Below the pieces are notes generated by a model. It was not told where the DNA came from, did not search any database, and saw only the letters and a list, made by a program, of their open reading frames with translations. From Escherichia phage nepoznato, in the sequence record NC_052658.1: a stretch of 64,000 bases of DNA. The stretch is one strand, 5' to 3'. A program made the translations under genes and the position numbers. How positions within the stretch are numbered: position 1 is the stretch's first letter; each line of letters begins with the position of its first letter. Shown piece after piece: positions 1 to 64,000 of the stretch.

Positions 1-178
1 CAGCTTTAGCAGCTTCAGTGTTGTCAGCTTTCAGGATAGAACCAATTTTCATGGTTGCTGTTTTAACCAGGTTAACTTCACGTACACAGTGTCCAAGGTC
101 AGAGCTAAACACTCCACCCAGAACCAGGTGTCCGAATTCCTGGCGAGAGTTAGATAAAGTAATTCCTTTAGCCATTTA
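1..178 (-). CDS. major capsid protein-like, N-terminal part (gene runs past window start)
   Basis: Minus-strand ORF starting ATG at 178 after RBS AGGAGA; translation MAKGITLSNSRQEFGHLVLGG...; sits downstream of scaffold-like gene. Identity is positional inference only. Confidence 0.35.
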
Positions 179-194
179 ATTTAATCTCCTAAGA

Positions 195-1310
195 TTATTG
201 TTTCTGGGCTTTTTTAAGTTCAGCAGCTTTCTGACTAATCAGTTCAGAAGAAGATTTAGCTACAGGTTGAGTATTGATCACATCAACACCACGTTCTGCT
301 CCAAATTCTTTCTTAACTGCGTCCACTTCTGCACGTGCTTTTTCGAATGCTTTGACGATAGTTTCAGCGATATCTTTATTGTCTACCAGATATTTAACGA
401 GAGCTTCAACTTTGTCTTCTTCTACGAAAGAATAGGATTTAACAACAGTTGTATATTCTTCTTCGATACGAGCTTGTTCAGCTTTACGAAGTTCTTCTGC
501 TTCCTGTTCTGCCTTAGCGATTTTTTCCTGTGCTTCAAGTTCTGCGGCTGCACGTGCATCTGCGGCTGCTTTTTCTACAGCTTCAGCGATCTGTGCTTTC
601 ATCAGTTCTTGGAATTCAGCAGATTTCAGGAATTCTTCTTTGTTGATATTTTCCAAAGGGGTTTCTCCTTTATTGATTCCAGTTGTGTTTGCAGATTTAT
701 CACCTGCGGGGTTAGCCTCTGCATCCACAGAGTTTGTATTAGCTTTAGCGTGAGCTTTCACTAAATAATCTTTAACTTGACTTTGTTTCAAGGAACTCTT
801 AACGAGATTACTCAAAGCATCGTCTAAAACGTCCTCAAAGAAATCAATGGAGATCATTACATCACCATCAACAACTTGATAATCAGTAACACGAACAACA
901 GGTTTAGCAACCTCTTCAACTTCAACATTCAGTCCGTCAACTTTAAAGCCAACAGAGAACATACCGTTATCTGAACAGAAAATTGCAACGTTCGCATCGA
1001 AGTCAGCATCAATAACGTAAACCCAATCCCAACCAGCTTCAAATTTTTCACGCACTTTTTCAGAAATGCGATCCATCACTTGTTGAATATAGCTTTTACG
1101 TAACTCTGTAACATCTTCTCCCATTTTAGTGAGAGCTTCTAACTTTTCAAAAGTTATGTCTGGAGATCCGTCTGACTTAAATAAAAGGGGGGTATTATAA
1201 CCAGATGCCGCTCCACCTTGAAAATCAAAAGTGTAAGCAATATGAGCACCTAGTGACTCTTCCGTAGCTTTTCCTGAAAAGTCTACGTTAGTTAAATATG
1301 TATTTGCCAC
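195..1310 (-). CDS. head scaffolding-like protein
   Basis: 371 aa; C-terminal third is an Ala/Glu/Lys-rich predicted coiled coil typical of scaffolds; lies between portal-like and capsid-like genes. Confidence 0.4.
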   Translation of the reverse strand: MANTYLTNVDFSGKATEESLGAHIAYTFDFQGGAASGYNTPLLFKSDGSPDITFEKLEALTKMGEDVTELRKSYIQQVMDRISEKVREKFEAGWDWVYVIDADFDANVAIFCSDNGMFSVGFKVDGLNVEVEEVAKPVVRVTDYQVVDGDVMISIDFFEDVLDDALSNLVKSSLKQSQVKDYLVKAHAKANTNSVDAEANPAGDKSANTTGINKGETPLENINKEEFLKSAEFQELMKAQIAEAVEKAAADARAAAELEAQEKIAKAEQEAEELRKAEQARIEEEYTTVVKSYSFVEEDKVEALVKYLVDNKDIAETIVKAFEKARAEVDAVKKEFGAERGVDVINTQPVAKSSSELISQKAAELKKAQKQ

Positions 1311-1312
1311 GA

Positions 1313-1792
1313 TTAGTCCTTCTTGACTTTAACGCCCATTGCGCCTATACTCAAACCTTTAAGAACGCCGTCTTTACGAGCTTGATATAATTCAGGGTCG
1401 TTGAATTGGATTTTAACGAGGGGAGTTCCTTCCACAACGAGTTCGTCACCAATGTAACAATCGACTTCATTTACCCAAGCTTTAATTGGAGAAAACTTAT
1501 CGGTGTTCTTCATGTGACCAAGATTACCACTAATGTTGGTAATATTCTCATTGAAGTTGTCAACCATCTTCCTGATTTCCAAATCAGACATGCGCTCTCC
1601 GTGGAGATCGTCTTCTTCAGGTGGACAATACAAGACCTCAATAACCTGCATCTTTTCTTCATCAAATTTATTTTGTTTGACTAGAGTTTCAGGTTTTTGA
1701 GATGGTATAGAATCTTGTTGGGATTCAGAATTCTCTTTAAAACCAGCGAAGGTTTTGAAGAGTTCCCACAGTGTATCTTTATTGAGTTCCAT
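1313..1792 (-). CDS. hypothetical head-morphogenesis protein
   Basis: 159 aa ORF directly downstream of promoter at 1829-1857 and upstream of scaffold-like gene; no recognisable motif. Confidence 0.35.
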   Translation of the reverse strand: MELNKDTLWELFKTFAGFKENSESQQDSIPSQKPETLVKQNKFDEEKMQVIEVLYCPPEEDDLHGERMSDLEIRKMVDNFNENITNISGNLGHMKNTDKFSPIKAWVNEVDCYIGDELVVEGTPLVKIQFNDPELYQARKDGVLKGLSIGAMGVKVKKD

Positions 1793-1828
1793 TTGAAACC
1801 TCTTAAAAACAGATATCCCATAAATCTT

Positions 1829-1857
1829 AGTCTACAGGATATTTGTTGTTTTGTCAA
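1829..1857 (-). promoter_or_regulatory. sigma70-like promoter (TTGACA, 17 bp spacer, TAGACT) with CTATTGACA context
   Basis: Minus-strand reading ...TTTTTCTATTGACAAAACAACAAATATCCTGTAGACT...; upstream of CDS 1313-1792. Confidence 0.5.
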
Positions 1858-1885
1858 TAGAAAAATTAAAAAATATTAAATATTT

Positions 1886-3451
1886 TTAATTCGACAGGTT
1901 TTGTGCTGAAGGATCTAAAGCAGAAACAGTATCAGACGTTCCAGTTCCCGCTGTAGCTAAACCATCTCCTGATCGTGAAGTTTTGTCAGGCATATAGTTA
2001 TCCATGAATTCAAAGAATTTCTCTTTATTGGCAACAATATCGTCAGGGATGCGATATTCAAAACCAATTTTTTCAAGGAACTCGTTAATAACTTCTGGGG
2101 TTAAAGGTATTGCACCAGAGGCTACCAACTGTTGAATAGCTTTAGCATTTACTTCAATATCAGGATCACCCATTTCACCACTGACAAACTTAGGCATATC
2201 TTCATCAGAAAGGAAGATATTGTTTAGTCGTAGTGTTTGAGGGATCAGTTGAGAGTTTATAGCTTCTACAACAATATCTACATCTCGCTCAATAAAATGA
2301 GACAATAGTGTTTGTTTGTTGTCAGAGAGCGCAAAACTTCCTGCATCACCATCACCCATAATCAACACACCCGCACCAAAGCGGTTATAAATATCTAGTT
2401 TGCGTTGTTTGATTAGTGCTTGAGTGTCAAACTGTTTACCCGTGCCATCAACACCTTGGAATACAAGATCGTATTGACGCATCACTGTACCTTCATAAAC
2501 GTCTGAAGGCAATACCATGTAGGCTTGCTCACCAGAGTGCAGGTTAGCGATGTTGGCTTGGAGAACTCGAAGAGATTGTGCTTCATCCCCAGCAGGATCT
2601 AAAGATGCCCTGTTTAGAATGTCACTTGGAACCTTAAGAACTGGCATACCGCCTAAATCTTTAGATACCCCAATAACCTCAAATTCCTGAATAAGAGATT
2701 TTTCACGCCAGCTACGATATACAGCTAAAAGCGGACTAACTCCTAGTGGGTTATTTTCTGTAATGTTGCTACCAACAAATAAAACTTTACTGAAAGGAAT
2801 TTCTTTAATACCAGTTTCTAAAGTTGTATTCCCTGGGGCTAACATTGTATTGGTGATATTCTGGTTAACAGACAAGATAGAACGTCCGTCTGCCGAATAT
2901 GTAAAAGGTTGAGCCATGTGAAGAGTATCTTGTGGTCTAAAAGCCAGCTTAGTTAATCGCCAATACCCAAAGTAAGGACTCTTAGGATCTTCATCCAACT
3001 CATAAACTTTTTCTGCGAATGCAAACCCATATTGCTTATATGTCAAAAGTGATCTAACATATTGACGTAGAGGGGCTTGCATATTACGTAACATATAATC
3101 AATAAACTTAGCAGCTTTTCTTGACTTTGCCGAGTTTACATTGTATTTTATCTTGAAATCAAAGAATGCTCTATCTACAAAGATATATGTAGCGTCAAGA
3201 GCAGTAGCTACATCAGGGTCTTCACCCATCTCTTTAAAAGTGCGAATACATTCTGGGAAACGAGTCTCATAAGGTTGCATGAAATTCGTAAATGCTTTGA
3301 TTGAGTTTAATCCGATCGTTCCTATTTCAGGTGACAGGAGTAACGTTTTCTCTTTCTCTGCCTCTTTTGTTGGAGAGAGAGCAGCTTTATTTGCAGCACC
3401 TTTGTCCCAGTATTCTGACTTTTTAGTGTACGTTCTTTTTCCTGTTGACAC
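1886..3451 (-). CDS. portal protein (putative)
   Basis: 521 aa ORF between terminase and scaffold genes, the usual portal position; size fits; no motif verified by eye. Confidence 0.45.
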   Translation of the reverse strand: MSTGKRTYTKKSEYWDKGAANKAALSPTKEAEKEKTLLLSPEIGTIGLNSIKAFTNFMQPYETRFPECIRTFKEMGEDPDVATALDATYIFVDRAFFDFKIKYNVNSAKSRKAAKFIDYMLRNMQAPLRQYVRSLLTYKQYGFAFAEKVYELDEDPKSPYFGYWRLTKLAFRPQDTLHMAQPFTYSADGRSILSVNQNITNTMLAPGNTTLETGIKEIPFSKVLFVGSNITENNPLGVSPLLAVYRSWREKSLIQEFEVIGVSKDLGGMPVLKVPSDILNRASLDPAGDEAQSLRVLQANIANLHSGEQAYMVLPSDVYEGTVMRQYDLVFQGVDGTGKQFDTQALIKQRKLDIYNRFGAGVLIMGDGDAGSFALSDNKQTLLSHFIERDVDIVVEAINSQLIPQTLRLNNIFLSDEDMPKFVSGEMGDPDIEVNAKAIQQLVASGAIPLTPEVINEFLEKIGFEYRIPDDIVANKEKFFEFMDNYMPDKTSRSGDGLATAGTGTSDTVSALDPSAQNLSN

Positions 3452-3552
3452 TTGTTCCTCCAGTCAGGTATAAAATCGTTAAGGCAAGGCTGTATTATAT
3501 ACAACCTCACCTATCTAGTTATAATACACTTTAAAGTGACTTTTGTCAACAA

Positions 3553-4380
3553 TTATCTTTTACGGACACTATACGGTTGGTGAAATCCGCTGTTCATTCT
3601 ACTGTATCCTGTAGGAGCATTTGTTGTTGCAGGGATAGCTACTGCTTTGAAAGTATTCTCTTTTGACAGAGTATTGAAACAAGAAGCAGCAGCATCGGGA
3701 ATGTCATCTTTAATAGTGGCTGTAGATCTTTCACCATTGAAAGATTCCAATTCTTTATAAAAGTGGGTTAAAGTTTCCACATTAGGGAAAGAATCTTCAA
3801 CAATATAAACAAAACCGTTTTGACACGCACTACTAAAAGGCATAAAACGCTGAAGCTTTTTCTTGTTGCCTGGCATAGCATCTGGTTTAACAACAAAACC
3901 CTCTAGAATAAGTTTCTTTGCAGACTCTGTATATTCTATTGTCCCAGCACCAGATGGGTCTTTAGGAAGAACTACTGTAACTTCTGGTCCATCAATCTTA
4001 CATTGATTTAGAATCAGGTTATCCCTTTCCCCAGGTAATCTTCGAAACCTTCCGAAAATTTTACTTTTCTCATCCACAGCATCATAATCATAGTCACCAA
4101 AGATGTAGATATTACCATCTTGGTCTTTACCCATTTTGACAGATGTTGTATAGTCTGGATAACGATAAGTTTCTGTAGGAACTGAAACAGCTTTATCCCA
4201 TGCTCGCATTAGTTTAAGATTATTAGGAACATCTTTATAAGATATCTTATGCAACCATTCACGTTGGAAGAAAGACTCTTTCTGTATACGTGCAAACCAA
4301 CAGCCGTCCAAGAGTTGTGCTCTTTTGATTGCTGTTTGTGATTTAAGCTGTGCTAAATAATTAGGGTTAAGCCTAATCAA
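3553..4380 (-). CDS. terL: terminase large subunit, C-terminal nuclease segment
   Basis: 275 aa; track start is TTG with no RBS; reading frame stays open upstream to an in-frame TAG at 4423-4425; C-terminal ...IKDDIPDAAAS... resembles terminase nuclease-domain end; same strand as ATPase segment 5356-6597. Confidence 0.5.
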   Translation of the reverse strand: MIRLNPNYLAQLKSQTAIKRAQLLDGCWFARIQKESFFQREWLHKISYKDVPNNLKLMRAWDKAVSVPTETYRYPDYTTSVKMGKDQDGNIYIFGDYDYDAVDEKSKIFGRFRRLPGERDNLILNQCKIDGPEVTVVLPKDPSGAGTIEYTESAKKLILEGFVVKPDAMPGNKKKLQRFMPFSSACQNGFVYIVEDSFPNVETLTHFYKELESFNGERSTATIKDDIPDAAASCFNTLSKENTFKAVAIPATTNAPTGYSRMNSGFHQPYSVRKR

Positions 4381-4559
4381 TTCTGGGTTATCAAATCTTT
4401 TTATTCTGGAGTAGTCGCAACTCTACTCCACGTTCTCTTATGAACTGCTGCACATCACTGTGCAGAATAGACTATATCATCATCTCCTAAGAGATGCTTT
4501 GCTTTTCGAGCAGCATTTGCTTCTGCCCTACTCCCTTTCGGGATAGTCGTTGAACTACA

Positions 4560-5240
4560 TCACCAATTGTAGTTATTAGATAAGTACGTATAGGTTTTCC
4601 TATCTTTAATACTCTTAACTACATTAAAACTTACACCGTATTTTTTAGCTATTTTATTTATTGATAGAATATTTTCTTGCAGCTTTTCACAAATCCCTAA
4701 GACTTTATCTTCACTTATTCTGTTGGAAGAGGGTATTTTTCTAAAGTTAAAGTCTTGTGAAATGTCTTTATATGTTCTGCCAGCTTTTATATCACTAACA
4801 ACAGATTGTGCCACATTATACATCTGACAGATATCTTTGTTACGTGATCCTTGCTCTAACAGTTTGCAAATTTCCACAGCAACAGTGTCTGGAATAGGTC
4901 TGTAGTCATTTATGACTTCTGTTCGTCTTAACCCTGTGGACATAGCATGAAGAGTATTCTCTTGTTCTGTTGTCCACTCAAGATTGTCTGCACAATTATT
5001 AAGTTTGTTGCCATCTTTGTGATTAACAAAAGGCTTATTTTCAGGGTTAGGCACAAATGCTTTTGCTATCAACCTGTGCTGTAATTCTTCTATCCTACTA
5101 CCATTTTCACAAATGGTTACTCCCTTGTAATCTCCAAGCATCTTATTTTCGCTTAGGAATTTTTGGGTGTATAAACTAAAAATACGACCATCGTATGTGG
5201 CGCAATAATGCGGGTATCCGATGAAACCTAAGTTTTTCAT
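4560..5240 (-). CDS. HNH homing endonuclease
   Basis: 226 aa; His-Me finger motif ...NHKDGNKLNNCADNLEWTTEQENTLHA; own promoter and RBS; inserted between the two terminase segments. Confidence 0.7.
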   Translation of the reverse strand: MKNLGFIGYPHYCATYDGRIFSLYTQKFLSENKMLGDYKGVTICENGSRIEELQHRLIAKAFVPNPENKPFVNHKDGNKLNNCADNLEWTTEQENTLHAMSTGLRRTEVINDYRPIPDTVAVEICKLLEQGSRNKDICQMYNVAQSVVSDIKAGRTYKDISQDFNFRKIPSSNRISEDKVLGICEKLQENILSINKIAKKYGVSFNVVKSIKDRKTYTYLSNNYNW

Positions 5241-5272
5241 TTTACTCTCCTACTAATATTTTTGGAGAAGTG

Positions 5273-5301
5273 ATTATAGCTGCTGATTATCTATTTGTCA
5301 A
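5273..5301 (-). promoter_or_regulatory. strong sigma70-like promoter (TTGACA, 17 bp, TATAAT) for the HNH gene
   Basis: Minus-strand reading GTCTATTGACAAATAGATAATCAGCAGCTATAAT, followed by RBS and the ATG at 5240. Confidence 0.6.
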
Positions 5302-5355
5302 TAGACTTCCCAGCAATTAACAAAGTTATTCGATGTGCATCGCTGCACAAAGCCA

Positions 5356-6597
5356 CTATTGATTAATGGTTCCACCAATGAACACAAATGTTTGTGGTTC
5401 AATAACCACTGTTTCACCTGTATTAGGGTTTTCCATGAAACAGTTTTCTGGATATTTTTCTTTCAGTTCTTCAGGTGTGTCAGCAAAAACAGGTTCATCG
5501 TTAACAATGATGAAATATTTTTGTTTACCACACATATCTTCTCTAGGATAACCGCCCTCATCGAGATAAGGTAATACCCAATTCAAAACCCAACTATCTG
5601 CATCGGGGTTACATGTGCACAACATGAAGCTTGTTTCTGATTCTGAACGCATACGTCCCAGAAGATAGAGCATTTCATATTGCGTGAAGTGGGTTAACTC
5701 GTCAAAACCTACCATTGAATACTGTGTACCCTGATGGTTTGTTTCTGCTGTTACGTTATCATTTTCCAAATGATCGAATTTGAGGGTTCCACCACCAGTG
5801 GCTTCAAAAATGATATCCATTGTACTTTCTTTTACGTGTGGTTGTAAAGGAAGATACAAACGTTTTGCTTCTGTAAACAGACCACCTGGTTTACGGTGAG
5901 CAGTGGTGTTCTTACGGAAAAGTATTCCACCAAACAAAGGATCTTTGTAGGCGTATTTTAAAGCTTTCAGCAATAGCAGACGAGACTTGCCGCTATTCCC
6001 AGTAACGAAGCAGTGATCGCCACGTCTAAAGACAATATAGCTGCTTGGAGTCTCAAAACAATATTTCTTATCATCTGTTGAAATAACCTCGTGTATTTTT
6101 AAGTAAGTGCTCTTTTTACCAGGTATGTTAAAAGGAACACGTTTACCGAATGGATTTTCTACATAACCTTGAAGTGGTTTTCCTATTTGCTGTAATGCAA
6201 TAAGATCTCCTACAAGAATCTCGAAATGTTTCTTTGATTTCTTTTTCTTATAGAATACAAAACGGTGTTCCATACTAAGTTCTTGGAACAATCCTACACC
6301 ATTTGTTATTCTGTATAGGTTATCTCCATTTAAATCGTATTCTACAAAATAAGGTGTTACCAATTCTAAACGCTTATTCTTAGGGTTGTATTGGTAAATA
6401 TCCTCTCCCGAATATTCACTAATCTGTCTCCAACCATCTTTTGTAAGATATTCCGTTTCAGCAGAAACACATCCAGCGGCACCACCATAAATCATAACTT
6501 CTGGCATTAAATCCATTGCAAGAGTCTGTTTACCTGGTTGAGCCTTTACTTCAATATCTACTCCAGCTAAACTACCTGCTGCCTTTTTCTTTGCCAC
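5356..6597 (-). CDS. terL: terminase large subunit, N-terminal ATPase segment, with putative mini-intein
   Basis: 413 aa; Walker B-like YSMVGFDELTHF; residues 43-201 start with Cys (CVSAETEYLTKDGWRQISE, Hint block A-like) and end with Asn followed by Ser; removing them joins ...YGGAAG to SGKSRLL..., giving a canonical Walker A GAAGSGKS. Confidence 0.55.
   Translation of the reverse strand: MAKKKAAGSLAGVDIEVKAQPGKQTLAMDLMPEVMIYGGAAGCVSAETEYLTKDGWRQISEYSGEDIYQYNPKNKRLELVTPYFVEYDLNGDNLYRITNGVGLFQELSMEHRFVFYKKKKSKKHFEILVGDLIALQQIGKPLQGYVENPFGKRVPFNIPGKKSTYLKIHEVISTDDKKYCFETPSSYIVFRRGDHCFVTGNSGKSRLLLLKALKYAYKDPLFGGILFRKNTTAHRKPGGLFTEAKRLYLPLQPHVKESTMDIIFEATGGGTLKFDHLENDNVTAETNHQGTQYSMVGFDELTHFTQYEMLYLLGRMRSESETSFMLCTCNPDADSWVLNWVLPYLDEGGYPREDMCGKQKYFIIVNDEPVFADTPEELKEKYPENCFMENPNTGETVVIEPQTFVFIGGTINQ
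5995..6471 (-). other. putative mini-intein (Hint domain, about 159 aa) inside terminase Walker A
   Basis: Codon 6469-6471 is TGT (Cys1); codon 5995-5997 is AAT (terminal Asn); next codon is AGC (Ser+1). Penultimate residue is Gly, not His, so splicing competence is uncertain. Confidence 0.45.
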
Positions 6598-6606
6598 ATT
6601 TCCTCC

Positions 6607-6951
6607 TTATTCAGCAATAATACCTTTTTCTTGCAGTGTTTTAATATATGTTTGTAAACCTAAAACCTTTCGTCTATCTTGCTCCCAAAGAGCGTTGTTT
6701 TGAGTTTGGTTGTTAACAACTTCAGATCTACTGACCCCTTTTGCAATTTGATTTTTAGTGTATGGCACAGGTGTCGATACTTTATCCATCAAATCAGAAT
6801 CTGGACCTCTAACCTTTTCTATTGCTACGGCCTTACACTCATCAATAAGAACTGGGGAAACTTTTGTTGATGATGAACAACCCGTCATCATTAGGGGCAA
6901 AGCAAGACATACTGCCAGAATTAGTTTTTGCATAATTCGTTGTATCCTCAT
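6607..6951 (-). CDS. o-spanin (Rz1-like outer-membrane lipoprotein)
   Basis: 114 aa; signal peptide with lipobox LMMTGC; overlaps the 3' end of the i-spanin gene in another frame, the usual Rz/Rz1 arrangement. Confidence 0.5.
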   Translation of the reverse strand: MRIQRIMQKLILAVCLALPLMMTGCSSSTKVSPVLIDECKAVAIEKVRGPDSDLMDKVSTPVPYTKNQIAKGVSRSEVVNNQTQNNALWEQDRRKVLGLQTYIKTLQEKGIIAE

Positions 6952-7234
6952 TGATCGTTTGTTTCTTCTTCTCTAAATCTGCTTTTAATTGTGCATTGTT
7001 TTTAGACAAGTTGTTTATTTGGGTATTTAATAATGCTCTTTCTTCATCTGCTCTTTTTTGAAGAACATCAAAATCCTGTTTTGCTTTTGCTTGGGCTGCT
7101 TGATATAATTGCGCTTGATAGGCAACACCATCTTTGTAGCCAGACTCATGTATCTTGTTATAAGCAAACATTCCGGCAAGAATAAGAACAACAATTAAAA
7201 CAAAACCTAATACAGTTTTAGTCTTTAGATTCAT
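6842..7234 (-). CDS. i-spanin (Rz-like)
   Basis: 130 aa; N-terminal transmembrane helix (VLGFVLIVVLILAGMFAY) followed by a long coiled-coil-type region. Confidence 0.5.
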   Translation of the reverse strand: MNLKTKTVLGFVLIVVLILAGMFAYNKIHESGYKDGVAYQAQLYQAAQAKAKQDFDVLQKRADEERALLNTQINNLSKNNAQLKADLEKKKQTINEDTTNYAKTNSGSMSCFAPNDDGLFIINKSFPSSY

Positions 7235-7433
7235 TATCTTCTACTTCCTCATAAAATTTTATTTTAGGAAGAGAAGGGGCGTTGTTAACTATCTTCTTCA
7301 CTTCCATCGGTTGAGCCTCCGCTAGGATCTCTTCCCACGTCTTCTCTGTCATCATAAAGTTCTTCCTCCAAGTTCCAAGCCCGTGTGTAATCATTCTTTT
7401 TATCTTTATGATAAGAAGAACGGTTAAAATCAT
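7218..7433 (-). CDS. hypothetical protein
   Basis: 71 aa ORF upstream of spanins; start uncertain. Confidence 0.3.
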   Translation of the reverse strand: MILTVLLIIKIKRMITHGLGTWRKNFMMTEKTWEEILAEAQPMEVKKIVNNAPSLPKIKFYEEVEDNESKD

Positions 7434-7510
7434 TTTTAACTACAAAATTGCGCATATTTTATCCTCCTCATATCTGATCTTATCACAAAAGTATATACAA
7501 TTGCAAGCAT

Positions 7511-7545
7511 TAAAAATAAAAAGCCCCTAACCTTTCGGAGAGGGG
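7511..7545 (-). terminator. intrinsic terminator-like hairpin with U-tract
   Basis: Minus-strand CCCCT...AGGGG stem followed by CTTTTTATTTTT, just after the stop of CDS 7597-7893. Confidence 0.4.
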
Positions 7546-7596
7546 TGTTAAAAATAACAAGGAGGAGGGGGGCAAAGCCCCAAGAGAGGAGAGGGA

Positions 7597-7893
7597 TTAG
7601 ATTACGATCTTTTTAGGAACGTCATCTGTATTCTGCACGGCAGGAGTTTCTTCTTCCATAGCTTCATAATGTTCTTCTAACCATTCTTCTACTTGCTCTT
7701 TAATAGCTTTAGCTGCTTGGAAGCGGAGAGGTTTTGCTGCATCCTTATCATTAACAAGTTCAACAATATATCGCATAGCTTCTAAATAATGCTCTGCAAA
7801 TAATTCTTTTACACTTGCTTGCGCCGCATCCATTGCGTAGATCTGTTGCATTTCGGCTGTTGGTCTTCCACGACCACGTTTTAGTTTAGGCAT
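7597..7893 (-). CDS. small basic DNA-binding-like protein
   Basis: 98 aa; N-terminal KRGRGRP (AT-hook-like); RBS AGGAGGA; first gene after promoter 7915-7943. A small-terminase role is possible from position but unproven. Confidence 0.35.
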   Translation of the reverse strand: MPKLKRGRGRPTAEMQQIYAMDAAQASVKELFAEHYLEAMRYIVELVNDKDAAKPLRFQAAKAIKEQVEEWLEEHYEAMEEETPAVQNTDDVPKKIVI

Positions 7894-7914
7894 AATAAAA
7901 TCCTCCTAAACTTT

Positions 7915-7943
7915 ATCTTAACATATAAAAAATAATAAGTCAA
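7915..7943 (-). promoter_or_regulatory. sigma70-like promoter (TTGACT, 17 bp, TAAGAT)
   Basis: Minus-strand reading CTATTGAATAAAACTTGACT...TAAGAT, upstream of CDS 7597-7893. Confidence 0.45.
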
Positions 7944-7960
7944 GTTTTATTCAATAGATA

Positions 7961-7985
7961 GCAAAAAGCCTCCAATAAGGAGGCT
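7961..7985 (-). terminator. intrinsic terminator closing the tRNA operon
   Basis: Hairpin AGCCTCC-TTATT-GGAGGCT followed on the minus strand by TTTTTGCT; located 3' of the last tRNA. Confidence 0.55.
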
Positions 7986-8100
7986 AGTAAATACTGTTAA
8001 GTTGAAATGCTTTATTATAATTGTGCGTTAAGGAGTCGCACCCCTCCATCTTAGAAGGAACCAGGCAAGGTCTTCAAAGATACCGCTGGCAAGCGATATT

Positions 8101-8179
8101 TGGAGGCGGGAATCGGATTTGAACCGATGATCTCCAGCATATGAAACTGGCGAGGACGACCAGACTCCTCTATCCCGCT
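8101..8179 (-). tRNA. tRNA-Met or Ile2 (anticodon CAU), CCA encoded
   Basis: Hand-folded cloverleaf: T-arm ATCGG-TTCAAAT-CCGAT, anticodon loop TTCATAT, D-stem GAGG/CCTC; A1-C72 mismatch at top of acceptor stem. Confidence 0.65.
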
Positions 8180-8185
8180 ATTATG

Positions 8186-8257
8186 TATCCCGTGCTGGAT
8201 TCGAACCAGCATCACAATAAGCTGTGGAACTCTTATCCTGTAAGTCTAACGGGAAAC
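8186..8257 (-). tRNA. tRNA-like element, anticodon arm not resolvable (possible pseudo-tRNA)
   Basis: Canonical T-arm GCTGG-TTCGAAT-CCAGC and a 6 bp acceptor pairing, but no 5+7+5 anticodon stem-loop found by hand. Confidence 0.3.
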
Positions 8258-8331
8258 TGGTTGTTTCGACAAGAATCGAACTTGTATCTCACGATTATCA
8301 GTCGTGGGTTCTACCATTGAACTACGAAACA
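8258..8331 (-). tRNA. tRNA-Ile (anticodon GAU), CCA encoded
   Basis: Acceptor TGTTTCG/CGAAACA, D-stem GTTC/GAAC, anticodon stem CACGA/TCGTG with loop CTGATAA, T-arm ACAAG-TTCGATT-CTTGT. Confidence 0.75.
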
Positions 8332-8394
8332 TTTAAAAGAATATCTCACGTCTGATACAGACTAACCTTTTGTCTGACGCATGAAATATTTAAT

Positions 8395-8471
8395 TGGTCG
8401 GAATTGCAGGATTCGAACCTGCGACCCTACGCTCCCAAAGCGTATGCTCTACCAAACTGAGCTAAATTCCG
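8395..8471 (-). tRNA. tRNA-Pro (anticodon UGG), CCA encoded
   Basis: Acceptor CGGAATT/AATTCCG, D-arm GCTC-AGTTTGGTA-GAGC, anticodon stem TACGC/GCGTA with loop TTTGGGA, T-arm GCAGG-TTCGAAT-CCTGC. The 5' end overlaps the stop of CDS 8462-8980. Confidence 0.8.
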
Positions 8472-8980
8472 TTATTAATGTGCTTCCATGTGGTGTAAGT
8501 AACAATATCCTGTATTGTCCATCTTGAAACTTCATACTTTTTTGCCAATGCTCGTTGACTAATTTTAGTAGTCTCATACTCCATACGGATTTGAATAACA
8601 TCTTTTTCTGATAACTTGGCTTTATTATTTTCTTCCCCTTTAGGATTAACAAGTAATCCTGTGCTAACAGCGTGTGTCATATTCTCATGCTGTGTCGCCC
8701 ACTCCACGTTATCCTTGTGGTTGTTAAGCTTGTTACCATCTTTGTGATTAACAGATTTCTTGTTTTCAGGATTAGGATGAAAAGCTTTACAAACCAAACG
8801 GTGAATCTTAAAACAAATACTTTTTCCTTTTCTACCGCCAATTTTTGTTGCGTGGGTATAGTAACCTGTTTTAGATATGGTTTGGGATAGTATCTTATTA
8901 GTTCTCTTACTTCTTAATCTTCCGAGGTCACTTATTTGGAAGTAATTCTCATAACCAGCTACATCACGCCATTCTTCCAT
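8462..8980 (-). CDS. HNH homing endonuclease embedded in tRNA cluster
   Basis: 172 aa; motif ...VNHKDGNKLNNHKDNVEWATQHENMTHA, closely similar to the HNH protein at 4560-5240. Confidence 0.7.
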   Translation of the reverse strand: MEEWRDVAGYENYFQISDLGRLRSKRTNKILSQTISKTGYYTHATKIGGRKGKSICFKIHRLVCKAFHPNPENKKSVNHKDGNKLNNHKDNVEWATQHENMTHAVSTGLLVNPKGEENNKAKLSEKDVIQIRMEYETTKISQRALAKKYEVSRWTIQDIVTYTTWKHINNGI

Positions 8981-9106
8981 TTATACCTACTTATACCTGA
9001 ATAAAACAATAAATCATTTAATGAAGGGCAACCAGAAGAAGTGTGAGAGAAGGAGAAAACCATGAGTAAAAGAGAAAGTTTTCTGGCAACCCTTTATTAA
9101 ATAATT

Positions 9107-9183
9107 TGGAGCGTTATATCGGATTCGAACCGATGCCACCGACTTGGAAGGACGGGATGCTGAACCGCTAACACTAATAACGC
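9107..9183 (-). tRNA. tRNA-Gly (anticodon UCC), CCA encoded
   Basis: Acceptor GCGTTAT/ATAACGC, anticodon loop CTTCCAA, T-arm ATCGG-TTCGAAT-CCGAT; one U-U mismatch in the anticodon stem. Confidence 0.7.
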
Positions 9184-9196
9184 TTTGTATATATTT

Positions 9197-9226
9197 ACTA
9201 TACTACATTTTACTATCGAATGTCAA
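9197..9226 (-). promoter_or_regulatory. sigma70-like promoter (TTGACA, 18 bp, TATAGT) for the tRNA-Gly unit
   Basis: Minus-strand reading TTAAATAACTATTGACATTCGATAGTAAAATGTAGTATAGT, immediately upstream of tRNA-Gly. Confidence 0.55.
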
Positions 9227-9501
9227 TAGTTATTTAATAGGTGGGACAGTGACGAGTATCCCATTGGGTGACTAGCCCTACGTTCGGTAAGCTAACTTAA
9301 AATAATACAAAACCAAAGTCAAATATTATTCTTCGTTGCTGTCGATGGGAGAGCCGCTTCTTCTTTTGCCCCATCCAACCCTACTCCGGTCAAGTTTCAG
9401 GTAACTCTTTTTGTGATCAACACAATACTAAGAACACTGTCTTTCGAACAGACCTTGTGCACAGGATACGACGATCAATCACAGTGCCCTTAATGTTGTG
9501 T

Positions 9502-9576
9502 TGGTGCTCCCACTCTGAATCGAACAGAGATCCACGGATTACAAAACCGTTGTAATAGCCATTATACTATAGGAGC
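9502..9576 (-). tRNA. tRNA-Thr (anticodon UGU), CCA encoded
   Basis: Acceptor GCTCCTA/TGGGAGC, anticodon stem ACGGT/TCCGT with loop TTTGTAA, T-arm CTCTG-TTCGATT-CAGAG. Confidence 0.65.
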
Positions 9577-9583
9577 AAAGCTG

Positions 9584-9657
9584 GGACTCGGCAGGATTCG
9601 ATACCTGCAATTCCAGAAGCCTATTGGCGACTGGGGGTTTACCTTAACTCTACAAGT
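9584..9657 (-). tRNA. tRNA-like element, atypical (8-nt T-loop, no clean anticodon arm)
   Basis: Acceptor GGACTTG/CGAGTCC pairs and a T-stem GCAGG/CCTGC exists, but the loop is TATCGAAT and the anticodon arm is non-canonical. Confidence 0.3.
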
Positions 9658-9666
9658 CCATAATTC

Positions 9667-9752
9667 TGGCGATGAGTATAGGATTCGAACCTATATTGTT
9701 CTTTCGAACACGGATTAACAGTCCGCCGCTTAAACCATTCAGCCAACTCATC
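9667..9752 (-). tRNA. tRNA-Asn-like (anticodon GUU) with a long variable arm, CCA encoded
   Basis: 86 nt; anticodon arm GCGGA-CTGTTAA-TCCGT; acceptor GATGAGT/ACTCATC; 15-nt variable hairpin GTTC-GAAA-GAAC; T-arm ATAGG-TTCGAAT-CCTAT. Confidence 0.55.
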
Positions 9753-9758
9753 TTAATT

Positions 9759-9846
9759 TGGTGGTGAGTGATGGAGTCGAACCACCCGAATCGCAATGAT
9801 AACAGATTTACAGTCTGCCCCGCTACCCCTACGGAATTAACTCACC
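9759..9846 (-). tRNA. tRNA-Tyr (anticodon GUA), type II, CCA encoded
   Basis: 88 nt; acceptor GGTGAGT/ACTCACC; anticodon arm GCAGA-CTGTAAA-TCTGT; long variable arm; T-arm GGTGG-TTCGACT-CCATC. Confidence 0.75.
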
Positions 9847-9976
9847 TAAATACTAATATTTAAATTCTTTTTAAAATAGCCAGTGTTCACACCACTAACT
9901 ATGAGTTATCGGTAAAGTGGTTACCGCCACTTGCCGAAGATTTACTCTGCTAAAGTAAGCTACATTAAAAAGAACT

Positions 9977-10062
9977 TGGCGGTAGATGTAGGACTCGAAC
10001 CTACACGCCGTTTCCGACTACAGTTTAGCAAACTGTCGTGGCTACCATTTCACCAATCTACC
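9977..10062 (-). tRNA. tRNA-Ser (anticodon GCU), type II, CCA encoded
   Basis: 86 nt; acceptor GGTAGAT/ATCTACC; D-stem GTG/CAC; anticodon arm ACAGT-TTGCTAA-ACTGT; long variable arm; T-loop TTCGAGT. Confidence 0.75.
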
Positions 10063-10067
10063 TAATC

Positions 10068-10158
10068 TGGTGGAAGGAGGGAGAGTCGAACTCCCAAGGC
10101 TCTTTCAAGCTCGGCGGTTTTCAAGACCGTTTTCGTCGCCACATCGATTTGCCCTTCC
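10068..10158 (-). tRNA. tRNA-Ser (anticodon UGA), type II, CCA encoded
   Basis: 91 nt; anticodon region ACGGTCTTGAAAACCG; acceptor GGAAGGG/TCCTTCC; T-arm GGGAG-TTCGACT-CTCCC. Confidence 0.7.
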
Positions 10159-10167
10159 ATACTTATA

Positions 10168-10196
10168 ATCTAACATAAAATAATGTTTGTTGTCAA
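10168..10196 (-). promoter_or_regulatory. sigma70-like promoter (TTGACA, 17 bp, TTAGAT) for the tRNA-Ser unit
   Basis: Minus-strand reading AAAAAACTATTGACAACAAACATTATTTTATGTTAGAT, upstream of tRNA-Ser(UGA). Confidence 0.5.
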
Positions 10197-10392
10197 TAGT
10201 TTTTTAAAACATTTTACCATGAATGGTGACTCCACCAACCCCCGTTCTCCACGAACGGTGCTCTTCGAGCATTTATGTCTTCTAATATAACCGTGGCCTT
10301 TGTTTATAATGTCTGACATACTTGCCTCATTCTCTGCCACCATGATCAGTAGTGGGTTCAAATCACTTGAGCTAATTCATGTTAAAATGTTC

Positions 10393-10467
10393 TGGTGTCT
10401 TTACAAGGAATCGAACCTTGACTAAGAGTTTAGAAGACTCCTGTGCTATCCATTACACCATAAAGAC
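10393..10467 (-). tRNA. tRNA-Arg (anticodon UCU), CCA encoded
   Basis: Acceptor GTCTTTA/TAAAGAC, D-arm GTGT-AATGGATA-GCAC, anticodon arm GGAGT-CTTCTAA-ACTCT, T-arm AAGG-TTCGATT-CCTT. Confidence 0.8.
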
Positions 10468-10469
10468 TT

Positions 10470-10544
10470 TGGTGGCCCTGGCTGGTTTCGATCCAGCTAC
10501 CTATCGGTTATGAGCCGACAGCTCTCCCATTGAGCTACAGGGCC
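10470..10544 (-). tRNA. tRNA-Met or Ile2 (anticodon CAU), CCA encoded
   Basis: Acceptor GGCCCTG/CAGGGCC, D-arm GCTC-AATGGGA-GAGC, anticodon arm GTCGG-CTCATAA-CCGAT, T-stem GCTGG/CCAGC with loop ATCGAAA. Confidence 0.7.
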
Positions 10545-10546
10545 AT

Positions 10547-10743
10547 AAATGTGGTAACAGAGACGCTGACGATTGTAGAGAACCGCTACATTCTCTAAGA
10601 CCAAGCCCAACTTTCAGCGTAAAAGTTCTTGAGCCGAGACTGTTCCTTTTCCTCTTTGGTAGCTAACCTCTGAAGAAGTAGTCTCTAACACTACCGCAGT
10701 GCAAGCCCCCTCTTAACAAAAGTCAACGACCCTGTTACCACAC
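10547..10743 (-). ncRNA. candidate structured leader RNA of the tRNA operon
   Basis: About 197 nt with no ORF between promoter 10756-10784 and the first tRNA; bounded by a perfect 10 bp inverted repeat GTGGTAACAG (10547-10556) / CTGTTACCAC (10734-10743). Confidence 0.3.
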
Positions 10744-10755
10744 TTGATGAACGTA

Positions 10756-10784
10756 TCCTAACATATGAAGGATACGTTTGTCAA
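10756..10784 (-). promoter_or_regulatory. sigma70-like promoter (TTGACA with weak -10) for distal tRNA unit
   Basis: Minus-strand reading TTAAATAACTATTGACAAACG...; same extended -35 context as promoter 9197-9226; -10 hexamer not confidently placed. Confidence 0.35.
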
Positions 10785-10791
10785 TAGTTAT

Positions 10792-11040
10792 TTAAGCATA
10801 TTCTGCTACTTCTTCACTATCTCTCTTTTCCAGAAGAGCAACAACCAAAGCTTCTGCGTTAAAAGTGTTAATTTCAAGATCCATCTCTCGCATCAGAGCC
10901 AAGAAATCAATAACTTTAACATCTTTAGTGATTACAATAGAAGTTGTACCATTGTTTTCAGATGTGTATTTTTCTGGATGGAAAAGAAAAACTGCATTGC
11001 CGTTACCATCTTCAAACACGTGTTTTTCTAATAGAGACAT
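10792..11040 (-). CDS. hypothetical protein
   Basis: Track ORF 10792-11106 trimmed to the ATG at 11040, which follows RBS AGGAGG (MSLLEKHVFEDGNGN...). Confidence 0.4.
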   Translation of the reverse strand: MSLLEKHVFEDGNGNAVFLFHPEKYTSENNGTTSIVITKDVKVIDFLALMREMDLEINTFNAEALVVALLEKRDSEEVAEYA

Positions 11041-11048
11041 TGTTCCTC

Positions 11049-11300
11049 CTAATCTGTTAGTTGTTCGTCCTCTACCAAGTTTGACACGAGAACGTCTGTT
11101 ATACATTGATGCTGATAAACCCTTTCGGGACTATCATCAAAAGCCAAACCTGTGCAAATAGAACAGAGGTCTGATTCCTTGATGACTCCATTTTTATCAC
11201 GTCTGGAGTGGTTTGTCAAATGCCTATTACAAGCACGGCACCTAAAATAAAAACTATTTTGCATATATCCTTCGAACCCCAAATGGGGAGTGATCGGCAT
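11049..11300 (-). CDS. hypothetical Cys-rich small protein
   Basis: 83 aa with CRACNRH...CSICTG (possible zinc-binding pairs). Confidence 0.35.
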   Translation of the reverse strand: MPITPHLGFEGYMQNSFYFRCRACNRHLTNHSRRDKNGVIKESDLCSICTGLAFDDSPERVYQHQCITDVLVSNLVEDEQLTD

Positions 11301-11337
11301 CTCCTCACTTCTAGTTTAGCACGAAGGATATCTTAAG

Positions 11338-11523
11338 TCAACTAGGAATAATTTTATCCTTTTTGGTTTCATAACCAGTCCAATCTAAATCCTCCCAGCC
11401 TTCATCATCGTCTAACACATTGTCATCGTCATAAGATGCAATGTTATAAATAGAACGTGGATTACAAGACATACAATCTTTAATAGGTACATGATGCCAT
11501 TTGCACGGATTCTCGCTAATCAT
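11338..11523 (-). CDS. hypothetical protein
   Basis: 61 aa ORF; first minus-strand gene next to the divergent control region. Confidence 0.3.
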   Translation of the reverse strand: MISENPCKWHHVPIKDCMSCNPRSIYNIASYDDDNVLDDDEGWEDLDWTGYETKKDKIIPS

Positions 11524-11569
11524 TGCACACCTCCATTCTTGTTAAGATGTTCCGTACTGTACTTCATAC

Positions 11570-11583
11570 TGATCTATAGATCA
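11570..11583. repeat. perfect 14 bp palindrome TGATCTATAGATCA in the divergent control region
   Basis: Read directly; flanked by GTACTGTAC-type inverted repeats (11552-11565 and 11720-11736) around an AT-rich core. Confidence 0.6.
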
Positions 11584-12004
11584 AGTATTATTTATAATAA
11601 TTTATTATTTTATTTTTAATTGATAGAAGTTGATCTGTACGTACCAGTTCTGATACACTGTACCTGTTTGTTAGATCTAATAATTATTTATTATTAATAT
11701 TTAATAATTATTAATCTAGTACGGAGTACAGTACTTGAGTACAGAGTACTACATCAACAACCTAAAACCTTAACTCGCTGCGCTCGTTAATAGATTTCTA
11801 GGGTAGCATACTTCGAACACAAAAGTCAAGAGTTTTATTAAAATTATTTTCTGTGTGCAAAAAACCTTGCTTAAACAGGTAGCAATAGTATAGCCTATAA
11901 CATAAGCTTCATAAGAGGCTCGTAGAGCAAGTTCACTTACTAGGTAAGGTGATTTATCATCTTATATATAAAAAGTGCGTCAGAGACGCGTTTAGGAGGC
12001 TAGA

Positions 12005-12328
12005 ATGAGATTTACAAGACAAGAGGTAGTTGTGCTGGACGAAGCAATGACAATGATCGTCTTTTACTACGAGGATATCTTCTGTGCAGCATATCATTTA
12101 AATGACATTCAGATCGAATGGCAGCAGATAGCATTTTTGTTGGACAAGAGTACTCATTTGGATGGCTTTGAGTATTTGGAATGGGATGGTGCAAAGGAAG
12201 TTAAAATTGTAGGGTTAAATCACGATCAGATTGTTGACATGCAATGTAAGTTGTGTCATTATCAGTTCTCAAACAAAGTCAAACTCGAAAGGCAATTGGA
12301 GGTGGTTAAAGATGATAGCACTAATTAG
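12005..12328 (+). CDS. hypothetical early protein
   Basis: 107 aa; RBS AGGAGG before the ATG; first plus-strand gene. Confidence 0.45.
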   Translation: MRFTRQEVVVLDEAMTMIVFYYEDIFCAAYHLNDIQIEWQQIAFLLDKSTHLDGFEYLEWDGAKEVKIVGLNHDQIVDMQCKLCHYQFSNKVKLERQLEVVKDDSTN

Positions 12329-12428
12329 TGAGAATCCAGTCCTGACAACAATTGTTCTGATTTTTGCCATGTGTGTGGTTCACGATGTTCTGGTAAGTTA
12401 TTTTGACAACAAAGGAGGTAAGAAATGA
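12312..12428 (+). CDS. hypothetical small membrane peptide
   Basis: 38 aa hydrophobic peptide (MIALISENPVLTTIVLIFAMCVV...); RBS GGAGG before the ATG at 12312. Confidence 0.3.
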   Translation: MIALISENPVLTTIVLIFAMCVVHDVLVSYFDNKGGKK

Positions 12429-12619
12429 AAGACGTTATTCAAATGGTATTCCGTGTAACTCTAGATGGTATACACGTTGTTAAAGGCACACAGAACTACA
12501 CAGAAGCGAAAGAACATTTCCTGGAATGGATTGAGACGTTGAAGACACAAAACGTTTCCTACAACCGTGTGACGCTCACTGGCGACCATACCCCAATCAT
12601 GGAGTACGTAAAGAAATGA
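12425..12619 (+). CDS. hypothetical protein
   Basis: 64 aa; RBS GGAGG; stop/start overlap with the next gene. Confidence 0.4.
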   Translation: MKDVIQMVFRVTLDGIHVVKGTQNYTEAKEHFLEWIETLKTQNVSYNRVTLTGDHTPIMEYVKK

Positions 12620-12855
12620 GCAAATATCCAATTACAGGTGTAACCTATTCTTGTGTATCAAAAGGTGGCTTATATACGGTCGTGGAATTTCCAAAACCTG
12701 CCGGAATATCTAAAGTGTTTGATCCTGTTGTTATCTATGAAGATCTTAGAACAGGTCAACGTTATTGGAGATTTGTGAATGACTTTTTAGATCGTATGGA
12801 GGTAGTAAGTGGCGAAAACACCGAAGAAGTTATCAAAGCCAAAGAACGTTACTAA
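12616..12855 (+). CDS. hypothetical protein
   Basis: 79 aa ORF, co-oriented. Confidence 0.4.
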   Translation: MSKYPITGVTYSCVSKGGLYTVVEFPKPAGISKVFDPVVIYEDLRTGQRYWRFVNDFLDRMEVVSGENTEEVIKAKERY

Positions 12856-13162
12856 GAAACCGAAAAACGAGGTTCTCAAAGTAGCCAAATCAGTTCCTAA
12901 GAAAGATAAGTTTGATACGGAGGCATTCGTCTTTGACACACCAATCGAGAAGATTGAAGAAGCGTTGCAACGTCTTGAGGAGCAGGAGGCAGATCCAATG
13001 GCTGAACCACTCACGGAAGACCAAATCTACTGGTTCGGATGGTGGACGCTCAACCTGCCCGATGCAAAGCGAAGAGGAATGACTTCAGTCCCTACTTGTG
13101 CAAAAGAGGCTGCTGTGTTAGGTTTGTATGATAAATCTAAGAAGAGGAGCAAAAAGAAATGA
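12809..13162 (+). CDS. hypothetical Lys-rich protein
   Basis: GTG start 6 nt after RBS GGAGG; Lys-rich N- and C-termini; overlaps the previous gene. Confidence 0.35.
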   Translation: MAKTPKKLSKPKNVTKKPKNEVLKVAKSVPKKDKFDTEAFVFDTPIEKIEEALQRLEEQEADPMAEPLTEDQIYWFGWWTLNLPDAKRRGMTSVPTCAKEAAVLGLYDKSKKRSKKK

Positions 13163-13440
13163 TCAAGACTTTCCTGAAGTGTGTAAAAGCAACAGATAGT
13201 GAGTGGTACTCTGGATTATTCACTGTTGGCAAGAAATATGAGATCCTCAACGGGACAGGCAAGAAGTTTTCTCTCGTTGTAAACGATGAAGGCACGAAGC
13301 AAATGGTATTTGCTGAAAGCTCTGTCTATGGTATCTTTGAAGTGGTGCAAGAAGGCTCTCCAATGATTCTGGAGTATCATGGCACTAATAAACCATATAC
13401 TGCTATGGATGTTATCAACAACAAGAGGAATGCAAAATGA
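13159..13440 (+). CDS. hypothetical protein
   Basis: 93 aa ORF with ATGA start/stop overlap. Confidence 0.4.
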   Translation: MIKTFLKCVKATDSEWYSGLFTVGKKYEILNGTGKKFSLVVNDEGTKQMVFAESSVYGIFEVVQEGSPMILEYHGTNKPYTAMDVINNKRNAK

Positions 13441-13619
13441 TTTTGCTCTATTCCGGTAAGGCAAAATACATGCAAGGTGTTAAACGCGTAGAGGTTACTA
13501 GAACAGTAACAATAGGGAAATCTTTTATCGTTTATTGTTTCCTTGTTAATGGGAAGGAGTATGCTGTAGCAAAGACCTTGGTTGATAATGGTAAAACTTG
13601 GAAAGTGGAGGCACTATGA
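13437..13619 (+). CDS. hypothetical protein
   Basis: 60 aa ORF, overlap-coupled. Confidence 0.35.
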   Translation: MILLYSGKAKYMQGVKRVEVTRTVTIGKSFIVYCFLVNGKEYAVAKTLVDNGKTWKVEAL

Positions 13620-13813
13620 TCACTGTAGCTGGGTGGGTGGTATTGGCAACACTTAATGGGAATGTTACTGTGGAGACTAAAACCATCTTCAAAGCACCAG
13701 AAGATTGCTATAACTCCTTGGTAACTTGGCCTCGTGATGAGGATGATAAGGCAGAGTATCAGTGTTTTTACATTGAGGGTAAGCCTGTAGAATTTGAGGT
13801 GAGGGTGAAATGA
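13598..13813 (+). CDS. hypothetical protein
   Basis: 71 aa ORF; N-terminal hydrophobic segment. Confidence 0.35.
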   Translation: MESGGTMITVAGWVVLATLNGNVTVETKTIFKAPEDCYNSLVTWPRDEDDKAEYQCFYIEGKPVEFEVRVK

Positions 13814-14295
13814 AAATAAAAATTACTAAAGCACATGTAGATAACCCACAATTCTTTTCTTTGAATACAAGCTACGATATTAAAAACGGAGATGAGTTTG
13901 AGGTTGTTGATATTGTAACAGATTCCGATGGCGTGGATTTTGGATATATGATTGTTCCTCCTTGTGGCGGTAGTCCTATTGTTGTATTGCGTGACGAAGC
14001 TGTAGAAGTGAGTTATGATGAATCCCAATACGACAGTCCATATATGACAGAGTGGATCGTGGCTGTAGATGTTGGAGGTATGGTTTCTGTACTGAAAGCT
14101 CCAAATCTCCACCCTAGTTTTACAGAGAACGGTAAGACAGCTTTGGATTATGGGTTGCCAGAAGATGTTGAGAATACACCGCCAGGTATGTACCGTTGGA
14201 TTTGCTCTTTCCATGAAGAGAAGGATTGGGAATCAGGGCTTGTGGAGGATTGGCATTTTGAAGTAGAGAGTTCTTTTTTAATCATGCCTGCTTAG
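13810..14295 (+). CDS. hypothetical protein
   Basis: 161 aa ORF. Confidence 0.4.
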   Translation: MKIKITKAHVDNPQFFSLNTSYDIKNGDEFEVVDIVTDSDGVDFGYMIVPPCGGSPIVVLRDEAVEVSYDESQYDSPYMTEWIVAVDVGGMVSVLKAPNLHPSFTENGKTALDYGLPEDVENTPPGMYRWICSFHEEKDWESGLVEDWHFEVESSFLIMPA

Positions 14296-14305
14296 AGGAG
14301 GTTAT

Positions 14306-14662
14306 ATGGGTACTATTATTTGGCTTGATGATTTACGTGATCCAAAAGATTATGGTTATCCAGATGCAATCTGGTTTAAAACATCACAGGAACTTCTTGC
14401 CTCTCGTTACATGAATGAGGTGCAGAAGGGTTATCGTTTTGTAGACGAGTGGCATTTTGACAACGATTTGGGTGAAGACTCTGATCGAGATGGGTATGAT
14501 GTTTTCTTACATTTGGAAGAACTCCTGATGTTTGGTAAACCTTGTTTTGGTTCACCTACTATTTTCGTGCATACTTCTAATCCCTCCGCTGGGGATAAAT
14601 TCATGCTTGCAAAAGAATCCATGCTGCGTTATGGTATTCAAATGAAGCGTGTTCACTATTAA
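14306..14662 (+). CDS. hypothetical protein
   Basis: 118 aa ORF preceded by RBS GGAGG. Confidence 0.4.
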   Translation: MGTIIWLDDLRDPKDYGYPDAIWFKTSQELLASRYMNEVQKGYRFVDEWHFDNDLGEDSDRDGYDVFLHLEELLMFGKPCFGSPTIFVHTSNPSAGDKFMLAKESMLRYGIQMKRVHY

Positions 14663-14673
14663 GGAGAAACTTA

Positions 14674-15030
14674 ATGAGCAGTATTGATCAGAACATTTGT
14701 TACCAACCTCTCACTTGGATCGGTGAGGGGCATTATGCGCAACGTGTTATCGTCTGTGCTGCGAATAAGTATATTTTGAATAATGGTGAAGAATTAATTA
14801 TTCCTTGCGTTCGACATGCAAATCCTGTACTATATGCACAGTTAAACGTGTTGAAAGAAGCAGGTGTAATCAACAAAACTTTGTGCACACCAGATAATCA
14901 AGGCTTTATCGATCAGTATTACAATTGGTGGAGTCGTGCGGATGCTTACATCATCGCGGAAAATGCTGACCAGATCGACCATGAGCGTAATGGTCACGAC
15001 CATGAATTATTTAGCGAGGGATTATACTAA
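14674..15030 (+). CDS. hypothetical protein
   Basis: 118 aa ORF. Confidence 0.4.
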   Translation: MSSIDQNICYQPLTWIGEGHYAQRVIVCAANKYILNNGEELIIPCVRHANPVLYAQLNVLKEAGVINKTLCTPDNQGFIDQYYNWWSRADAYIIAENADQIDHERNGHDHELFSEGLY

Positions 15031-15581
15031 TGTTTATTACAAGCGATTTGCATTTTATGCATAAACGTATTCGAGAGTTTGCTCCTGAATATCGTCCGTG
15101 GGAAGATATGGACCACATGACAGAAGCCTTGATCGAAGCATGGAACAAATGTGCTACTACTCCTGGTGTTAAGATGTGGCATTTGGGCGACTTCTGTTTC
15201 GGAACTGAAGAAGATACCCGTAAAATTGCTTCCCGTCTCCAAGGAGATATCACCTACTGTGTTGGGAACCATGACTACAGCAAACACCGAGAAGTGCTTG
15301 CAGAGTATGGCGAAGTGGTGTATTATGACGAAGTGAAATACCAGAAGCTGTTCTTCGTCTTAAGTCATTACCCTATTGCCTCCTGGAATAAACAAGGTCG
15401 TGGATCAATCATGCTACACGGGCATTCCCACGGATCTTTCCCTGATGAAGCTTATGGTAAAATGTTAGATGTGGGTTGGGATGCACACGGAAAAATCTTG
15501 CATTTTGATGAGATAATTTCTATGATGAGTAAACGAGATATCGTGACTGTAGACCATCACAAAATAATCAAAGGAGAGTAA
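15030..15581 (+). CDS. calcineurin-like metallophosphoesterase (candidate RNA end-healing phosphatase)
   Basis: 183 aa; metallophosphatase motifs DLHF, GDFCFG, GNHD, HGHSH; directly upstream of RNA ligase and kinase. Confidence 0.6.
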   Translation: MFITSDLHFMHKRIREFAPEYRPWEDMDHMTEALIEAWNKCATTPGVKMWHLGDFCFGTEEDTRKIASRLQGDITYCVGNHDYSKHREVLAEYGEVVYYDEVKYQKLFFVLSHYPIASWNKQGRGSIMLHGHSHGSFPDEAYGKMLDVGWDAHGKILHFDEIISMMSKRDIVTVDHHKIIKGE

Positions 15582-15582
15582 T

Positions 15583-16515
15583 GTGACTAAATTTAATTGC
15601 GACGATTTGGTTGAAAAAGGTTTAGTTCATAAGAAAACATATAAAGAAGGAGAGTATTCTGGTCTATCTGTTCTTAAGTATAAGAACAAAGTTTTCTGGG
15701 ATAACTTATGGAGTATTGATTCTCGTCTTCTAGAATGTCGCGGGATCGTTGTTGATGCTGATGACAATGTTGTTATTTGGCCTTTCACTAAGATTTTTAA
15801 TCGTTTTGAGAATGGCACAGATCTACCAGCGGATGAACTTGTAGATGTGGTTCGTAAAGTAAATGGTTTTATGGCCTCTGTAGGTGTATATAAAGGTCAA
15901 CTTATTGTATCGACAACAGGAAGCCTTGAATCAGATTTTGCAAGTATTGCAAAGAATCGTATTGTTTCAGAGTGTGATGACATAGAACATTTCATCAAAT
16001 GGACAGAGAGTGCAAAAGCAACTTTCCTTTTTGAAATCTGTGATCCTTCTGATCCGCATATTGTCGAAGAAGAACCAGGTGCATACTTAATTGGTGCCAG
16101 AATTCAAAATCCTGATGGGACAAGTTTTATGTTACCTGAAGGTGCTCTTGATGGAATTGCTTCTGTCACCAAATTTAAGCGTCCTGAAGTTCATTCGATG
16201 GTTAAGTTTTCAGATGTTGTTGAAATGTCTAAACATTGTAAACACGAAGGGTTTGTAGTTCGTGAAACAAACTATCCGTTCAACTTGCTTTTAAAAATTA
16301 AATCACCACACTATCTTACTAAGAAGTTTCTTATGCGTGGTGGAGATAAAAAGTGGGATCTGATTTGGGATAATCCAAAAAATGCCAAACAAATGGTTGA
16401 CGAAGAATATTACGCTTTGTTAGAATGGATTCGAAATAATTTTACGAAGACTCAATGGGCTGCTTTAAATCAGCAAGAGCGACGTGAAAAAATCGAAAAC
16501 TTTTTTGGAGGATAA
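15583..16515 (+). CDS. RNA ligase, Rnl1 family
   Basis: 310 aa; ECRGIVVD matches T4 Rnl1 ECRGIMFE; nucleotidyltransferase motif I VRKVNGFMASV matches T4 Rnl1 LTKEDGSLVS (KxNG variant). Confidence 0.6.
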   Translation: MTKFNCDDLVEKGLVHKKTYKEGEYSGLSVLKYKNKVFWDNLWSIDSRLLECRGIVVDADDNVVIWPFTKIFNRFENGTDLPADELVDVVRKVNGFMASVGVYKGQLIVSTTGSLESDFASIAKNRIVSECDDIEHFIKWTESAKATFLFEICDPSDPHIVEEEPGAYLIGARIQNPDGTSFMLPEGALDGIASVTKFKRPEVHSMVKFSDVVEMSKHCKHEGFVVRETNYPFNLLLKIKSPHYLTKKFLMRGGDKKWDLIWDNPKNAKQMVDEEYYALLEWIRNNFTKTQWAALNQQERREKIENFFGG

Positions 16516-16920
16516 ATGAAACAACTTATCATTTTACGTGGCGTTTCAGGTGCTGGTAAATCTACAGTAGCAGAAATTATTTCTGAAGGTTATTGGCCTA
16601 TCTGTGAGGCAGATCAATATCATTACACAGAGAGTGGTGTTTACGATTGGAAGCCAGAAAATGTAGGTAAAGCACACGCATGGTGTCAGGGTATTGTTCG
16701 TGATGCTATGGCATCTAATCTTAACAAGATTATTGTTTCTAATACTTCAACCACAGAGAAAGAACTTAAACCTTATCTAGCTCTTGCTGAAGAGTTTGGT
16801 TATCAAGTTATCTCTTTAATTGTTGAAAATAGGCACGGTAATGATTCAATTCACGAGGTTCCACAATATATCCGTGATCAGCAAGAGAAACGTCTTCGTG
16901 GTTCACTTAAACTTCAATAA
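16516..16920 (+). CDS. polynucleotide 5'-kinase (T4 Pnk kinase-domain-like)
   Basis: 134 aa; P-loop LRGVSGAGKSTVA matches T4 Pnk TIGCPGSGKSTWA; VSNTSTT matches ISDTNLN; no HAD phosphatase domain attached. Confidence 0.6.
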   Translation: MKQLIILRGVSGAGKSTVAEIISEGYWPICEADQYHYTESGVYDWKPENVGKAHAWCQGIVRDAMASNLNKIIVSNTSTTEKELKPYLALAEEFGYQVISLIVENRHGNDSIHEVPQYIRDQQEKRLRGSLKLQ

Positions 16921-16929
16921 GGAGAAATA

Positions 16930-17256
16930 ATGCAGATTTATACAGATGATCGTAAATATGAGACAATTTTAGATGAAGATACTGGACGAATTACCGTTCT
17001 CCGTCACGGTGAAGAGTGGCGTGATGAAACGGGAGACAATTATATCTTGTCTCTGATTCATCTTATTGAACAAATGCGTGATGATTACGCTGAACTGCAT
17101 TATGAAAATGAGGCTAATAAAGTAAAATTTGAAAATGAATTAGAAGAGAAAGAATCTGAAATGGTATATCTAAAAGAAGAGATCTCCCGTTTGGAGGAAG
17201 AGATTGATGCTCTTCAAGAAGAGATTTACGAACTCAACAACGAACTGAACGCTTAA
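16930..17256 (+). CDS. hypothetical coiled-coil protein
   Basis: 108 aa; C-terminal heptad-like Glu/Leu-rich segment. Confidence 0.4.
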   Translation: MQIYTDDRKYETILDEDTGRITVLRHGEEWRDETGDNYILSLIHLIEQMRDDYAELHYENEANKVKFENELEEKESEMVYLKEEISRLEEEIDALQEEIYELNNELNA

Positions 17257-17265
17257 GGAGGGATT

Positions 17266-17457
17266 ATGAAAAAAGATATCGTTGTTGTTGGTTGGCTGAC
17301 TTGCCCTTGTGGTAGTAATGACATAACTGTAAACACAGAGGGTGATAAAAATTATTTATTCTACGGGGATAAAATCACTTGCAATACCTGCGGACGTGTT
17401 GGTATTATAGAAACCGATGATTGTTGTGCTTTTGAATCTTGGGATGAAGAAGAATGA
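17266..17457 (+). CDS. hypothetical zinc-ribbon protein
   Basis: 63 aa with CPCGS...CNTCGR. Confidence 0.35.
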   Translation: MKKDIVVVGWLTCPCGSNDITVNTEGDKNYLFYGDKITCNTCGRVGIIETDDCCAFESWDEEE

Positions 17458-17675
17458 GTACTGCATTTTATGTTCGTAGCGGAGACGAGGATTTTCTAGC
17501 TACTTTTGATGACGGTGATCTTGAAGATATGTATGAAGATATGCTTGACTATGCCAAAGGGCAAGGTTTCACAAGCATTGATTATATGTTGGCAACATCT
17601 ACAACGTTACTCGACGCAGATTTGGATGAAGTGTGTAACAGATTGAAAATTTCAGTTTTTAAATGGGAGGACTAA
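17454..17675 (+). CDS. hypothetical acidic protein
   Basis: 73 aa ORF. Confidence 0.35.
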   Translation: MSTAFYVRSGDEDFLATFDDGDLEDMYEDMLDYAKGQGFTSIDYMLATSTTLLDADLDEVCNRLKISVFKWED

Positions 17676-18790
17676 TGCAACAAACAAATCAAACGCTGTA
17701 TGGTAAAGATTCAAAAGGAAAACTTAAACAGTGGACAGTGTATACAGATGGTGCAGTTGTTACTGTAGCTCATGGAAGAGTAGGTGGAAAGATCACAGAA
17801 AAATCTTATACAGCAGAAGCAAAAAACATTGGTCGTTCCAATGAAACAACACCGGAAGAACAAGCTGAACTTGAAGCTTTTGCCAAATGGACAAAACAGT
17901 TAAAGAATGGCTATTATAAAACAAAAGAAGAAGCTGAAAACCATGTTCCTTCCACACCAATGAAATGCCAGGATTATAAAGATTATCCTGAAAGGGTTGT
18001 GTTCCCTGGTTATGCACAATACAAACTGAACGGGTTACGTTCTATGATTAACATGAAAGGGGAGTGTTTATCAAAAGCTGGGGAAGTGTATAACCTGCCA
18101 CCTCATTGGAAAGGTATTCCAAACTTTATTAGTGAAGTTGTTGGTCATCCTCTTGATGGTGAAGTGTTTGCTGGGTTAGGTGTCCTTAGTCTGCAACAAA
18201 TTAACAGTGCTTGGAAGAAGCATAATGCAAATACACCTTTGCTGAATTATTACGTATACGATATTCCAGTTCCAGGTCTACCGTTTGAAAAACGTGTTGA
18301 TGCTCTTGCTGCTCTTAAGGCAGTAGTTGAAGATTATGGTCTTGACGAGCTTATTTGTGTAGTTCATACAGAGTATATTGAAAACCAAGAGCAGTTTGAC
18401 GCTTTCTATGAAAAAGCTTTACTTGAGAAAGCTGAAGGTGTAGTATATCGTAATGCTCACGGAGTTTACGAATTTGATAAACGTTCTTATGACGTTATTA
18501 AACGTAAGCCTCGCCACACCCTTGAAGTTAAAGTAACAAATTCAAAAAGCGATAAAAATGGCGATGGAGTGTTGACAGGTGAGATGGAAAATGGTAAAGT
18601 AGTCGAATTCTTAATGCGTAAAGATGCTCATGAGACTATCAATTATCGTAAAGCAGAGAATGCTTCTACCTTGATTAATCAGTTCGTTGAAATAGAGTAT
18701 GAAGAATTTTCAGATGAAGGTATTCCAACAAAACCTGTTGGTGTTCGTATTCGAGAAATGATTCCAGGCACTTGGGAACCAGCAGAGTAA
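17663..18790 (+). CDS. ATP-dependent polynucleotide ligase (DNA ligase-like, KxNGxR motif I)
   Basis: 375 aa; motif I YKLNGLR (KxDGxR with Asn in place of Asp); EGVVYRNAHG resembles motif IV; downstream KRKP resembles motif V. Confidence 0.5.
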   Translation: MGGLMQQTNQTLYGKDSKGKLKQWTVYTDGAVVTVAHGRVGGKITEKSYTAEAKNIGRSNETTPEEQAELEAFAKWTKQLKNGYYKTKEEAENHVPSTPMKCQDYKDYPERVVFPGYAQYKLNGLRSMINMKGECLSKAGEVYNLPPHWKGIPNFISEVVGHPLDGEVFAGLGVLSLQQINSAWKKHNANTPLLNYYVYDIPVPGLPFEKRVDALAALKAVVEDYGLDELICVVHTEYIENQEQFDAFYEKALLEKAEGVVYRNAHGVYEFDKRSYDVIKRKPRHTLEVKVTNSKSDKNGDGVLTGEMENGKVVEFLMRKDAHETINYRKAENASTLINQFVEIEYEEFSDEGIPTKPVGVRIREMIPGTWEPAE

Positions 18791-18799
18791 GGAGGAAAA

Positions 18800-18994
18800 A
18801 TGTTCTTAGCCATTTTAATCGTTTTCAGTGTACTTTCTTTTTATTGTATGAATGCTTCGGAAAACTTTCCTAAGAATTCAAAGAAAAGAACCGTATGTGT
18901 TGTGATTGATTCATGTATGTCTGGAGTTGGGTATGCGGTAGTTTCTTGTTTCTTAGCTTATCATTGTTCAAAATACCTGGAGGCATTTTTATGA
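18800..18994 (+). CDS. hypothetical membrane protein
   Basis: 64 aa hydrophobic ORF. Confidence 0.3.
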   Translation: MFLAILIVFSVLSFYCMNASENFPKNSKKRTVCVVIDSCMSGVGYAVVSCFLAYHCSKYLEAFL

Positions 18995-19173
18995 TAATTT
19001 TAGCAACAATTCTTATGATGCTGATAGCAATTGCTATTGTAATACTGGCATCTTTTCCAGCGGATAAATGGTATTTCAATATTCCACGTATGCTTGTTTT
19101 CGGTTTTGCAGGAATTTACATGGGTGAGTCTGTAGTAAATATTAGCAACTTTCTAGAAAGCTATTTTAAATAA
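18991..19173 (+). CDS. hypothetical membrane protein
   Basis: Track ORF 18913-19173 trimmed to the ATG at 18991 after RBS GGAGG; two predicted transmembrane segments. Confidence 0.3.
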   Translation: MIILATILMMLIAIAIVILASFPADKWYFNIPRMLVFGFAGIYMGESVVNISNFLESYFK

Positions 19174-19182
19174 GGAGTTATA

Positions 19183-19908
19183 ATGATCGAGAATTTTTTT
19201 AAAGATATTAAATTCGATACTGAATTTTTCAAAAATGCAGCGAAGCACGTGATTGATTGGAATGCTAAAGCACGAGGTGGTGAACAACCTGAATTCACTC
19301 AAGAGCTATTTATGTCCCAAATCGGATTCGTTCGTGAAGAGCTTAAAGAGTATGAAACAGCCGCGAAAGTAAACGATCATGTAGAACTCTTGGATGCAGC
19401 AGCGGATATTTTTGTAGTATCCAGTTATCTGACCTACATGTTCTTTGGTGAAGAACATACGATGAATTTCTTGGACTATGCTGTAGGCGATGTTTTTACT
19501 CCAACTGTGTATACTGATTTTGATGCTTTGGAACAAACATTTACAGAGCCAGTTCAAATGGCACTAATGGCTGCTGGTATTATGCGTATGTCTCGTGACA
19601 CTCTAATCCGTTCAAAATATCCAGAAAAGAAAATTATTAAAGAAGTATTGAAAAGTAACGATTCCAAGTATCCAACTAAACAACAGTTGCTGAAAACTTG
19701 GAAAACTTCAGATATCGATTCAGCCATTGCACAAGAATGCACTGCAATTGAAGAACGAAACGCCAATCGTCCAGAAGGAGCATACACGGGTGTTCATGCT
19801 GTTTATAATGAAAAACAGAAAGTGTATGTGTTCTTTGATGATAAAGGTAAGATCATGAAGTGGTCAGGTTTCATTAAACCTAACATTGCAGCCATTATTA
19901 ACAAGTAA
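19183..19908 (+). CDS. MazG-like nucleotide pyrophosphohydrolase (putative)
   Basis: 241 aa; helical EExxE...ELLDAAADI pattern typical of all-alpha NTP pyrophosphatases. Confidence 0.4.
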   Translation: MIENFFKDIKFDTEFFKNAAKHVIDWNAKARGGEQPEFTQELFMSQIGFVREELKEYETAAKVNDHVELLDAAADIFVVSSYLTYMFFGEEHTMNFLDYAVGDVFTPTVYTDFDALEQTFTEPVQMALMAAGIMRMSRDTLIRSKYPEKKIIKEVLKSNDSKYPTKQQLLKTWKTSDIDSAIAQECTAIEERNANRPEGAYTGVHAVYNEKQKVYVFFDDKGKIMKWSGFIKPNIAAIINK

Positions 19909-19964
19909 TGTTGTAAGCCGCCCTTTACGGGCGGTAATGTGAGATGTATTAAATAGGAGGAAAC

Positions 19965-20843
19965 ATGTTTGTAAAATCTTTTAAATCCGCTCTGCCTATG
20001 GTTGTTGGTGACAATGCTTCTGTAGCATCCCTTAACAGCATTACAGATATTCCTCTGGAATTTGTAACAGCAGAAGGCTCCCAGTCACACACTATCGGTC
20101 TTGTTCGTTTCGAAGATGACTCTAAATTTGTAAAAGAGTTTTCAGATCTTGAACTGCTTAATGTAGGTCAATCTGTGAAGAAGGTAGATAAAAAGAAAGT
20201 TAAACGTATTCTGAATGAACGTCTAGAAGAAATGCGTCAGGACATGGAGAGCGAAGGTAAAGAGTTTTATGTCGATAAAGAAGTAGTCAAAGCAATGAAA
20301 GAAGATATTGAATTTGCACTATTGCCTGAAACAGAACCTGAAGATTTCTTTAACTATGTTGTCTTGGATAAAACTACGAATCTTCTTTATGTTCTTAATG
20401 GAAGTAAGAAGGTTGCAGAAGAGATTACTTCTTTCCTCCGTTCCGTCCTGGGGACTTTCCCTTCGGTAGGTTTTAGTGTGCACGAAGAAGCTATTGTAAA
20501 AGGTTTTGGTGAATTGCTGGAGAATCACGAAGCAGATCGTATTACTCTCGGAAATTATATCAAAATGGAGGATAGCGAGGGCGTTGTTGTTTGGAGTAAA
20601 GAATCTCTATACGAGTCTAAAGCTGTCGAACTAAAAGAAGATGGTAAAGATGTTGTTGCAATCGGTCTTGAATATGACGGTGTTGTAGATTTTGTAGTGG
20701 ATAAAGAGTTTAAACTTTCTAAACTACGTTTTCCGAAATATTTTGCAGACGAAGAAGGTAGTATTGAAGCTTCAGTCCTTCTGTGCTTCAATGAGATTCG
20801 AGGTCTGATGGAAGATTTAACCAAAGCAACAATCCTTAAATAA
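19965..20843 (+). CDS. RdgC-like recombination-associated protein (putative)
   Basis: 292 aa; ...KEDIEFALLPETEPEDFFNYVVLDKTTNLLYV... resembles E. coli RdgC ...[31 protein letters not shown].... Confidence 0.4.
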   Translation: MFVKSFKSALPMVVGDNASVASLNSITDIPLEFVTAEGSQSHTIGLVRFEDDSKFVKEFSDLELLNVGQSVKKVDKKKVKRILNERLEEMRQDMESEGKEFYVDKEVVKAMKEDIEFALLPETEPEDFFNYVVLDKTTNLLYVLNGSKKVAEEITSFLRSVLGTFPSVGFSVHEEAIVKGFGELLENHEADRITLGNYIKMEDSEGVVVWSKESLYESKAVELKEDGKDVVAIGLEYDGVVDFVVDKEFKLSKLRFPKYFADEEGSIEASVLLCFNEIRGLMEDLTKATILK

Positions 20844-20847
20844 GTTC

Positions 20848-20876
20848 TTGACTTGCGGGATTAGTTATGATATTAT
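20848..20876 (+). promoter_or_regulatory. sigma70-like promoter (TTGACT, 17 bp, TATTAT)
   Basis: cTTGACTtgcgggattagttatgaTATTAT; overlaps the upstream flank of terminator 20877-20905. Confidence 0.45.
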
Positions 20877-20905
20877 GCCTACCTACTTAATGAGGTAGGC
20901 TTTTT
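20877..20905 (+). terminator. intrinsic terminator
   Basis: Hairpin GCCTACCT-acttaatg-AGGTAGGC followed by TTTTT. Confidence 0.6.
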
Positions 20906-20915
20906 AGGAGGCGTT

Positions 20916-21125
20916 ATGAAAAAGATTCTGACAGTCGTTCTTTTAGCTTTTAGTTTCACAGTAGCAGCAGGTCAAATTACTTTAATCTTGTCTGATTCTG
21001 AAGTTAATGGCAACACAAAATATTGCTACTATTCTAACGCTAACCAAGATGAAGTTATAGCAATCCCGAAAAGTCGTCAATGTCCGTATACTAAAACATT
21101 CTCAACAGAGGATGACGATGAATAA
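20916..21125 (+). CDS. small secreted protein (signal peptide)
   Basis: 69 aa; N-terminal MKKILTVVLLAFSFTVAAG signal-like segment; RBS AGGAGG; ends with TAA at 21123-21125 in the same frame as the RNase H-like gene. Confidence 0.4.
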   Translation: MKKILTVVLLAFSFTVAAGQITLILSDSEVNGNTKYCYYSNANQDEVIAIPKSRQCPYTKTFSTEDDDE

Positions 21126-21137
21126 TTAGGGGGAAAT

Positions 21138-22256
21138 ATTAGCGGTTATATTTTAATTAAACCTGAAGATCTTCATTTATATGTCAACGAAGAAACAATA
21201 GCTGCAATTGATTATGATCAGATCGCTTTCCAAGCAGCGTCTGCATTAGAGAAAAGAACAATCATTGCGAAGCACATCCCTTCAGGTGCTCAAAAGGAAT
21301 TTAAAAATAAGACAGAGTTTTGGGGTAAAAGCAAGACTAAAATTGGAGGTTGGCTAGGAGATACAAATGCAGAAAGAGCCTCCAAAAACAAACGTCCCTT
21401 CACAAAGGAAGAGTTCGAAATCATTGATAAGCAATATCCGCCAGAAGATATCGGACACACCTTCCAAGCAGCTAAAACAAAAGTCTTAGGTATTCTAAAA
21501 CATCTACGTTTAGAAAAATATTGCGGAGTTATTGGCGTAGGAAAAACTTTCAGACACGCCTTCAAAATGCCTGTAGAATATAAATCTGAACGATTAGATA
21601 TCAAACCACTCCAGCTTTCAGAAACCAAAGATTATCTTGTGGAGTTCCACAATGGTGATGTTGTTACTGTAATAGAAGCTGATGATGAGTTAGAGAAGTA
21701 TGGTTTCCAAGGTTATAAAGATTATAAAAGAACGGGTAAATTTTCTTATATCGTAGTGTCTATAGATAAAGATAGTTTACATACTCCTAGTATTCTTTTT
21801 AATTTCTATAAAGAAGATGGAGTCTTTAAAAACCCAGATATAATTCTTATTGATGAATCTATTGGCGACATATGGATCGTAGATAAAGGTAAAAAGAAAG
21901 AAGTTAAAGGTTGGGGCAGTTACTGGTTAGCATATCAGATGCTAATGGGAGATAAAACAGATAGTATCCGACCTTATCAAGATTTTGATATTAAGTTTGG
22001 AGATATTACTTGTTTTAATCTTCTTTCAGCTTGTAAAACTCAAGCAGAGCTTTTCCAAACAGTTAAAGATACTTACTACTCATGGTTCCCAGATGGTGTT
22101 AATTTTACTTCTTGGGATGGAGAAGAAGTCCATATGACAACAGATGAATGGATAGAAACAATTTTCCAGTTGGTATACATGAAACGCTGGGATAATGACG
22201 ATACAACATTTGAGAGTATGCTTCAGTCATACATCTCGCAACAGGAGGAAGAGTGA
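21138..22256 (+). CDS. RNase H / flap endonuclease (T4 RNase H-like 5'-3' exonuclease); start codon not canonical
   Basis: The frame of track ORF 21567-22256 is open back to 21126. N-terminal IAAIDYDQIAF matches T4 RNase H ICLIDFSQIAL; also TFRHAFKMPVEYKSER, EADD, SIDKD and LMGDKTDSI. No in-frame ATG, GTG or TTG before 21567. Confidence 0.55.
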   Translation: MSGYILIKPEDLHLYVNEETIAAIDYDQIAFQAASALEKRTIIAKHIPSGAQKEFKNKTEFWGKSKTKIGGWLGDTNAERASKNKRPFTKEEFEIIDKQYPPEDIGHTFQAAKTKVLGILKHLRLEKYCGVIGVGKTFRHAFKMPVEYKSERLDIKPLQLSETKDYLVEFHNGDVVTVIEADDELEKYGFQGYKDYKRTGKFSYIVVSIDKDSLHTPSILFNFYKEDGVFKNPDIILIDESIGDIWIVDKGKKKEVKGWGSYWLAYQMLMGDKTDSIRPYQDFDIKFGDITCFNLLSACKTQAELFQTVKDTYYSWFPDGVNFTSWDGEEVHMTTDEWIETIFQLVYMKRWDNDDTTFESMLQSYISQQEEE

Positions 22257-23212
22257 GCAGATTAACAGAAGAGCAGAAAGCAGATATCCTTAGTATGAGT
22301 GCAGAGGGTATGTCTTCTCGCAATATTGCAGCAATTGTTTTAGGTAGTCCAACAAGAAAAAGCACAGTGAACGATTTCCTTGCACGATTCGGAGCAAGTA
22401 AACAAGAGCCAGTTAAAAAGAAACAACCAGTTATTAAAATTATTGATGTTGAAACTGCACCAGAGATTGCATATACTTTCCGTCGATTCAAAGCCTTCAT
22501 TTCTCCAGATCAAGTAATTCGTAGGGGTTATTTGTTATCTTACTCTTCTGCTGACCTGTATACTGGTGAAGTGGAAGGTAAGAACTTGTCTTCTTATCCT
22601 CTTTTTGATATTGATCATACAGATGATTGGGAGCTTTGCCAAGATCTTTGGAACCTTCTAAATGAGGCAGATGTAGTTGTGGCACACAACGGATACAAGT
22701 TTGACCGTGCATATATTAACCAACGATTTGCATATCATGATATGGCTCCTCCTTCTAACTATGTAGTTGTTGATACATTGAAGGCAGCTAAGAAACAATT
22801 TGCACTTCCTTCCAACTCCCTTAAAGAAATGGGAGCATATTTCGAAACAGAAAGTGAAAAACTGGATAACGAGGGGTTCCCTTTATGGAAAGCATGTTGT
22901 GAAGGTGATCGTGATGCTTTTGAACGTATGCAGATTTACAATGACGGTGATGTTGTTTCACTCCGCGATTTGTATATGAAAATCCTTCCGTGGATTCCAC
23001 AACATCCTAACTTATCCGCTTATTATCCAGATGAGAAGGTCCGTTGTTCTCGTTGTGGCAGTGATCACGTTCACGTTGTTACTGGTAAGCAATACCACAC
23101 TGCGGTAAGTTCTTTCGATATCATTCGTTGTGAATCTTGCGGAGGTTTGTCACGTAGTAGAGCAAACACCAGATCCAAGGATAAACGAGCAGCAACTATC
23201 ATCGGAATCTAA
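22253..23212 (+). CDS. DnaQ-like 3'-5' exonuclease (DEDD family) with C-terminal zinc ribbon
   Basis: 319 aa; Exo I IIDVETAPE, Exo II VVAHNGYKFD, Exo III YNDGD; C-terminal CSRCGS...CESCGG. Confidence 0.55.
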   Translation: MSRLTEEQKADILSMSAEGMSSRNIAAIVLGSPTRKSTVNDFLARFGASKQEPVKKKQPVIKIIDVETAPEIAYTFRRFKAFISPDQVIRRGYLLSYSSADLYTGEVEGKNLSSYPLFDIDHTDDWELCQDLWNLLNEADVVVAHNGYKFDRAYINQRFAYHDMAPPSNYVVVDTLKAAKKQFALPSNSLKEMGAYFETESEKLDNEGFPLWKACCEGDRDAFERMQIYNDGDVVSLRDLYMKILPWIPQHPNLSAYYPDEKVRCSRCGSDHVHVVTGKQYHTAVSSFDIIRCESCGGLSRSRANTRSKDKRAATIIGI

Positions 23213-23218
23213 TAATAA

Positions 23219-23241
23219 GGGAGCTTCTTGCTCCCTTTTTT
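23219..23241 (+). terminator. intrinsic terminator
   Basis: Hairpin GGGAGC-ttctt-GCTCCC followed by TTTTTT. Confidence 0.65.
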
Positions 23242-23242
23242 A

Positions 23243-23271
23243 TTGACAAAAATTTGATATTAGTGTATACT
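23243..23271 (+). promoter_or_regulatory. sigma70-like promoter (TTGACA, 17 bp, TATACT)
   Basis: tTATTGACAaaaatttgatattagtgTATACT, followed by RBS AGGAGG and the ATG at 23299. Confidence 0.55.
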
Positions 23272-23298
23272 CTGCTAACCACAATAAAAGGAGGAAAT

Positions 23299-23526
23299 AT
23301 GAGCATTACATTAACAGGTAACGAAATTTTCGAACTGTTTGAAATGTTAGGTTTGAACTATACCATCGAGAAAGACCCAGATTTACTTGACGTTGAAATA
23401 ACAATTCAAGAAGATACAGCAATCTACAATAACGATGGTGATGTTATCTATCAAGGTAGGGTAGCTTATTATACAGACTACCCAGAAGAAGGCGCAGTAG
23501 GAATTCAGGAGGAAAATTATGTCTAA
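23299..23526 (+). CDS. hypothetical protein
   Basis: Track ORF 23254-23526 trimmed to the ATG at 23299, which follows an RBS and lies downstream of the promoter. Confidence 0.4.
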   Translation: MSITLTGNEIFELFEMLGLNYTIEKDPDLLDVEITIQEDTAIYNNDGDVIYQGRVAYYTDYPEEGAVGIQEENYV

Positions 23527-23914
23527 TGCTTTTGATAATCAGGTTGACGGTGATCACTACACAAAAATGGCAATGCAACCTATCGAATTAGCTTATTTGG
23601 TTGGTGGCACACCTTGTTTTTGCAAATTGGCAAAATACGCAACACGTATTAAAGGTGAGCGTCAGATTAACCTGGATAAAGCTATCCATTGTATTGAACT
23701 GGAAAGAACGCTCATGGAAAATAACACGTATATGGTTCGTGAAAATTATCCGTCTATGACTAGTGCAGCTAAACATGATCAAGCTATGCTTCTTATCGAT
23801 TTCTTCACAAAAGATCCTTTAATCCGAGTAGCACTGAAACACATGTATAACTCTTCTTATGTAGATGCAATCGAAGCTATTAAACAACTTAAGGAACGTA
23901 TTAGTGGCGAGTAA
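23519..23914 (+). CDS. hypothetical protein
   Basis: 131 aa ORF. Confidence 0.4.
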   Translation: MSNAFDNQVDGDHYTKMAMQPIELAYLVGGTPCFCKLAKYATRIKGERQINLDKAIHCIELERTLMENNTYMVRENYPSMTSAAKHDQAMLLIDFFTKDPLIRVALKHMYNSSYVDAIEAIKQLKERISGE

Positions 23915-24087
23915 TACTAAACAATATGGAGCAGGAGAAGTTTATAAAATATTCAACCGCAAAGGTGATAAACTTTTACTAACTTTGACTATTCCAGAAA
24001 CAATGTGCAAGGCGGGGTTAGACCGCCTTTTGTTTTTTAAACATAATATCCCACCAGGGGAATATACAGCTAAAAAGGTGAGCAATA

Positions 24088-24663
24088 TTGGCAGGTGAAC
24101 CAAAAATAATGTGGGGTGAAGGAACACCCTGGAAAACACAAGCTGAATTTTATACTTATCTTAGGGGATGTTTTAGAAAAGCATGGATGAGACACCCTAA
24201 TAAAATTAAGGTTATCAATGCAAGGCGTTTTAAAGTTGATCGTGTAGATAAAGACGGCAATGTAATGATAGACAAGAAAACTGGAAAACCAAAACAAGTT
24301 TGGAATTGTGAGTGTGAAATATGTGGACATAAAGGAGGAATGAAAGACTTCCAAGTGGATCATATTCACGCAGCAAAACAACTTCAATGTTTTGATGATA
24401 TTCCTCTTTTTGTTTTCCGTTTAATCTATGTGAAAGAAGAAGATTTGCGCATGGTTTGTAAATTGTGCAACTCTATTCTTGCTTATGCAGACAAACAAGG
24501 TATATCTTTTGAAGAAGCGAAAGCTGAAAAAGAAGCGATAGCTTTGTGTAGAGCTAAGAAAGATAAAGCTTGGTTGAAGAAGCGTAAAATAGAACCTGAA
24601 AGCACAGTAGCGAAACGCCGTAAACAAATAGTCAAAATCCTATTGCAGGAAATTGAAAGTTAG
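24088..24663 (+). CDS. endonuclease VII-like Holliday junction resolvase (putative)
   Basis: 191 aa (track start is TTG); CECEICGH...FQVDHIH...MVCKLCN matches T4 gp49 CLICQ...HLDHDH...LLCNLCN. Confidence 0.5.
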   Translation: MAGEPKIMWGEGTPWKTQAEFYTYLRGCFRKAWMRHPNKIKVINARRFKVDRVDKDGNVMIDKKTGKPKQVWNCECEICGHKGGMKDFQVDHIHAAKQLQCFDDIPLFVFRLIYVKEEDLRMVCKLCNSILAYADKQGISFEEAKAEKEAIALCRAKKDKAWLKKRKIEPESTVAKRRKQIVKILLQEIES

Positions 24664-24699
24664 TATAAGATAACTATACTAAAAGAGAGAGGAGGTTTT

Positions 24700-25308
24700 A
24701 TGCAGATCGTATGTGATTGGGATTTAGTTGTGGCTCCATTAGATGTTGCTTGGTTAGAATGGTTGAATAAGATTAGTGGACTTGGTGTTAAGATAGACAC
24801 ATTCACAAAAAATGCAGACTACGATCTTACCAACTACTTCCCTGGTTTCAGGGAGGAGTTCAATATAGATCCTTACGGATTCCTGGATAATCCTCATCTC
24901 TATGATACAATGGGTTTTGTTACAGGTATGCCGGATTTCTTAAAATATGTTTCAAGAAAAGGTAGCAATCTTTTGATCGCAAGTGTTACAAAAGGTGGTC
25001 ACTTAAGTTCTAAACATAAACATGTTTTAAGAACATTAGATACGATTGATTTTAGCAAAGGATCTGGTAACGGCTTTTTTGCTACAAAAGAAAAATATTT
25101 ATTGCCTTGTGATATAGCAATAGATGACAGGGCTGATAACCTACTATATTTTCCAGATGAAGTGGTTAAAATATATTTTAATACACCTTATAAAGATAAC
25201 CATCTAGAAGAACTAAAGAAAAAACCAAATGTTGTGATCACAGGTTTAGAAGATCAGTGGCTAACATGTTTGGATGTTTTTAACACTTTGAACAATTTTA
25301 AAAACTAA
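24700..25308 (+). CDS. HAD-superfamily 5'-deoxyribonucleotidase-like phosphatase
   Basis: 202 aa; N-terminal MQIVCDWDLVV (DxD motif I); RBS GGAGG. Confidence 0.45.
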   Translation: MQIVCDWDLVVAPLDVAWLEWLNKISGLGVKIDTFTKNADYDLTNYFPGFREEFNIDPYGFLDNPHLYDTMGFVTGMPDFLKYVSRKGSNLLIASVTKGGHLSSKHKHVLRTLDTIDFSKGSGNGFFATKEKYLLPCDIAIDDRADNLLYFPDEVVKIYFNTPYKDNHLEELKKKPNVVITGLEDQWLTCLDVFNTLNNFKN

Positions 25309-25317
25309 GGAGAAAAA

Positions 25318-26316
25318 ATGACAAAACAGATTTCGGCTAGTATTATTGCGCATTCCATCACTGAAGACGGAAAAGAGATTGTAACTTTTGAACTGGAATA
25401 TCCACGTATTATTCATTCAGAATTGATGACTCACCGCCTGTTCAGTCGTAATGCTGCTTCTAGCCGTGCTATACCTGTTAAAACACTGATTGAAATGGTG
25501 CGAAATCAGCCTGCTCGTCCTTATCGTTTTGGGGCTAACCAACCTGGTATGCAGGACAAAGGTGTTGACCATGATGCTCTTATTGATGCAGGTTATACTG
25601 CTCAAGAGTGGTGGGATCTTGCCGCGCTTAGTGCAGCACGTTTTGCAGAAGAATTCTCTTTGGCAGGGTACCACAAACAAGTTGCAAACCGTCTTCTGGA
25701 ACCTTTCCAACGAATTAAAACAGTTCTGACAGCAACAGAATATGAAAATTTCTGGTGGCTACGTGATGACAAAGAAGCCGATCCTACTATCGAAGCTTTG
25801 GCTAAAGAGATGCACAAAGAGTATGAAGGATCTACACCAGAAGTGCTGAAACCAGGGCAATGGCACACACCTTATGTAGACCATTTCTATGATAGTATTG
25901 GCACAGAAGGTGACGATCATTTTGTTTTTGGTGGATACTACGTTCAAGATGAATCTGGAGAAGTTGTTGTGCTTACTTTGGAAGAAGCCAAAGCTATTTC
26001 AGCTTCGTGTTGTGCACAGGTTAGCTATCGTCGTTTAAATGCAACTAAAGATAAAGCTTTAGATATCTATGGTCGTTTGCTGACTGGGCGTAAGGTTCAT
26101 GCTTCTCCGTTTGAACATCAAGCTACTCCAATGCAAGAAACATGCGAACAATATGGAGAGAACTGTTTTGAAGATTTGTTTATCAATGCTCCTTGGGATT
26201 TTAACTCTTGGGAACCAGGTATTACCCATGTAGATCGTAATGGTAAGTTTTGGTCTGGCAATTTCAAAGGCTGGATTCAACATCGTCAACTTTTAACAAA
26301 TCATACTAAATGGTGA
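25318..26316 (+). CDS. ThyX-like protein (flavin-dependent thymidylate synthase family)
   Basis: 332 aa; ELMTHRLFSRNAASSRAIP resembles the ThyX RHRx7S motif but first Arg is Thr and the protein is longer than typical ThyX. Confidence 0.45.
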   Translation: MTKQISASIIAHSITEDGKEIVTFELEYPRIIHSELMTHRLFSRNAASSRAIPVKTLIEMVRNQPARPYRFGANQPGMQDKGVDHDALIDAGYTAQEWWDLAALSAARFAEEFSLAGYHKQVANRLLEPFQRIKTVLTATEYENFWWLRDDKEADPTIEALAKEMHKEYEGSTPEVLKPGQWHTPYVDHFYDSIGTEGDDHFVFGGYYVQDESGEVVVLTLEEAKAISASCCAQVSYRRLNATKDKALDIYGRLLTGRKVHASPFEHQATPMQETCEQYGENCFEDLFINAPWDFNSWEPGITHVDRNGKFWSGNFKGWIQHRQLLTNHTKW

Positions 26317-26332
26317 TCTGTTTAAATAGTTA

Positions 26333-26360
26333 TTGACTTTAGTATTAGTTTTAGTATAAT
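26333..26360 (+). promoter_or_regulatory. sigma70-like promoter (TTGACT, 16 bp, TATAAT)
   Basis: aaatagttaTTGACTttagtattagttttagTATAAT, upstream of CDS 26414-26825. Confidence 0.55.
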
Positions 26361-26413
26361 ATAGCACAATACTGGGAGGAGGTGAGTTCTCCCATTCAAA
26401 ATGAAGGAGAAAA

Positions 26414-26825
26414 TATGTCATTAGTAAATACTACAACTTGGGCTACCGTAAGCATGTCTACTGTAATGTCTACCCCTATCTGGAAACTAGAATCAAATAA
26501 ACACAATGGCAATATCCCACACGAGAAACAAAATGCTGTTATTAGAGCGTCGCTTGTAATGCTGGGTATGGCTGAAGATTCACACTATTCTGTTGAGCGT
26601 AATGTGAATATCCGAAGCAATAACGATAAGCGAGTAGTGTTTGCAAATACAACGCTTTTCACTTTCCCTGTTTCACCTAATTGTGGTTTTAAACGAATCT
26701 ACCAAGAAAATGATATTTTTCATTTTGGTGATGAAGAATTTACAGGTTGGGGTGCGTCACATATTAAGATGGATGATTTCGGTAACTCTTATGATCCTGC
26801 GAAAGCAGATGATACTAATCAATGA
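26414..26825 (+). CDS. hypothetical protein
   Basis: Track ORF 26382-26825; start more likely the ATG at 26414 after RBS GGAGAA. Confidence 0.35.
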
Positions 26826-27076
26826 GAGGGACAATGACTGATAATAAATATGAAGGCTGTGAAATCGAAGTCTATTTTGATGAAACTGTTGGTTGTAATG
26901 TAACTGTAATTCTAGACACTTCAAAACGTTTATCTCCTAAAAGACAAGAAGCAGACCGTCGAGCAAAAGCAAAAGGGTTTGATGACATAACTCATTTTGA
27001 AGGTTTTCTATATGCTAATGGACTTTTTAATGAAATGAAGTTCGGTTATGATGTAGATGTTTTGAATATGCATTAA
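26822..27076 (+). CDS. hypothetical protein
   Basis: 84 aa ORF. Confidence 0.35.
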   Translation: MRGTMTDNKYEGCEIEVYFDETVGCNVTVILDTSKRLSPKRQEADRRAKAKGFDDITHFEGFLYANGLFNEMKFGYDVDVLNMH

Positions 27077-27092
27077 TAATAGGGAGGAGAAG

Positions 27093-29333
27093 TTGATTCG
27101 TTTTGTAACTAAATCTAATGGTAAGACAGAGGAGTTTAATCCAGAAAAACTTCGCAAGTGGTCTGAATTTGCAGCAGGTAAACTAAACTGGTCTGAAATT
27201 GAATTAGAAGCTGTGAAGCGGTGTTATGACGGTGTGTCTACACGTGATCTGCATAAAGCAATGATTGCAGCGTGTATTGACAAGAAAACACAAGCTTACA
27301 GTGATATGGCAGGAAGACTTCTTCTGGGTATGATTTACAAACAGGCTCATGGGGGATACCACAGTATCCCTTCACTGAATACCTTTTATCATGATATGGT
27401 AGAACGTGGACATTGGGCTAAAATGGATTATACTGATGAAGAGATCAAAGAAATCGGTAAGATTGTAAAGCATAATAAAAATCTAACTTATGGTTATTCT
27501 GTTTTACGTCAGATGGTAGATAAATATCTTATTCGAGATGCAGTAAACGATGTGGTGCATGAGTCTCCACAGTTTCTTTTCATTGGTATCGCAATGAAGG
27601 TTATGGAGATCCAACCAAAAGAACGCCGTATAGAAGATATTAAAAAACTTTATACTTATGTTAGCGATCTTAAGATTAATCTGCCATCGCCGTATCTGAC
27701 AACTCTACGAACTCCAATCAAAGGAAGTGCGTCTTGTTGTTTATTCCGTGCAGACGATACGGCAGAATCTTTAGCCATTGCTAATTACTTAGCTCATGAG
27801 TATACGTTGAATAACGCAGGTATTGGTGTTAATCTTCAAACTCGTGCCACTGGTCAAGGTGTTAAGAATAATCGTATTATTCATGGTGGTCTTCTTCCGT
27901 ATCTGAAATGGATGGAAGATAGTGTTGGAGCTTCGAAACAAGCAAGCCGTGGAGGTAGTGCTACAGTTACCTTTACCATACTTGAACCAGACTTCGACGA
28001 TCTGATTCGACTGAAGAATCCAACAACACCTATAGATAAACGAGTAGACAAACTGGATTATTCTATTGTTGTTAACCGTTCGTTCTTGCGTCGAGCAGCA
28101 AAAAACGAAGATTGGATGTTAGTTAGTTGTGATGATGCTCCTGAACTTTATGAAGCTTTGTATAAAAGTGAAGAAGAGTTTGATGCAGTTTATGACAAAG
28201 TAAGCCGTCGTCGCATTAAGAAAAAATTTGTTAAGGCTCGTGATCTTCTGACAGAGATTATTGTTCAACGTGCAGAAACAGGACGTATTTACATGTTCTT
28301 TGCTGACAACGTTAACAACCATACACCTTTCTTGGATACGGTGTATCAATCAAACCTGTGTCAAGAGATCTTCTTACCAACTAAAGCTTTCCACAGTATG
28401 CCGGATCTCTTTACTGGTGAGAATACAGAAGATCAAGAATTGGCTTTATGCTTCTTATCTTCTATTGTTGCTGGTCGTGTCTTACCTGAAGAATATGAGG
28501 ATGTTGCATACTACACTGTATTGACAATTGACAACGTTATTGAAACAATGGATTATCCATTTAAACATAACGAAATAACTGCTAAAGCACGTAGATCTAT
28601 TGGTGTAGGCATTACAAACTTAGCGCATTACTTGGCAAGTAATTTTGTAAATTATTCAGATGCTTATGCTAAAAAATTAATGCATGAACTTGCAGAACGT
28701 CATTACTTTTGGTTGGCAAAAGCCTCTCTGCGTCTGGCTAAGGAAAAAGGTAATGCGGAATGGATCGATAAAACCAAATGGCCTCAAGGTTGGCTACCAA
28801 TTGACACTTATGCTAAAACAGTAGATAGTATCGGTAATTTTGATCTTAAAATGGACTGGGAAGGCTTACGTGCTGAAATCATTGAACAAGGTGGTATCCG
28901 TAACAGTGTCTTGGCTGCTATTGCACCTAATGAGTCCAGCAGTTTGGTAAGCAATACTACTAACTCTCTGTACCCTGTTCGTGATACTATTATGTATAAA
29001 CAAAGTCAGAAAGGTAGCGTATTATTTATTGTTCCAGACTACGAAAAACTGAAAATGTTCTACCAATCCGCCTGGGATACTCCGGCTAAAGACCTTGCAG
29101 AAATGTATGGTATCTTTACCAAGTTTACGGACCAAGGAATTTCTTGTGATTCTTGGCTAGATTATTCTAAATTGGTAGGTGGACGTTTATCAGTGAAAGC
29201 CGAGATGCAGTTTATTCTGAATTTTGCTAGATTGGGTGGCAAGTCGTTGTATTATCTTAACAGTAGAACGAAATCAGCAGATTCTTTAGCACAAGAAGAT
29301 TCTGATGGCGGTTGTGAAGCTTGCAAGATGTGA
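27093..29333 (+). CDS. nrdA: ribonucleotide reductase large subunit (class I NrdA-like)
   Basis: 746 aa; TTG start after RBS AGGGAGGAG; N-terminal ATP-cone-like region; NLCQEIFLP motif; C-terminal Cys pair ...GGCEACKM. Confidence 0.8.
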   Translation: MIRFVTKSNGKTEEFNPEKLRKWSEFAAGKLNWSEIELEAVKRCYDGVSTRDLHKAMIAACIDKKTQAYSDMAGRLLLGMIYKQAHGGYHSIPSLNTFYHDMVERGHWAKMDYTDEEIKEIGKIVKHNKNLTYGYSVLRQMVDKYLIRDAVNDVVHESPQFLFIGIAMKVMEIQPKERRIEDIKKLYTYVSDLKINLPSPYLTTLRTPIKGSASCCLFRADDTAESLAIANYLAHEYTLNNAGIGVNLQTRATGQGVKNNRIIHGGLLPYLKWMEDSVGASKQASRGGSATVTFTILEPDFDDLIRLKNPTTPIDKRVDKLDYSIVVNRSFLRRAAKNEDWMLVSCDDAPELYEALYKSEEEFDAVYDKVSRRRIKKKFVKARDLLTEIIVQRAETGRIYMFFADNVNNHTPFLDTVYQSNLCQEIFLPTKAFHSMPDLFTGENTEDQELALCFLSSIVAGRVLPEEYEDVAYYTVLTIDNVIETMDYPFKHNEITAKARRSIGVGITNLAHYLASNFVNYSDAYAKKLMHELAERHYFWLAKASLRLAKEKGNAEWIDKTKWPQGWLPIDTYAKTVDSIGNFDLKMDWEGLRAEIIEQGGIRNSVLAAIAPNESSSLVSNTTNSLYPVRDTIMYKQSQKGSVLFIVPDYEKLKMFYQSAWDTPAKDLAEMYGIFTKFTDQGISCDSWLDYSKLVGGRLSVKAEMQFILNFARLGGKSLYYLNSRTKSADSLAQEDSDGGCEACKM

Positions 29334-29341
29334 TGAAACTA

Positions 29342-29361
29342 GGGGCTTCGGCCCCTTTTTA
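29342..29361 (+). terminator. intrinsic terminator (GGGGC-UUCG-GCCCC)
   Basis: Hairpin followed by TTTTTATT. Confidence 0.6.
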
Positions 29362-29377
29362 TTGAGGAGAATTTTAA

Positions 29378-30463
29378 ATGGCAGCAATTAATTTACACAA
29401 TGAAGTTTACAAGACAGGGAAATATCCAGTATTTTTGGGGGAGCAATTAGGGATCTTTGATTCTGTTAACGTGACTTATCCAGAAATGCACAAACTCTAC
29501 AAACTTCAAAAAGCACAAGATTGGGATGAAAACGAAGTTAACTTGGATCAGACACGTAAAGATTTCGTAGCTTGTTCTAAAAACAACTATGATGTTATGA
29601 TTAAAAACTTATCGTTCCAATGGGAAAATGATTCTCTTGCAAAATCAATCATCACTTTGTTCTCTCCATTCTTGAGTAACAATGAAGCCTGTGCTATGAT
29701 GATGAAGCAGAGTGAAATGGAAGTTCTCCATGCGTTAACGTATTCTGAAATAATCCGTCAATGTACTCCAGATCCAATCGAAGTCATCAATCAGATTATG
29801 ATTAATGATAAAATTTTCAATCGTATGGGTATCATTGCTGATATCATGGGTCAGTTGGAAGAAGCTGGTCATAAGTATGCTCTAGGATTGATTGAAGCTA
29901 ACGATGAACTTCGACTGCTGATTCTTAAAGGGATGGTAGCCCTGATTGGGTTAGAAGGTATCCAGTTTATATCTTCCTTCTCTGCTACTTTTGCTATGGC
30001 AGAACAACAACTGTTTGTTGGAGCTTGTAAACTGATCCAGAAAATTATGCTAGATGAAATCTTGCATGTTAAGATGGATTATGCTGTAATTGATGCATTG
30101 ATGCATGACCCAATTTGGCGTAAAATTTACGAAGACAACATTGAAGAGTTGACTTTGATCCTCGACACTGTTGTTGAACAAGAGGAACAGTGGTGTGACT
30201 ACCTGTTTAGTGAAGGTCGTTTTATTGTAGGTCTTAACGCCGAATTGTCTAAACAGTGGGTTTATTTCAATGCTGCTCCTATTTATCGTCGATTGAAAAT
30301 GAAAGCCAAGTTTAAAGCACCTAAACATAGTCCTTTAGCTTGGATGGAAAAATGGTTGAATCCTGATTTGATTCAGTCAGCAGCCCAAGAGATTCAGTTA
30401 ACTAATTACAAATTGAATTCAGCTAACAAAGATCTCTCTGATGATGAGGAGCTTGACTTCTAA
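29378..30463 (+). CDS. nrdB: ribonucleotide reductase small subunit (NrdB-like)
   Basis: 361 aa immediately after nrdA; size and position fit a class I R2 subunit; iron-ligand motifs not individually verified. Confidence 0.75.
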   Translation: MAAINLHNEVYKTGKYPVFLGEQLGIFDSVNVTYPEMHKLYKLQKAQDWDENEVNLDQTRKDFVACSKNNYDVMIKNLSFQWENDSLAKSIITLFSPFLSNNEACAMMMKQSEMEVLHALTYSEIIRQCTPDPIEVINQIMINDKIFNRMGIIADIMGQLEEAGHKYALGLIEANDELRLLILKGMVALIGLEGIQFISSFSATFAMAEQQLFVGACKLIQKIMLDEILHVKMDYAVIDALMHDPIWRKIYEDNIEELTLILDTVVEQEEQWCDYLFSEGRFIVGLNAELSKQWVYFNAAPIYRRLKMKAKFKAPKHSPLAWMEKWLNPDLIQSAAQEIQLTNYKLNSANKDLSDDEELDF

Positions 30464-30672
30464 TGATTTTGAGATGTGTTGGTATAATCGACACATTCAA
30501 AGACGTTTTTGACAAAGGGGCTTCTTATGAAGCCTCCGAAATGAAGAATGGTTTTTGTGATGTATTCGGTAAACGCCTGAAGAAAAACGGCGATCCTTGG
30601 CTAGGAGTTATGTCTTGTGGTCATATTATTGTAAATGGTGTTGCCAAGTTTGAAATAATTAAGGAGGAATAA
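30463..30672 (+). CDS. hypothetical protein
   Basis: 69 aa ORF with ATGA overlap to nrdB stop. Confidence 0.35.
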   Translation: MILRCVGIIDTFKDVFDKGASYEASEMKNGFCDVFGKRLKKNGDPWLGVMSCGHIIVNGVAKFEIIKEE

Positions 30673-30818
30673 TGGCTGAAAAACTTATTTTTTGTCCTGT
30701 GTGCGGTGGGACTGGACAGATGGAAGTGGAAATTATGGTAACATTTCCTTGCCTGAATTGTCATGGTGAGGGACGAGTAGTAGTCTTTGAAAAAGAAGAG
30801 GTGGAAGATGGAGAATGA
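30672..30818 (+). CDS. small DnaJ-type zinc-finger protein
   Basis: 48 aa (below track cutoff): MAEKLIFCPVCGGTGQ...CLNCHGEG, two CxxCxGxG repeats; RBS AAGGAGG. Confidence 0.35.
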   Translation: MAEKLIFCPVCGGTGQMEVEIMVTFPCLNCHGEGRVVVFEKEEVEDGE

Positions 30819-30961
30819 AAAAGAGTATGTCCGTATTCCACGAGAATTAACAGATCACATTGCAGAAGCAATAGCTTTCGAAGCTAGATGTTGTGGAGGC
30901 ATTGCTTACGATATTTATGAAGCAATTATTAAAGCTGCTCAAGAAGAGGAGGAGATGAAAA

Positions 30962-31288
30962 ATGGGTATTGATATCGAATGGCGTATGTTACAGGGTGCA
31001 CCTTTTAATAAGTGGGAAGAGGCTGTAGGAGAAGATCCTAGAATTGAAGAAGAATTTGATGGAGATTTTAACTGGTTCTTACAAGAAGGTCTTGACTTAA
31101 GTCGCATCTCTCCTTTCTACGATGCGGATGAGTCTTATTGCATATATGGCATTTATTTAGAAGGTGGAGAAGGAAGCGTAGCTGTAGATCTTGAACAACT
31201 AAATGCAAATGCAAAAGAAGCCTATGCAGAGCTACTTGAAAAATATAACATTAAAACGGAGACTATTATTTCTCAACATGTCTGGTAA
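30962..31288 (+). CDS. hypothetical acidic protein
   Basis: 108 aa ORF. Confidence 0.35.
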   Translation: MGIDIEWRMLQGAPFNKWEEAVGEDPRIEEEFDGDFNWFLQEGLDLSRISPFYDADESYCIYGIYLEGGEGSVAVDLEQLNANAKEAYAELLEKYNIKTETIISQHVW

Positions 31289-31297
31289 GGAGAGAAA

Positions 31298-31864
31298 ATG
31301 AAAGTAGAAAAAACAAAAATTGAAGGTGCGGTAATTATCAAACCAGACGTTTATAAAGATGATCGTGGTTTCTTTTTAGAAACATACAATGAACAAAAAT
31401 ACGAAGATATCATTGGTAAACAGACTTTCGTTCAAGATAATATGTCTAAATCAAACTTCGGTGTTTTGCGAGGAATGCACTTTCAAACAAATAATCCGCA
31501 AGGTAAGCTTGTTCGTTGTGTAAGTGGGGAAGTATTGGATTTCGCTGTAGACTTACGTAAAGACAGTCCAACTTACGGTGCTTGGGACGGTGTTGTTCTT
31601 CGTGCACGACACCATACGCAGTTTTGGCTTCCTCCTGGTTTGGCACATGGTTTTATAGTTTTGAGTATGGATGCGATCTTTGAATACAAATGCACAACTC
31701 CATACGACCCTTCTAGTGAACAAAGTTTACGTTGGGATGATCCTGACATAGGGATCGATTGGGGCTTCGATATGATTTTTGACGAAGGTTTTAAACCTAT
31801 CTTATCAACAAAAGATGCAATGGCTAAATCTTTTCAACAGTTACGTAGCGAGGGTGTATGCTAA
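31298..31864 (+). CDS. rmlC: dTDP-4-dehydrorhamnose 3,5-epimerase (RmlC-like cupin)
   Basis: 188 aa; strings shared with E. coli RmlC: DDRGFF, VLRG.HFQ, KLVRCV.GEVLDFAVDLRK.SPTYG, HGF.VLS, WDDPDIGI.W. Confidence 0.75.
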   Translation: MKVEKTKIEGAVIIKPDVYKDDRGFFLETYNEQKYEDIIGKQTFVQDNMSKSNFGVLRGMHFQTNNPQGKLVRCVSGEVLDFAVDLRKDSPTYGAWDGVVLRARHHTQFWLPPGLAHGFIVLSMDAIFEYKCTTPYDPSSEQSLRWDDPDIGIDWGFDMIFDEGFKPILSTKDAMAKSFQQLRSEGVC

Positions 31865-32700
31865 CATATCTGGTATTGGGCGGTAATGGACAACTGGGAC
31901 AAGCTTTACGTAAAGTGGTTCCTTCAAATGTATCTTTAATTTATCCTAAAGAACGTGTAGATATTACAAATTTTGAAGCTGTGCGAAACACTATTGTTGA
32001 AGATTATGTAGATGGTGTTATTAATTGCGCCGCTTATACGGCTGTAGATAAGGCAGAACATGATTTTGCTACTGCTTTGGCTGTTAATGCGTATGGACCT
32101 GCAAATATTGCGGCAGTGTGCAGCAAACTTAAAATTGATTTTGTGCATATTTCTACAGATTATATTTTTAATTATTCTCATCCTATTTTTGAAGATACTA
32201 CACCTAACCCAATAAACAATTATGGGTATACGAAAGAACTTGGTGAAAAAATGGTGCGAGGAGTTAACCCAAATGCATATATTATTCGAACAACCTCGGT
32301 ATATAGAGAATTTGGAAATAACTTTCTAAAAACCATGTTGTCTCGCTATAATGATGGACAACGTGATTTTATTATTGTTGCTGATCAGTTCTCTTGTCCA
32401 ACATATGCTCCAGATTTAGCAGAAGCTATTTTTGAAGTATTAAAAACAGGTTGGTCAAGGTCTGTTAAGACTTACCATTTTGCAGGAAGCCATCTTATTT
32501 CTTGGGCGGAGTTTGCGGAAAAGATCTTGACACAGATGCCAGAACCTGTTAAGATATCGGCGGTATCAGCTTCAACCTATAATGCTCCAGCAGCACGTCC
32601 GGTGAAGTCACAACTAGTAACCAGTCACTATCTTACAAAATCAGATTTAAATAAAGGTATTGAACAGTCTTTAGCAGTATTACTTAATAAGGAGAGGTAA
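31858..32700 (+). CDS. rmlD: dTDP-4-dehydrorhamnose reductase (RmlD-like)
   Basis: 280 aa; GGNGQLG Rossmann motif, AAYTAVDKAE, STDYIF, YGYTKELGEK, NNFLKTML, PTYAPDLAEA, all alignable to E. coli RfbD. Confidence 0.75.
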   Translation: MLTYLVLGGNGQLGQALRKVVPSNVSLIYPKERVDITNFEAVRNTIVEDYVDGVINCAAYTAVDKAEHDFATALAVNAYGPANIAAVCSKLKIDFVHISTDYIFNYSHPIFEDTTPNPINNYGYTKELGEKMVRGVNPNAYIIRTTSVYREFGNNFLKTMLSRYNDGQRDFIIVADQFSCPTYAPDLAEAIFEVLKTGWSRSVKTYHFAGSHLISWAEFAEKILTQMPEPVKISAVSASTYNAPAARPVKSQLVTSHYLTKSDLNKGIEQSLAVLLNKER

Positions 32701-32960
32701 TGGAATTTGTAATTTTTGGTAAACCTAACTGTCAATTTTGCGAAATGTCAAAACAACTATTAACCATGCGCAATAAACAGTTTGAATATTTAAGTCTTGA
32801 TCAAGACTATGATTTAGAATCAATGACTAAAACAGTTGTTGATCTTACCGGAGTTCCTCCACGCACATTTCCACAAATTCTGTCTGAAGTGAACGGGGAG
32901 GTAACATACGTAGGCGGTTTTACCGAACTGCGTGATCTCATGGCTCAAATTGCGGAGTAA
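32700..32960 (+). CDS. glutaredoxin / NrdH-like redoxin
   Basis: 86 aa; MEFVIFGKPNCQFCEM with CxxC active site. Confidence 0.55.
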   Translation: MEFVIFGKPNCQFCEMSKQLLTMRNKQFEYLSLDQDYDLESMTKTVVDLTGVPPRTFPQILSEVNGEVTYVGGFTELRDLMAQIAE

Positions 32961-32965
32961 CAATT

Positions 32966-33115
32966 ATGAAAAGTAAACAGAAACGTAAGATCTTTTCTCG
33001 TGCTTTGGCAAATGAGCTGAAGTCCAACATAAAGAAAACGAAACCAAAACGTGAAACTTCTCCAGAACATCTGTTGTTTAACGAGTTGGATCACGGAGTA
33101 GGAGACGACGAATAG
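32966..33115 (+). CDS. hypothetical small basic protein
   Basis: 49 aa (below track cutoff), MKSKQKRKIFSRALANELKSNIKK...; weak RBS. Confidence 0.25.
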   Translation: MKSKQKRKIFSRALANELKSNIKKTKPKRETSPEHLLFNELDHGVGDDE

Positions 33116-33122
33116 GAAGTAA

Positions 33123-33623
33123 ATGGCTAAAGTAGTAGATGAGTTTGATATGCTACGAGTCGATGAAGGACTGAAGCTTACTGTTTATCAAGACCATCTT
33201 GGTTATTGGACAGTCGGCATAGGACACCTTCTGACTAAAATAAAAGATAAAGCAAAGGCTATTCAAATCTTAGATAATCTTCTTGGTCGTAAGACTAATG
33301 GAGTTATCACAGAAAAAGAAGCCCGTCAAATCTTTGCTGACGATGTTGCAAAAGTGAAGAGAGACATAAAAAACAGTGCTATCTTATCACCAATCTATGA
33401 TAAGGTGAGTGATACTCGTAAATTGGGAATAATTAACATGGTTTTCCAGTTGGGGTTAAAAGGTGCTGAAGGGTTTCAAAATAGCTTGACTTTAATCAGC
33501 AATGCATATTATACTCAAGCAGGTAAAAACATGCGTAAAAGCCGATGGTATAGCCAGACGCCAAACCGTGCTGAACGAGTAATTAAAGTTCTGACTTCTG
33601 GAACTTTAGATGCTTACAACTAA
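33123..33623 (+). CDS. endolysin, T4 lysozyme (gene e)-like
   Basis: 166 aa; [28 protein letters not shown] matches T4 lysozyme [44 protein letters not shown] matches KSRWYNQTPNRAKRVI. Confidence 0.8.
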   Translation: [166 protein letters not shown]

Positions 33624-33627
33624 TAAA

Positions 33628-33645
33628 GGGGCTTCGGCCCCTTCT
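33628..33645 (+). terminator. hairpin GGGGC-UUCG-GCCCC with weak U-tract (partial terminator or processing site)
   Basis: Same hairpin as at 29342 and 47124 but followed by TTCT only. Confidence 0.35.
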
Positions 33646-33660
33646 AAAAGGAGTGCTACT

Positions 33661-34419
33661 ATGGGAAATAAAACCGCAGCTAAAACACAACGGCAGAAAC
33701 TGGCTAATTCAGCAAAGATTGAAAGCCGTTATGCAGCAAAAGCGGTAGGTAATGACGATTACCGTTTAGATGAATTTATGCCTGAAGGGGACCAAAATAA
33801 GATTGTTCAAAGCATGATTTGGAATGATCTGACTGTTGTAAATGCTCCGGCAGGGACTGGTAAAACCTCTGTTGCTTTATGGAAAGCTTTGCAGATGCTT
33901 CGTTCAGGAGACTTCCGTAAACTACTTTTTATCAAGAACCCTACTGAAGTAGGAGATGATCAGATTGGTTTCTTGTCTGGGGATAAAACAGATAAACTAG
34001 CAGCACACTATGAATCTACAAAACGTATTTTCCAGCAATTCATGACAGCCAACAAATTGGAAAACGATATTGGATCAGGTAAGATCGAATTGAATATTCC
34101 TAACTATTTGTTGGGAGCTACCCTGGATAATACAATTGTCATTATTGACGAAGCACAACTTATGTCAACAGAAACACTTAAACTTCTTATTGAACGTGCA
34201 GGTATTAATACGCATGTTATTGTATTAGGCGATGTTCGCCAGACATATGCAATTAAAAAACGTAGCAATGGTCTGCATCAAATTTTGGAACTTTTATATC
34301 CAGAAAATGAAGAAGGTGTTCGTGAGCCAATTGTAGATTTTATTGGATATGTTGAACTGACAACGGACGATAATAAACGTGGACGTTTGTCTAAACTGAT
34401 TACTGAAGTGTTTATTTAA
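33661..34419 (+). CDS. phoH: PhoH-like ATPase
   Basis: Track ORF 33610-34419 trimmed to the ATG at 33661 after RBS AAGGAG; Walker A APAGTGKTS; Walker B-like IVIIDEAQ. Confidence 0.7.
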   Translation: MGNKTAAKTQRQKLANSAKIESRYAAKAVGNDDYRLDEFMPEGDQNKIVQSMIWNDLTVVNAPAGTGKTSVALWKALQMLRSGDFRKLLFIKNPTEVGDDQIGFLSGDKTDKLAAHYESTKRIFQQFMTANKLENDIGSGKIELNIPNYLLGATLDNTIVIIDEAQLMSTETLKLLIERAGINTHVIVLGDVRQTYAIKKRSNGLHQILELLYPENEEGVREPIVDFIGYVELTTDDNKRGRLSKLITEVFI

Positions 34420-34451
34420 TAACGTGGCAGGGAAGCCATTTATAAGGAGGA

Positions 34452-34955
34452 TTGATGGGTGTAGCAACAATAGCTATCGGAAGAAGCGGTATAGATGAGT
34501 GCTATCAAACGGGACTCGTAAAACCTAACGAATTTCGTCAAATTTGTGTAAACCATATTGAAAAAGAGATTGCTCTTACTTTAGAGAATATGACCCTCCG
34601 AGATAAACTGGAAATGTTTAAATGTTGGTGTCTAGGAGAAGATTGGCTTTTAAACCATTTTCAAGAACTTTCTGATAGTAAAGAAAGCTTGTTTGATTGT
34701 ATAATAGGAATAGCTGGCTCCGATCCCAGCCTTCTGCACATAACAGAAGAAGAGGCGAAGTTACTGTTCTTAAGTAATTTGTTTAATAAGAAAGCACTGC
34801 TTGTTCGTGATTGTAGTGATCTTCTTAATAACCCGCTCGCAACGTCTGATCAAATTTTTGTTGACAAAGAGACACTACGTGCGATAGAATACATCTGCAA
34901 ATATGTGAATGGCGGGAAAGCGGTTCTTAAAACATTAACAGAGGAGGAAGAATAG
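34452..34955 (+). CDS. hypothetical protein
   Basis: 167 aa ORF; RBS AGGAGG. Confidence 0.4.
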   Translation: MMGVATIAIGRSGIDECYQTGLVKPNEFRQICVNHIEKEIALTLENMTLRDKLEMFKCWCLGEDWLLNHFQELSDSKESLFDCIIGIAGSDPSLLHITEEEAKLLFLSNLFNKKALLVRDCSDLLNNPLATSDQIFVDKETLRAIEYICKYVNGGKAVLKTLTEEEE

Positions 34956-35647
34956 TGACGACAATTATTGCAACCAAGAATAAGATTTTGAGTGATGGTA
35001 AGGTAACTTTTGGCGGACGTGTAGATTCTATTAATTTCAAAAAGGTCCGAAAAATTGGAGATTACCTTGTAGGTGGTGCTGGTCGTCTGACCTCCGTGCT
35101 TTCTTTCTTTCAATGGTTTGAACAAAACCTACAGTGCGAAGCAGCACGTGATGCTGTCCCTGGTTTGATGATTCATTCTGATCCAGACAAAGAAGATGAA
35201 GAGTTTATTGCGCTTGTTGTTCATCCAGACGGACGTATTTTCCTGCACGAAGGTAACAATCCAACACGTGCATATCCGATTGATGAAGAATATTATGCAG
35301 TAGGAAGTGGGTCAGACTTTGCTTTAGCTGCTCTTGATGCAGGGGCAACACCAGAACAAGCTATGGAAGTAGCTAAAAAGCGAGATGCTTTTTCTGGTGG
35401 TGAAACATTTATTGAAGAACAAGACGAGATTATTGAATTAACAGACGATGATTTAGAAAACTTCTCCAAAGAAGAATTAATCAATCTTTTGAAATTCGGT
35501 AATCCCTACGGTGAAGAAGAACCTCGTAACGTGGCAGGTAACGAGGCGGATACTGAAGAAAAATCTGTTGCAGAAAACAACTTGACTTCTAAATCTGAAA
35601 ATATTAATCTCGTAAATGTGGCGGATTTCGAAGGAACCGCTATTTAA
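34955..35647 (+). CDS. HslV-like Ntn-hydrolase peptidase (putative)
   Basis: 230 aa; MTTIIATKNKILSDGKVTFGG...KKVRKIGDYLVGGAG resembles E. coli HslV MTTIVSVRRNG...KKVRRL...AGFAGG, with Thr directly after the initiator Met; acidic C-terminal extension. Confidence 0.5.
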   Translation: MTTIIATKNKILSDGKVTFGGRVDSINFKKVRKIGDYLVGGAGRLTSVLSFFQWFEQNLQCEAARDAVPGLMIHSDPDKEDEEFIALVVHPDGRIFLHEGNNPTRAYPIDEEYYAVGSGSDFALAALDAGATPEQAMEVAKKRDAFSGGETFIEEQDEIIELTDDDLENFSKEELINLLKFGNPYGEEEPRNVAGNEADTEEKSVAENNLTSKSENINLVNVADFEGTAI

Positions 35648-35653
35648 CAAACT

Positions 35654-35676
35654 GCCCCTTCGGGGGCATTTCTTAA
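35654..35676 (+). terminator. intrinsic terminator-like hairpin
   Basis: GCCCC-ttcg-GGGGC followed by ATTTCTT. Confidence 0.45.
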
Positions 35677-35692
35677 ACATAGGAGATTAATA

Positions 35693-36127
35693 ATGTTACA
35701 AGTTCCTGCTAAGTTTGTTGAAGGCGCTATCCACTCTTACCGTCAAACATGTAAGAGGGCAAGAAACTGTTTAGATGGTCTGGTGGCAAAAACCTATACT
35801 GTTGAAAAGAAGAAACGTTGGTTTGGCAAAGATGTTTACGAAGTTAATATTTTTGGTGAACATAAACTAAACCACGATACTCCTGAAAACATGTTAGAAA
35901 TATTTCTAAGAGATGACAAAATATCTCCTATGGATTACCAACTTTTAAAATTTTATGATTCTTCTTTGGCTATTGATAAGTTTGTTGAGGATATTCTGTC
36001 TAGAAAAACAGATAAAAACACTTATCCTCTAGAGGCTGATCAAATAGGATTATTAAACGAGATTTCATCTTTTAAAGAGTTGGATAATATTACAAAAGAG
36101 GAGATTTTAGATGGCATTAGATTATGA
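35693..36127 (+). CDS. hypothetical protein
   Basis: 144 aa ORF. Confidence 0.4.
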   Translation: MLQVPAKFVEGAIHSYRQTCKRARNCLDGLVAKTYTVEKKKRWFGKDVYEVNIFGEHKLNHDTPENMLEIFLRDDKISPMDYQLLKFYDSSLAIDKFVEDILSRKTDKNTYPLEADQIGLLNEISSFKELDNITKEEILDGIRL

Positions 36128-36620
36128 TCGCCCAACGAGCGATTATTATCCAACACCGCAAAAAGCAATCAATAGTTTGTTTAGTGTTATAGATTTCAAA
36201 AATCTAAAGGAAGAAGGTTGGGTTTTTGCAGAACCTTGCAGAGGTGAAGCTGAAGCGATTTATCGCCATTTTCCTGAAGGTTCAGAATATTGTGAACTTG
36301 AAGAAGGTAAGGATTATTTTAGTCACGAGTGGGAAAATCGTCCCGACATTATAATCACAAACCCTCCATTTAAGTTAGCAATGGAGTTCTTGGAAAAGAG
36401 CTTAAAAGAGGCGGATGTTTGTATTTATCTTCTTCGGTTGGGCTTCTTGGAGTCAAAGAAACGACGAGAGTTCCATCAAAAGAATCCACCGACAAACCTT
36501 ATAGTTCTTTCAGAACGGCCTTCGTTTGTTGCAGGTGGAACAGATAAGACAGCATACGCTTGGTATGTATACGACCCAAAGAATCGTTTGGGCCTCTCTC
36601 AACCATTTTATTTTGTTTAA
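36111..36620 (+). CDS. DNA N6-adenine (or N4-cytosine) methyltransferase-like
   Basis: 169 aa; DYYPTP near N-terminus and catalytic-type IIITNPPF. Confidence 0.5.
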   Translation: MALDYDRPTSDYYPTPQKAINSLFSVIDFKNLKEEGWVFAEPCRGEAEAIYRHFPEGSEYCELEEGKDYFSHEWENRPDIIITNPPFKLAMEFLEKSLKEADVCIYLLRLGFLESKKRREFHQKNPPTNLIVLSERPSFVAGGTDKTAYAWYVYDPKNRLGLSQPFYFV

Positions 36621-36632
36621 GGAGTGTGAACT

Positions 36633-36869
36633 ATGGGTAAACTAATTATGACAGTGGCTATTGATTTTGATGAAGTAGATGAAAGCCTCAACCTTTCACT
36701 TTCTACTGATGTAGAGGGTGAAATGGATAATATTGAAGCAGCTACTGCTCTTTTCTTCAAAAAAGCTATTGAAGTTTATGCCGAACATGCTGCAAACCAA
36801 GCAGTAGACTATGGCGGCATCGTGCGAGCTTTGGTTCACTCTACCGAGGACAATGACTGGGAAGACTAA
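36633..36869 (+). CDS. hypothetical acidic protein
   Basis: 78 aa ORF. Confidence 0.35.
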   Translation: MGKLIMTVAIDFDEVDESLNLSLSTDVEGEMDNIEAATALFFKKAIEVYAEHAANQAVDYGGIVRALVHSTEDNDWED

Positions 36870-37072
36870 TGGCTTACAATTATTACTGCATTTATGCACA
36901 TGAAAAGAAAAAAGGTGACACTGGGACTAACGTTTATGCGGAGTCTGAATCTCATGCAAAAGAGATTGGTGCTATCCTTCTATCACGCTGGACTGGAAAT
37001 AATTACAGTGCAGAAGATATGTTTGCAGAAGTAGATTCTGGTATCCAAGAAGACAACATAACAACTACGTGA
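36869..37072 (+). CDS. hypothetical protein
   Basis: 67 aa ORF. Confidence 0.35.
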   Translation: MAYNYYCIYAHEKKKGDTGTNVYAESESHAKEIGAILLSRWTGNNYSAEDMFAEVDSGIQEDNITTT

Positions 37073-37080
37073 TATACTTA

Positions 37081-37106
37081 TACTCCCTTCTCGGAGGGAG
37101 TATTTT
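37081..37106 (+). terminator. intrinsic terminator
   Basis: Perfect 8 bp stem TACTCCCT/AGGGAGTA followed by TTTTAAGG. Confidence 0.55.
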
Positions 37107-37117
37107 AAGGAGGGATT

Positions 37118-37312
37118 ATGCAGAGCGGAGAAGAACTTTTAGAGAAACAATTCTCAACGCGTCAACAAGCTTTAAGTTATATGGTTTTTCTAAGCAATCT
37201 TGATGTGAATGAGATACTTTTACGGCGCGAAGGTAATTTCTGGAGCGTTAAATATCATGCAACAAGGTCTGTAATCTACCTGGAAGAGGCGGAATTCTCT
37301 TTGGTAGAATGA
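37118..37312 (+). CDS. hypothetical protein
   Basis: 64 aa ORF. Confidence 0.35.
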   Translation: MQSGEELLEKQFSTRQQALSYMVFLSNLDVNEILLRREGNFWSVKYHATRSVIYLEEAEFSLVE

Positions 37313-37899
37313 TCCGAGGAGTAGTTATGCGTTCAACTTTCACTGGCAAAATAAACGCTGGTTTGATTTTTACCGCAGTAAGCATTCTTAGCAAAAAGTT
37401 TAAAGTTGTTAACTTACCTGTGTGTGTCGATTTCGATCATGTTTTTGATCCTTCGAACCCCACTCGTTGCATAGTAAGGAGTAATGTTGAAAACCCAACA
37501 GAAAATCTTTTTTATGTAACAAAACCATCTCAAAGCATACTTAACCAGGTTGAGGCGAAATTGATACCTAACGGTAAATATTACTCCTTTTTACCTTGTA
37601 AGTCGGTTGAAGTAGAGAATAGCAGTACTTTCGCTAACAACTTGTCTGTATTCGTTTTCTTTGTTTCGCACGAAGATGAAACAGATGAAATGGTAGCAAC
37701 AGTGAGATCACTTTATGACTCTTTAGGGGTTGTTTATAGACAACAAGTGTGCGAAAATAATAAAGCCTGTGTAGATTTCATTATCAACGGTATTTGTGTT
37801 TGTAGAGTAGAATCTTTTTGGCTGCACGATACATATGTGACTGTAGCAGAGGTTATATCTGAACCAAAATTTAGTCATGCTGTTTCGTTAATAATTTGA
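37309..37899 (+). CDS. hypothetical protein
   Basis: 196 aa ORF. Confidence 0.4.
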   Translation: MIRGVVMRSTFTGKINAGLIFTAVSILSKKFKVVNLPVCVDFDHVFDPSNPTRCIVRSNVENPTENLFYVTKPSQSILNQVEAKLIPNGKYYSFLPCKSVEVENSSTFANNLSVFVFFVSHEDETDEMVATVRSLYDSLGVVYRQQVCENNKACVDFIINGICVCRVESFWLHDTYVTVAEVISEPKFSHAVSLII

Positions 37900-37909
37900 G
37901 GAGGAAGGA

Positions 37910-38239
37910 ATGGAAATTACTACAGAACAAGCCCTTATCGACGAGGGTCGTAAAATCTTAGAAAAGCATTTAGGGGAGATTCATAAAACTCCTGGCTATT
38001 TGGGTTGGAGAATTGTTGAAGCTGTAGATTTCCTTCCTCGTAACAGTAAAAGCGTCGAAATGCGATCTCTTTTCTTATTAGTAAAGGTGGATGGGGATAC
38101 ACCTTTTAAAGATGCCGCAGAGCATATTGAAAAAGTTGAAGAGAAAGCTTATGCAGAATTTGCCGATCTTGTTTTAGAACAAGAGATTGAAGGAAAGGTG
38201 AATATTTTTATTTTCTTAGATTTTGAGGAGGATAAGTGA
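37910..38239 (+). CDS. hypothetical protein
   Basis: 109 aa ORF; RBS GGAGGAAGG. Confidence 0.4.
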   Translation: MEITTEQALIDEGRKILEKHLGEIHKTPGYLGWRIVEAVDFLPRNSKSVEMRSLFLLVKVDGDTPFKDAAEHIEKVEEKAYAEFADLVLEQEIEGKVNIFIFLDFEEDK

Positions 38240-38979
38240 TCATACATAGAGAAATTACTGTTAAAAGCGATCAAGATCTTTTTATAATTGGAGATCTACA
38301 CGGTTGTTATAATTTGTATGAAAAAGGAAAGGCAAAGTTAGGTATCCGAGATACAGATGTAGTTGTATCTTTAGGAGATCTTACTGACCGTGGAAAGCAA
38401 AACTTTCGTTGTGTTTTAGAATTTACTCGTAAACACAATCGCTACGCTATTCGTGGAAATCATGAAGACATGATGATTAAAGGTATGCTGGAAGGAGATC
38501 GTAGCTACTTCGAGTGTTGGTATCAAAATGGAGGATATACAGTCCTTGAAGAATGTGGTGAAGAAGGAGCTACAGCCTTAGCAATGATGACAGAAGATTT
38601 ACCTGTTGTTCTCATTGTTAACTACAGAGGCATGAAACTTGCGTTTATTCATGGTGGGTATCCATCTTCTTTGGAATATCTCCCTGTAACAGATATTCCA
38701 GAATACACTTTGAAGATGACAAAAACACAGGAAAACCGTTTTGCTGAAGCACTTATGTGGGACAGAGATATGGTGGACTGTGCTAAAGAGGGAATGAAAC
38801 TTCCTGTTGTGATGGGTGTGGACTATGTGTTTCATGGACACTCTTATGTAAAAACACCTATTATCAATGCGAATCGTGTTTATATGGATACTGGATCTGT
38901 GTTCAATAATAACTTAACATTTGCTTATTTCGATATGGACGGTGGTCTTCAATTTTATTCAACTCTTGAGGAGGATTAA
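38236..38979 (+). CDS. Ser/Thr protein phosphatase (lambda-phosphatase-like metallophosphoesterase)
   Basis: 247 aa; GDLHGCY, GDLTDRG, RGNHE and later HGH motifs. Confidence 0.65.
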   Translation: MIIHREITVKSDQDLFIIGDLHGCYNLYEKGKAKLGIRDTDVVVSLGDLTDRGKQNFRCVLEFTRKHNRYAIRGNHEDMMIKGMLEGDRSYFECWYQNGGYTVLEECGEEGATALAMMTEDLPVVLIVNYRGMKLAFIHGGYPSSLEYLPVTDIPEYTLKMTKTQENRFAEALMWDRDMVDCAKEGMKLPVVMGVDYVFHGHSYVKTPIINANRVYMDTGSVFNNNLTFAYFDMDGGLQFYSTLEED

Positions 38980-39287
38980 TGTATAAGATTACAATTATTC
39001 AAAGTGTAGGTAATATCCGTAAAGAAGTTATCTTAGAAACAGAAGATGTTAATCTTGTTCGTGAGATTGTTTTTAAGGAAGATAACCTGCAAACTGTAGA
39101 ATCGGATGCACCGAATCTTATGGTGGATCAAGAATATTCTGAACTTCGTCGTATTTTTGAAGAGATTCAGAAGAAAGAAACACAACCTACCATAAAACCT
39201 TTTGGTCCTTATGATCCGAGCAATCCTAGCAGTCCTTGGATCATGAGAAATACGGAACCCTATACACCTTTTGAAATTACTTGTTGA
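38979..39287 (+). CDS. hypothetical protein
   Basis: 102 aa ORF. Confidence 0.35.
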   Translation: MYKITIIQSVGNIRKEVILETEDVNLVREIVFKEDNLQTVESDAPNLMVDQEYSELRRIFEEIQKKETQPTIKPFGPYDPSNPSSPWIMRNTEPYTPFEITC

Positions 39288-39294
39288 GGTGATT

Positions 39295-39876
39295 ATGGCA
39301 GAACTGTTCTATACGGGAGTTGGAAGTAGAGACATATCTGAAGAAGAGTGGGCTTTGATGGTAGGCATAGGAAAATGGCTTTCAAACCTTGGGTTTAAAT
39401 TAAGGTCTGGGAAGGCAGAGGGTAGTGATTCTGCTTTTGAAACAGGTGTCCAAGAGTCTGAAAATCCTACTAACAAGGAGATTTATGTTCCTTGGGAAAA
39501 TTTCAAAGGTAATCAGATTCCAGGTGATGTTATTGTTCTTGCAAAACCAGATACAATGAACTATGCTATCTCTGTGCAATGGATCAAAGATGTTCACCCA
39601 GCTTATGAAAAGCTTAAGCAGGGTGCTAGAAAATTGCACCAACGTAATGTGCATCAGGTGTTAGGCAGAGATTTGGAGAATCCTGCTCCATCGTGTTTCT
39701 TGTTGGCTTGTGCTAATACTGATAAACATGGGGATGCAAAAGGTGGAACAGCTACGGCTTGGAAGATAGCTAAAGCCAATAATGTTCCTTGTTTAAACAT
39801 TCGTGGGAAAACAAAACAAGAGATTTACGATTTTCTACGACCTTTGGTAATGAGGGCAATAACAAGTGATTCCTAA
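39295..39876 (+). CDS. DprA/SLOG-like Rossmann-fold protein
   Basis: Track ORF 39271-39876 trimmed to the ATG at 39295 after RBS GAGGTGA; YTGVGSR and LRSGKAEGSDSAFETG resemble the DprA/Smf signature. Confidence 0.4.
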   Translation: MAELFYTGVGSRDISEEEWALMVGIGKWLSNLGFKLRSGKAEGSDSAFETGVQESENPTNKEIYVPWENFKGNQIPGDVIVLAKPDTMNYAISVQWIKDVHPAYEKLKQGARKLHQRNVHQVLGRDLENPAPSCFLLACANTDKHGDAKGGTATAWKIAKANNVPCLNIRGKTKQEIYDFLRPLVMRAITSDS

Positions 39877-40378
39877 ACGTAAACGTGGTGAACAAAGAAC
39901 AAATTTGGCAGAAATCTTAGATTACAACATGGTTAATGATGTGACAAAAGAAATTCTCCCTATTGTAGAAGATATTCTTCGTAGAGGGTTACGATTCTGC
40001 TCGGATCGGGTACATTTCATGTGGACACATAAAAGTGACTCCGCTTTGAATTTCTATCCTTTAGATTATACTCTGAACAATACAGAGATGAAAGATATCA
40101 ACAAATACTTAATGGGATATAAAGATATAACCGAAACTGTTCTTGGAGAATTGGCAGAGATCTTGGCTAATGATATCCTTAGAAATATTAATAAGGCTCT
40201 TGACAGAAGTCCAGCAGGAGTAGTAGTATCTTTTGCTGTGCCAGATATGGTTAAATATGAGTCTACAATACCTAATAAAGCTTATGCCTTTCTTCGGAGA
40301 GACGTTCGTGGAAATGTGTTGGAGATGGAGTCAAACTACAAGATTGAGGAGGTTTTATGGCAGAGTTCGGATCAGTAA
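39866..40378 (+). CDS. hypothetical protein
   Basis: 170 aa ORF. Confidence 0.4.
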   Translation: MIPKRKRGEQRTNLAEILDYNMVNDVTKEILPIVEDILRRGLRFCSDRVHFMWTHKSDSALNFYPLDYTLNNTEMKDINKYLMGYKDITETVLGELAEILANDILRNINKALDRSPAGVVVSFAVPDMVKYESTIPNKAYAFLRRDVRGNVLEMESNYKIEEVLWQSSDQ

Positions 40379-40647
40379 CAAGTTTTGAAAGTAACTTCGT
40401 TACCGCTTGGGAAGCTTGGGATGAAATGGGTGTTGGGGAACTTTATTTTTACAATGTAACACTACGTCCAGAGTATGCTTACCTGGTACCAGAAGGAACA
40501 GTTCAAATTGGCATGTATTTGTCTTCTCAAGACGGTGTTGTTCAATTTGAGTTTTATTCTAACACAACGGACAACGAATTTACATACCGCGCATTTCATG
40601 TCAACATGTCTTTAGGAGAGGAGAAATTTTATGACGACCAAGTTTAA
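40357..40647 (+). CDS. hypothetical protein
   Basis: 96 aa ORF. Confidence 0.35.
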   Translation: MAEFGSVTSFESNFVTAWEAWDEMGVGELYFYNVTLRPEYAYLVPEGTVQIGMYLSSQDGVVQFEFYSNTTDNEFTYRAFHVNMSLGEEKFYDDQV

Positions 40648-40828
40648 AACAGTAGAAGAAGCCGTAAAAGCAGCTTATGAGGCTTTAGCGGAAGCAGAGC
40701 AGTTAGCAGATGAGACTGGTAAAGGTTTCCGTTTCTCCCCTGAATATGGGATGGGTGGTTATTATGATCCAGAAGACGAAAATGAGAACACTGGAACAAA
40801 TTGGCATCCATCTTCTTTAAGTTGTTAA
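40631..40828 (+). CDS. small acidic protein, W-x-S-S-x-x-C C-terminal family member 1
   Basis: 65 aa ending ...TGTNWHPSSLSC. Confidence 0.4.
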   Translation: MTTKFKTVEEAVKAAYEALAEAEQLADETGKGFRFSPEYGMGGYYDPEDENENTGTNWHPSSLSC

Positions 40829-41109
40829 TAGGAGGTAAAGTGGGAATCGAAGATATCAAAGGTTATAAACCGCATACCGATGACAAAATTGGTAAAGTGA
40901 ATGCTATTAAAGATGCTGAAGTTCGATTAGGATTAATCTTTGATGCTCTAATGTCTGAATTGTGGGCTGAACTGGATGATTGTGAAGATTTGGAAGAGTC
41001 TACCAATATATCCACCCGCCTTGACCAAATTTCAATAGCAAAGACTAAGTTGAAAGAAGCTTCTATGTGGGCCTGTCGTTCCGTTTTCCAACCAGAGGAG
41101 AAATACTAA
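40801..41109 (+). CDS. hypothetical protein
   Basis: 102 aa ORF. Confidence 0.35.
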   Translation: MASIFFKLLIGGKVGIEDIKGYKPHTDDKIGKVNAIKDAEVRLGLIFDALMSELWAELDDCEDLEESTNISTRLDQISIAKTKLKEASMWACRSVFQPEEKY

Positions 41110-41327
41110 TGAGTGATCGTAATGTTGAAGAATTAACTGAAAAAGCCCAAGCTATTATGGCTTTAGTGGACGAACTTACAAAAGAAGCTGAAGATGCTGG
41201 TTTTGGTCTTAGTTTAGAAAATGACGCAATCTGTTTTGAAGATTGGCAATCCTCTTCTTGTTATGGTGAAGGTGATGATGGTTTCGTCGTTAATTCTCAA
41301 GGCGTTTGGCACAGTAGTAGCTGTTAA
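41109..41327 (+). CDS. small acidic protein, W-x-S-S-S-C family member 2
   Basis: Track ORF 41067-41327 trimmed to the ATG at 41109 after RBS GGAGAA; contains WQSSSC internally and ends VWHSSSC. Confidence 0.4.
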   Translation: MSDRNVEELTEKAQAIMALVDELTKEAEDAGFGLSLENDAICFEDWQSSSCYGEGDDGFVVNSQGVWHSSSC

Positions 41328-41336
41328 GGAGAGATT

Positions 41337-41609
41337 GTGGAGTCTGAAGGCGAACTGCTGATAAAAAAGAAAGTTAAAGAGATGGAACAAGCACAAAGAA
41401 AGTTTCGTAAGGAGATTGAAGAACTTTGTGAACAGTTTCAGGAACAAGCTTGGATAGGTGACTACGGTAACGGAGAAACTTATTACCCTACAGGAACGCC
41501 AGCCGCAGATCACTATATTGATTTCATTTGTGAAGATTATGGTGTAGAGTTGGATGAAAATGGTTTAACCACAAGAGGTGTTTGGATCTCTTCTTCCTCA
41601 ATGTGTTAG
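41337..41609 (+). CDS. small acidic protein, W-x-S-S-S-x-C family member 3
   Basis: GTG start after RBS AAGGAGAG; ends ...TTRGVWISSSSMC. Confidence 0.4.
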   Translation: MESEGELLIKKKVKEMEQAQRKFRKEIEELCEQFQEQAWIGDYGNGETYYPTGTPAADHYIDFICEDYGVELDENGLTTRGVWISSSSMC

Positions 41610-41619
41610 TAAATAATAA

Positions 41620-41640
41620 CCCGCTTCGGCGGGTTTTTTA
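41620..41640 (+). terminator. intrinsic terminator
   Basis: CCCGC-ttcg-GCGGG followed by TTTTTTA. Confidence 0.65.
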
Positions 41641-41669
41641 TTGACAGAAATCTGGAAGCTTGATAAACT
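41641..41669 (+). promoter_or_regulatory. sigma70-like promoter (TTGACA, 17 bp, TAAACT)
   Basis: ttttttaTTGACAgaaatctggaagcttgaTAAACT, upstream of CDS 41700-42635. Confidence 0.45.
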
Positions 41670-41699
41670 TAACCTATCAACCAATAGAGGAGAAATATT

Positions 41700-42635
41700 A
41701 TGGTGTTAATTGGTAGCCGTGCATTACAAATTCATGCTATGGATATGGGAAAAGACTTGTATCGCCCTTGTGTAGATTTAGATTACCTCTGTACAGAACA
41801 AGAATGGGAAGAATTATCAAAAATGTTCTCTCAAGATGAGTTTGTTGAACTTGTAGAGCGTAAAGGGAACAAGGGCCATGTCAAAATGATAGCTGGTGCA
41901 CATTTGGAATACGATATTGCTTCTCAAGGAGATAGCACAGAAGCTTTGATTAGTTATTGTGAAGACTCTGATGATATTCGTCGAACTTACGCTGGACACG
42001 TTGTTGCTCCTTTAGATGTGCTCTACCTTCTTAAAATGAGTCATCGTTTTAAAAAGGATAGTCCTCACTTCTTTAAAACTATGAAAGATATTCATTTCAT
42101 GCGGTCACTGGGCGCAAAGATCCCAGAAAATCTTAAGAGTATTTATGAGTTGCGTGAGAAAGAAACATACACTTACTCTCATCCAAACTTAAACGTGAGA
42201 AGTAAAGACTTCTTTAAAGGTGATGAGGTTCCGTATGTTTATGATCATGACTCTATTCATGAAGCAATCGCAGTAATGGATGCTCCAGCATATAAATCTT
42301 ATATGAAAGATGGAAGTGAAGTTATGACCAGCAAAGAAAAGTTTTTTGCTCAACCAAAACATGTGCGCCTGTTAGGTGTTTATGAAGAAGCGTGTGTTTT
42401 GGCTTTGGAACGTTCACAAATTCCTTTCGGTGAAGAGATCGGAGGTCCAACCCCTAAGCAAAGTTTTATGATGGCTTTATCTAAAGTTTGCACATCTATC
42501 ACTAGTGGTTGGTTTCGTGAATATGCCTATGAATCCTTCCATGTCGTGATGAAGCTTTATGAAAGTATGGGAGAAGATGATTACATCAAAAGATTCCACG
42601 CTAATAAACACTTACTTAAACCTTTTGAGGAATAG
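41700..42635 (+). CDS. hypothetical protein, possible nucleotidyltransferase fold
   Basis: 311 aa; N-terminal LIGSRALQIHAMDMGKD...CVDLDYL loosely resembles the GS...DxD nucleotidyltransferase signature but spacing is atypical. Confidence 0.3.
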   Translation: MVLIGSRALQIHAMDMGKDLYRPCVDLDYLCTEQEWEELSKMFSQDEFVELVERKGNKGHVKMIAGAHLEYDIASQGDSTEALISYCEDSDDIRRTYAGHVVAPLDVLYLLKMSHRFKKDSPHFFKTMKDIHFMRSLGAKIPENLKSIYELREKETYTYSHPNLNVRSKDFFKGDEVPYVYDHDSIHEAIAVMDAPAYKSYMKDGSEVMTSKEKFFAQPKHVRLLGVYEEACVLALERSQIPFGEEIGGPTPKQSFMMALSKVCTSITSGWFREYAYESFHVVMKLYESMGEDDYIKRFHANKHLLKPFEE

Positions 42636-42636
42636 T

Positions 42637-43308
42637 ATGGGGAGGAAATTAGAAAACCTGTCTGGAATGGTATTCAATGGTATAACAGTTCTTGATGTAG
42701 CAATTAAGGAGACTGGATGATCTACAAAATGGAATTGTATTTGTCATTGCGGTGAGAAGTTTGTTACTACAGCCGAAAGATTAAAATCTGGTAAAACTAA
42801 ATCTTGTGGTTGTGAGCGTTACCATTACAAGTTCATTGAGGATAGATATACATATAATTCCTACAATGCCATGATAGACAGGTGCACCAATGAGAACTCA
42901 CCGAATTATCCTAAGTATGGAGGTAGTGGAGTTTCTGTATGCTGTAGATGGTTAGAGAAGGGGGACTTAGGTTTTTTGAATTTCGTTGAGGATATGGGTA
43001 GTAGACCACAAAACACAACCTTAAACAGAATTAATTCTGCTGATGTTTATAGCAAAGAAACCTGTGAGTGGGCTTCACTCGCAATGCAATCTTATGATCA
43101 AAAACTAAGGAAAGATAATCTATCCGGTATTTGTGGGGTAAAATACAGAAAAGATAGGGGCAAATGGATTGCATACATCCGAGTCAATGGAGAGCATATT
43201 AGTTTATACTATGGTAACAGTAAAGAAGAAGCTATTCGTAAACGGAAGGAGGCAGAGATGTTATATTATGATAGGGCTAAGGTGAAACCTTACGAAGGAG
43301 GTTATTGA
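42637..43308 (+). pseudogene. AP2/HNH-family endonuclease-like gene interrupted by an in-frame TGA
   Basis: ATG at 42637 gives MGRKLENLSGMVFNGITVLDVAIKETG, then TGA at 42718-42720, then the same frame continues STKWNCICHCGEKF...KSGKTKSCGC...YGGSGVSVCCRWL... to the stop at 43308. Confidence 0.4.
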
Positions 43309-43309
43309 T

Positions 43310-43708
43310 ATGGGTTGGTGTGATCAGTCACAAAGTTACTTCAAAGTAACACATGCGGATCTCAACAAAGCAAGAGTGAAGTTGTTGAGTATCGAAAAAG
43401 AAACAGTGGCTATTGACAAACGTCTCCGAGAGAGTAAAGTGGTAATCACTTCTTGGTTTGGACTGAAACGTAAAGTCATGACGCAACGAGAGCATGTAGT
43501 TAAAAATATGCACGGTTGGGCTTGGTTCCACGATATGGCAGAACATTTGGGATACATTTCTCCTGAAGAACATGATCTCTTGGAGTTACGCTACCGCCTT
43601 CCAGATGTAGAAGATTTAGATTTGTGGATCAGTTCAGAACAGATCTTCCTAACAGAAAGTGATTGGCGTAAAGTTATGGCTTGTCTTGAATGGAGGGGTA
43701 ATGAGTAA
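43310..43708 (+). CDS. hypothetical protein
   Basis: 132 aa ORF. Confidence 0.4.
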   Translation: MGWCDQSQSYFKVTHADLNKARVKLLSIEKETVAIDKRLRESKVVITSWFGLKRKVMTQREHVVKNMHGWAWFHDMAEHLGYISPEEHDLLELRYRLPDVEDLDLWISSEQIFLTESDWRKVMACLEWRGNE

Positions 43709-44384
43709 AACAGTTTTGTCTATGTTTGACGGATCTGGGATCATGGTGTTACGTTATGCCGAAGCAGGTCACAAGTGTTTTTGTGTAAACGCTGATGAAG
43801 GGGACCACGGTAAATACGAGGTTAGGATGGAGCACCCAAACATAACCTATGTGAATGCTTGGATAGATTCTACATTCAACCCTGAAGATCATGGAATACC
43901 TAAACCCGATATTATTTTTGGATTTCCACCTTGCACTATGTTAGCAGGTAGTGGTAGCAAACACGAACGCAGCACAGAGGAATTAGATGAAGCTTTAGCT
44001 AATATTCGTGTAGTGGAAGATTTGGGTAACAAATACAATGTTCCTTGGATGATTGAGAACCCAGTAGGTAAACTTTCAACCTTATGGCGTAAACCAGATT
44101 TTTACTTTGATCCTTATGAGTATGGTGGGTATTTGTTTGAAGAGGAAGGAAGCTTTCATCCTAAAATGCCTACCCGTGATGGGTATACAAAGAAAACTTG
44201 TATTTGGCACGGCAATGGTTTTGTTCAACCAGTGAAGAAACCAGTAGATCATATAGGCTGCTTCTGGGGTTGGAAAAGCTTAGGTGGAGCTAGTGCAAAA
44301 ACAAAACAACTTAGATCACTAACCGCACGTGGTTTTGCTCGTGCAGTGTTTTTGTCTAACAATCTTCTAGATAAGGAGAAATAA
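43701..44384 (+). CDS. DNA cytosine-C5 methyltransferase-like protein
   Basis: Track ORF 43659-44384 trimmed to the ATG at 43701 after RBS GGAGGGG; motif I SMFDGSG, motif IV GFPPCT, ENP (ENV-like). Confidence 0.45.
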   Translation: MSKTVLSMFDGSGIMVLRYAEAGHKCFCVNADEGDHGKYEVRMEHPNITYVNAWIDSTFNPEDHGIPKPDIIFGFPPCTMLAGSGSKHERSTEELDEALANIRVVEDLGNKYNVPWMIENPVGKLSTLWRKPDFYFDPYEYGGYLFEEEGSFHPKMPTRDGYTKKTCIWHGNGFVQPVKKPVDHIGCFWGWKSLGGASAKTKQLRSLTARGFARAVFLSNNLLDKEK

Positions 44385-45034
44385 TGTCAAATTCAAAACC
44401 AGTGGTTGCTTATCAAGTAGATCGTAATGATGGTGAAGGAAGTGTTGTTATTTTCAGTACACACGGTCTTGAGGCTCGTCGAAAAGGTGCATATCGTTTA
44501 GAATGTGAGTTTGAAGACTGCACAAGCCACCGTGTCAAACAATTCGATCAATATGCTGATAAAGGCTTCGTCCCTATCAAAGCCTTACTGGAAGATGGTT
44601 GGTGGGTATATTCTGCTTTTGATGGTGTTAGACTCGACGAACCTGTAGGAGGTCTTGAGGCAGATTTTGATGAATGCGAAGATGGCTTGTATATTGAAGA
44701 GGATCTTGTATTCTCCCTTGACGAGAAAAGTGTGTGGAAGAACTGGGAAGAAATGGAACGTCACGCGCATTTTATCAACAATGCTTTGATTCGTAAAGCT
44801 TGGTTTATGGAGGCGGTGAAGGTAGCGTATCCGCAGTTCACCTTTACAGAGGTTTGGGGCGGTCCACACCACATCACCCATACAGCATTTTTCGACTTCC
44901 CTGGTTCACGTTACAAAGGTAATATAATGTGGGACTGGGATGAGAATAAAGTACCATCTGTTAAAGACTTTCGTTGCTATGTTTGCCAAGGTGATCAAGA
45001 AGCCCTTGACAAATACCTACAAAGTCTGGTATAG
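44384..45034 (+). CDS. hypothetical protein
   Basis: 216 aa ORF. Confidence 0.4.
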   Translation: MSNSKPVVAYQVDRNDGEGSVVIFSTHGLEARRKGAYRLECEFEDCTSHRVKQFDQYADKGFVPIKALLEDGWWVYSAFDGVRLDEPVGGLEADFDECEDGLYIEEDLVFSLDEKSVWKNWEEMERHAHFINNALIRKAWFMEAVKVAYPQFTFTEVWGGPHHITHTAFFDFPGSRYKGNIMWDWDENKVPSVKDFRCYVCQGDQEALDKYLQSLV

Positions 45035-45052
45035 TGCCAACATCTGAACAAA

Positions 45053-45080
45053 GCCTCCTGTTTCAGGGGGCTTTTCTTTT
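45053..45080 (+). terminator. intrinsic terminator
   Basis: GCCTCCTG-tttc-AGGGGGC followed by TTTTCTTTT. Confidence 0.55.
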
Positions 45081-45092
45081 ATAGGAGGGAAT

Positions 45093-45572
45093 ATGTTTCA
45101 AGTAAATATCAATGTGCATAATAGTTACTCTGATTGTGAAACGTGTGGCTATAATTCATCTAATGTTGTTCGTATTAGTGGCGATTTAGGAGAAGCTTCT
45201 TTTGGAGAAGAAGCAAGTTGCTTTAGTGGTATGGATGCAGAATGGAATGATATTGCACATTGGTTGGTGAGCAAACTAAAAGAAAAAGAGAAACCCTTTC
45301 CTACTCTGCTTGATCGTTCCTTTGTAGAAGATGCAGGTAAAGCATATGCGGATTATGCTTATGCAGACGGGAAATATTTGGAAGATGATAAGGCTAACCA
45401 TTTGCTTTATGTTTATTATGAAGCTGAATCTGCCTACGATAATTATTATAGCATGTCTAACATCCTCCGTCTATTTGCAGAGTTTGATATTTATTTTGAA
45501 GTAGAATTTTCAGAAGATGATACTTACGAATATGATTCTTATGATCCATTTGAGGAGGACGAGGGTGAATGA
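45093..45572 (+). CDS. hypothetical highly acidic protein
   Basis: 159 aa rich in Asp/Glu/Tyr; C-terminus ...EDDTYEYDSYDPFEEDEGE. Confidence 0.4.
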   Translation: MFQVNINVHNSYSDCETCGYNSSNVVRISGDLGEASFGEEASCFSGMDAEWNDIAHWLVSKLKEKEKPFPTLLDRSFVEDAGKAYADYAYADGKYLEDDKANHLLYVYYEAESAYDNYYSMSNILRLFAEFDIYFEVEFSEDDTYEYDSYDPFEEDEGE

Positions 45573-46309
45573 TAGAACGAAAACCCTTACCAGATAGAGA
45601 TTACTTGTTATCAAGGTTTAGTGTGGAGAATGGTCGTCTTGTTTGGAAACCTAAACCTTCTACAACAAAAGAGAACAAAAGGTGGAATAGCAGATACGCA
45701 GGGAAGATTGCAGGGACTATTGATAAAGTTGGTTACTCTCATGTCAAAATAGATGGTATTGTATACTTGGAGCACAGAGTTTGTTTTAAAATGTACCATA
45801 ATTACTGTCCAGATGTTATAGATCATGATGATGGCAATAAGCTTAATAATGCGGAAAGTAATTTATTGGATAGTAACTATTTATTAAATAATAACAATAG
45901 ACATGTGGATGGGTTAGAAGGTATTTATGAAAAGGATGGTGTTTTTCTTTGGGTTATAAACTACAACCAAGAAACTTTCTCTGTTTCAGGTTTCAAAACT
46001 AAAGAGGAAGCTACTGTAGCTAGAGCTTTAGCAAAACAAGAAATTTTGAAAGGATCTTATATCAAAAAAGAAAAGAAGCGTATAGATAACACTTCAGGAT
46101 TAAGTTGTGTGTTTGTGGCAACAAGAGAGAGAACATTCTTTTTCAAGTTTGTGTTTGACAAGACCACGTATTGCAAATATGGTTTCAACGATCCAGAGAG
46201 ATGTGCTATAGCTCTGGAGAAGCTAAGGTTGAAGGTGATGAAAGAAAAATATAAACCTGCAAATAAAAGCATTTGCGAAAAACATAAGGAGGAGATTTAT
46301 GCCGCGTAG
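45569..46309 (+). CDS. HNH endonuclease
   Basis: 246 aa; ...DVIDHDDGNKLNNAESNLL HNH core. Confidence 0.6.
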   Translation: MIERKPLPDRDYLLSRFSVENGRLVWKPKPSTTKENKRWNSRYAGKIAGTIDKVGYSHVKIDGIVYLEHRVCFKMYHNYCPDVIDHDDGNKLNNAESNLLDSNYLLNNNNRHVDGLEGIYEKDGVFLWVINYNQETFSVSGFKTKEEATVARALAKQEILKGSYIKKEKKRIDNTSGLSCVFVATRERTFFFKFVFDKTTYCKYGFNDPERCAIALEKLRLKVMKEKYKPANKSICEKHKEEIYAA

Positions 46310-47114
46310 AGTCATATTCATAACTGGCGCAGGACTATCTGTGGATAGCGGTATCCCAGCTTTTAGAACAGATACTTCTTCAGGGGAGGCGTTATGGTCT
46401 TCTTATAATCTTTCTGAAGTCTGTGACATTTTCAACTTCCGTGACGGTTATCAGCAAGAACAAGGTATTCTTGATGCTATGGGCGGTTTAGATGCGGAAG
46501 GATATAACCTCTACCGTAAAACTCACGACTTTTACAATAAACGTCGCGCGGAATTAGAGAAAGTTGACCCGAATCCGGCACATCTTCAGATTGGGGAATG
46601 GTTCAAAAAACATGGTGCAGAAAAGATTATTAACATCACTACTAACGTTGATGACCTCCTTGAACGAGCAGGAGTAGATAGGGAAGAAGTGCTACATGTG
46701 CATGGTTTTCTTCCTGAAATTACTTTTCAAAGAAAAGCTGGACAACCTACAATTGTAAAAGATGTTGGTTATCAAGCCATAGATGTAGATGACTACCATT
46801 ATGTAAAACCTAATGTAATCTTCTTTGGGGAAGCTGCTCCACTTTACACAGATATGTATCATATTTTTGATACACTGACGGCTCAAGATATGGTTATCGT
46901 TGTAGGCTGCTCTAACCAAGTAATCAACTTCAACTGGGAACTCTTCCCTGCCCTGAATATTGGGGTTAAGATGGTTGTAGTTAACCCAGGTTTGAATTTT
47001 GTAGAACAAACTCTCTACGAAGAACGTGGAGTGCTTGTCTACCGAGAGAAAGCAGGAACAGTCTTCAGTGATGAAGGCTTTATCAAAATGGTCGAAGACC
47101 ACTTAAACAAATAA
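46299..47114 (+). CDS. Sir2-family protein (NAD-dependent deacylase / ADP-ribosyltransferase-like)
   Basis: 271 aa; ITGAGLSVDSGIPAFR, TTNVDDLLERAG, LHVHG, NVIFFGEAAP; no CxxC zinc module. Confidence 0.65.
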   Translation: MPRRVIFITGAGLSVDSGIPAFRTDTSSGEALWSSYNLSEVCDIFNFRDGYQQEQGILDAMGGLDAEGYNLYRKTHDFYNKRRAELEKVDPNPAHLQIGEWFKKHGAEKIINITTNVDDLLERAGVDREEVLHVHGFLPEITFQRKAGQPTIVKDVGYQAIDVDDYHYVKPNVIFFGEAAPLYTDMYHIFDTLTAQDMVIVVGCSNQVINFNWELFPALNIGVKMVVVNPGLNFVEQTLYEERGVLVYREKAGTVFSDEGFIKMVEDHLNK

Positions 47115-47123
47115 ACCACTCAA

Positions 47124-47146
47124 GGGGCTTCGGCCCCTTTCTTATT
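47124..47146 (+). terminator. intrinsic terminator (GGGGC-UUCG-GCCCC)
   Basis: Hairpin followed by TTTCTTATT. Confidence 0.55.
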
Positions 47147-47157
47147 AGGAGAATAAA

Positions 47158-47430
47158 ATGACTGAAGAAATCCGTGATTACTACCTTGCACATTACGTTT
47201 ACTACTTTGCTAATGCTACACAAAAAGGGGAAGGTAATCTTTACTTGGCAACAGGGCATGGAACAGGTGTTAGGAAATCAAATATTGATAATGCCTTGGC
47301 TCAAGTGGCTGCTGGGCTAGAAGATAAACTTAAAACACCTGTAGTTGTAGTGATGCAAAACATAAGTTACCTAGCAAGTTGTACTGAAACCGAATTTAAC
47401 GCGTCTGAAACGCAATCTAACGAAGAATAA
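47158..47430 (+). CDS. hypothetical protein
   Basis: 90 aa ORF; last plus-strand gene before the convergent terminator. Confidence 0.4.
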   Translation: MTEEIRDYYLAHYVYYFANATQKGEGNLYLATGHGTGVRKSNIDNALAQVAAGLEDKLKTPVVVVMQNISYLASCTETEFNASETQSNEE

Positions 47431-47440
47431 AATAAAGGCA

Positions 47441-47475
47441 CCCACTTGGGTGCCTTTCCTATTTTAGAGCGTCTC
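47441..47475. terminator. bidirectional intrinsic terminator at the convergence point
   Basis: Hairpin GGCACCC-actt-GGGTGCC with T-run downstream on the plus strand and A-run upstream. Confidence 0.6.
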
Positions 47476-47499
47476 TGTTTGATTTAGGTGGGTTCTAGC

Positions 47500-47730
47500 T
47501 TACTTGTGTAGTGCTCTCTCGTATAACTCAATAATCAATTCATCCTCTACTGTAATACGCGCCATTTGATCCGTCTTAAGGATTGTTGGTTGGTAGTGGT
47601 GCATTTCACTATTGATACTACAATCCCATTCGTCATTACCTAAATACTCTCCTATGTGGATCTTAACCATAAACGGAAACGGGTTATCTACCAAAAATGC
47701 CATACAACCTTCTTCGATTTTATTTAACAC
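47500..47730 (-). CDS. hypothetical protein
   Basis: 76 aa ORF. Confidence 0.35.
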   Translation of the reverse strand: MLNKIEEGCMAFLVDNPFPFMVKIHIGEYLGNDEWDCSINSEMHHYQPTILKTDQMARITVEDELIIELYERALHK

Positions 47731-47821
47731 ACGACCTCCTATTGCTACAGATATGAAAAAACCCGCCGAAGCGGGTTCTATTGCTACGATAGAATCACTA
47801 TCCTATAGTATTGTTTCTGTG

Positions 47822-48103
47822 TCAAGCCTTAGCGTAGAAAAACTTCTCATATTCAGCTTTTGTTACGATTGTGGGGCAACCTTTTGTTCCATCCTCGATA
47901 ACAGGGGCTTCTACCATTCTGGTGTTGAATAAGCAATAATTTCCACGCATGTAAATACCCAGTTTTGTTTCTACGATGTGCTCTTTACTTACACTTGAAA
48001 ACTTAATCTCACCATCGGAGTCTCTTATAGCAATAAGCGCATGTTCGGGCCAATCTTTTCCTTTTGCTCCTAAAGCATTATACAATTCTTGAACGAGTTC
48101 CAT
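47822..48103 (-). CDS. hypothetical protein
   Basis: 93 aa ORF. Confidence 0.35.
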   Translation of the reverse strand: MELVQELYNALGAKGKDWPEHALIAIRDSDGEIKFSSVSKEHIVETKLGIYMRGNYCLFNTRMVEAPVIEDGTKGCPTIVTKAEYEKFFYAKA

Positions 48104-48115
48104 ATGACCTCCTTA

Positions 48116-48316
48116 TTAAATAACAAATTTTTCTTCTTCTGGCTTATCGTAATCTGGAGAATAAACATGTGCGGGATTAAAACCTTTAAAATTTCCGCGA
48201 CCTTTACGTGGACAGTTGAATGTGCGAGCTTGATGATCCCCAAAAGATTTCCCACAATGCATACATTTAAAATCAGTGCGTTTAGTCATGCCATATCTCC
48301 TTTTAAAAGGCTGCAC
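48116..48316 (-). CDS. hypothetical zinc-ribbon protein
   Basis: 66 aa with CMHCGK...FNCPRKG. Confidence 0.35.
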   Translation of the reverse strand: MQPFKRRYGMTKRTDFKCMHCGKSFGDHQARTFNCPRKGRGNFKGFNPAHVYSPDYDKPEEEKFVI

Positions 48317-48452
48317 CTATTGAAGATGCAGCTTTGATAGATTATTTAGATGAGTCTAAAATGTCTTTTACTTTTGCCGTGATAACGTCTTGATATTTGT
48401 TAATAAGATAGCCTACAACTACACCTACGATAAATGAAACCATTATTTCTCC

Positions 48453-49061
48453 TTATTTAAGTGGTGAGAGAACAATCTCTCGGTTTTTTAAGAACCAAAG
48501 CATGTCATCTTGATCATAGTCTGATCCCTCTGTAGTAGAATTTTTGATAGAATCAAAAAACCAACGAGGTATGCCAAAACAACTTCCAGATGACTGCACG
48601 TCTTTCTGCGACATTTTAAATGTGATTGGAAAATCACAATTCTCAATCTCTCGGATATCTGCTGAAGATAATATTGTAACTTCAACCAGTTCGTCGTTAG
48701 ATGTAGTATCGTTGTCTTCCTCAATAATGTCAAGTGCTTTTTGCACATCTTTTACATCTAATGTTAAACCTGTGGCTTTCTGAAAAGCCGAAACAAAAAT
48801 GAGAGCTTCTTCAGAGCAAGGGGCTTCCAGCAAATGAGCCATAATAGGTGACAAGCAAATGTTAAGATCTTTGTCATACCAACGAACAATCCACACAGGT
48901 GTTGATCCGTTTTGTTTGTCACGAGCCAAAATTGTAACGTGCTGACCCTCTTCTGGTATATGATACAAACCAGAAAAACCAGGGCCTGTAGTAGATTTTT
49001 TGACACGTGCTACATGTCCCACTTCTAAAGGATCTTTACCATCCCAAATCTTCTCTTCCAT
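48453..49061 (-). CDS. hypothetical protein
   Basis: 202 aa ORF. Confidence 0.4.
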   Translation of the reverse strand: MEEKIWDGKDPLEVGHVARVKKSTTGPGFSGLYHIPEEGQHVTILARDKQNGSTPVWIVRWYDKDLNICLSPIMAHLLEAPCSEEALIFVSAFQKATGLTLDVKDVQKALDIIEEDNDTTSNDELVEVTILSSADIREIENCDFPITFKMSQKDVQSSGSCFGIPRWFFDSIKNSTTEGSDYDQDDMLWFLKNREIVLSPLK

Positions 49062-49069
49062 ATAACCTC

Positions 49070-49333
49070 CTAAATAACATCTTTGAAATAGTGAATCACT
49101 TCAATATTATGATACAAAGTGCTTCGCTCTTTTGTGTACTCTGTTTTAGTAACAAACACTTTTGCAATACCGTACTTATGTGCTGGTAGGTTTGGATTAG
49201 TTTGCATAATTTCTTTCACTACGCTTATAGTTTCGTGCTCGGATTCCCAATAAGTGAAGTAACCCTCACTATCAACGATTAAAGACTCGTTTTCAAGATC
49301 TACAAAACAGAAAAATATTGACGGATGGCTCAT
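49070..49333 (-). CDS. hypothetical protein
   Basis: 87 aa ORF. Confidence 0.35.
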   Translation of the reverse strand: MSHPSIFFCFVDLENESLIVDSEGYFTYWESEHETISVVKEIMQTNPNLPAHKYGIAKVFVTKTEYTKERSTLYHNIEVIHYFKDVI

Positions 49334-49497
49334 TCTTTTTCTTCAACCTTCCTCAAAGCTTTTTGATCGAATATGGCGTGTTGCAATTCCCCGTTTTCAT
49401 CGAACCAAGTTACTTTACAAGATTCACCATAACTTTCTATTACTGTCATTTGTTTGTTTGCACCTTTAAGGCAAACCACATCACCTACTTGCATCAT
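49330..49497 (-). CDS. hypothetical small protein
   Basis: 55 aa (below track cutoff), MMQVGDVVCLKGANKQMTVIESYGESCKVTWFDENGELQHAIFDQKALRKVEEKE; ATGA overlaps with both neighbours. Confidence 0.35.
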   Translation of the reverse strand: MMQVGDVVCLKGANKQMTVIESYGESCKVTWFDENGELQHAIFDQKALRKVEEKE

Positions 49498-49943
49498 GAT
49501 TGAGTTCCTTTTTGTTTTTCAATAGCTGCACGAATTTCTGCTAAAGGTTCTGCTACCAAGTCTTCAACTTCTTGGATTTGTTCATTCATCACATCACGAA
49601 CCATTTGAATACGCTCTTCAAGGGAAACAGCAAGTTCATCTGCATAAGCCATATTAAGAACGTGGTAGAAATTTTCTTGTGCACTTAAAGCACCAGATAA
49701 CAAATAATCCTGATCTTCCTCTGGTAAAAGCATGTGTTGCTCATATTCAGCAAAAGTGTTTTTGTTAATCTCAAGCAAAGCACCCATCATAACATCATAC
49801 TGATAATCTTTATGACCAGGATTGTTTAAAATAATATCTTCAAAGATATTAAGAAGAATCTTAGTAACAAAAGCATTGTTTTCGGCACCTTCCATCTGAC
49901 GGATTACCGTGATTACTTCTTTTTCTTTAGCGTTTTGGCTCAT
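49494..49943 (-). CDS. hypothetical protein
   Basis: 149 aa ORF. Confidence 0.4.
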   Translation of the reverse strand: MSQNAKEKEVITVIRQMEGAENNAFVTKILLNIFEDIILNNPGHKDYQYDVMMGALLEINKNTFAEYEQHMLLPEEDQDYLLSGALSAQENFYHVLNMAYADELAVSLEERIQMVRDVMNEQIQEVEDLVAEPLAEIRAAIEKQKGTQS

Positions 49944-50133
49944 AGTGTTTCTCCTCTGATTCTATTTCGATATAGCCTGTGGTTTTGCACGGGTTACACT
50001 CGTAAATTTGACCTACATCCGCCATAACATATCCTGCACCACCACAATAGGGGCAAGGCATAGGAGGACAAGGTATGGACGTAGTGATTGTTACGACATT
50101 ATCAATTTCCAACATTTTCGCCATTATTACCAT
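49927..50133 (-). CDS. hypothetical Cys-rich protein
   Basis: 68 aa with CPPMPCPYCGG...CNPCKTTG. Confidence 0.35.
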   Translation of the reverse strand: MVIMAKMLEIDNVVTITTSIPCPPMPCPYCGGAGYVMADVGQIYECNPCKTTGYIEIESEEKHYEPKR

Positions 50134-50372
50134 TCCGCTATTAACGTCAAACCAAGTGCATCGTTAAAACGCTCAACATTTGAGTATAGGTATGGAGGGG
50201 TTATTTGCTCTAAAATTTGTGCTGCTTCCACTTGGTGCTCTATGTTTTGAGAAGTTCGGGCATAAACTAAGACACCCATTTTATTCAAAATAAAAACAGA
50301 ATCAGACCCATCCAGCTTATCAACGGCTGCATACATTTTAGTCATATTTTCTCCTGGATTACCATTCAGCAA
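50127..50372 (-). CDS. hypothetical protein
   Basis: 81 aa ORF. Confidence 0.35.
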   Translation of the reverse strand: MLNGNPGENMTKMYAAVDKLDGSDSVFILNKMGVLVYARTSQNIEHQVEAAQILEQITPPYLYSNVERFNDALGLTLIAEW

Positions 50373-50574
50373 TAAGACTAGGATTCATAGCAAAAGCTTT
50401 GAAAGTTGTTATGTCATGACTAACATTAAAACTAACGCCTTTTACTTTCTCTAGTATTTGAACTTTCGTCTCTCCGTCCCACGGTAGTATGATAACACCA
50501 TCTTCTGTGATCAACCACCAATGGTTCTCTCCATCTCGTGAATCTTTTGCTTTGTATAGAAAATTGGAACTCAT
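50359..50574 (-). CDS. hypothetical protein
   Basis: 71 aa ORF after RBS AGGAGGAAG; first gene after promoter 50613-50641. Confidence 0.4.
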   Translation of the reverse strand: MSSNFLYKAKDSRDGENHWWLITEDGVIILPWDGETKVQILEKVKGVSFNVSHDITTFKAFAMNPSLIAEW

Positions 50575-50612
50575 TCTTCCTCCTGTTCGGTATTATTCAC
50601 TTGTGAGACACA

Positions 50613-50641
50613 ATGTAACACAAGCTTTGTGAGTTTGTCAA
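50613..50641 (-). promoter_or_regulatory. sigma70-like promoter (TTGACA, 17 bp, TTACAT) with operator-like inverted repeat in spacer
   Basis: Minus-strand reading CCTTGACAAACTCACAAAGCTTGTGTTACAT; spacer contains CACAAAGCTTGTG. Confidence 0.45.
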
Positions 50642-50934
50642 GGATCTAATTACATTCTACAGAAGAAGAGGGTTAATAACTATAGGAATAGTCTTACTAT
50701 AGGTGCAATACTAGTTAAGAGTTAGATTGATAGGTAAGATTTATCTTAAACACATAATTGATAGGTGAACCAGCATTGACTTTTTCAAAAAAATATGGTA
50801 CCCTAAACATATGTTTACGAGCGATAGCGAGTAGTAGATTTCTATATAATAATGTTTCATGTTACTCACGATAGTGAGGTATGAAACGTAAGTGAAGGTA
50901 GATAAACTATGATCATCTATCTACCATCTATTAA

Positions 50935-51144
50935 TCAGTATAGATCTAATGTTAGACTAACAGTTATCCAACAAACAATAACAGTCCATATAACAAGTAA
51001 TGATCTACAAAATACATCCCATTCAAATACATTGTATGTTAACCATTCTCCCATCACAACAGAAGAACCTAACCAACATCCAACAATAACTATAATCCAA
51101 TAAAAGAATCCTACAGTGGAGTATATAGCAAAAGCTTTTAACAT
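50935..51144 (-). CDS. hypothetical small membrane protein
   Basis: 69 aa with two hydrophobic segments. Confidence 0.35.
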   Translation of the reverse strand: MLKAFAIYSTVGFFYWIIVIVGCWLGSSVVMGEWLTYNVFEWDVFCRSLLVIWTVIVCWITVSLTLDLY

Positions 51145-51557
51145 CTTTCCTCCAGAAGTTGTTCAACAGTTTGACGAGTATGATTGTCCCAGTAAACCTT
51201 AGTGAAGTCAAGAGTTCCTTGTTCGTTTCTCTTAGTTTCGAAGAAGTATCCGCCTTCTCTTTCTACTCTGTCTCTAATGTGCTCTATGAGGTGCTTTTTA
51301 CAAGATGCTGATAAACAGTAGTCATACTCCCCACGAAGTAACGCTATAGCTGCAAGTCTGTTATCACCAACTTGAGATATTGTCCAAGAAAGCATACTAC
51401 CTTCTATACCTAAAGGTGTTTGTCGGATTGAATATCCACCATACCGACTGATAGAAATTATGGAGAGTGGTTCTCCTGTTAGAGATCTTCCTAATGCACC
51501 TTCTGTTGGACTTCCTTCAATAATACGTTTGAAAAAAGCTTTGATCTTACCTAACAT
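51138..51557 (-). CDS. hypothetical protein
   Basis: 139 aa ORF. Confidence 0.4.
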   Translation of the reverse strand: MLGKIKAFFKRIIEGSPTEGALGRSLTGEPLSIISISRYGGYSIRQTPLGIEGSMLSWTISQVGDNRLAAIALLRGEYDYCLSASCKKHLIEHIRDRVEREGGYFFETKRNEQGTLDFTKVYWDNHTRQTVEQLLEERC

Positions 51558-51701
51558 AAGTCCCCCTTAAAAACTTACTTGTTTAAAGTATCTCTTACTT
51601 GTTCTGCTTGACGTTTAGTAATAAAAGTTCCAACAGAAACATTAAACTCATTGACTACAGAGAACGATCCATCACGATTCTCACGAATATTAAACAACTT
51701 C

Positions 51702-51905
51702 TTACTCATTACTACCTCCTTCAATGCTTTGTGCCGTACCGTCCCAAGACATTAGAATGTTTGCCAATAGTTCACGAGGCTCTTTAAACCAAACTTCCAT
51801 CTCATCTAGAATCTCGTCCGTGTCGTAAGTATAACCTGGAACACCAAGTTCACATTTCTTAAGGTAGCTTTCTAACCAACGGTGATAATTCTTAACCCCA
51901 TTCAT
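51702..51905 (-). CDS. hypothetical protein
   Basis: 67 aa ORF. Confidence 0.35.
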   Translation of the reverse strand: MNGVKNYHRWLESYLKKCELGVPGYTYDTDEILDEMEVWFKEPRELLANILMSWDGTAQSIEGGSNE

Positions 51906-52230
51906 ACTGTGCTACCTTTTCTTTTACCCAATTTACACGATCTTTGTCATAATGTTGAGTGCCAATGAAAAGAGCATTGTGGAAGCTTTCAGCACCGAAA
52001 GGGTAGATTGGATCTAAACCATCTTCTTCAAATAACATTTTTAGTCTCTTTGATGTAGATTTCTTAGTTTCTGAATCGTAGCTTGTGGTTATAAGCCAAT
52101 CTTCCAAACAACGACATAACCCTTGACGAGAATCCCAAGGAAAAACACAATCTCCGACAGGAGCTTGTTCAGCCCATTTCAACCAGCCTTTAAAAAAGTT
52201 ATACAATATGTAGTCTTCAGTGTAATACAT
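51892..52230 (-). CDS. paralog family member A (GLCxCL / [YL]PF / WVK[DE]R motif family)
   Basis: Track ORF 51892-52278 trimmed to the second Met at 52230, which follows RBS AAGGAGG and matches the starts of the paralogs. Confidence 0.45.
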   Translation of the reverse strand: MYYTEDYILYNFFKGWLKWAEQAPVGDCVFPWDSRQGLCRCLEDWLITTSYDSETKKSTSKRLKMLFEEDGLDPIYPFGAESFHNALFIGTQHYDKDRVNWVKEKVAQYEWG

Positions 52231-52245
52231 TAGCGCCTCCTTTAC

Positions 52246-52276
52246 GTATACAATAACACCCCGCAGAACGGGGTGC
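52246..52276 (-). terminator. intrinsic terminator/attenuator hairpin
   Basis: Minus-strand CACCCCG-TTCTG-CGGGGTG followed by TTATTGTAT; between CDS 52282-52893 and CDS 51892-52230. Confidence 0.45.
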
Positions 52277-52281
52277 AACTA

Positions 52282-52893
52282 TTATTTAATCTGTTTAAAA
52301 ATTTCGTTTGGAACGGTACCGTTTAAAATACCTTCTACGATCTCTTGTGCAGATGTGTAAGAGAGTCCAAAAGAAGCTACGCCTAAAATTGCCTCCTTCA
52401 AAGGATCTGGCAGGGGTTCAAAATTACCTGCAACAAAGCCACCTGCACAAGCAGCGCCTTCATCATCCCAGAAAACAACTGCTACATCGTTACCATGCGA
52501 AGTTGTGCGATGTGCAATAACTTCAACTTCTGTTCCTTCTTTAGGAACAGAATAAGAACTGTCCCAAGAATATCTTTCCAAATCAGGAACAAAGATAACC
52601 TTTTCACCTACTGGCGGCAGTTCACAACGATAATACCAAGAATTTTTTTCGTTCATTGTTTTATTTTCCTCCACGTCTTCAAAAGTAACGATCCAATCGT
52701 AGCCGTAAGAAAACGGATATTTTAGATCTAAAGAATAAGTTTGACCTAGATCGTCCTCAACAAGAACCATCCTGTCAAAGTTTGCGATGTTAGGATTATG
52801 TTTAATGACAGGGTATGTTTCCCCTACAGTAAATTGTCCCAAATGGTAAAGTTCATCTCTCCAAGTAATTTGGATATGAGTGCATTGAATCAT
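52282..52893 (-). CDS. hypothetical protein
   Basis: 203 aa ORF. Confidence 0.4.
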   Translation of the reverse strand: MIQCTHIQITWRDELYHLGQFTVGETYPVIKHNPNIANFDRMVLVEDDLGQTYSLDLKYPFSYGYDWIVTFEDVEENKTMNEKNSWYYRCELPPVGEKVIFVPDLERYSWDSSYSVPKEGTEVEVIAHRTTSHGNDVAVVFWDDEGAACAGGFVAGNFEPLPDPLKEAILGVASFGLSYTSAQEIVEGILNGTVPNEIFKQIK

Positions 52894-52897
52894 AAAA

Positions 52898-53170
52898 TCA
52901 CCCCCAAGAAATATTTATATATCTTACAATGTTTGCACTGTCTAAAGCCATGTTTGCACCACACCCACGCTCGCGCCAATAACTAACAATACCTTCACAG
53001 ATACTCTCTTGTATCTTCTTATCACTTGGCATTTCTAGTATAAGACTTGGGTTGTGGATGTTTATGTTATAATATCCTTCCTCTGCGGCTTGAGCTACCA
53101 ATTTACTTACTTTTTCAAAGTACGGGGAATTAGTGGCATCTGCCATTGCTTTTAAGGTTTGTCTATCCAT
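52898..53170 (-). CDS. hypothetical protein
   Basis: 90 aa ORF. Confidence 0.35.
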   Translation of the reverse strand: MDRQTLKAMADATNSPYFEKVSKLVAQAAEEGYYNINIHNPSLILEMPSDKKIQESICEGIVSYWRERGCGANMALDSANIVRYINISWG

Positions 53171-53568
53171 TATTCTGCCTCATCATAGAAGAAATCCAAC
53201 TCTTGTTCCAGTTGTTTAACTCGCTCCTTAACCCACTGTACACGTTTTTCATTAAACATGCAACGTTTTTCCTTACACTCTTGCTCAAAAGATTTTGCTG
53301 TGTTAAACGGGAAAGTTGTATCTAAACCAGCATTTTCAAAACTGGCTAATTGCATACCATAAACAGAATATGCTAAAGAATGATCGGCTCGAAATTCATC
53401 ACTTATATACATACGTAGACCTCGGCATAAGCCAACATCAGCGTAACCACTTTCTCGTGGAAAGAGACGGAGGTGTTCTAACCAATTATTATAGAAATCT
53501 AAAAGAATCCTCTTACACTTCAAATCAATTGTCATAAAAAGTTTCTCCTTCATCGAACAAGTTGGCAA
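53170..53568 (-). CDS. paralog family member B
   Basis: 132 aa; shares LLDFYNNWL...GLCRGL...FPF...RVQWVKERV with members A, C, D, E. Confidence 0.45.
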   Translation of the reverse strand: MPTCSMKEKLFMTIDLKCKRILLDFYNNWLEHLRLFPRESGYADVGLCRGLRMYISDEFRADHSLAYSVYGMQLASFENAGLDTTFPFNTAKSFEQECKEKRCMFNEKRVQWVKERVKQLEQELDFFYDEAE

Positions 53569-53935
53569 GATTGTTCACCGCAATTTGGGTGGAAAGAAGA
53601 CAACTGTTTGCAGACACATAAGCACGGGCTATTTTGTAAACATAAACTTTCGTATTGCAATCTTCTAAAATCGGAAGACTTTCATCGATAGCATCTATAA
53701 CACTAAACATCACATCTAAAACTTTAATTGTAAGTATTGTATCTATATCTTCGTAACCTTTTTCAATCCGACCTGAATAGAAAGTATAGTCCTCAACAGT
53801 TCGTCGTTTAAATTGGCGCATAAAATCAGAACCATCTGTAGCAGAATTGAACAAATTTTCAAAAAATACCTCCCATCCGGCAAAAAGGGCTGACAGCATG
53901 ATTAAGTGATCTACAGATTCATTTTCTTGTTTCAT
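53525..53935 (-). CDS. hypothetical protein
   Basis: 136 aa ORF. Confidence 0.4.
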   Translation of the reverse strand: MKQENESVDHLIMLSALFAGWEVFFENLFNSATDGSDFMRQFKRRTVEDYTFYSGRIEKGYEDIDTILTIKVLDVMFSVIDAIDESLPILEDCNTKVYVYKIARAYVSANSCLLSTQIAVNNLANLFDEGETFYDN

Positions 53936-53943
53936 ATCCTCTC

Positions 53944-54621
53944 CTATTTAATGTTCAATCTAGCACACAAGCGAGAAACAGTTTTAGCATCCCACTTACC
54001 ACCACGTGCTGTTGCGATTTTCTTACTATTGAATTTTTCAGCAATAGTTTTGTAAGGTGTATTTAAATCTCTAAGGATTTCTAAGCGTTCACGGAATGTC
54101 TCTGCAAAAGCATCTGCTTTAACAGAATTGTATTCCATTTTTCCTTTTCTACGTGCAGCGGCAGTTTTAGGATTAGCACTGCCTAATAAAACACCTTTGC
54201 TTTTTGCTACAGCAAGACCCTTTTTAATACGATCAGCAATACCTCTGACTTCTTGTTCAGCCAAAACAGACAGAAGCTGTATAACCATTTTATCTGCGTC
54301 TGGCATGATGGCTATCTTAACATCGATCATTTCTAGAAGAGTTGCTACGGAGGCGTTGTTACGACCCAAGCGGTCAACTTTAGCTACCAATAAAGTTGCT
54401 CCGGTAGCTTTACACATTTCAACCGCTTTAACCAGTTCCTTACGTTGCTTCCAATCGCCCTTACCAGAATAGTATTCAGAAAATTGACCAATAACTTCAG
54501 CATCAGGCACAGAGTCTAAGAAGTAACGGATATCGTTCTCTTGGCTCTCCATACCATATTGTGCCTCACCTTTTTTCTGTTTAGAAAGACGACTGTAAAC
54601 AACAAACTTTTTCATAACCAC
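53944..54621 (-). CDS. serine recombinase (resolvase/invertase family)
   Basis: 225 aa; catalytic-domain VVYSRLSKQ (YxRxS), VDRLGRN, LAEQEVRGIADRIKKG; C-terminal HTH-like segment; own promoter at 54645-54673. Confidence 0.65.
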   Translation of the reverse strand: MVMKKFVVYSRLSKQKKGEAQYGMESQENDIRYFLDSVPDAEVIGQFSEYYSGKGDWKQRKELVKAVEMCKATGATLLVAKVDRLGRNNASVATLLEMIDVKIAIMPDADKMVIQLLSVLAEQEVRGIADRIKKGLAVAKSKGVLLGSANPKTAAARRKGKMEYNSVKADAFAETFRERLEILRDLNTPYKTIAEKFNSKKIATARGGKWDAKTVSRLCARLNIK

Positions 54622-54644
54622 TCCTAAACCATTGCTGTATTCTC

Positions 54645-54673
54645 ACTTTACAAAACGAATAAACACTTGTCAA
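54645..54673 (-). promoter_or_regulatory. sigma70-like promoter (TTGACA, 17 bp, TAAAGT) for the serine recombinase gene
   Basis: Minus-strand reading CCTTGACAAGTGTTTATTCGTTTTGTAAAGT, then RBS TAGGAG and the ATG at 54621. Confidence 0.5.
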
Positions 54674-54685
54674 GGTATTTATTAT

Positions 54686-54898
54686 TTACAGCCATTCTAC
54701 TTTTAAGCAGTATTCTTCGACATGTTGTTTACGCTTGTTTTTGTCTATGTAAGTGTATTCAACAAATGTCCCAAGATAATCCTTGTCCACATTGTGTTGG
54801 CTATTAATTGGACATTTAGTACGACAAACCCGTTGCCACTGACGAAGAATTACGGCTTTGTTTTTAGGATCAAAGGGATGAGGGTAATGTGCCTTCAT
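54686..54898 (-). CDS. hypothetical protein
   Basis: 70 aa ORF. Confidence 0.35.
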   Translation of the reverse strand: MKAHYPHPFDPKNKAVILRQWQRVCRTKCPINSQHNVDKDYLGTFVEYTYIDKNKRKQHVEEYCLKVEWL

Positions 54899-55222
54899 TC
54901 ACGCCTCCTGTTTTAGTCGAAAAATATTTTGAATAACGAGAGATGTATAGTTATCACTTAGTCCCATAAGTTCTACTTCCAAGTTTCGAATATCTTCCAC
55001 CGTAGGAGGATATGTTGGTAAAAATGCTTGAGCATTACCAGATCCAACCTCATTGCTGTAAGCAGTTGTAAAATTGTAAGATACAAAACATGAAACACCT
55101 TTTTGTCGGTACCCGATTAATCGACGAATACACCAGATAAGAGCCAAACCTATGAGAACACCTCCTAAACCAGCTAACAAGAAGGATAAGTTCATAATAG
55201 CTTCGTTAACAACTGCTTGCAT
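54899..55222 (-). CDS. hypothetical membrane protein
   Basis: 107 aa; N-terminal transmembrane segment (LLAGLGGVLIGLALIWCI). Confidence 0.35.
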   Translation of the reverse strand: MQAVVNEAIMNLSFLLAGLGGVLIGLALIWCIRRLIGYRQKGVSCFVSYNFTTAYSNEVGSGNAQAFLPTYPPTVEDIRNLEVELMGLSDNYTSLVIQNIFRLKQEA

Positions 55223-55232
55223 TCTTTTCTCC

Positions 55233-55580
55233 TTAGTTGTGTAAACCCAAATGTGCTACAACTTCTCTACGATAAGATAACTGCATAGCGATTTTATAGC
55301 CAGGATGAAAACCATTTACATCAATGTCATCAAACCAAACCTCAAATGAACCGTGTTTAAGAGTCATTAAGTTAATATACCATTCAATAGTATAATGATC
55401 GTTAGCAATACCTTCGATGTAAAATTCTCGACAACAGTGAGATAAATCTTCACTTGTTTCACGTTTCCAGTCTTTGATAGCACCCTTCTCTTTGGCTTTA
55501 TTCAGAATGTGGATCAGGTCTTCAACTTGCATATTCTCTCCTTTAGTTCCAACTAATAATAATGTGTTTGATAATCCCAA
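55233..55580 (-). CDS. hypothetical protein
   Basis: 115 aa ORF. Confidence 0.35.
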   Translation of the reverse strand: MGLSNTLLLVGTKGENMQVEDLIHILNKAKEKGAIKDWKRETSEDLSHCCREFYIEGIANDHYTIEWYINLMTLKHGSFEVWFDDIDVNGFHPGYKIAMQLSYRREVVAHLGLHN

Positions 55581-56097
55581 AAATACTGTGCTCTGCGGTT
55601 GCCAATGTTACATCCAAACCTTTTGCACGTAGCATTGTAGCTACAACATTTGCCCCTCTTTTCTGTTCACTTATCTGTTCATAAGAAGAAGGGTTATTGC
55701 ACAAACCAAAACTGGAAGGTTCAAAGTATTTTTCAAACTTCCCTTGTTCCGCACAATCTTCAATCTCTAATAGAACGGCGTCTACCATTTCAGTAAAATG
55801 GGAATTTGCTTGCAGTGCTTTATTACGCAGTTTATCACGTAAACTTCCCGTAGATTCTTCCTGCTCTTCTGTCTGTCCATCTTCACAGAAAGGATGAAGT
55901 TCAGCCCAGTCCCAAGCATCTCCTTCTAAAGCAAATAGAGTGTTGTAATTGAAGAAAGTGCAGCGCGGATATTCCCCGTTGAAAGAATCTTTCAGCAGAA
56001 TATATTTCTTACCGTTTGCATGGAAGAGTTCTCCTTTGATAACCTTACCTACAAGGATATCACTGTTAGTGGAACGGGTGCAAATAAACTTTTTCAT
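55543..56097 (-). CDS. hypothetical protein
   Basis: 184 aa ORF after RBS AGGAGAAAA; downstream of promoter 56127-56155. Confidence 0.4.
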   Translation of the reverse strand: MKKFICTRSTNSDILVGKVIKGELFHANGKKYILLKDSFNGEYPRCTFFNYNTLFALEGDAWDWAELHPFCEDGQTEEQEESTGSLRDKLRNKALQANSHFTEMVDAVLLEIEDCAEQGKFEKYFEPSSFGLCNNPSSYEQISEQKRGANVVATMLRAKGLDVTLATAEHSIFGIIKHIIISWN

Positions 56098-56126
56098 GAT
56101 TTTCTCCTCTTTGTTTCGATGAGATG

Positions 56127-56155
56127 ATTATGACAAAGACAGATCCTTCTGTCAA
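56127..56155 (-). promoter_or_regulatory. sigma70-like promoter (TTGACA, 17 bp, CATAAT) with inverted repeat in spacer
   Basis: Minus-strand reading AAATAGTTGACAGAAGGATCTGTCTTTGTCATAAT. Confidence 0.5.
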
Positions 56156-56159
56156 CTAT

Positions 56160-56381
56160 TTATTTCCATTCCCCTTGGTGTTCTTTGATCTCATAAGAGT
56201 AGTATTCGAACATGCTCATACAAACCACACCAGACATTTCTAAACAAAGAGGTTTACTATTATAAAAGGCACTTATCATTCTTCCAGCTTTATCTGCTGA
56301 CTCTTTAGTATCACATCCACAAACTGTTCTCACCCAAGGATCAGGGCCATCATATTTAAGACGCACAATCCACATGATCAT
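56160..56381 (-). CDS. hypothetical protein
   Basis: 73 aa ORF. Confidence 0.35.
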   Translation of the reverse strand: MIMWIVRLKYDGPDPWVRTVCGCDTKESADKAGRMISAFYNSKPLCLEMSGVVCMSMFEYYSYEIKEHQGEWK

Positions 56382-56605
56382 TCTTCCATCTCAAACCATT
56401 CAGGGAACACTTTGCGGAAGACCCGCGTGTTTTCTAAGAGAAATTCCAACTCTTTTTCCAAATCTGCGTTCCAACCGTTTATTTTAACACGGATTGCCAA
56501 TGCACTTGCACGGCGACTCAATTCTTGACAGATTGGATCACGCAGAACTATTGAGTCATAAAACTGACAAACAGCCTCAAGTTCATACCAGTTATAATCC
56601 GACAT
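56378..56605 (-). CDS. hypothetical protein
   Basis: 75 aa ORF. Confidence 0.35.
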   Translation of the reverse strand: MSDYNWYELEAVCQFYDSIVLRDPICQELSRRASALAIRVKINGWNADLEKELEFLLENTRVFRKVFPEWFEMEE

Positions 56606-56931
56606 TATTCATCCTCCTCTGCAATACGATCTCTTACCCAATTAATCCTGTCCACGTTCAGGTGACATACCTCTGCATCTGATTCTAAGACATATGCATC
56701 GTAGTTCTCATTGAAAGGGAGTGCTTGACTCAACCCTTTGTGGTAAAACTGTGCGTGCATTTCATCTGACAAGGTTGTTATAAGGGGATTGTAATTACCT
56801 CTGTGCACATAATCGAACAAGTTGGCACACAAACCACAATCCCGCCGAAAAGGTTTACCATCAGGAGCACCAACATCAATCCATGCTAGATAAATTTTAT
56901 AAAACTCCATCAACCTTGTGCTTGTTTTCAT
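56605..56931 (-). CDS. paralog family member C
   Basis: 108 aa; EFYKIYLAWI...GLCANL...LPFNENYD...RINWVRDRI. Confidence 0.45.
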   Translation of the reverse strand: MKTSTRLMEFYKIYLAWIDVGAPDGKPFRRDCGLCANLFDYVHRGNYNPLITTLSDEMHAQFYHKGLSQALPFNENYDAYVLESDAEVCHLNVDRINWVRDRIAEEDE

Positions 56932-57169
56932 TTAGCCACCTCGTTAGTTTTTCTTGCTCTTTGTTTGCGCGTTCTAAGCTTCTGAACTTTAAACAGAGGG
57001 AACGAGAATCCCTACCCATGCACAAGCTTTCATCTAAGCTGTGCTCCCCAACCAACCAAAGAGAGTATGTTTGAACATCTAACCCATAGTTTCTGTCTTT
57101 CCATAATCTCACCCCAAGAACATCAAAAGGAGCTTCCGCGACTAAAGAAAGAAACCGATCTTTATTCAT
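56897..57169 (-). CDS. hypothetical protein
   Basis: 90 aa ORF. Confidence 0.35.
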   Translation of the reverse strand: MNKDRFLSLVAEAPFDVLGVRLWKDRNYGLDVQTYSLWLVGEHSLDESLCMGRDSRSLCLKFRSLERANKEQEKLTRWLNENKHKVDGVL

Positions 57170-57231
57170 ATTACACCACCTTGCTCACGTTGATAATGTA
57201 TGTATACCATACATAAAATAAATGTCAAGGC

Positions 57232-57432
57232 TTATCGACACAGATAGTTGTAACGATCTGCTTTATCCTCGGCTTCAGCAAAGTCAGCAATCAAGGAAGT
57301 TTTGAGTTCTTCCAACTCTTTCACCCAAGAGTCGTAATCGTTCTGTGTTTCTCCAATAGTTTGGAGAAAACAATCGTCGTAGCCAATAGACATGGCTAAC
57401 TCGATAATACGTTCCAGTTTTTCTTCCATCAC
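57232..57432 (-). CDS. hypothetical protein
   Basis: 66 aa ORF. Confidence 0.35.
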   Translation of the reverse strand: MMEEKLERIIELAMSIGYDDCFLQTIGETQNDYDSWVKELEELKTSLIADFAEAEDKADRYNYLCR

Positions 57433-57798
57433 TTCTCTCCTTCTACAGACTTCTGTTTAACATAAAAGTAAGCACCACGAGCAAGATACAAATCATGTTC
57501 AATATCGCTCACAGGAAAACCATCTGGATTTTTAAAACCGTCTTCTACAGCCAAAATGAGAGATCGTAAACTGATAGCTAACAACTCCATTTGATCTTGT
57601 AGTTTTCTATTTTCTGCATAAAGGTTTTTGCATTTTTGTTCTGCATTTTTCCATTGTTCTAATGCATGATCATAGTTTCGCATAAGGATAGCTTTTTCTT
57701 GTTCACGTTTAAAAGTTTCTTCACAAATGAAACCCGTGCCTAAACCAGTTTCTTCATCTTTGACAAACACTTCAACAAAATCTTTAGACATATTATCT
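57429..57798 (-). CDS. hypothetical protein
   Basis: Track ORF 57429-57923 trimmed to the ATG at 57798 after RBS AGGAGAT (MSKDFVEVF...); avoids overlap with the upstream gene. Confidence 0.35.
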
Positions 57799-58056
57799 CC
57801 TATTTGCTTTTGGATACTCCCAACCCTCTGGGAGATCTTCTTTACACATCCACTCAAAAGGCCAGCGACAATAACTGTGCCACTTTCCATCGAGATACAA
57901 GCAATCTTCATCCACTGGTCCACAAGGGTTGATAACTACAACACACCCTTTTGCTCGCCAATATTGAACTATTTCAGGGTAAAAACAAGAAACGTCGGTC
58001 CACTCCCAAATACGTTCATCATTCAAACGGTATGCTGCTGGCAATGTCTCTTTCAT
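57793..58056 (-). CDS. hypothetical Cys/Trp-rich protein
   Basis: 87 aa ORF. Confidence 0.35.
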   Translation of the reverse strand: MKETLPAAYRLNDERIWEWTDVSCFYPEIVQYWRAKGCVVVINPCGPVDEDCLYLDGKWHSYCRWPFEWMCKEDLPEGWEYPKANRR

Positions 58057-58060
58057 ATTA

Positions 58061-58507
58061 TTAAACCTCTGTCAAAGAGAAACGCCAATCCTTACTACTA
58101 CCTACACCAAGGAAGATATAGTCTCCGGTACTAACGGAATATCTCCAAGCGGGAATCCAATCAGGAATCTCTGGCTTATGGCTGTAGCCATAACGCTCGC
58201 CACTCGAATCTGTTGCAATATAATTAACAAATTCAGGAACCTCTAAAGTTTCACCTTGATACTCTACACGCTTGAAGCCATCTTCCACTTCTTTCTCACC
58301 TTCTACCAGAAGGGCAAGAAGTTTGATGTGAGGGCAAGTGAAATCTTGTCCTGGATAACGTGAACGGATATCTGTTAACAATGCGACTACAGCATCCGAT
58401 AACTCTTTATAATCCTCATATCTTACAAATGTACCTTCTGTCGGATCATCAGGACACAAACGCCAAACATCGTTGCAGTTTACAGCATAATGTCTCATTT
58501 TAGTCAT
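58061..58507 (-). CDS. hypothetical protein
   Basis: 148 aa ORF. Confidence 0.4.
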   Translation of the reverse strand: MTKMRHYAVNCNDVWRLCPDDPTEGTFVRYEDYKELSDAVVALLTDIRSRYPGQDFTCPHIKLLALLVEGEKEVEDGFKRVEYQGETLEVPEFVNYIATDSSGERYGYSHKPEIPDWIPAWRYSVSTGDYIFLGVGSSKDWRFSLTEV

Positions 58508-58579
58508 AAATACCTCTATTCATATATTAAGAAACCCAAAATAATAACCAGAACAATGAAAATGATAGTCTCTATCATA

Positions 58580-58828
58580 TTACCAAGCTGCCACTACCCC
58601 AGTGCGTAGGGTTTCTTCATACCCCCAAATATCTGCACTAAGAGCAACAGCAGTCCATTCTGGGGACCAAGTAAAACCCAACAGATCTGTCATCTTTTCA
58701 GCATCTTTTTTAATGCTTTCTTCATCAGAGAAAACACGGTAAAGATCTTCCAACTCTTTTGTAATCTCTGCACGTTCTTCTTCGGTAATCGGTGTTCCTA
58801 CACGATCAGTAGTAAAAACATTCAGCAT
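58580..58828 (-). CDS. hypothetical protein
   Basis: 82 aa ORF. Confidence 0.35.
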   Translation of the reverse strand: MLNVFTTDRVGTPITEEERAEITKELEDLYRVFSDEESIKKDAEKMTDLLGFTWSPEWTAVALSADIWGYEETLRTGVVAAW

Positions 58829-58837
58829 AATATCCCC

Positions 58838-59236
58838 TTATCGTTGCGTACAATCAGCTTCTAGAGTAAGAACATTCGTTATTGTTTTATCATTTTTTAG
58901 AAATGCAAACCAAGCCAAAGTGTCTCGATACTCTGTGCGCATCATCACAACTTCGGTAGTGCCAATAAACTGCTGTGAACCGTACATAGAACTTCCATCT
59001 TTACTCTTTCCTCCTGTGTTTTGAAGAATACCGCTCATCAAAGCACCACCCGAATTTTTAAGGATAAAAGAGTTATCTTTATTAATGACAACAGAAGCCA
59101 TTTTCTTAGGACCAGAAATCACTTCACCTTTCAGATTTTTAACAACTACATCTGATACACACTCATAAACTTGAGACGCATTTGCTGTTCCAAGAGATGC
59201 AATGAGTAACAATAAACCTACGATAATCTTTTTCAT
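58838..59236 (-). CDS. secreted/periplasmic protein with signal peptide
   Basis: 132 aa; MKKIIVGLLLLIASLGTANA then SQVYE (signal peptidase I-type site, no lipobox). Confidence 0.4.
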   Translation of the reverse strand: MKKIIVGLLLLIASLGTANASQVYECVSDVVVKNLKGEVISGPKKMASVVINKDNSFILKNSGGALMSGILQNTGGKSKDGSSMYGSQQFIGTTEVVMMRTEYRDTLAWFAFLKNDKTITNVLTLEADCTQR

Positions 59237-59331
59237 ATAAACTCTCCTCTTTGTTTACCCGATGCGCCCCTGTTGGGCGGAAAGGGTTGTACGCAAAATT
59301 TTTAGCTCCAATCGTCGGGTGTCCCGACTCC

Positions 59332-59538
59332 TTACGCTTTTAATGTTTTAACAGAATGACAAGCTTTGCAAACCATAACCGGAACAAGTTCGTCTCCACT
59401 ATCCGCATAAATCACTGTTTTCTTCATTCTGCCACCACATGAACAATACTCTGTATGATCCGCTGGAATATTAAATATTCCGTAATCACTTTCATACTGT
59501 TTCTTACATATGGACACTGCTTTTGTAAAACAAGACAT
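59332..59538 (-). CDS. hypothetical zinc-ribbon protein
   Basis: 68 aa with CSCGG...CKACH. Confidence 0.35.
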   Translation of the reverse strand: MSCFTKAVSICKKQYESDYGIFNIPADHTEYCSCGGRMKKTVIYADSGDELVPVMVCKACHSVKTLKA

Positions 59539-59540
59539 AC

Positions 59541-59762
59541 CTACTCCGAAAGAACATTCACTTCGTCAGAGAAAAATACGTAATCACAACCTTCCCAAAC
59601 ATCTTCTTCAAACCACTCCCATCCCTCAACTTTGGACATTTCTTCTATCGTAACAAAGAATGTTGTCATATCATCACTAACAAGATGTGCTTCAACAACA
59701 AAAGGAATCTGAACATTCTCAAAACCAACATAACCCAATACATCACAAACTCTAATTTTCAT
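59541..59762 (-). CDS. hypothetical protein
   Basis: 73 aa ORF. Confidence 0.35.
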   Translation of the reverse strand: MKIRVCDVLGYVGFENVQIPFVVEAHLVSDDMTTFFVTIEEMSKVEGWEWFEEDVWEGCDYVFFSDEVNVLSE

Positions 59763-59763
59763 A

Positions 59764-59964
59764 TTATGCTCCTTTGTAGATTATGTTGGTGCGTTCACAC
59801 TCTGCCACCAGCAAGCGATTAGCAATGTTGTCCATAGGAACATCAATCTCTACGCTCCAGGCATTGATATACACTTCTTCAATCTTTGCTCCAAGCATTT
59901 GTGCGATCAGAGCAACAGCCCCAGCATATTCAAGTTTAATCTCAATTACCATTTTGCACCTCAA
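59764..59964 (-). CDS. hypothetical protein
   Basis: 66 aa ORF. Confidence 0.35.
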   Translation of the reverse strand: MRCKMVIEIKLEYAGAVALIAQMLGAKIEEVYINAWSVEIDVPMDNIANRLLVAECERTNIIYKGA

Positions 59965-59966
59965 GG

Positions 59967-60203
59967 TTATTTATCTTGCTTATATCTTACAAGGCGATCA
60001 CACTCCAGGTCAAGAAATTTCTCCGCATTTCGTTCATGTTTGAGCACAATACATTGTTCTTTCAAGTCTGTAGCTCTTTGCTGCGCGGCTCCTGGGTCAA
60101 AATCCCAAAGCCATGCGGCGAAAAGAACAACCATAACAATTGCCAAGAAAACAAACACTATAGGCATTGCACATCCTCCTGTGTAGCATGATCTTTTACC
60201 CAT
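59967..60203 (-). CDS. hypothetical membrane protein
   Basis: 78 aa; one transmembrane segment (IVFVFLAIVMVVLFAAWLW). Confidence 0.35.
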   Translation of the reverse strand: MGKRSCYTGGCAMPIVFVFLAIVMVVLFAAWLWDFDPGAAQQRATDLKEQCIVLKHERNAEKFLDLECDRLVRYKQDK

Positions 60204-60472
60204 TTTATACGGGCAGCATTCAAATGCAATAGCCCGTTTCTTTGTGCAAAATCATATTTAAACCAGTCTCCGTCATCAAACGGGTATTCTTCAGACAACC
60301 CTGCTTCTCGAAATTGCATTTGCATTTCATAATTTAGGTCATCATAACCACCAGACCAAAGATAGAGGCAACTACATAATCCTTTATCATGCCAGAAAGG
60401 ATTATTATCTGGAGCACCAGCTAATAGCCAGTTATGATATGCCTGATAAAATTCTTTAAGTTCCTCTGACAT
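60158..60472 (-). CDS. paralog family member D
   Basis: 104 aa; EFYQAYHNWL...GLCSCL...YPFDD...RIKWVKDH. Confidence 0.45.
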   Translation of the reverse strand: MSEELKEFYQAYHNWLLAGAPDNNPFWHDKGLCSCLYLWSGGYDDLNYEMQMQFREAGLSEEYPFDDGDWFKYDFAQRNGLLHLNAARIKWVKDHATQEDVQCL

Positions 60473-60649
60473 TTAACCTCCTGTATGCAGTGTTGAAAGA
60501 TACGCAGCAAAAGCATTCTCGGCTGTTTTCACCTCCTCTTCAAGATCTTCACGCTCTGCTGGCGTTAATGCATTCCGCACAGCAGCGTCTGCTTCTCGGA
60601 TTTTTCTTACTAAACGTGAAACATCTTTCAATTGTTGAAAAGTAGCCAT
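60473..60649 (-). CDS. hypothetical small helical protein
   Basis: 58 aa (below track cutoff), MATFQQLKDVSRLVRKIREADAAV...; RBS GGAGAAAG. Confidence 0.3.
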   Translation of the reverse strand: MATFQQLKDVSRLVRKIREADAAVRNALTPAEREDLEEEVKTAENAFAAYLSTLHTGG

Positions 60650-60664
60650 AATCTTTCTCCTGTT

Positions 60665-60949
60665 TTAGTTAGTGTCACGCCATTCGGCAATCTCTTCGGC
60701 TAAACGATCACAAGAATCGAAAGCCACTTTACCTTTAGTCTGATTTTCATGTCGTACTTCCTTCAATGCGAGTAATGCGTTCACCAGATTATCAACACCT
60801 TGATCATCCAGTGCGATAACATCGAAGTTAAACCCTGTATCAGTTGGGACTTTACGTTTTATGGTGTAATAGTCTCCTTCATGACGTTCAACATACGCGT
60901 ATGGGTAACTGCTGTTTGGATCATGTTTCACGCGAATAGATGTTTTCAT
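60665..60949 (-). CDS. hypothetical protein
   Basis: 94 aa ORF. Confidence 0.35.
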   Translation of the reverse strand: MKTSIRVKHDPNSSYPYAYVERHEGDYYTIKRKVPTDTGFNFDVIALDDQGVDNLVNALLALKEVRHENQTKGKVAFDSCDRLAEEIAEWRDTN

Positions 60950-60964
60950 GTTTTGTTCTCCTCT

Positions 60965-61216
60965 TTAATCAAACCAGTTGTATTCGGAAGGGTAACGAGC
61001 GTAGTTTGGCTTGTACCCCAGTCTTTTCATCTTAACAGACATACGAGTGAAGCCAAAAGTTGTTTTGCCCTTAGACATAAACTTCTTCCCACTCTTCATT
61101 GGCTTCTTAGGGTTTTTGATCGTCTGGTGTAACGCTCGCGCAAGCCACAAAGTGTATGCGCTAGGCACTTGATTAACTTTCATCTTGTTACCTTTCATCA
61201 TTTCACCTCGGACCAA
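60965..61216 (-). CDS. hypothetical basic protein
   Basis: 83 aa Lys-rich ORF. Confidence 0.35.
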   Translation of the reverse strand: MVRGEMMKGNKMKVNQVPSAYTLWLARALHQTIKNPKKPMKSGKKFMSKGKTTFGFTRMSVKMKRLGYKPNYARYPSEYNWFD

Positions 61217-61497
61217 TCAATAGTGATCCACTCATATGCTCCGTTTAGGTCCATTTCTTTATAAACAACAAGCCCACGCTCACGAAGAATTGCTACTGCT
61301 TCATCCATCCATTTCACCTGATTGTAGATTTCCCCTGGGTGGGTAGGGGAATTATCCAGACCAAAATCGGATGGCGTGAAATTCCTTGAAGAGTTTCCCG
61401 CTCGTGCTTCAGCAAAACAAGTCTCGATCACTTCTTCAACAGGGAAGTTGAAGGAAGCTTCTTTTGCAATACGGCGTAACTGTTCAGTCAGATTCAT
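61198..61497 (-). CDS. hypothetical protein
   Basis: 99 aa ORF. Confidence 0.35.
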   Translation of the reverse strand: MNLTEQLRRIAKEASFNFPVEEVIETCFAEARAGNSSRNFTPSDFGLDNSPTHPGEIYNQVKWMDEAVAILRERGLVVYKEMDLNGAYEWITIDWSEVK

Positions 61498-61524
61498 CTT
61501 ATTCTCCTTTCGTTGTGTGAAACA

Positions 61525-61962
61525 TTATAACAGATCTAATGCTTTCAACTCTTCTTTCAATGATTCAAGCAGGTCACATTCAACGTCAATCAGAGATAAC
61601 AAGTGACCAACAATGCCTTCCAGATGTTGATACTCACTATAACTTATAAATTCAGAATTGTAAACAGAAACATCCTTAGTTTCTTTCACAACTTCCCCCG
61701 CAGACACGCAAATAAAAAAGTTACGCTCTCCGCGAGCTAACAATATCTCCCAACTTCTGAACGGATACTGTCCAGCCTCAATAATATCCCCGCTGTCCAA
61801 TAAAGTCAATGAGCAAACAGACCCTGATTCACTAACATCTTCGACGCGGAAACAAGACCCGTCAATCAAAGCCGCCATTTTGAAATTTTCATCAGAGATC
61901 ATAGAGAAAGCTTCACATGCAGCTTTACTTTTGAAACAGTAAACAGCATTAACTTTAAACAT
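61525..61962 (-). CDS. hypothetical protein
   Basis: 145 aa ORF. Confidence 0.4.
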   Translation of the reverse strand: MFKVNAVYCFKSKAACEAFSMISDENFKMAALIDGSCFRVEDVSESGSVCSLTLLDSGDIIEAGQYPFRSWEILLARGERNFFICVSAGEVVKETKDVSVYNSEFISYSEYQHLEGIVGHLLSLIDVECDLLESLKEELKALDLL

Positions 61963-62050
61963 AACATTCCCCTTTTAAACAAAAGACACACCGATGGTAG
62001 CAACAACCAGACGCTTATAAACTTCAACCTCTTCTGTAGGATTAGCCATT

Positions 62051-62503
62051 TTATGCTCTGCCTAGTTCATCATACCATTTCAAAGCGTCTTTTGGAAGCA
62101 TACCAAAATCTTCTTTTAGTTCTTTTTCAATCTCTTCTTTCAGTTCATTCAACACTTGCAGTTGGCGTATTTTCTTCCGTAACAAAGCTTCCCGTTCACT
62201 GTTGCTTGGTGTTACTTCATTTCCTGCTATCATCACATATCCTGTCGGAGAGCAAGGAAGATAGTCATCAATATCTTCTAAAGCATAACGATAATTGGAG
62301 TCCAGGAAGTTTACATGCACACGATCACATCCAAACAAGGTAGCACGGAATACTTCGTAACGAGTTTCAGATAGGATATGTTGCACACAGACAATACCTA
62401 CATCATTTTGCACTGCACAGGTTACATCCAACAAACTTGAATGTTCTTTGACATAATCTGCAACACATTGCACATGTGCTTCCAGTATAGATAGTTGTTT
62501 CAT
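62051..62503 (-). CDS. hypothetical protein
   Basis: 150 aa ORF. Confidence 0.4.
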   Translation of the reverse strand: MKQLSILEAHVQCVADYVKEHSSLLDVTCAVQNDVGIVCVQHILSETRYEVFRATLFGCDRVHVNFLDSNYRYALEDIDDYLPCSPTGYVMIAGNEVTPSNSEREALLRKKIRQLQVLNELKEEIEKELKEDFGMLPKDALKWYDELGRA

Positions 62504-62748
62504 TTTCTACCTCCCCATAATGCTAACATTTTATTGAAAATGGAAACGCGTCGTGCGCGAGATGCCATATCATAATTCATTCTTTCCGTCTCTGCAAGAA
62601 ATTGATCTACTGTAATCAACGCTTTTGTCTTCTCTTTCAGAGTTTGCATATTCATCCATTCACATTCAGAGTACCAATTATCGAAATACAAACTATCAAG
62701 AAGATCCATTGCTGCTTCATTCTGTTGTGGTGTGATCATTGCACACAA
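62500..62748 (-). CDS. hypothetical protein
   Basis: 82 aa ORF. Confidence 0.35.
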   Translation of the reverse strand: MCAMITPQQNEAAMDLLDSLYFDNWYSECEWMNMQTLKEKTKALITVDQFLAETERMNYDMASRARRVSIFNKMLALWGGRK

Positions 62749-62751
62749 CCT

Positions 62752-62982
62752 TTAATAAACAATTTCATATTCGTGAGGAAAGAAAACATAATCTTCTCCT
62801 TCTCGTGCATCTATCTCGTCCCAAAACCATTCCTGCACTTCCATCATCTTCGAGAATCGCACATGAGCAAGTCCACTGTATTCCACCGTAGCTTCCAGCA
62901 CAAGTGGAAATTTTGCATGTGCCAAGCCTTTATAACCACCATCATTCTCAATACGAATTTTCATGCGTTTCATGTTATGCAT
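62752..62982 (-). CDS. hypothetical protein
   Basis: 76 aa ORF. Confidence 0.35.
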   Translation of the reverse strand: MHNMKRMKIRIENDGGYKGLAHAKFPLVLEATVEYSGLAHVRFSKMMEVQEWFWDEIDAREGEDYVFFPHEYEIVY

Positions 62983-63184
62983 CCTTCAGACCCTTAATAA
63001 AGTAACGACCAACCGGATTCCCTCGGAAGTATTCGTTAATGAAATCGATAACACACGTTTCACTGCCTGTCACAACGGACGGCTTACAGTTTTGGAATTC
63101 TACAGCTACACGGCTGGCTTTAGCCAGTGCTTGCACACGTGTAGGATTAGTCAAGAACATTGTGACAGTTTTCAAATTCTTCAT
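62975..63184 (-). CDS. hypothetical protein
   Basis: 69 aa ORF. Confidence 0.35.
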   Translation of the reverse strand: MKNLKTVTMFLTNPTRVQALAKASRVAVEFQNCKPSVVTGSETCVIDFINEYFRGNPVGRYFIKGLKDA

Positions 63185-63242
63185 TTCATCTCCTCATTAA
63201 CTGTTTGTTATGCGCGGTATGCAAACTATCATACAAACATCT

Positions 63243-63617
63243 TTATTCAATGCAAGCATTATTTGCATCTTCAATTCTGTCTTTCACCCACTGAAGACGT
63301 AACGTGTTGGTATGACACGCCAAGTTTATACACTCTGAAAGGTAATCCATGCAATCTGCATTGAACGGAAGATTGTAGTCCAGCCCTGCACATGTAAATT
63401 GTTTCCTCATTTCATATTTCAAACGGTCTAACAAATGATCACGCCATCTTCTATCTTCTTCTCTAGTTGTCTCACCAACAAAATCATCTACGTAATCTAC
63501 CAGACAACCACATAAGCCACTCGTTGTGCGATTCATTGCAGGATAGTTGGCAATCCATGCTTTATAGAAGCGAAGCAATGTTGCACTACTCAACGGAACA
63601 TTTTTACTCTCTTGCAC
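63243..63617 (-). CDS. paralog family member E
   Basis: 124 aa; RFYKAWIANYP...GLCGCL...LPFNADCMDY...RLQWVKDRI. Confidence 0.45.
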   Translation of the reverse strand: MQESKNVPLSSATLLRFYKAWIANYPAMNRTTSGLCGCLVDYVDDFVGETTREEDRRWRDHLLDRLKYEMRKQFTCAGLDYNLPFNADCMDYLSECINLACHTNTLRLQWVKDRIEDANNACIE

Positions 63618-63803
63618 GATAATCTCCTCTCATCATTAGCCATCTTTCATGGCAATCATCAATCACCAACATCATACGATCAATCTTCGGCAATTACAAT
63701 CGAATTATCATAGGGGATTCCTATCAATTATCCCATATATACTGATTATTTTTGACACCCCACTCTTGTATAAAAAGTAACCCAAAATATCTACGGGGAG
63801 AGA

Positions 63804-63998
63804 TTATTTCGGGACACCCTGTTTCATGGCAATCATGGCAAGAATATCTAATAGAATCAATATCATATGGCAAAAATCATGGCGTATACGTAAGAAGTGC
63901 TTAACGCGAATTTTCGGGCCGTCAGGTCCACGCAGCGACAATTCCCAAATATCATGCGAATGAGAATAATTATCATTCGTATTCAATGACTTATGCAA
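63804..63998 (-). CDS. hypothetical protein
   Basis: 64 aa ORF at window edge inside a repeat-containing non-coding stretch; weak support. Confidence 0.25.
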   Translation of the reverse strand: MHKSLNTNDNYSHSHDIWELSLRGPDGPKIRVKHFLRIRHDFCHMILILLDILAMIAMKQGVPK

Positions 63999-64000
63999 GG

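What the first reader, a model, noticed from the sequence alone, without database searches (positions are those of the whole stretch)
39295..47114. Loose cluster of candidate anti-defence genes: DprA/SLOG-like, possible nucleotidyltransferase, C5-methyltransferase-like and Sir2-like proteins
Sir2 and SLOG domains are common effectors or sensors in bacterial NAD-depleting defence systems; phage-borne versions could be counter-measures or have been captured for another use. A Dam-like methyltransferase lies just upstream at 36111-36620. The calls rest on short motifs and the functional link between these genes is speculative.
Basis: inference. Interest (0 to 1): 0.5.

Follow-up and report, generated by a model that had tools for sequence, protein, structure and literature searches.

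The report
Phapecoctavirus accessory block with Acb2 sponge

Summary
The window is a Phapecoctavirus (97% identical to DIJ07P2 and ECML-183-2). All four domain calls hold. 39295-39876 has a SLOG fold of the DprA branch. 41700-42635 is a pol-beta nucleotidyltransferase whose nearest solved folds are the MenT toxins, fused to DUF7275. 43701-44384 keeps C5-methyltransferase motifs I, IV and VI. 46299-47114 is a sirtuin.

The sirtuin is CobB-like, lacks the zinc-ribbon cysteines and matches no defence-type Sir2 model. It belongs to the phage clade that Iyer et al. 2022 predicted to act in RNA repair. The four families have independent distributions and lie together only in Stephanstirmvirinae-like genomes. 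Terminator/promoter-like sites split them into about three units, and two HNH homing-endonuclease genes are inserted.

The interval does hold one gene with an experimentally characterised anti-defence homologue that was missed: 40840-41109 is 78% identical to T4 Vs.4/Acb2 (PDB 7UQ2).

One feature I found no description of: three small proteins ending in W-x-S-S-..-Cys-stop belong to a family that sits just upstream of the nucleotidyltransferase in 71 of 80 diverse phage loci and in no held locus that lacks it.

Overall this is mostly ordinary and already annotated, with one new lead.

The parts
39295..39876 (+). Stand-alone SLOG-fold protein of the DprA branch (193 aa)
39866..40378 (+). Unknown protein (170 aa), PHROG 8569
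   Evidence: No Pfam, NCBIfam, PADLOC or PDB match
40357..40647 (+). Unknown protein (96 aa), PHROG 4991
40631..40828 (+). Cys-terminal small protein, copy 1 (65 aa, ends ...TNWHPSSLSC-stop)
   Evidence: Family HMM E=1.5e-17
40840..41109 (+). Acb2 / T4 Vs.4 homologue (89 aa): anti-CBASS cyclic-nucleotide sponge
   Evidence: PF24729 Acb2_Tad1_hairpin E=1.9e-19; phmmer to PDB 7UQ2 'Vs.4' E=1.6e-42 over the full length; 68/87 identical; annotated as vs.4-like in phage nieznany gp063
41109..41327 (+). Cys-terminal small protein, copy 2 (72 aa from the ATG used in nieznany gp064; ends ...GVWHSSSC-stop; has an internal DWQSSSC)
   Evidence: Family HMM E=2.3e-6; PHROG 899
41337..41609 (+). Cys-terminal small protein, copy 3 (90 aa, ends ...GVWISSSSMC-stop)
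   Evidence: Family HMM E=5.9e-15; PHROG 899 E=5e-14; the small relatives fetched from the 1.84-billion-protein library all end W-x-(S/A)-S-S-x-x-C
41618..41669 (+). Terminator-like hairpin (41618-41635) followed by a promoter-like site (41641-41669), between the small-protein array and the nucleotidyltransferase gene
   Evidence: Consensus scan only
41700..42635 (+). MenT-like pol-beta nucleotidyltransferase (DUF7277) fused to the helical DUF7275 domain (311 aa)
42871..43308 (+). Remnant of an HNH/AP2-type homing endonuclease (145 aa); insertion absent from most relatives
   Evidence: PHROG 374 E=1e-39, matching only profile positions 279-409; weak AP2 hit; no counterpart between nieznany gp066 and gp067; typical relatives cover only 76% of the interval
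43310..43708 (+). Unknown protein (132 aa), PHROG 16551; overlaps the start of the methyltransferase gene
43701..44384 (+). Short C5-cytosine-methyltransferase-like protein (227 aa)
   Evidence: PHROG 757; invariant FDGSG, FP-C, ENP; PADLOC DruM/MTase_II E about 1e-4; PF00145 in 4/38 members; M.HaeIII E=0.096 with motifs I and IV aligned
44384..45034 (+). Unknown protein (216 aa), PHROG 8514
45006..45074 (+). Promoter-like site (11/12 match) and strong terminator-like hairpin between units
45093..45572 (+). Unknown acidic protein (159 aa), PHROG 9509
45569..46309 (+). HNH_3 homing endonuclease (246 aa); insertion absent from most relatives
   Evidence: Pfam HNH_3 E=1e-4, PHROG 99 E=2.5e-33; no counterpart between nieznany gp070 and gp071
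46299..47114 (+). Sirtuin of the phage-specific clade without the zinc-ribbon cysteines (271 aa)
   Evidence: PF02146 E=3e-21; CobB-type NCBIfam models; no defence Sir2 hit; Sir2Af2 and CobB structures E=1e-14; motifs conserved and Cys4 absent across the clade; 989 phage records
47122..47139 (+). Terminator-like hairpin after the sirtuin gene

Best explanation
The interval is not one system. It is the distal 8 kb of a long plus-strand block of non-structural genes in a phAPEC8-like myovirus. It is a mosaic of independently acquired accessory genes for host takeover, counter-defence and nucleic-acid housekeeping, interrupted by two selfish homing-endonuclease genes.

Gene by gene:
(a) Acb2/Vs.4 (40840-41109) soaks up CBASS cyclic-nucleotide signals. 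This is shown for the 78%-identical T4 protein and inferred here.
(b) The C5-methyltransferase-like protein, and the NPPF amino-methyltransferase upstream, methylate phage DNA and blunt restriction (inferred).
(c) The sirtuin uses NAD+ for ADP-ribosyl transfer or deacylation. It most likely works as the Iyer/Aravind model proposes for its clade: KptA-like removal of 2'-phosphates during repair of RNAs cut by host nucleases. The RNA ligase, kinase and phosphoesterase cassette it would work with lies 27-30 kb upstream in this genome (inferred).
(d) The DprA-branch SLOG protein binds ssDNA or a nucleotide (inferred; the ligand is unknown).
(e) The MenT-like nucleotidyltransferase-DUF7275 enzyme works together with the array of Cys-terminal small proteins encoded just upstream. 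This pairing is a conserved, phage-restricted module of unknown chemistry.
For: Identity and synteny: 97% identical to Phapecoctavirus records, and gene-for-gene equivalent to nieznany gp059-gp071 apart from two HNH insertions.

Independent distributions:
- Of 80 diverse SLOG loci, only the 7 with 58-66% identity carry Sir2 within 10 kb, 5 carry the nucleotidyltransferase and 4 the C5-methyltransferase.
- Of 80 C5-methyltransferase loci, many from 45-50 kb phages, only 5 carry SLOG and Sir2 and 4 the nucleotidyltransferase.
- Of 80 nucleotidyltransferase loci, only 8 carry Sir2, 9 the C5-methyltransferase and 11 SLOG.
- No neighbour of the SLOG gene is conserved in more than 20 of 80 loci.

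Terminator/promoter-like pairs at 41618-41669 and 45006-45074 and a terminator at 47122 split the four genes into about three units.

Acb2; mechanism from PMC10312549.

Sirtuin: CobB-type, with no defence-type match. It is 53% identical to the Mydo protein and 47% to the rV5-type FV3 protein. In both of those phages the gene sits with RNA ligase 1, a phosphoesterase and DNA ligase, and in Mydo also with an ATPase and a MazG-type pyrophosphohydrolase. That is the context Iyer et al. described. Homologues of that whole cassette are in this window at 14315-19887.

Nucleotidyltransferase module:
- The small-protein HMM hits 71 of 80 nucleotidyltransferase loci (173 copies).
- 66 of those loci have a copy upstream on the same strand, with a median gap of 359 nt.
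- 19 of 22 nucleotidyltransferase clusters at 60% identity have it.
- It hits only 6 of 160 control loci, and all six also carry the nucleotidyltransferase.
Against: No experiment exists for any Phapecoctavirus gene here. Shared position in an accessory block could still reflect co-regulated counter-defence roles that comparative genomics cannot see.

The RNA-repair role of the sirtuin is a published prediction, not a demonstration. In this genus the gene is 27-30 kb from the ligase cassette, and the RNA ligase and kinase found no match in the 44.8 kb of phage nieznany that I held, although nieznany keeps the sirtuin.

The C5-methyltransferase-like protein is short (227 aa). I identified no motif VIII and no target-recognition domain by eye, and its family profile finds no solved methyltransferase. 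DNA methylation is therefore not assured.

A terminator/promoter-like pair lies between the small-protein array and the nucleotidyltransferase gene in this phage.
Confidence: 0.6

Rival explanations
1. One reading: a coordinated island against NAD+/nucleotide-signal immunity. The SLOG protein binds or cleaves Thoeris-type cADPR signals, the sirtuin and the nucleotidyltransferase manipulate NAD+/ADPr or make decoy nucleotides, the methyltransferases block restriction, and Acb2 blocks CBASS.
Against: The SLOG is of the DprA branch, whereas Iyer et al. place most viral SLOGs in the YpsA-like clade. The nucleotidyltransferase lacks the Ho et al. signature GS-x-AY[GAN]T-x4-SDxD and resembles MenT tRNA-modifying toxins. 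The sirtuin matches no defence-type model. The families do not travel together outside one subfamily. Acb2 itself is patchy among close relatives.
Confidence: 0.15
2. An RNA (tRNA) repair and maintenance toolkit. The MenT-like nucleotidyltransferase-DUF7275 rebuilds or trims damaged tRNA 3' ends. The sirtuin removes 2'-phosphates in a KptA-like way. The nearby calcineurin-like phosphatase (38236-38979) and the upstream RNA ligase/kinase cassette complete healing and sealing.
For: The Iyer et al. prediction for this sirtuin clade. Sirtuin next to RNA ligase in Mydo and FV3. The cassette is present in the window. The nearest folds of the nucleotidyltransferase, the MenT toxins, are known from the literature (not read here) to act on tRNA acceptor ends. 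DUF7275 proteins lie next to an RNA ligase in Streptomyces phage Annadreamy, near a tRNA nucleotidyltransferase in Bacillus phage G, beside a tRNA cluster in Gordonia phage Miskis, and 2.1 kb from a Sir2 gene in Vibrio phage R11Z.
Against: These are anecdotal contexts. Only 8 of 80 nucleotidyltransferase loci have Sir2 within 10 kb. T4-like carriers of the nucleotidyltransferase show no Sir2 in the held flanks. This reading gives no role to the tightly linked Cys-terminal small proteins. No biochemical data exist.
Confidence: 0.25
3. The sirtuin is a CobB mimic. It is a protein lysine deacylase or ADP-ribosyltransferase that reprogrammes host or phage proteins, for example by reversing acetylation-based inhibition, and has no connection to its neighbours.
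For: The best sequence matches are CobB, Sir2Af2 and SIRT5 deacylases. The catalytic His and the NAD-binding motifs are conserved.
Against: All scores fall far below the equivalog cut-offs (98 bits against 243). The zinc-ribbon cysteines are absent throughout the clade. That module helps form the acyl-lysine substrate cleft in canonical sirtuins, which is general knowledge and was not tested here.
Confidence: 0.2

Closest known systems
T4 Vs.4 / Acb2 anti-CBASS sponge (PDB 7UQ2; Pfam PF24729)
   Same: 40840-41109 has the same length (89 aa) and is 78% identical from end to end, with E=1.6e-42. The Pfam domain scores 70 bits against a cut-off of 27.
   Different: It is in a Phapecoctavirus, wedged inside an array of Cys-terminal small-protein genes. 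It is present in some relatives only. Ligand binding was not tested.
Phage sirtuin clade of Iyer, Burroughs, Anantharaman and Aravind 2022 (rV5, Mydo, T5-like SP15, Serratia phage BF), predicted KptA-like RNA 2'-phosphate removal
   Same: 47-59% identical to the Mydo, rV5-type and T5-like proteins. The motifs are shared and the zinc-ribbon cysteines are missing in Mydo, FV3 and the Stephanstirmvirinae-like relatives aligned. The RNA ligase, kinase, phosphoesterase and MazG cassette is present in the same genome.
   Different: The gene is 27-30 kb from that cassette instead of adjacent to it. Its immediate neighbours are an HNH endonuclease gene and unknown ORFs.
CobB / Sir2Af2 NAD-dependent protein deacylases
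   Same: Rossmann core, the GAGxS, SGIPxFR and xNxD motifs, and the catalytic His.
   Different: No Cys4 zinc module, TTNVDD instead of TQNID, and scores far below the equivalog cut-offs.
ThsA (Thoeris), DSR and Sir2-HerA defence sirtuins
   Same: Only the shared Sir2 superfamily fold, plus the fact that a SLOG and a Sir2 are encoded 6.4 kb apart.
   Different: No PADLOC match. SLOG and Sir2 are separate genes in separate predicted transcription units and do not co-occur in other lineages. The SLOG is DprA-like, not ThsA-like.
DprA/Smf Rossmann domain and the ShosA antitoxin (SLOG superfamily)
   Different: It is a single 193-aa domain in which Pfam finds no other domain, so the flanking domains of cellular DprA appear to be absent (general knowledge of DprA; their absence was not specifically tested). 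A family-specific H115-x-R-N-x-x-Q motif is present. Binding to ssDNA or RecA was not tested (ShosA data).
MenT / AbiEii-type nucleotidyltransferase toxins (MenT1 8an4, MenT3 6j7n, MenT4 6y56)
   Different: No Pfam AbiEii hit. There is an extra, highly conserved DUF7275 part with no structural match. The family is phage-restricted, with only 5 MAG contigs among 185,579 genomes. The upstream partners are 1-6 paralogues with an invariant C-terminal W-x-S-S-..-C tail.
Type II C5-cytosine DNA methyltransferases (M.HaeIII, Dcm; PF00145)
   Same: Motif I FxGxG, motif IV PC and motif VI ENV-like (ENP) are invariant and aligned.
   Different: Only 227 aa. I recognised no motif VIII and no target-recognition domain. 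The C-terminal half is family-specific and 55-60% identical across unrelated phages. The family profile finds no PDB methyltransferase.

Membership tests
Acb2 / Vs.4 cyclic-oligonucleotide sponge | Sequence membership in the Acb2_Tad1_hairpin family and full-length similarity to a characterised member | tested here: met
   PF24729 70 bits (cut-off 27); 7UQ2 E=1.6e-42, 78% identity
Acb2 / Vs.4 cyclic-oligonucleotide sponge | Hexamer that binds 3',3'-cGAMP and related cyclic dinucleotides and rescues phage from CBASS | not testable with these tools
   Needs ITC or gel shift and plaque assays; the mechanism is taken from PMC10312549
Sirtuin (Sir2) superfamily | Rossmann core with GAGxS, SGIPxFR and xNxD motifs and the catalytic His | tested here: met
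   PF02146 E=3e-21; motifs at residues 10, 17, 114 and 133, conserved in 12 clade members
Canonical CobB-type protein deacylase | Cys4 zinc-ribbon module and an equivalog-level score | tested here: not met
   Only two Cys in the protein (positions 42 and 204), neither in the zinc-module segment, and the same across the clade; 98 bits against a cut-off of 243
Defence-type Sir2 NADases (ThsA, DSR1/2, Sir2-HerA, pAgo-Sir2) | Similarity to the defence Sir2 profiles, fused or adjacent to a sensor partner | tested here: not met
   No PADLOC hit apart from noise at E=0.038; the neighbours are an HNH endonuclease gene and unknown ORFs
Phage RNA-repair sirtuin clade (Iyer et al. 2022) | Orthology to the rV5, Mydo and T5-like sirtuins | tested here: met
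   47-59% identity over at least 97% of the length; shared motif set
Phage RNA-repair sirtuin clade (Iyer et al. 2022) | Gene neighbourhood with RNA ligase, cREC, kinase, MazG or HAD | tested here: inconclusive
   The cassette is present in the same genome at 14315-19887 but 27-30 kb away; it is adjacent in Mydo and FV3
SLOG superfamily | Rossmannoid alpha/beta sandwich with a Gly-rich loop after strand 1 and a GGxxT-type loop | tested here: met
DprA recombination mediator | Binds ssDNA and RecA; carries the additional domains of cellular DprA | not tested
   Only the Rossmann domain is present (193 aa); binding needs experiments
Thoeris-like SLOG-Sir2 pair | SLOG and Sir2 fused, or co-inherited as a sensor-effector pair | tested here: not met
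   They are separate genes 6.4 kb apart; only 7 of 80 SLOG loci have Sir2 nearby, all close relatives
Pol-beta nucleotidyltransferase superfamily (MenT/AbiEii-like) | hG[GS] ... [DE]h[DE]h ... h[DE]h catalytic set on the beta-alpha-beta core | tested here: met
Pol-beta nucleotidyltransferase superfamily (MenT/AbiEii-like) | tRNA acceptor-end nucleotidylation, with toxicity neutralised by a cognate antitoxin | not testable with these tools
   Needs enzymology and toxicity assays
Phage cyclic-dinucleotide-synthesising MNT-like nucleotidyltransferases (Ho et al.) | GS-x-AY[GAN]T-x4-SDxD and NP-x-h2[DE] motifs | tested here: not met
   The motif is absent from 41700-42635 and from every ORF of the window
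C5-cytosine DNA methyltransferase | Motifs I (FxGxG), IV (PC) and VI (ENV) | tested here: met
   F9-D-G-S-G13, F75-P76-x-C78 and E119-N120-P121 invariant; aligned to M.HaeIII and to a recalled M.HhaI sequence
C5-cytosine DNA methyltransferase | Motifs VIII-X and a target-recognition domain; Pfam gathering-level match | tested here: not met
   No Pfam hit for the window protein and only 4 of 38 relatives hit PF00145; the profile finds no PDB methyltransferase; the protein is 227 aa

The most novel reading that the evidence does not exclude
The array of small proteins ending in an invariant W-x-S-S-(x)-Cys-COOH tail (three copies here, one to six elsewhere), together with the MenT-like nucleotidyltransferase-DUF7275 enzyme, is an undescribed phage-only enzyme/partner module. 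I found it in Phapecoctavirus, many T4-like genera, jumbo phages and Pseudomonas phages.

The most interesting version is that the enzyme nucleotidylylates, or otherwise modifies, the Ser/Cys tail of the small proteins. That would resemble a precursor-peptide/modifying-enzyme system, or a type VII toxin-antitoxin pair. The alternative is that the small proteins gate a tRNA-modifying nucleotidyltransferase.

In this phage the known sponge gene acb2 sits inside the array, which hints at a counter-defence role.
Probability: 0.3. Interest if true: 0.7.

Novelty: new member of a known kind. Interest (0 to 1): 0.4.

Why it matters
For the finding as written, little changes. These genes are already annotated in dozens of Phapecoctavirus records, and the sirtuin and SLOG proteins were surveyed computationally in 2022.

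Three points are useful:
1. A therapy-relevant coliphage genus carries a near-T4 copy of the anti-CBASS sponge. It is unannotated in at least one close relative. This bears on host-range prediction.
2. The phage sirtuin clade has no zinc-ribbon cysteines and is not a defence-type NADase. Annotation pipelines and anti-defence predictors should not equate a phage Sir2 with NAD depletion.
3. The tight, phage-restricted linkage between a Cys-terminal small-protein family and a MenT-like nucleotidyltransferase/DUF7275 gives a concrete, testable handle on a protein family present in more than 700 sequenced phages with no assigned function.

Tried and rejected
- Defence-type Sir2: PADLOC gave no hit. 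Rejected.
- A ThsA-like SLOG-Sir2 partnership: no co-occurrence beyond close relatives. Rejected.
- The nucleotidyltransferase as the Av-05-type cGAMP-making enzyme of Ho et al.: regex scans for the signature motif over all six frames of the window found nothing. Rejected.
- The small Cys-terminal proteins as divergent Acb2/Tad1 sponges: hhalign probability 0.6%. Rejected.
- A chromosomal toxin-antitoxin or defence origin for the nucleotidyltransferase module: only 5 MAG contigs among 185,579 species genomes. Unlikely.
- Profile search of the C5-methyltransferase family against PDB sequences: no hit. Weak support only.
- A concatenate of 14 unknown ORFs against all PDB sequences: no hit.
- NAD-salvage genes (NAMPT, PRPP synthetase, as found near Sir2 in Mydo): absent from the window.
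- Literature searches for DUF7275/DUF7277, phage sirtuin experiments and phage SLOG sponges found nothing specific.
- The afdb50 fold library was unavailable.

Full report
WHAT THE SEQUENCE IS

The 7.8 kb interval is 97% identical to Phapecoctavirus DIJ07P2 and Escherichia phage ECML-183-2. It is 92-95% identical, over about 76% of its length, to many phAPEC8-like phages. It corresponds gene for gene to gp059-gp071 of the RefSeq phage nieznany. In that record three of the four genes are already named 'DprA-like DNA recombination-mediator protein', 'DNA methyltransferase' (Dcm) and 'Sir2 (NAD-dependent deacetylase)'.

GC skew and the ORF map show one plus-strand block running from about 12 kb to 47.4 kb, followed by converging minus-strand genes. 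The 24% of the interval missing from most relatives consists of two inserted homing-endonuclease genes. One is a truncated HNH/AP2-type remnant at 42871-43308. The other is an HNH_3 gene at 45569-46309. Neither has a counterpart between nieznany gp066/gp067 or gp070/gp071.

CHECKING THE FOUR DOMAIN CALLS

SLOG/DprA-like protein (39295-39876)
- PHROG 768, E=2e-62.
- The window protein itself barely touches Pfam DprA (E=0.07). However, 34 of 51 homologues hit PF02481 at E<=0.01, the best at 2.6e-7.
- A profile of the family aligns its GSR ... SG-A-G-D motifs to DprA 3maj.
- An AlphaFold model built on 51 sequences has pLDDT 95.5.
- The fold call is therefore right, and the branch is DprA-like rather than ThsA-like.

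Nucleotidyltransferase (41700-42635)
- Pfam DUF7277 (residues 1-87) plus DUF7275 (residues 107-297).
- In 45 homologues G5-S6, D26-x-D28 and E70 are invariant. In the model (pLDDT 91.7) they lie on the strands and at the helix start expected of a pol-beta nucleotidyltransferase core, by my reading of the secondary structure.
- Foldseek finds only MenT1 significant, at E=6e-4.
- The C-terminal half of DUF7275 is very conserved (H115, H123, H161, H183-D184, H187, E229-E230, C264-T-S-I-T-S-G270) but has no structural match.

C5-methyltransferase-like protein (43701-44384)
- PHROG 757.
- The window protein has no Pfam hit, but motif I (F9-D-G-S-G13), motif IV (F75-P-x-C78) and motif VI (E119-N-P121) are invariant in 38 homologues.
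- PADLOC cytosine-methylase models match residues 5-114 at E about 1e-4.
- Four of 38 relatives hit PF00145, the best at 3e-6.
- M.HaeIII aligns across motifs I-IV at E=0.096.
- The protein is short. I recognised no target-recognition domain. Its family profile finds no solved methyltransferase. 'C5-methyltransferase-like' is the right level of claim.

Sirtuin (46299-47114)
- PF02146 E=3e-21, CobB-type NCBIfam models, and Sir2Af2 and CobB structures at E=1e-14.

The upstream 'Dam-like' protein (36111-36620) is PHROG 799 and carries an IIITNPPF motif.

PADLOC contains the defence sirtuins, and none matches. The protein keeps GAGLS, SGIPAFR, TTNVDD, HVHG and FFGE. Its only two cysteines are at positions 42 and 204. 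The segment that aligns to the Cys4 zinc ribbon of Sir2Af2 contains none. The same holds for the Mydo and FV3 (rV5-type) proteins and for nine Stephanstirmvirinae-like relatives from IMG/VR contigs.

Homologues occur in 989 phage records: T5-like phages, rV5-like phages, Mydo, Vibrio phages of about 250 kb, and Yersinia and Erwinia jumbo phages. This is the 'distinct clade' of viral sirtuins that Iyer, Burroughs, Anantharaman and Aravind (Viruses 2022, PMC9503650) linked to RNA ligase, cREC, kinase, MazG and HAD genes. They proposed that it removes RNA 2'-phosphates in the manner of KptA.

I confirmed that context in Mydo and FV3. Homologues of the whole cassette are in this window. They comprise a cREC-like gene at 14315-14659, a phosphoesterase at 15036-15557, RNA ligase at 15589-16509, a kinase/ATPase at 16519-16917, DNA ligase at 17675-18784 and MazG at 19240-19887. 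That is 27-30 kb upstream of the sirtuin. The ligase and kinase found no match in the 44.8 kb of nieznany that I held, although nieznany keeps the sirtuin. The link is therefore loose in this genus.

IS IT A CLUSTER IN ANY FUNCTIONAL SENSE?

I fetched 80 diverse viral contigs around homologues of each of three families and searched them with all 28 proteins of the region.
- SLOG loci: only the seven closest (58-66% identity) have Sir2 within 10 kb. Five have the nucleotidyltransferase and four the C5-methyltransferase. The commonest companions are PhoH (30 loci) and the PHROG 799 methyltransferase (20 loci). No neighbour family is found in more than 20 of 80 loci.
- C5-methyltransferase loci: many come from 45-50 kb phages. 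Only five share SLOG and Sir2, and four share the nucleotidyltransferase.
- Nucleotidyltransferase loci: T4-like phages, jumbo phages, Pseudomonas phages and others. Eight have Sir2, nine the C5-methyltransferase and eleven SLOG.

The four genes are therefore neighbours by descent in one subfamily and not a conserved system.

Consensus scans place a terminator-like hairpin plus a promoter-like site at 41618-41669, another pair at 45006-45074, and terminators at 47122 and 47434. These split the four genes into about three units. This is consensus evidence only.

40840-41109 encodes an 89-aa protein. It scores 70 bits on Pfam Acb2_Tad1_hairpin (cut-off 27). It aligns end to end with T4 Vs.4 (PDB 7UQ2) at E=1.6e-42, with 68 of 87 residues identical. 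T4 Vs.4/Acb2 forms an interlocked hexamer that sequesters 3',3'-cGAMP and other CBASS signals (PMC10312549).

This is the only gene in the interval with an experimentally characterised anti-defence homologue. Its presence is patchy. It is in this phage, in nieznany (gp063, 'vs.4') and in ECML-183-2, where it is unannotated. It is absent from the Stephanstirmvirinae-like IMG/VR contigs I held.

A CONSERVED MODULE THAT I FOUND NO DESCRIPTION OF

Clustering the neighbours of the nucleotidyltransferase revealed a small-protein family. In 163 of the 170 ORFs in the cluster that family is represented by a protein of roughly 60-120 aa.
- 161 of the 170 clustered ORFs end with Cys as the last residue.
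- The conserved tail is G-x-W-x-S-S-(x0-3)-C-stop.
- It is preceded by a helical 'AE-x-x-ADE-x-G-x-x-F' segment and a 'YG-x-G-x-x-YY-P' motif.

The window has three copies: 40631-40828 (ends WHPSSLSC), 41109-41327 (ends WHSSSC) and 41337-41609 (ends WISSSSMC). The acb2 gene sits between copies 1 and 2.

A family HMM gives these results:
- It hits 71 of 80 nucleotidyltransferase loci, 173 copies in all. The earlier BLAST clustering counted one to six copies per locus.
- 66 loci have a copy upstream on the same strand, with a median gap of 359 nt.
- 19 of 22 nucleotidyltransferase clusters at 60% identity have it.
- It hits only 6 of the 160 SLOG and C5-methyltransferase control loci, and all six also carry the nucleotidyltransferase.

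Further observations on the family:
- A single-sequence search of 1.84 billion representative proteins found 22 relatives. Every small one that I fetched ends W-x-(S/A)-S-S-x-x-C.
- The family has no Pfam model and is PHROG 899, 'unknown function'.
- It is unrelated to Acb2 (hhalign probability 0.6%).
- The nucleotidyltransferase family is in 733 phage records, annotated in the listed records mostly as 'hypothetical' and in a few as a nucleotidyltransferase. It is almost absent from bacterial genomes: 5 MAG contigs among 185,579 species.
- I found no paper mentioning DUF7275 or DUF7277.
- DUF7275-only proteins in actinophages and in Vibrio phage R11Z lack this partner family.

What the pair does is unknown. 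Three ideas are consistent with the anatomy, and all are inference:
1. The small proteins are substrates whose Ser/Cys tail is nucleotidylylated.
2. They regulate a MenT-like enzyme that acts on tRNA.
3. They are independent host-targeting proteins kept next to it.

COMPARISON WITH KNOWN WORK ON PHAGE NUCLEOTIDYLTRANSFERASES

Ho et al. (bioRxiv 10.1101/2022.06.09.495361) described MNT-like phage nucleotidyltransferases that make cGAMP and lie near methyltransferase genes. One of them is from the phAPEC8-like phage Av-05. They also described Atd1, a phage MazG. AntiDefenseFinder lists Atd1 in Phapecoctavirus. The signature of that nucleotidyltransferase family is absent from 41700-42635 and from every ORF of the window. 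This is a different enzyme. The MazG gene at 19240-19887 is a candidate Atd1 homologue that I did not test.

VERDICT

The region is accessory and includes one homologue of a proven counter-defence gene plus plausible anti-restriction methylases.

The Sir2/SLOG analogy to NAD-depleting defence systems does not hold. The genes are not functionally linked by any comparative evidence. The Cys-terminal small-protein/nucleotidyltransferase-DUF7275 module is the one item worth following up.

Noticed in passing
window 14315-19887 (+): An RNA-repair-type cassette homologous to the genes that flank Sir2 in Proteus phage Mydo and rV5-like phage FV3: cREC-like 14315-14659, phosphoesterase 15036-15557, RNA ligase 1 at 15589-16509 (58% identical to Mydo), kinase/ATPase 16519-16917 (74%), ATP-dependent DNA ligase 17675-18784 and MazG 19240-19887. 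The RNA ligase and kinase found no match in the first 44.8 kb of phage nieznany.
   Followed up: partly
window 19240-19887 (+): A MazG-like nucleotide pyrophosphohydrolase. AntiDefenseFinder lists the anti-TIR factor Atd1, a phage MazG that depletes (p)ppGpp (Ho et al.), in Phapecoctavirus, so this is a candidate Atd1 homologue. It was not compared with the PcCB7V protein.
   Followed up: no
window 8101-10544 (-): A cluster of nine tRNA genes (Met x2, Ile, Pro, Gly, Thr, Asn, Ser, Arg) on the minus strand.
   Followed up: no
window 33610-36620 (+), and SLOG loci L014, L024, L026-L029, L031, L034, L035, L040, L043, L067: A PhoH-like ATPase (33610-34419), an HslV/proteasome-like protein (34955-35647) and the short NPPF methyltransferase (36111-36620). 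Across unrelated phage contigs the SLOG gene co-occurs more often with PhoH (30/80 loci) and this methyltransferase family (20/80 loci) than with Sir2. In one lineage the order is PhoH - SLOG - methyltransferase.
   Followed up: partly
window 38236-38979 (+): A calcineurin-like (NinI-type) phosphoesterase two genes upstream of the SLOG gene. Homologues lie within 10 kb of the DUF7275 nucleotidyltransferase in 22 of 80 loci. It also matches weakly a PHROG annotated as RNA ligase.
   Followed up: no
L002 4492-4815 (Escherichia phage ECML-183-2, OL631481): The Acb2/Vs.4 homologue lies in a stretch with no CDS call in this GenBank record (gap between the annotated CDSs at 4337-4534 and 4815-5033). 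The Sir2 gene and the genes between Dcm and it are also unannotated there.
   Followed up: partly
L247 4600-4938, L248 4603-4893, L250 3570-3866: DUF7275-only proteins of Streptomyces phage Annadreamy, Gordonia phage Miskis and Vibrio phage R11Z are each flanked by a roughly 100-aa protein with a shared C-terminal motif (..GYYDS..(x)..EV.P....IT.Y..). This may be a different conserved partner of DUF7275.
   Followed up: no
L250 3866-4627 and 6766-7527 (Vibrio phage vB_ValM_R11Z): In this KVP40-like phage the DUF7275 protein lies 2.1 kb upstream of a Sir2 gene. In Annadreamy it lies 1.2 kb from an RNA ligase gene, and in Bacillus phage G 2.7 kb from a tRNA nucleotidyltransferase gene. These are anecdotal hints of an RNA-related role.
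   Followed up: partly
window 44384-45034 (+): An unknown 216-aa protein (PHROG 8514) immediately downstream of the C5-methyltransferase-like gene, with a 'FPGSRYKGNIMWDWD' segment near its C-terminus. It superficially resembles a nucleotidyltransferase GS..DxD motif, but too few residues follow it for a nucleotidyltransferase fold. The protein persists in relatives that lack the methyltransferase (L006, L007).
   Followed up: partly
L246 (phage IME08, NC_014260) 3725-5957: In T4-like Dhakavirus the nucleotidyltransferase (orf116, the RB69 ORF134c homologue) lies in the e.2-e.8 accessory region, and the family HMM finds four Cys-terminal small-protein copies in this locus. In T4-like loci acb2/vs.4 lies 5-8 kb downstream of the nucleotidyltransferase rather than inside the array.
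   Followed up: partly

Follow-up and report, generated by a model that had tools for sequence, protein, structure and literature searches.

Our analysis places three small genes of the window, the whole 64-kb stretch of phage DNA analysed here, in a large, undescribed family of phage proteins with a near-invariant C-terminal signature. Across unrelated large phages, this family is nearly always encoded just upstream of a conserved nucleotidyltransferase (NTase). The near-constant upstream linkage in unrelated phages suggests that the small proteins and the NTase probably work together.

The window belongs to a phAPEC8-like Phapecoctavirus, and its segment from 39800 to 42700 is 97% identical to many such phages. 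An earlier note had pointed to three near-adjacent small acidic proteins at 40631-41609, sharing a Ser-rich tail that ends in Cys. The ORFs are indeed present, with acidic pI values and the reported endings (Table 1), as part of four consecutive genes on the plus strand: paralog A, an unrelated gene, and paralogs B and C. "Near-adjacent" is the right wording, A being separated from B by the unrelated ORF. The ATG of paralog B overlaps the stop codon of this preceding gene, and a Shine-Dalgarno-like purine run is found upstream of each of A, B and C. The NTase gene follows in the same direction, 91 nt past C. The hairpin at the end of the array is also annotated as a terminator in phAPEC8, and the promoter match that comes after it precedes the NTase gene.

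Table 1. Features of the small-gene array and the adjoining NTase gene (window coordinates)
Feature	Coordinates	Strand	Description	phAPEC8 counterpart
Paralog A	40631..40828	+	65 aa, pI 4.31, ends GTNWHPSSLSC	gp188
Acb2 / T4 Vs.4 homolog	40840..41109	+	89 aa; between A and B, not a family member	gp189
Paralog B	41109..41327	+	72 aa, pI 4.05, ends GVWHSSSC	gp190
Paralog C	41337..41609	+	90 aa, pI 4.40, GTG start, ends GVWISSSSMC	gp191
Intrinsic-terminator-like hairpin	41618..41635	+	AACCCGCTTCGGCGGGTT then T run; end of small-gene array	
Sigma-70-like promoter match	41641..41669	+	TTGACA, 17 nt, TAAACT, TG extension; consensus match only	
NTase gene	41700..42635	+	311 aa, Pfam DUF7277 + DUF7275	

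The window contains 620 ORFs of 30 aa or more, and A, B and C alone match the family HMM or a regular expression for the tail, so that chance does not account for the pattern. The paralogy proposed in the earlier note is borne out, as all three match PHROG 899 at the C-terminal end of the profile (E 1.2e-12 for A, 1.4e-5 for B and 5.1e-14 for C) and are 33-37% identical to one another in aligned columns. The family HMM recognises A best (E 3e-25), then C (9e-18), and B most weakly (3e-7). Each paralog represents a subtype of its own. Paralog A is of the "YGMGG" subtype, the commonest in the family, with the tail W-H-P-S-S-L-S-C and the terminal Cys as its sole Cys. Paralog B is of a "double-motif" subtype, also encoded in four other loci (L005, L046, L074 and L080); the internal WQSSSC reported for it is present as D-W-Q-S-S-S-C and runs straight into Y-G-E-G, while its tail, W-H-S-S-S-C, is two residues short of the consensus. 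Paralog C, with the tail W-I-S-S-S-S-M-C, is of a "DYGNGETYYP" subtype with a helical insert, and has orthologs in PEi20, Entb_45, Mosigvirus and other T4-like phages. The three subtypes are each found across different phage families, suggesting that the paralogs are old and have individually maintained functions, rather than being recent duplicates. We found no direct or inverted DNA repeats in 40600-41650, which rules out a DNA repeat as the origin of the shared tail. The tail Ser codons also differ between the copies (TCT TCT in A, AGT AGT AGC in B and TCT TCT TCC TCA in C) and draw on both Ser codon families. The similarity of A, B and C is therefore upheld at the protein level.

The family profile, searched against 1.84 billion cluster representatives at the 50% identity level (threshold E<=1e-3), retrieved 479 representatives, and almost all of the alignments extend to the final residue of the protein. 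Among the best 148 of these 479, 142 carry the terminal Cys; within these 142 Cys-ending representatives, Trp occupies position -8 in 140, and Ser occupies position -5 in all 142 and position -4 in 141. In the same best 148, position -6 is Ser, Pro or Ala, the terminal Cys is the sole Cys in 91 proteins, a YGMGG motif lies upstream of the tail in 123 (YGxG in 137), and the median length and pI are 86 aa and 4.5. The resulting C-terminal register, W(-8)-x-[S/P/A](-6)-S(-5)-S(-4)-x-x-C(-1)-COOH, is exact in A and C. The earlier note had made its claim depend on recurrence of the motif in homologues from related phages. The motif recurs even in these distant representatives, and the conserved tail is a selected feature of the family. 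Conservation goes beyond the terminal peptide and covers a whole core of about 45 residues. The consensus begins with an amphipathic helix ending ..EAE.IADE.G..F.F, followed by YGMGG.YYP, and goes on with a variable acidic linker rich in Trp and Ser, followed by G-W-x-S-S-S-x-x-C-COOH. The YGxG motif reads YGMGG in A, YGEG in B and YGNG in C, with the Y and G invariant in one alignment of the family.

A word-indexed search found orthologs with the same ending in Phapecoctavirus-like contigs and in T4-like phages (PEi20, Entb_45), and by tblastn it was located in large virulent phages, numbering in the hundreds, that infect Escherichia, Klebsiella, Enterobacter, Aeromonas, Acinetobacter, Pseudomonas, Ralstonia, Erwinia and Providencia. 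A typical member had no tblastn match in 72,556 plasmids, so the proteins are not a plasmid anti-restriction family. The earlier note knew of no described phage family with this tail, and our searches agree with it. A, B and C matched no family in Pfam, NCBIfam or PADLOC and no PDB chain at E<=10, and ten typical family members gave nothing in a Pfam scan; we dismissed the matches of A, B and C to peroxiredoxin (E 0.04), collagen NC1 (E 0.017), Snapin (E 0.04) and ZorB (E 0.022) as noise. The literature searched contained no mention of DUF7275, PF23940, PHROG 899 or PHROG 2141, and no description of the motif, of the small-protein family or of a module pairing it with an NTase. The family and its fold are without known relatives.

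An AlphaFold2 model of paralog C, built from a 14-sequence alignment, has a mean pLDDT of 94. It contains a helix at residues 4-34, in line with the helical N-terminal part suggested in the earlier note, two strands (38-40 and 47-50) on either side of the YGNG turn, and two short helices. The tail forms a strand at 82-85 (VWIS) and a helical turn at 86-89, the whole block having a pLDDT of 87. In the model, the tail strand with its Trp pairs with the conserved YG-x-G hairpin, and the Ser residues open the terminal helical turn. The tail is therefore predicted to close a compact mini-domain as its last strand and cap, abutting the hairpin, and to be a final structural element and not a free peptide. 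The sequence of B points the same way: the direct continuation of its internal motif into Y-G-E-G implies that tail and hairpin are spatial neighbours.

The earlier note suggested that the tail is a shared modification, binding or processing site. A processing site could mean a RiPP-like core, in which Ser and Cys are converted to lanthionine or azoles, or a tail that is cleaved off. A Ser-rich, Cys-terminated tail does superficially resemble lanthipeptide or thiazole/oxazole cores. However, a tail predicted with high confidence to be folded argues against processing of the leader/core type, and the conservation of the whole core, not of the terminal peptide alone, does likewise. Moreover, Pfam identified no LanB/C/M, YcaO, radical-SAM or protease family in 38236-39284, 39295-40644 or 41700-43705, and no modifying-enzyme family is among the 25 most widely shared clusters of 80 related loci. 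We therefore regard processing as very improbable. The same model lends itself to another interpretation, namely that the motif is purely structural, with small residues and Trp closing a miniature fold whose function has nothing to do with the tail. The pairing of the Trp strand with the hairpin, the placement of the Ser residues and the tail-hairpin proximity implied by B would all fit. Nevertheless, as a general rule, a cytoplasmic protein rarely keeps a lone, invariant Cys at its C-terminus for structural reasons only, and the most conserved surface of a fast-evolving phage protein is usually a functional site; a purely structural motif thus seems quite unlikely. Instead, we infer that the invariant surface formed by YGxG and W-SSS-C is a functional site. 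Among the three options of the earlier note, a binding site appears the most plausible, with the NTase as the likely partner.

Gene linkage speaks for this partner. Starting from the 311-aa protein, we collected 80 IMG/VR loci. The family HMM matches at least one ORF in 68 of them, and seven more encode divergent ORFs with a W..SS.C tail just upstream of the NTase, bringing the total to 75 of 80; the other five (L010-12, L024 and L065) have no detectable family member. The loci contain one to six family copies each. Of the 141 family ORFs, 137 lie upstream and four downstream of the NTase, and none is on the opposite strand. When all ORFs of the 80 loci were clustered against one another, the small family was the sole cluster besides the NTase that is common across lineages. 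The reverse approach gave the same picture, as the NTase is located directly downstream in all nine GenBank loci that were found via the small proteins (Phapecoctavirus, Mosigvirus, Acinetobacter Hadassahvirus, Acinetobacter AB1I1T, Pseudomonas Otagovirus, Ralstonia RSP15, Ralstonia RsoM2USA, Erwinia Kaldavass and Providencia PSTCR6). These nine include Acinetobacter phage AB-Navy71 and Pseudomonas phage PN09, as well as Mosigvirus Shf125875, in which three tandem family members precede an NTase homolog (43% identity) by about 0.3-1.1 kb. We looked for fusions of a small family member with the NTase in 120 NTase homologs and in the long members of the family, and found none.

Two observations on individual phages may be added. 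In Providencia PSTCR6, the NTase homolog spans the junction of the record, and is unannotated for that reason. In T4-like phages, the array occupies a variable region beside nudE and e, and one or two unrelated small ORFs lie between the array and the NTase. These intervening ORFs, together with the terminator and the promoter-like site after C, indicate that the genes are not a tight bicistronic toxin-antitoxin pair.

The NTase has 2201 homologs in a large database and occurs in 733 GenBank phage records. A search of 185,579 bacterial and archaeal species genomes found the NTase in four MAG contigs only, three of which also contain family members, and the module formed by the small proteins and the NTase is phage-exclusive. 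An alignment of 32 homologs at 51-80% identity revealed invariant columns that include G5 S6, D26 x D28, E70, K112, S114, H115 and R116, with D130 conserved in at least 90%. Judged from the alignment, these columns represent the Pol-beta nucleotidyltransferase signature and a conserved motif of the helical domain. The AlphaFold model of the NTase has a pLDDT of 88.8, with low confidence in the invariant-rich loop 160-174. In a fold comparison, its closest resemblance is to the MenT toxins; the scores were 11.4 for MenT1, 10.0 for TglT/MenT3, 9.3 for ANT(2''), 8.7 for MenT4, 8.4 for LnuA and 8.2 for a JHP933-like protein. The 311-aa protein is thus predicted to adopt a MenT/AbiEii-type NTase fold. 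Searches of the PDB by sequence, and then by alignment profile, gave no significant match, and the relationship to MenT is accordingly at the fold level only.

More distant NTase homologs, in Streptomyces, Gordonia, Vibrio and Alteromonas phages, are without the Cys-tailed family. Beside their genes we found a different small beta-rich domain with the motif GGGEG.G...YF.K.GYYSSW...EV.P., which is absent from all of the closer NTase loci. Alteromonas phage PT11-V22 carries this second domain as a C-terminal fusion to the NTase. The complementary distribution and the PT11-V22 fusion suggest that the NTase acts, as a rule, together with a small protein.

The unrelated gene within the array provides a different perspective. 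Its product matches Pfam PF24729 (Acb2/Tad1 hairpin; E 1.2e-19) and, over residues 3-89, PDB entry 7UQ2 "Vs.4" (E 1.6e-42), and by sequence it is an Acb2/T4 Vs.4-type anti-CBASS cyclic-oligonucleotide sponge. It marks the region as receptive to counter-defence cargo. The paralogs might then be free-standing counter-defence or host-takeover proteins, such as immune-signal sponges or inhibitors of host enzymes, that share the region with the NTase and make no contact with it. A sponge gene within the array and the variable region that houses the array in T4-like phages are compatible with this possibility. The paralogs are small, acidic, tandem and diversified, like many anti-defence proteins, and a nucleotide pocket could be made up of the conserved Trp, the loop rich in Gly and the cluster of Ser residues. 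The Acb2/T4 Vs.4 and Tad1 sponges are themselves small acidic phage proteins, like A, B and C. However, A, B and C match neither PF24729 nor the solved Acb2/Tad1 structures, which the intervening ORF alone does, and resemble no solved sponge or other PDB entry in sequence or fold. The related contig L006 has A, B and C next to one another and lacks the Acb2 gene between them, which suggests that this gene was inserted into the array and stands outside the module. Mere co-location also leaves unexplained a co-occurrence of about 94%, with fixed orientation and order, in at least five unrelated phage lineages. We consider independent counter-defence functions rather unlikely on this evidence.

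We infer instead that the products of the small-protein and NTase genes act together, and that the small proteins physically bind the enzyme. Our working model begins with A, B and C as three anciently diverged paralogs of a phage-specific family, whose members are predicted to start with an acidic amphipathic helix, to continue with a beta-hairpin that bears the YG-x-G motif and with an acidic linker of variable sequence, and to finish in a strand and turn that carry the tail. The invariant hairpin and tail would form one conserved surface that docks on the NTase. The acidic helix might then lie in the nucleic-acid groove of the enzyme, with the Trp/Ser/terminal-Cys carboxylate end inside its active site, and the NTase would be held in check, or its specificity set, during infection. 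In this form the proteins would be antitoxin-like inhibitors or pseudosubstrates, which we tentatively favour, while granting it somewhat less than an even chance. The choice of inhibition over modification is speculative.

Alternatively, the small proteins might serve the NTase as acceptors or carriers and be nucleotidylylated by it on an invariant Ser hydroxyl or on the thiol or carboxylate of the terminal Cys. The functional species would be the protein-nucleotide conjugate, serving as a decoy, primer or regulator. With the absolutely conserved Ser-Ser and the lone terminal Cys, the tail suggests chemistry, in the role of acceptor or ligand, rather than a steric plug. In MntA-HepT and GlnE/GlnD, a Pol-beta NTase acts on a neighbouring protein, which sets a precedent. 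On the other hand, the tail is modelled as packed in the fold and not exposed, and the target of the known protein-modifying Pol-beta NTases (GlnE, GlnD and MntA) is, to our knowledge, Tyr, not Ser or Cys. We consider an acceptor role rather unlikely. A bolder version holds that nucleotide transfer to the invariant Ser-Ser(-Ser)-x-x-Cys end would yield protein-nucleotide or protein-primed oligonucleotide conjugates as a new class of effector or decoy, with the paralogs as distinct carriers and the small domains of the distant clade as alternative ones. This version is less probable again, and overall we see new chemistry as a minority possibility.

Should the coupling be real, the small proteins and the NTase would constitute a widespread and apparently undescribed module of two components, found exclusively in large virulent phages. 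A phage-owned NTase with miniproteins of its own could be a leashed phage weapon, a counter to host defences that target tRNA, or a source of new protein-nucleotide chemistry. The W-x-S-S-S-x-x-Cys-COOH signature offers a handle for mutagenesis and mass spectrometry, as well as a simple tag by which hundreds of phage genes now called "hypothetical" could be annotated.

Several known systems invite comparison. Among nucleotidyltransferases, the aminoglycoside and lincosamide enzymes act on small-molecule hydroxyls and MntA acts on HepT, much as the phage NTase would on the small proteins in the acceptor model. The small proteins described here are, however, without a HEPN Rx4-6H domain. The RlaP and CCA-adding NTases of phage RNA-repair modules, likewise phage-encoded and of the Pol-beta type, act on the ends of RNA (PMC7824862). 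RNA ligase or PNK genes lie close to the module in RSP15, in Kaldavass and in Blueeyedbeauty. However, few loci have RNA ligase, PNK or tRNA genes nearby, and such an RNA-repair context is not conserved around the NTase across lineages; we rejected it as an explanation. The phage NTase has no Pfam match to RlaP or to CCA enzymes, and those enzymes are without a small Cys-tailed partner.

In bacteria, the MenT/AbiEii-type NTases are known as toxins that inactivate tRNAs during abortive infection, and the MenT toxins add nucleotides to tRNA 3' ends. AbiE and MenA3/MenT3 are bacterial defence or toxin-antitoxin modules, whereas the Cys-tailed module consists of phage genes. The AbiEi/MenA3 antitoxins are proteins of about 200-300 aa with wHTH and kinase-like domains (COG5340), and none such is encoded here; A, B and C show no detectable homology to MenA1 or to the COG5340 (AbiEi/MenA3/MenA4) antitoxins. 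The M. tuberculosis pair MenA1-MenT1 (Rv0078B/Rv0078A) likewise combines an NTase with a small protein encoded upstream, a parallel that speaks for the inhibitor model. MenT1 is neutralised by MenA1, a helical protein of 68 aa whose gene is usually just upstream (15 of 21 menA1 genes) and whose C-terminus is dispensable (PMC10435456). In the Cys-tailed family, the C-terminus is by contrast the invariant part, which makes the analogy with MenA1 a loose one, and A, B and C have no sequence similarity to MenA1, the PDB search at E<=10 included. The enzymes differ as well, the phage NTase being recognised by Pfam as DUF7277/DUF7275, not as DUF1814, and having about 130 additional C-terminal helical residues. 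Finally, unlike MenA1-MenT1, the phage module supplies one to six paralogs per enzyme and resides only in virulent large phages, not in bacterial chromosomes.

In the model of the NTase (the DUF7277 + DUF7275 protein, 41700-42635), residues 160-174 constitute the sole low-confidence stretch (pLDDT < 50). This loop contains several invariant residues, H161, P162, L164, F171 and F172, and is a candidate for a segment that would become ordered upon substrate or partner binding. Distant DUF7275 NTase homologs were found in Streptomyces, Gordonia, Vibrio and Alteromonas phages, and beside them lies a different small β-rich domain, with the motif GGGEG.G..Y.VF...G.YF.K.GYYSSW....EV.P.E..V..Y, which matched no Pfam family. 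The NTase of Alteromonas phage PT11-V22 carries this second small domain as a C-terminal fusion. The domain appears to represent an alternative family of NTase partners. The NTase homolog of Providencia phage PSTCR6 (MW057858.1; 48% identity, E 1e-89) straddles the artificial point at which the two ends of the circular record meet (L091 and L094, the record end and start), and for this reason is unannotated in GenBank.

Coordinates of the genes and domains discussed, in the window and in compared phage loci (L numbers)
Feature	Location	Strand	Remarks
Calcineurin-like (NinI-type) phosphoesterase	window 38236-38979	+	upstream neighbour
DprA-like protein	window 39271-39876	+	upstream neighbour; PHROG 768
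Vs.4/Acb2 homolog, 89 aa	window 40840-41109	+	PF24729 E 1.2e-19; PDB 7UQ2 E 1.6e-42
145-aa ORF	window 42871-43308	+	weak, sub-threshold AP2-domain match, E 0.002
NinI-like phosphatase	L092 8606-9385		Erwinia phage Kaldavass
RNA-repair/tRNA-type neighbours	L005 4444-5004, 6812-7834		
RNA-repair/tRNA-type neighbours	L086 1824-2483		
RNA-repair/tRNA-type neighbours	L087 6113-6655		
RNA-repair/tRNA-type neighbours	L092 1-995, 1710-2636		
Second small domain	L086 4582-4920, 4963-5280		
Second small domain	L087 4618-4980, 4977-5438		
Second small domain	L088 3543-3839		
Second small domain	L089 protein 4001-5152		residues ~320-383

In some lineages, the module of Cys-tailed small-protein genes and NTase gene has genes for RNA repair or tRNAs beside it (RNA ligase, polynucleotide kinase, a tRNA cluster); across the 80 loci compared, this association is not conserved. 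A neighbour in RSP15 is annotated as a 'phosphatase', and its sequence, judged by eye only, looks macro-domain-like. Like the window, with its NinI-type phosphoesterase upstream, Erwinia phage Kaldavass has a NinI-like phosphatase, there downstream of the module.

Downstream in the window, the 145-aa ORF is situated where most phAPEC8-like genomes lose megablast coverage (~42630), and phAPEC8 itself has no CDS annotated at this position. The ORF is possibly a homing-endonuclease remnant or an insertion. Separately, the record MG065650.1 ('Campylobacter phage B15') gives Campylobacter jejuni as the host of the phage. Its sequence shares 98% identity with the E. coli Phapecoctavirus region analysed here, and the host label is probably wrong.

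The array itself harbors a further gene, between the paralogous small acidic proteins A and B, which is labelled only 'hypothetical protein' in phAPEC8-like records and is absent from the array of the related contig L006. Pfam and PDB matches identify its product as a close homolog of T4 Vs.4/Acb2, the anti-CBASS cyclic-oligonucleotide sponge.

Follow-up and report, generated by a model that had tools for sequence, protein, structure and literature searches.

We identify a homing endonuclease gene interrupted by a single in-frame stop codon in Escherichia phage nepoznato, at positions 42637-43308 (+) of the 64,000-nucleotide stretch of record NC_052658.1 analyzed here (hereafter the window, whose coordinates are used throughout). 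We consider it very probable that the interruption is a real nonsense mutation with loss of function, and that the locus is a young pseudogene of a free-standing homing endonuclease gene of the AP2-linked, divergent-HNH ('IPA-HNH') class. An earlier note on this DNA had preferred the reading of a recently inactivated homing-endonuclease pseudogene, and our analysis supports it: orthologues carry CGA at the codon that reads TGA here, and no other position of the gene is damaged. As far as sequence analysis shows, the in-frame TGA is no recoding signal, and the locus would be an instance of ordinary biology, a very young pseudogene. We propose that its annotation should read disrupted homing endonuclease gene, and not 110-aa 'HNH endonuclease'.

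An intact reading frame with one internal stop

The frame comprises 223 codons (672 nt), from ATG 42637 to TGA 43306-43308. Translation of the window confirmed that the ATG is equipped with a ribosome-binding site, as the earlier note had described, and that the sole interruption of the frame is the TGA at 42718-42720 (+), codon 28. The Shine-Dalgarno sequence GAGGA (42626-42630, +) lies within the last codons of the upstream DUF7275 gene, ~7 nt from the ATG, and its duplex with the anti-Shine-Dalgarno sequence has an energy of -6.2 kcal/mol. Codons 1-27 (42637-42717, +) are the only portion still translatable from the authentic start. Beyond the premature stop, 195 sense codons (29-223) follow with no further stop before 43306-43308, and this gene body with its terminal TGA (42721-43308, +), now untranslated, carries no other lesion. 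In a mechanical list of open reading frames, the gene is represented only by a 145-aa remnant that begins at ATG 42871.

By comparison with its relatives, the frame on both sides of the TGA is not a chance one, because the 27 codons before the stop match orthologues and the whole frame matches PHROG 374 (label 'HNH endonuclease', E 3e-62). Codons 1-27 show 100% identity to the N-terminal residues of orthologues that are intact at 223 aa (P0029, P0021, and others) and ~50% identity to homologues of T4-like phages. The strings WNCICHCGEKF, KSGKTKSCGC, and YGGSGVSVCCRWL, singled out earlier as conserved, are present in the translation and are located in columns conserved across homologues. Short repeats within the gene look like chance matches.

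The stop codon is derived

Megablast placed the window in Phapecoctavirus, the phAPEC8-like myoviruses of E. coli. The nearest genome, DIJ07P2 (OZ035771.1), is 96-99% identical per block, and its ~2% mismatches overall and several indels relative to the window mark it as a different isolate. Between 42273 and 43804 the two genomes differ by two bases in total, and within the 672-nt gene they differ at 42718 alone, where DIJ07P2 has C (CGA, Arg) and the window has T (TGA).

Further orthologues were obtained through a search of 5.8 billion proteins followed by a 90% cluster, which holds 11 distinct near-identical proteins on ~30 contigs from independent assemblies. This protein cluster supplied the informative gene copies; exact scans of viral_contigs, metagenome_contigs, and genome_contigs with a 41-nt pattern of the site, carrying N at 42718, gave no match. 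Arg28 is present in every cluster member that includes the N-terminus (10/10), and codon 28 is CGA in all six DNA copies fetched (L001 and L010-L014). Homologues from T4-like phages, with 61-64% identity, also lack a stop in the codon-28 column, which shows V in VR7 and 212, S in EcoM_005, and K in Aeromonas CC2. A sense codon (CGA, Arg) thus occupies codon 28 in DIJ07P2 and in all near-identical orthologues. Orthologues with an authentic stop and a restart at this place, the scenario that the earlier note had set against a pseudogene, were looked for and none was found.

By this comparison the TGA at codon 28 is a derived point mutation of an ancestral CGA (Arg), reached by a C-to-T transition at 42718. 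As in other pseudogenes, intact orthologues exist and the lesion is the derived state; the stop, moreover, precedes every conserved module. Two intact copies, L010 and L001, differ by five synonymous and three non-synonymous changes, a pattern that, in small numbers, fits purifying selection on the intact gene.

Because the lesion is a single base and all other public copies have C, we also considered that the phage truly carries CGA and an intact, active gene, and that the stop is a sequencing or assembly error. The exact 145-aa remnant is absent from the protein collection searched, and therefore no other assembly shows the same remnant, as an error in this one genome would also predict. Against this, the nepoznato genome (MN850571), from a phage isolated on E. 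coli MG1655, was sequenced by Illumina NextSeq at x120 depth (PMC7552041), where consensus substitution errors are rare. Position 42718 lies outside any homopolymer or repeat, and the deposited annotation already shows the interruption in its 110-aa product. A mutation and a consensus error cannot be separated by the sequence itself, and on these grounds we regard an error as possible yet unlikely.

Protein architecture and class

[quoted passage not shown] S56, C57, G58, C59), encoded at 42730-42813 (+) and delimited by alignment and model. C36, C38, G39, and C57 are conserved in at least 90% of sequences, and the model places strands at 16-23, 31-35, and 41-45; the module is predicted to be a small beta-sheet unit, probably a zinc ribbon, and it occurs twice in some homologues. 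The central divergent HNH-like domain (residues 70-154; 42844-43098, +) consists of helices followed by a strand-strand-helix unit (beta 128-131, beta 143-146, alpha 148-154) in an AlphaFold2 model built with 19 homologues as input (mean pLDDT 83). Within it, M79, R82, W105, F116, and R131 are invariant, and Y138, C143, W145, and Q151 are nearly invariant. The C-terminal AP2 DNA-binding domain spans residues 164-211 (43126-43269, +).

The AP2 domain matches its Pfam model below threshold (18 bits vs a cut-off of 33.3), and the Pfam HNH models (HNH, HNH_3, and related) match none of the 19 members; this combination of a sub-threshold AP2 and no HNH model is the same across all 19 homologues. 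NCBIfam gave no match for the endonuclease protein, and a search of PDB sequences returned a spurious repeat-protein match only. At the position of the general-base histidine of HNH enzymes stands Arg131, invariant in the 19 homologues within the motif [ND]-R-[IV]; ICP1 gp59 has lysine at the catalytic-histidine position. Profile comparison (hhalign) of the endonuclease family with ICP1 gp59 gave a probability of 96.6% and an E value of 5.8e-10 over 144 columns. The relationship is seen only by profile comparison, plain BLASTP against ICP1 gp59 being not significant.

These results qualify the label 'HNH/AP2-family' that the gene had been given. Its AP2 part stands, while 'HNH' is too loose a term for a protein that has no Pfam HNH match and an invariant arginine in place of the catalytic histidine, and both properties therefore point to the divergent AP2-associated 'IPA-HNH' class. 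IPA-HNH homing endonuclease genes were defined by Barth et al. as combining a divergent HNH domain missed by Pfam HNH_3 with AP2 (PMC10448857). Here, AP2 is C-terminal, the HNH-like domain upstream of it is missed by HNH_3 and is homologous to ICP1 gp59, and the gene is free-standing, sporadic, and located at a recombination boundary between related phages. Neither hallmark of a canonical HNH enzyme, a catalytic histidine closing the first strand or a match to a curated HNH profile, is present; PHROG 374 is the one HNH-labelled profile that matches, and its label is an annotation. By its domain content and setting, the gene is classified as a free-standing AP2-linked, divergent-HNH ('IPA-HNH') homing endonuclease gene.

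Relation to known homing endonucleases

Like the published IPA-HNH genes (PMC10448857), the gene has its HNH-like domain before AP2, too divergent for HNH_3, and is free-standing, on the border of a region exchanged between related phages; that class, too, includes inactivated copies. Unlike the ICP1 genes, it encodes an extra Cys-rich N-terminal module and targets the 3' end of the DUF7275 gene, and its carriers are phages of the Stephanstirmvirinae and Straboviridae as opposed to ICP1. The inactivated IPA-HNH copy ICP1 gp115-gp116 is disrupted by a frameshift (PMC10448857, 2023), whereas the present gene is disrupted by a nonsense codon.

The gene also resembles the free-standing Seg and Mob endonucleases of T4 (review PMC2988022), in that its place is between conserved genes or at the end of one, is sporadic among close relatives, and is accompanied by co-converted flanking markers, and in that decayed copies exist. 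One such system is the defunct I-TevIII, which is mobilized by mobE (PMC2790892). Seg enzymes are of the GIY-YIG type, and Mob enzymes are canonical HNH proteins that keep the catalytic histidine; the present protein is neither. For Seg and Mob, cleavage and marker exclusion have been shown experimentally, whereas the present protein is known from sequence alone, and because its canonical catalytic histidine is an arginine, the name 'endonuclease' is itself putative.

A further comparison is with the HNH-AP2 homing endonucleases known from cyanobacteria, ciliates, and phages (Magnani et al. 2004; cited in PMC5714182 and PMC10448857), which keep the catalytic histidine and fall into the HNH_3 / I-HmuI group. 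The present protein departs from that group (group 2, PMC5714182) in having no Pfam HNH match and an invariant arginine instead of histidine. His-Me fingers of the PacI type lack the catalytic histidine and have a tyrosine in the inter-strand loop instead (PMC5714182). Tyr138 is nearly invariant in the inter-strand loop of the present family, which makes a PacI-like tyrosine mechanism possible by analogy; toward PacI and the His-less beta-beta-alpha-Me nucleases (group 20, PMC5714182), the protein has a weak structural score and no sequence similarity.

Insertion site in the DUF7275 gene

The target or host gene, a DUF7277/DUF7275 gene homologous to phAPEC8 gp192, lies at 41700-42635 (+; Pfam DUF7275, E 1.2e-74). 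The endonuclease gene of the window sits in the last codons of this gene. In phAPEC8-like and T4-like phages alike, the 3' end of the DUF7275 gene is where the element is found; a DUF7275 homologue (45% identity) stands directly upstream of it in VR7, 212, EcoM_005, and CC2. By these comparisons the DUF7275 gene is a recurrent landing site of this endonuclease lineage, with the same AP2-linked element at the same 3' end in two unrelated myovirus groups. The DUF7275 protein has long invariant stretches common to phAPEC8-like and T4-like myoviruses, for example GVYEE.CVLALER and KVCTSITSGWFR.

The distribution of the element is sporadic. In phAPEC8 and ~67/69 deposited relatives the endonuclease gene is absent and the flanking genes are contiguous, leaving two carriers among ~69 Phapecoctavirus records with the window counted. 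Among T4-like records there are five carriers out of 194, and VR20, RZ, and P8 lack exactly ~653 nt.

The last 27 nt of the gene (43282-43308, +; VKPYEGGY*), now the endonuclease C-terminus, are identical to the 3' end of phiWec188 gp192. They are the native 3' end of a phiWec188-type DUF7275 gene, and therefore the element is fused to the tail of its target gene; homologues of T4-like phages end 7-8 residues earlier than the window protein. The captured 27 nt include GGAGG, the ribosome-binding site of the downstream gene, a phAPEC8 gp193 homologue (43310-43708, +; PHROG 16551) whose start is coupled to the endonuclease stop codon.

A metagenomic variant of this junction carries a further HNH_3 gene of 178 aa between the gp193 homologue and the next gene (L010 4065-4601, and also L011-L013). 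This gene occurs in metagenomic carriers of the intact endonuclease gene and is absent from the window, and its position beside the gp193 homologue makes this short region a hot spot for endonuclease insertions.

A foreign tract surrounds the element

The endonuclease gene lies within a foreign-haplotype tract of ~1.14 kb (42517-43656, +), a candidate co-conversion tract delimited by sliding identity, in which the haplotype switches sharply at ~42516 and ~43657. The tract takes in the endonuclease-linked DUF7275 tail and the endonuclease gene, and it extends over most of the downstream gene, which is present as the phiWec188-type allele. Outside it, phAPEC8, REC, and nieznany share 93-100% identity with the window, and the carrier contigs L010 and L013 only 58-85%; inside it, identity is 83-100% to carrier contigs and 46-80% to carrier-less relatives of the backbone. 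The 120-nt DUF7275 tail (42517-42636) matches carrier genomes only and resembles T4-like carriers at several residues (AYE, DDYIKRF, HL[LI]KPF). The left breakpoint falls just past the codons of the invariant VCTSITSGWFR motif, and this position suggests recombination or cleavage near those codons.

Free-standing T4 endonucleases provoke double-strand-break repair with co-conversion of flanking markers (PMC2988022, PMC2790892), and by analogy the tract pattern is the one expected of such repair. DIJ07P2 has the same breakpoints as the window, and therefore the invasion is older than the nonsense mutation. No promoter-like site was found directly upstream of the endonuclease gene; the gene is apparently co-transcribed, with a promoter-like site at 41641-41669 as origin and a terminator at 41618-41635 ahead of that site.

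We propose that a homing endonuclease gene entered a phAPEC8-like coliphage by insertion at the 3' end of its conserved DUF7275 gene. The intact protein would bind DNA by its AP2 and Cys-rich modules and cleave, close to where the DUF7275 gene ends, alleles that lack the element. Repair from a carrier genome during co-infection would then copy the gene together with ~120 nt upstream and ~350 nt downstream. Later, a single nonsense substitution from CGA (Arg28) to TGA would have knocked the gene out. As translation ends after 27 residues, no endonuclease would be made and homing would no longer be possible; since the strong ribosome-binding site that serves the downstream gene is preserved, the loss should cost the phage little. 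The nonsense allele may represent the first step of the cycle of invasion, fixation, decay, and loss that is typical of such elements, and the locus would then be a clear case from nature of a selfish phage gene passing through its life cycle. DIJ07P2 (Arg28) and nepoznato (stop) form a natural isogenic pair that would permit a direct test of whether the histidine-less 'IPA-HNH' class drives homing.

Products still possible from the TGA allele

The authentic start now yields a 27-residue peptide only. The first canonical in-frame start past the stop, ATG codon 79, has no Shine-Dalgarno sequence. A residual 110-codon open reading frame (42976-43308, +) begins at TTG codon 114, preceded by the Shine-Dalgarno-like AGGGGGA with a duplex energy of -10.8 kcal/mol. 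In nepoznato, GenBank annotates this 110-aa remnant only at the gene, from TTG 42976; the annotated product, nepoznato_78 'HNH endonuclease' (YP_009985932.1, P0020, 110 aa), is identical to codons 114-223 of the window. Whatever restart is used, the product is without the Cys-rich module and misses some or all of the central domain.

That the allele is functional through a leaky stop or a truncated product seems to us quite improbable. According to the first version, ~1% read-through of UGA by tRNA-Trp would supply enough endonuclease. In its favor, E. coli K-12, the isolation host, carries a weak RF2 allele, by which UGA read-through is raised; against it, the TGAT tetranucleotide at the internal stop is the context of most genuine stops in this phage. 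According to the second version, the 110-aa fragment from TTG-114, with half of the nuclease-like domain and AP2, would act as a repressor or immunity factor. The AGGGGGA sequence upstream of TTG 42976 and the intact AP2 domain are in keeping with this, as is the precedent of CapR, in which the DNA-binding domain of such an endonuclease was domesticated (PMC10448857). The missing Shine-Dalgarno sequence at ATG codon 79 speaks against a truncated product, and residual function of either kind is set against the fact that the TGA allele is unique among ~30 copies and is therefore not a conserved arrangement.

There is a slim chance that the TGA allele lives on, with the TTG-114 fragment binding its former target near the end of the DUF7275 gene, or with read-through at a low dose. 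If so, the fragment would serve as a repressor or immunity factor against related endonucleases and would mark an early stage in the domestication of the DNA-binding domain of a homing endonuclease. In the other case, K-12 hosts, in which UGA terminates weakly, would make the full-length enzyme at a low dose that is tolerated.

UGA is an ordinary stop codon in this phage

TGA terminates 22 of the 94 crude genes in the window, the endonuclease gene's own end included, and reading through these stops yields short extensions only. The TGAT context of the internal stop is also found in 16 of the 22 TGA-ended genes. ARAGORN detected nine tRNAs in the window, and Rfam added a tenth that ARAGORN had missed (9762-9846, -; Rfam 39 bits). 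This tRNA has a long variable arm, and its anticodon loop CUGUAAA identifies it as tRNA-Tyr (GUA). DIJ07P2 has the same tRNA-Tyr (L009 43133-43217), and its whole 144.8-kb genome contains 11 tRNAs, all in the same cluster; published counts are 10 for nepoznato vs 11 in the other four Phapecoctavirus phages of the study (PMC7552041).

None of the 10 tRNAs in the window and none of the 11 in the whole sister genome has a UCA anticodon by ARAGORN and Rfam, and the remark in the earlier note that no foldable tRNA had this anticodon was therefore correct, as none of the window's tRNAs reads UGA. No orthologue has UGA, Cys, or Trp at codon 28, close ones having Arg and distant ones V, K, or S. The fold of the 63 nt that follow the TGA is no more stable than that of shuffled sequence (z 0.23), and this result together with Arg in orthologues rules out a SECIS element. 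Reassignment as in codes 4/25 is ruled out by stop-codon usage. Frameshifting and translational bypass are likewise ruled out, because intact orthologues align collinearly in this same frame and have a sense codon at the site.

Programmed recoding of UGA (by selenocysteine, a suppressor tRNA of the phage, or a code with TGA=Trp/Gly), an alternative that had been raised earlier, has the in-frame TGA itself and nothing else in its favor, and with CGA in the orthologues, TGA used as a normal stop, and neither a UCA tRNA nor a SECIS-like fold, it is refuted as far as sequence analysis allows, its probability being negligible in our judgment.

Other mobile genes and differences in the window

The gene two downstream of the endonuclease gene (43659-44384, +) is annotated as DNA (cytosine) methyltransferase / Dcm in relatives and has no Pfam hit at E 0.001 or better. 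Deamination from C to T at a site methylated by this Dcm-like neighbor was considered as an origin of the transition and dropped, because the site is not CCWGG and the neighboring gene has no Pfam hit.

Several segments of the window have no megablast match in the otherwise 96-99% identical DIJ07P2. The largest spans ~6.1 kb (56167-62317), and smaller gaps lie at 31078-31288, 40941-41052, 45257-45437, and 55548-55882. A further segment without a match (4400-5371) surrounds a free-standing HNH_3 gene with a CENP-B-type helix-turn-helix (4560-5240, -), and another (8337-9002) lies around a homing-endonuclease gene with NUMOD4 and HNH_3 domains (8462-8980, -), located between tRNA-Pro and tRNA-Gly. 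Where the window has this NUMOD4 + HNH_3 gene, DIJ07P2 has tRNA-Gln (UUG; L009 43975-44050), and from this comparison a tRNA gene seems to have given way to the endonuclease gene.

An HNH-type endonuclease-like gene is also present at 45569-46309 (+), with a match to PHROG 99 (2.5e-33) and a Pfam HNH_3 score of 22 bits, just below the cut-off; a SIR2-family gene (46299-47114) lies directly downstream of it.
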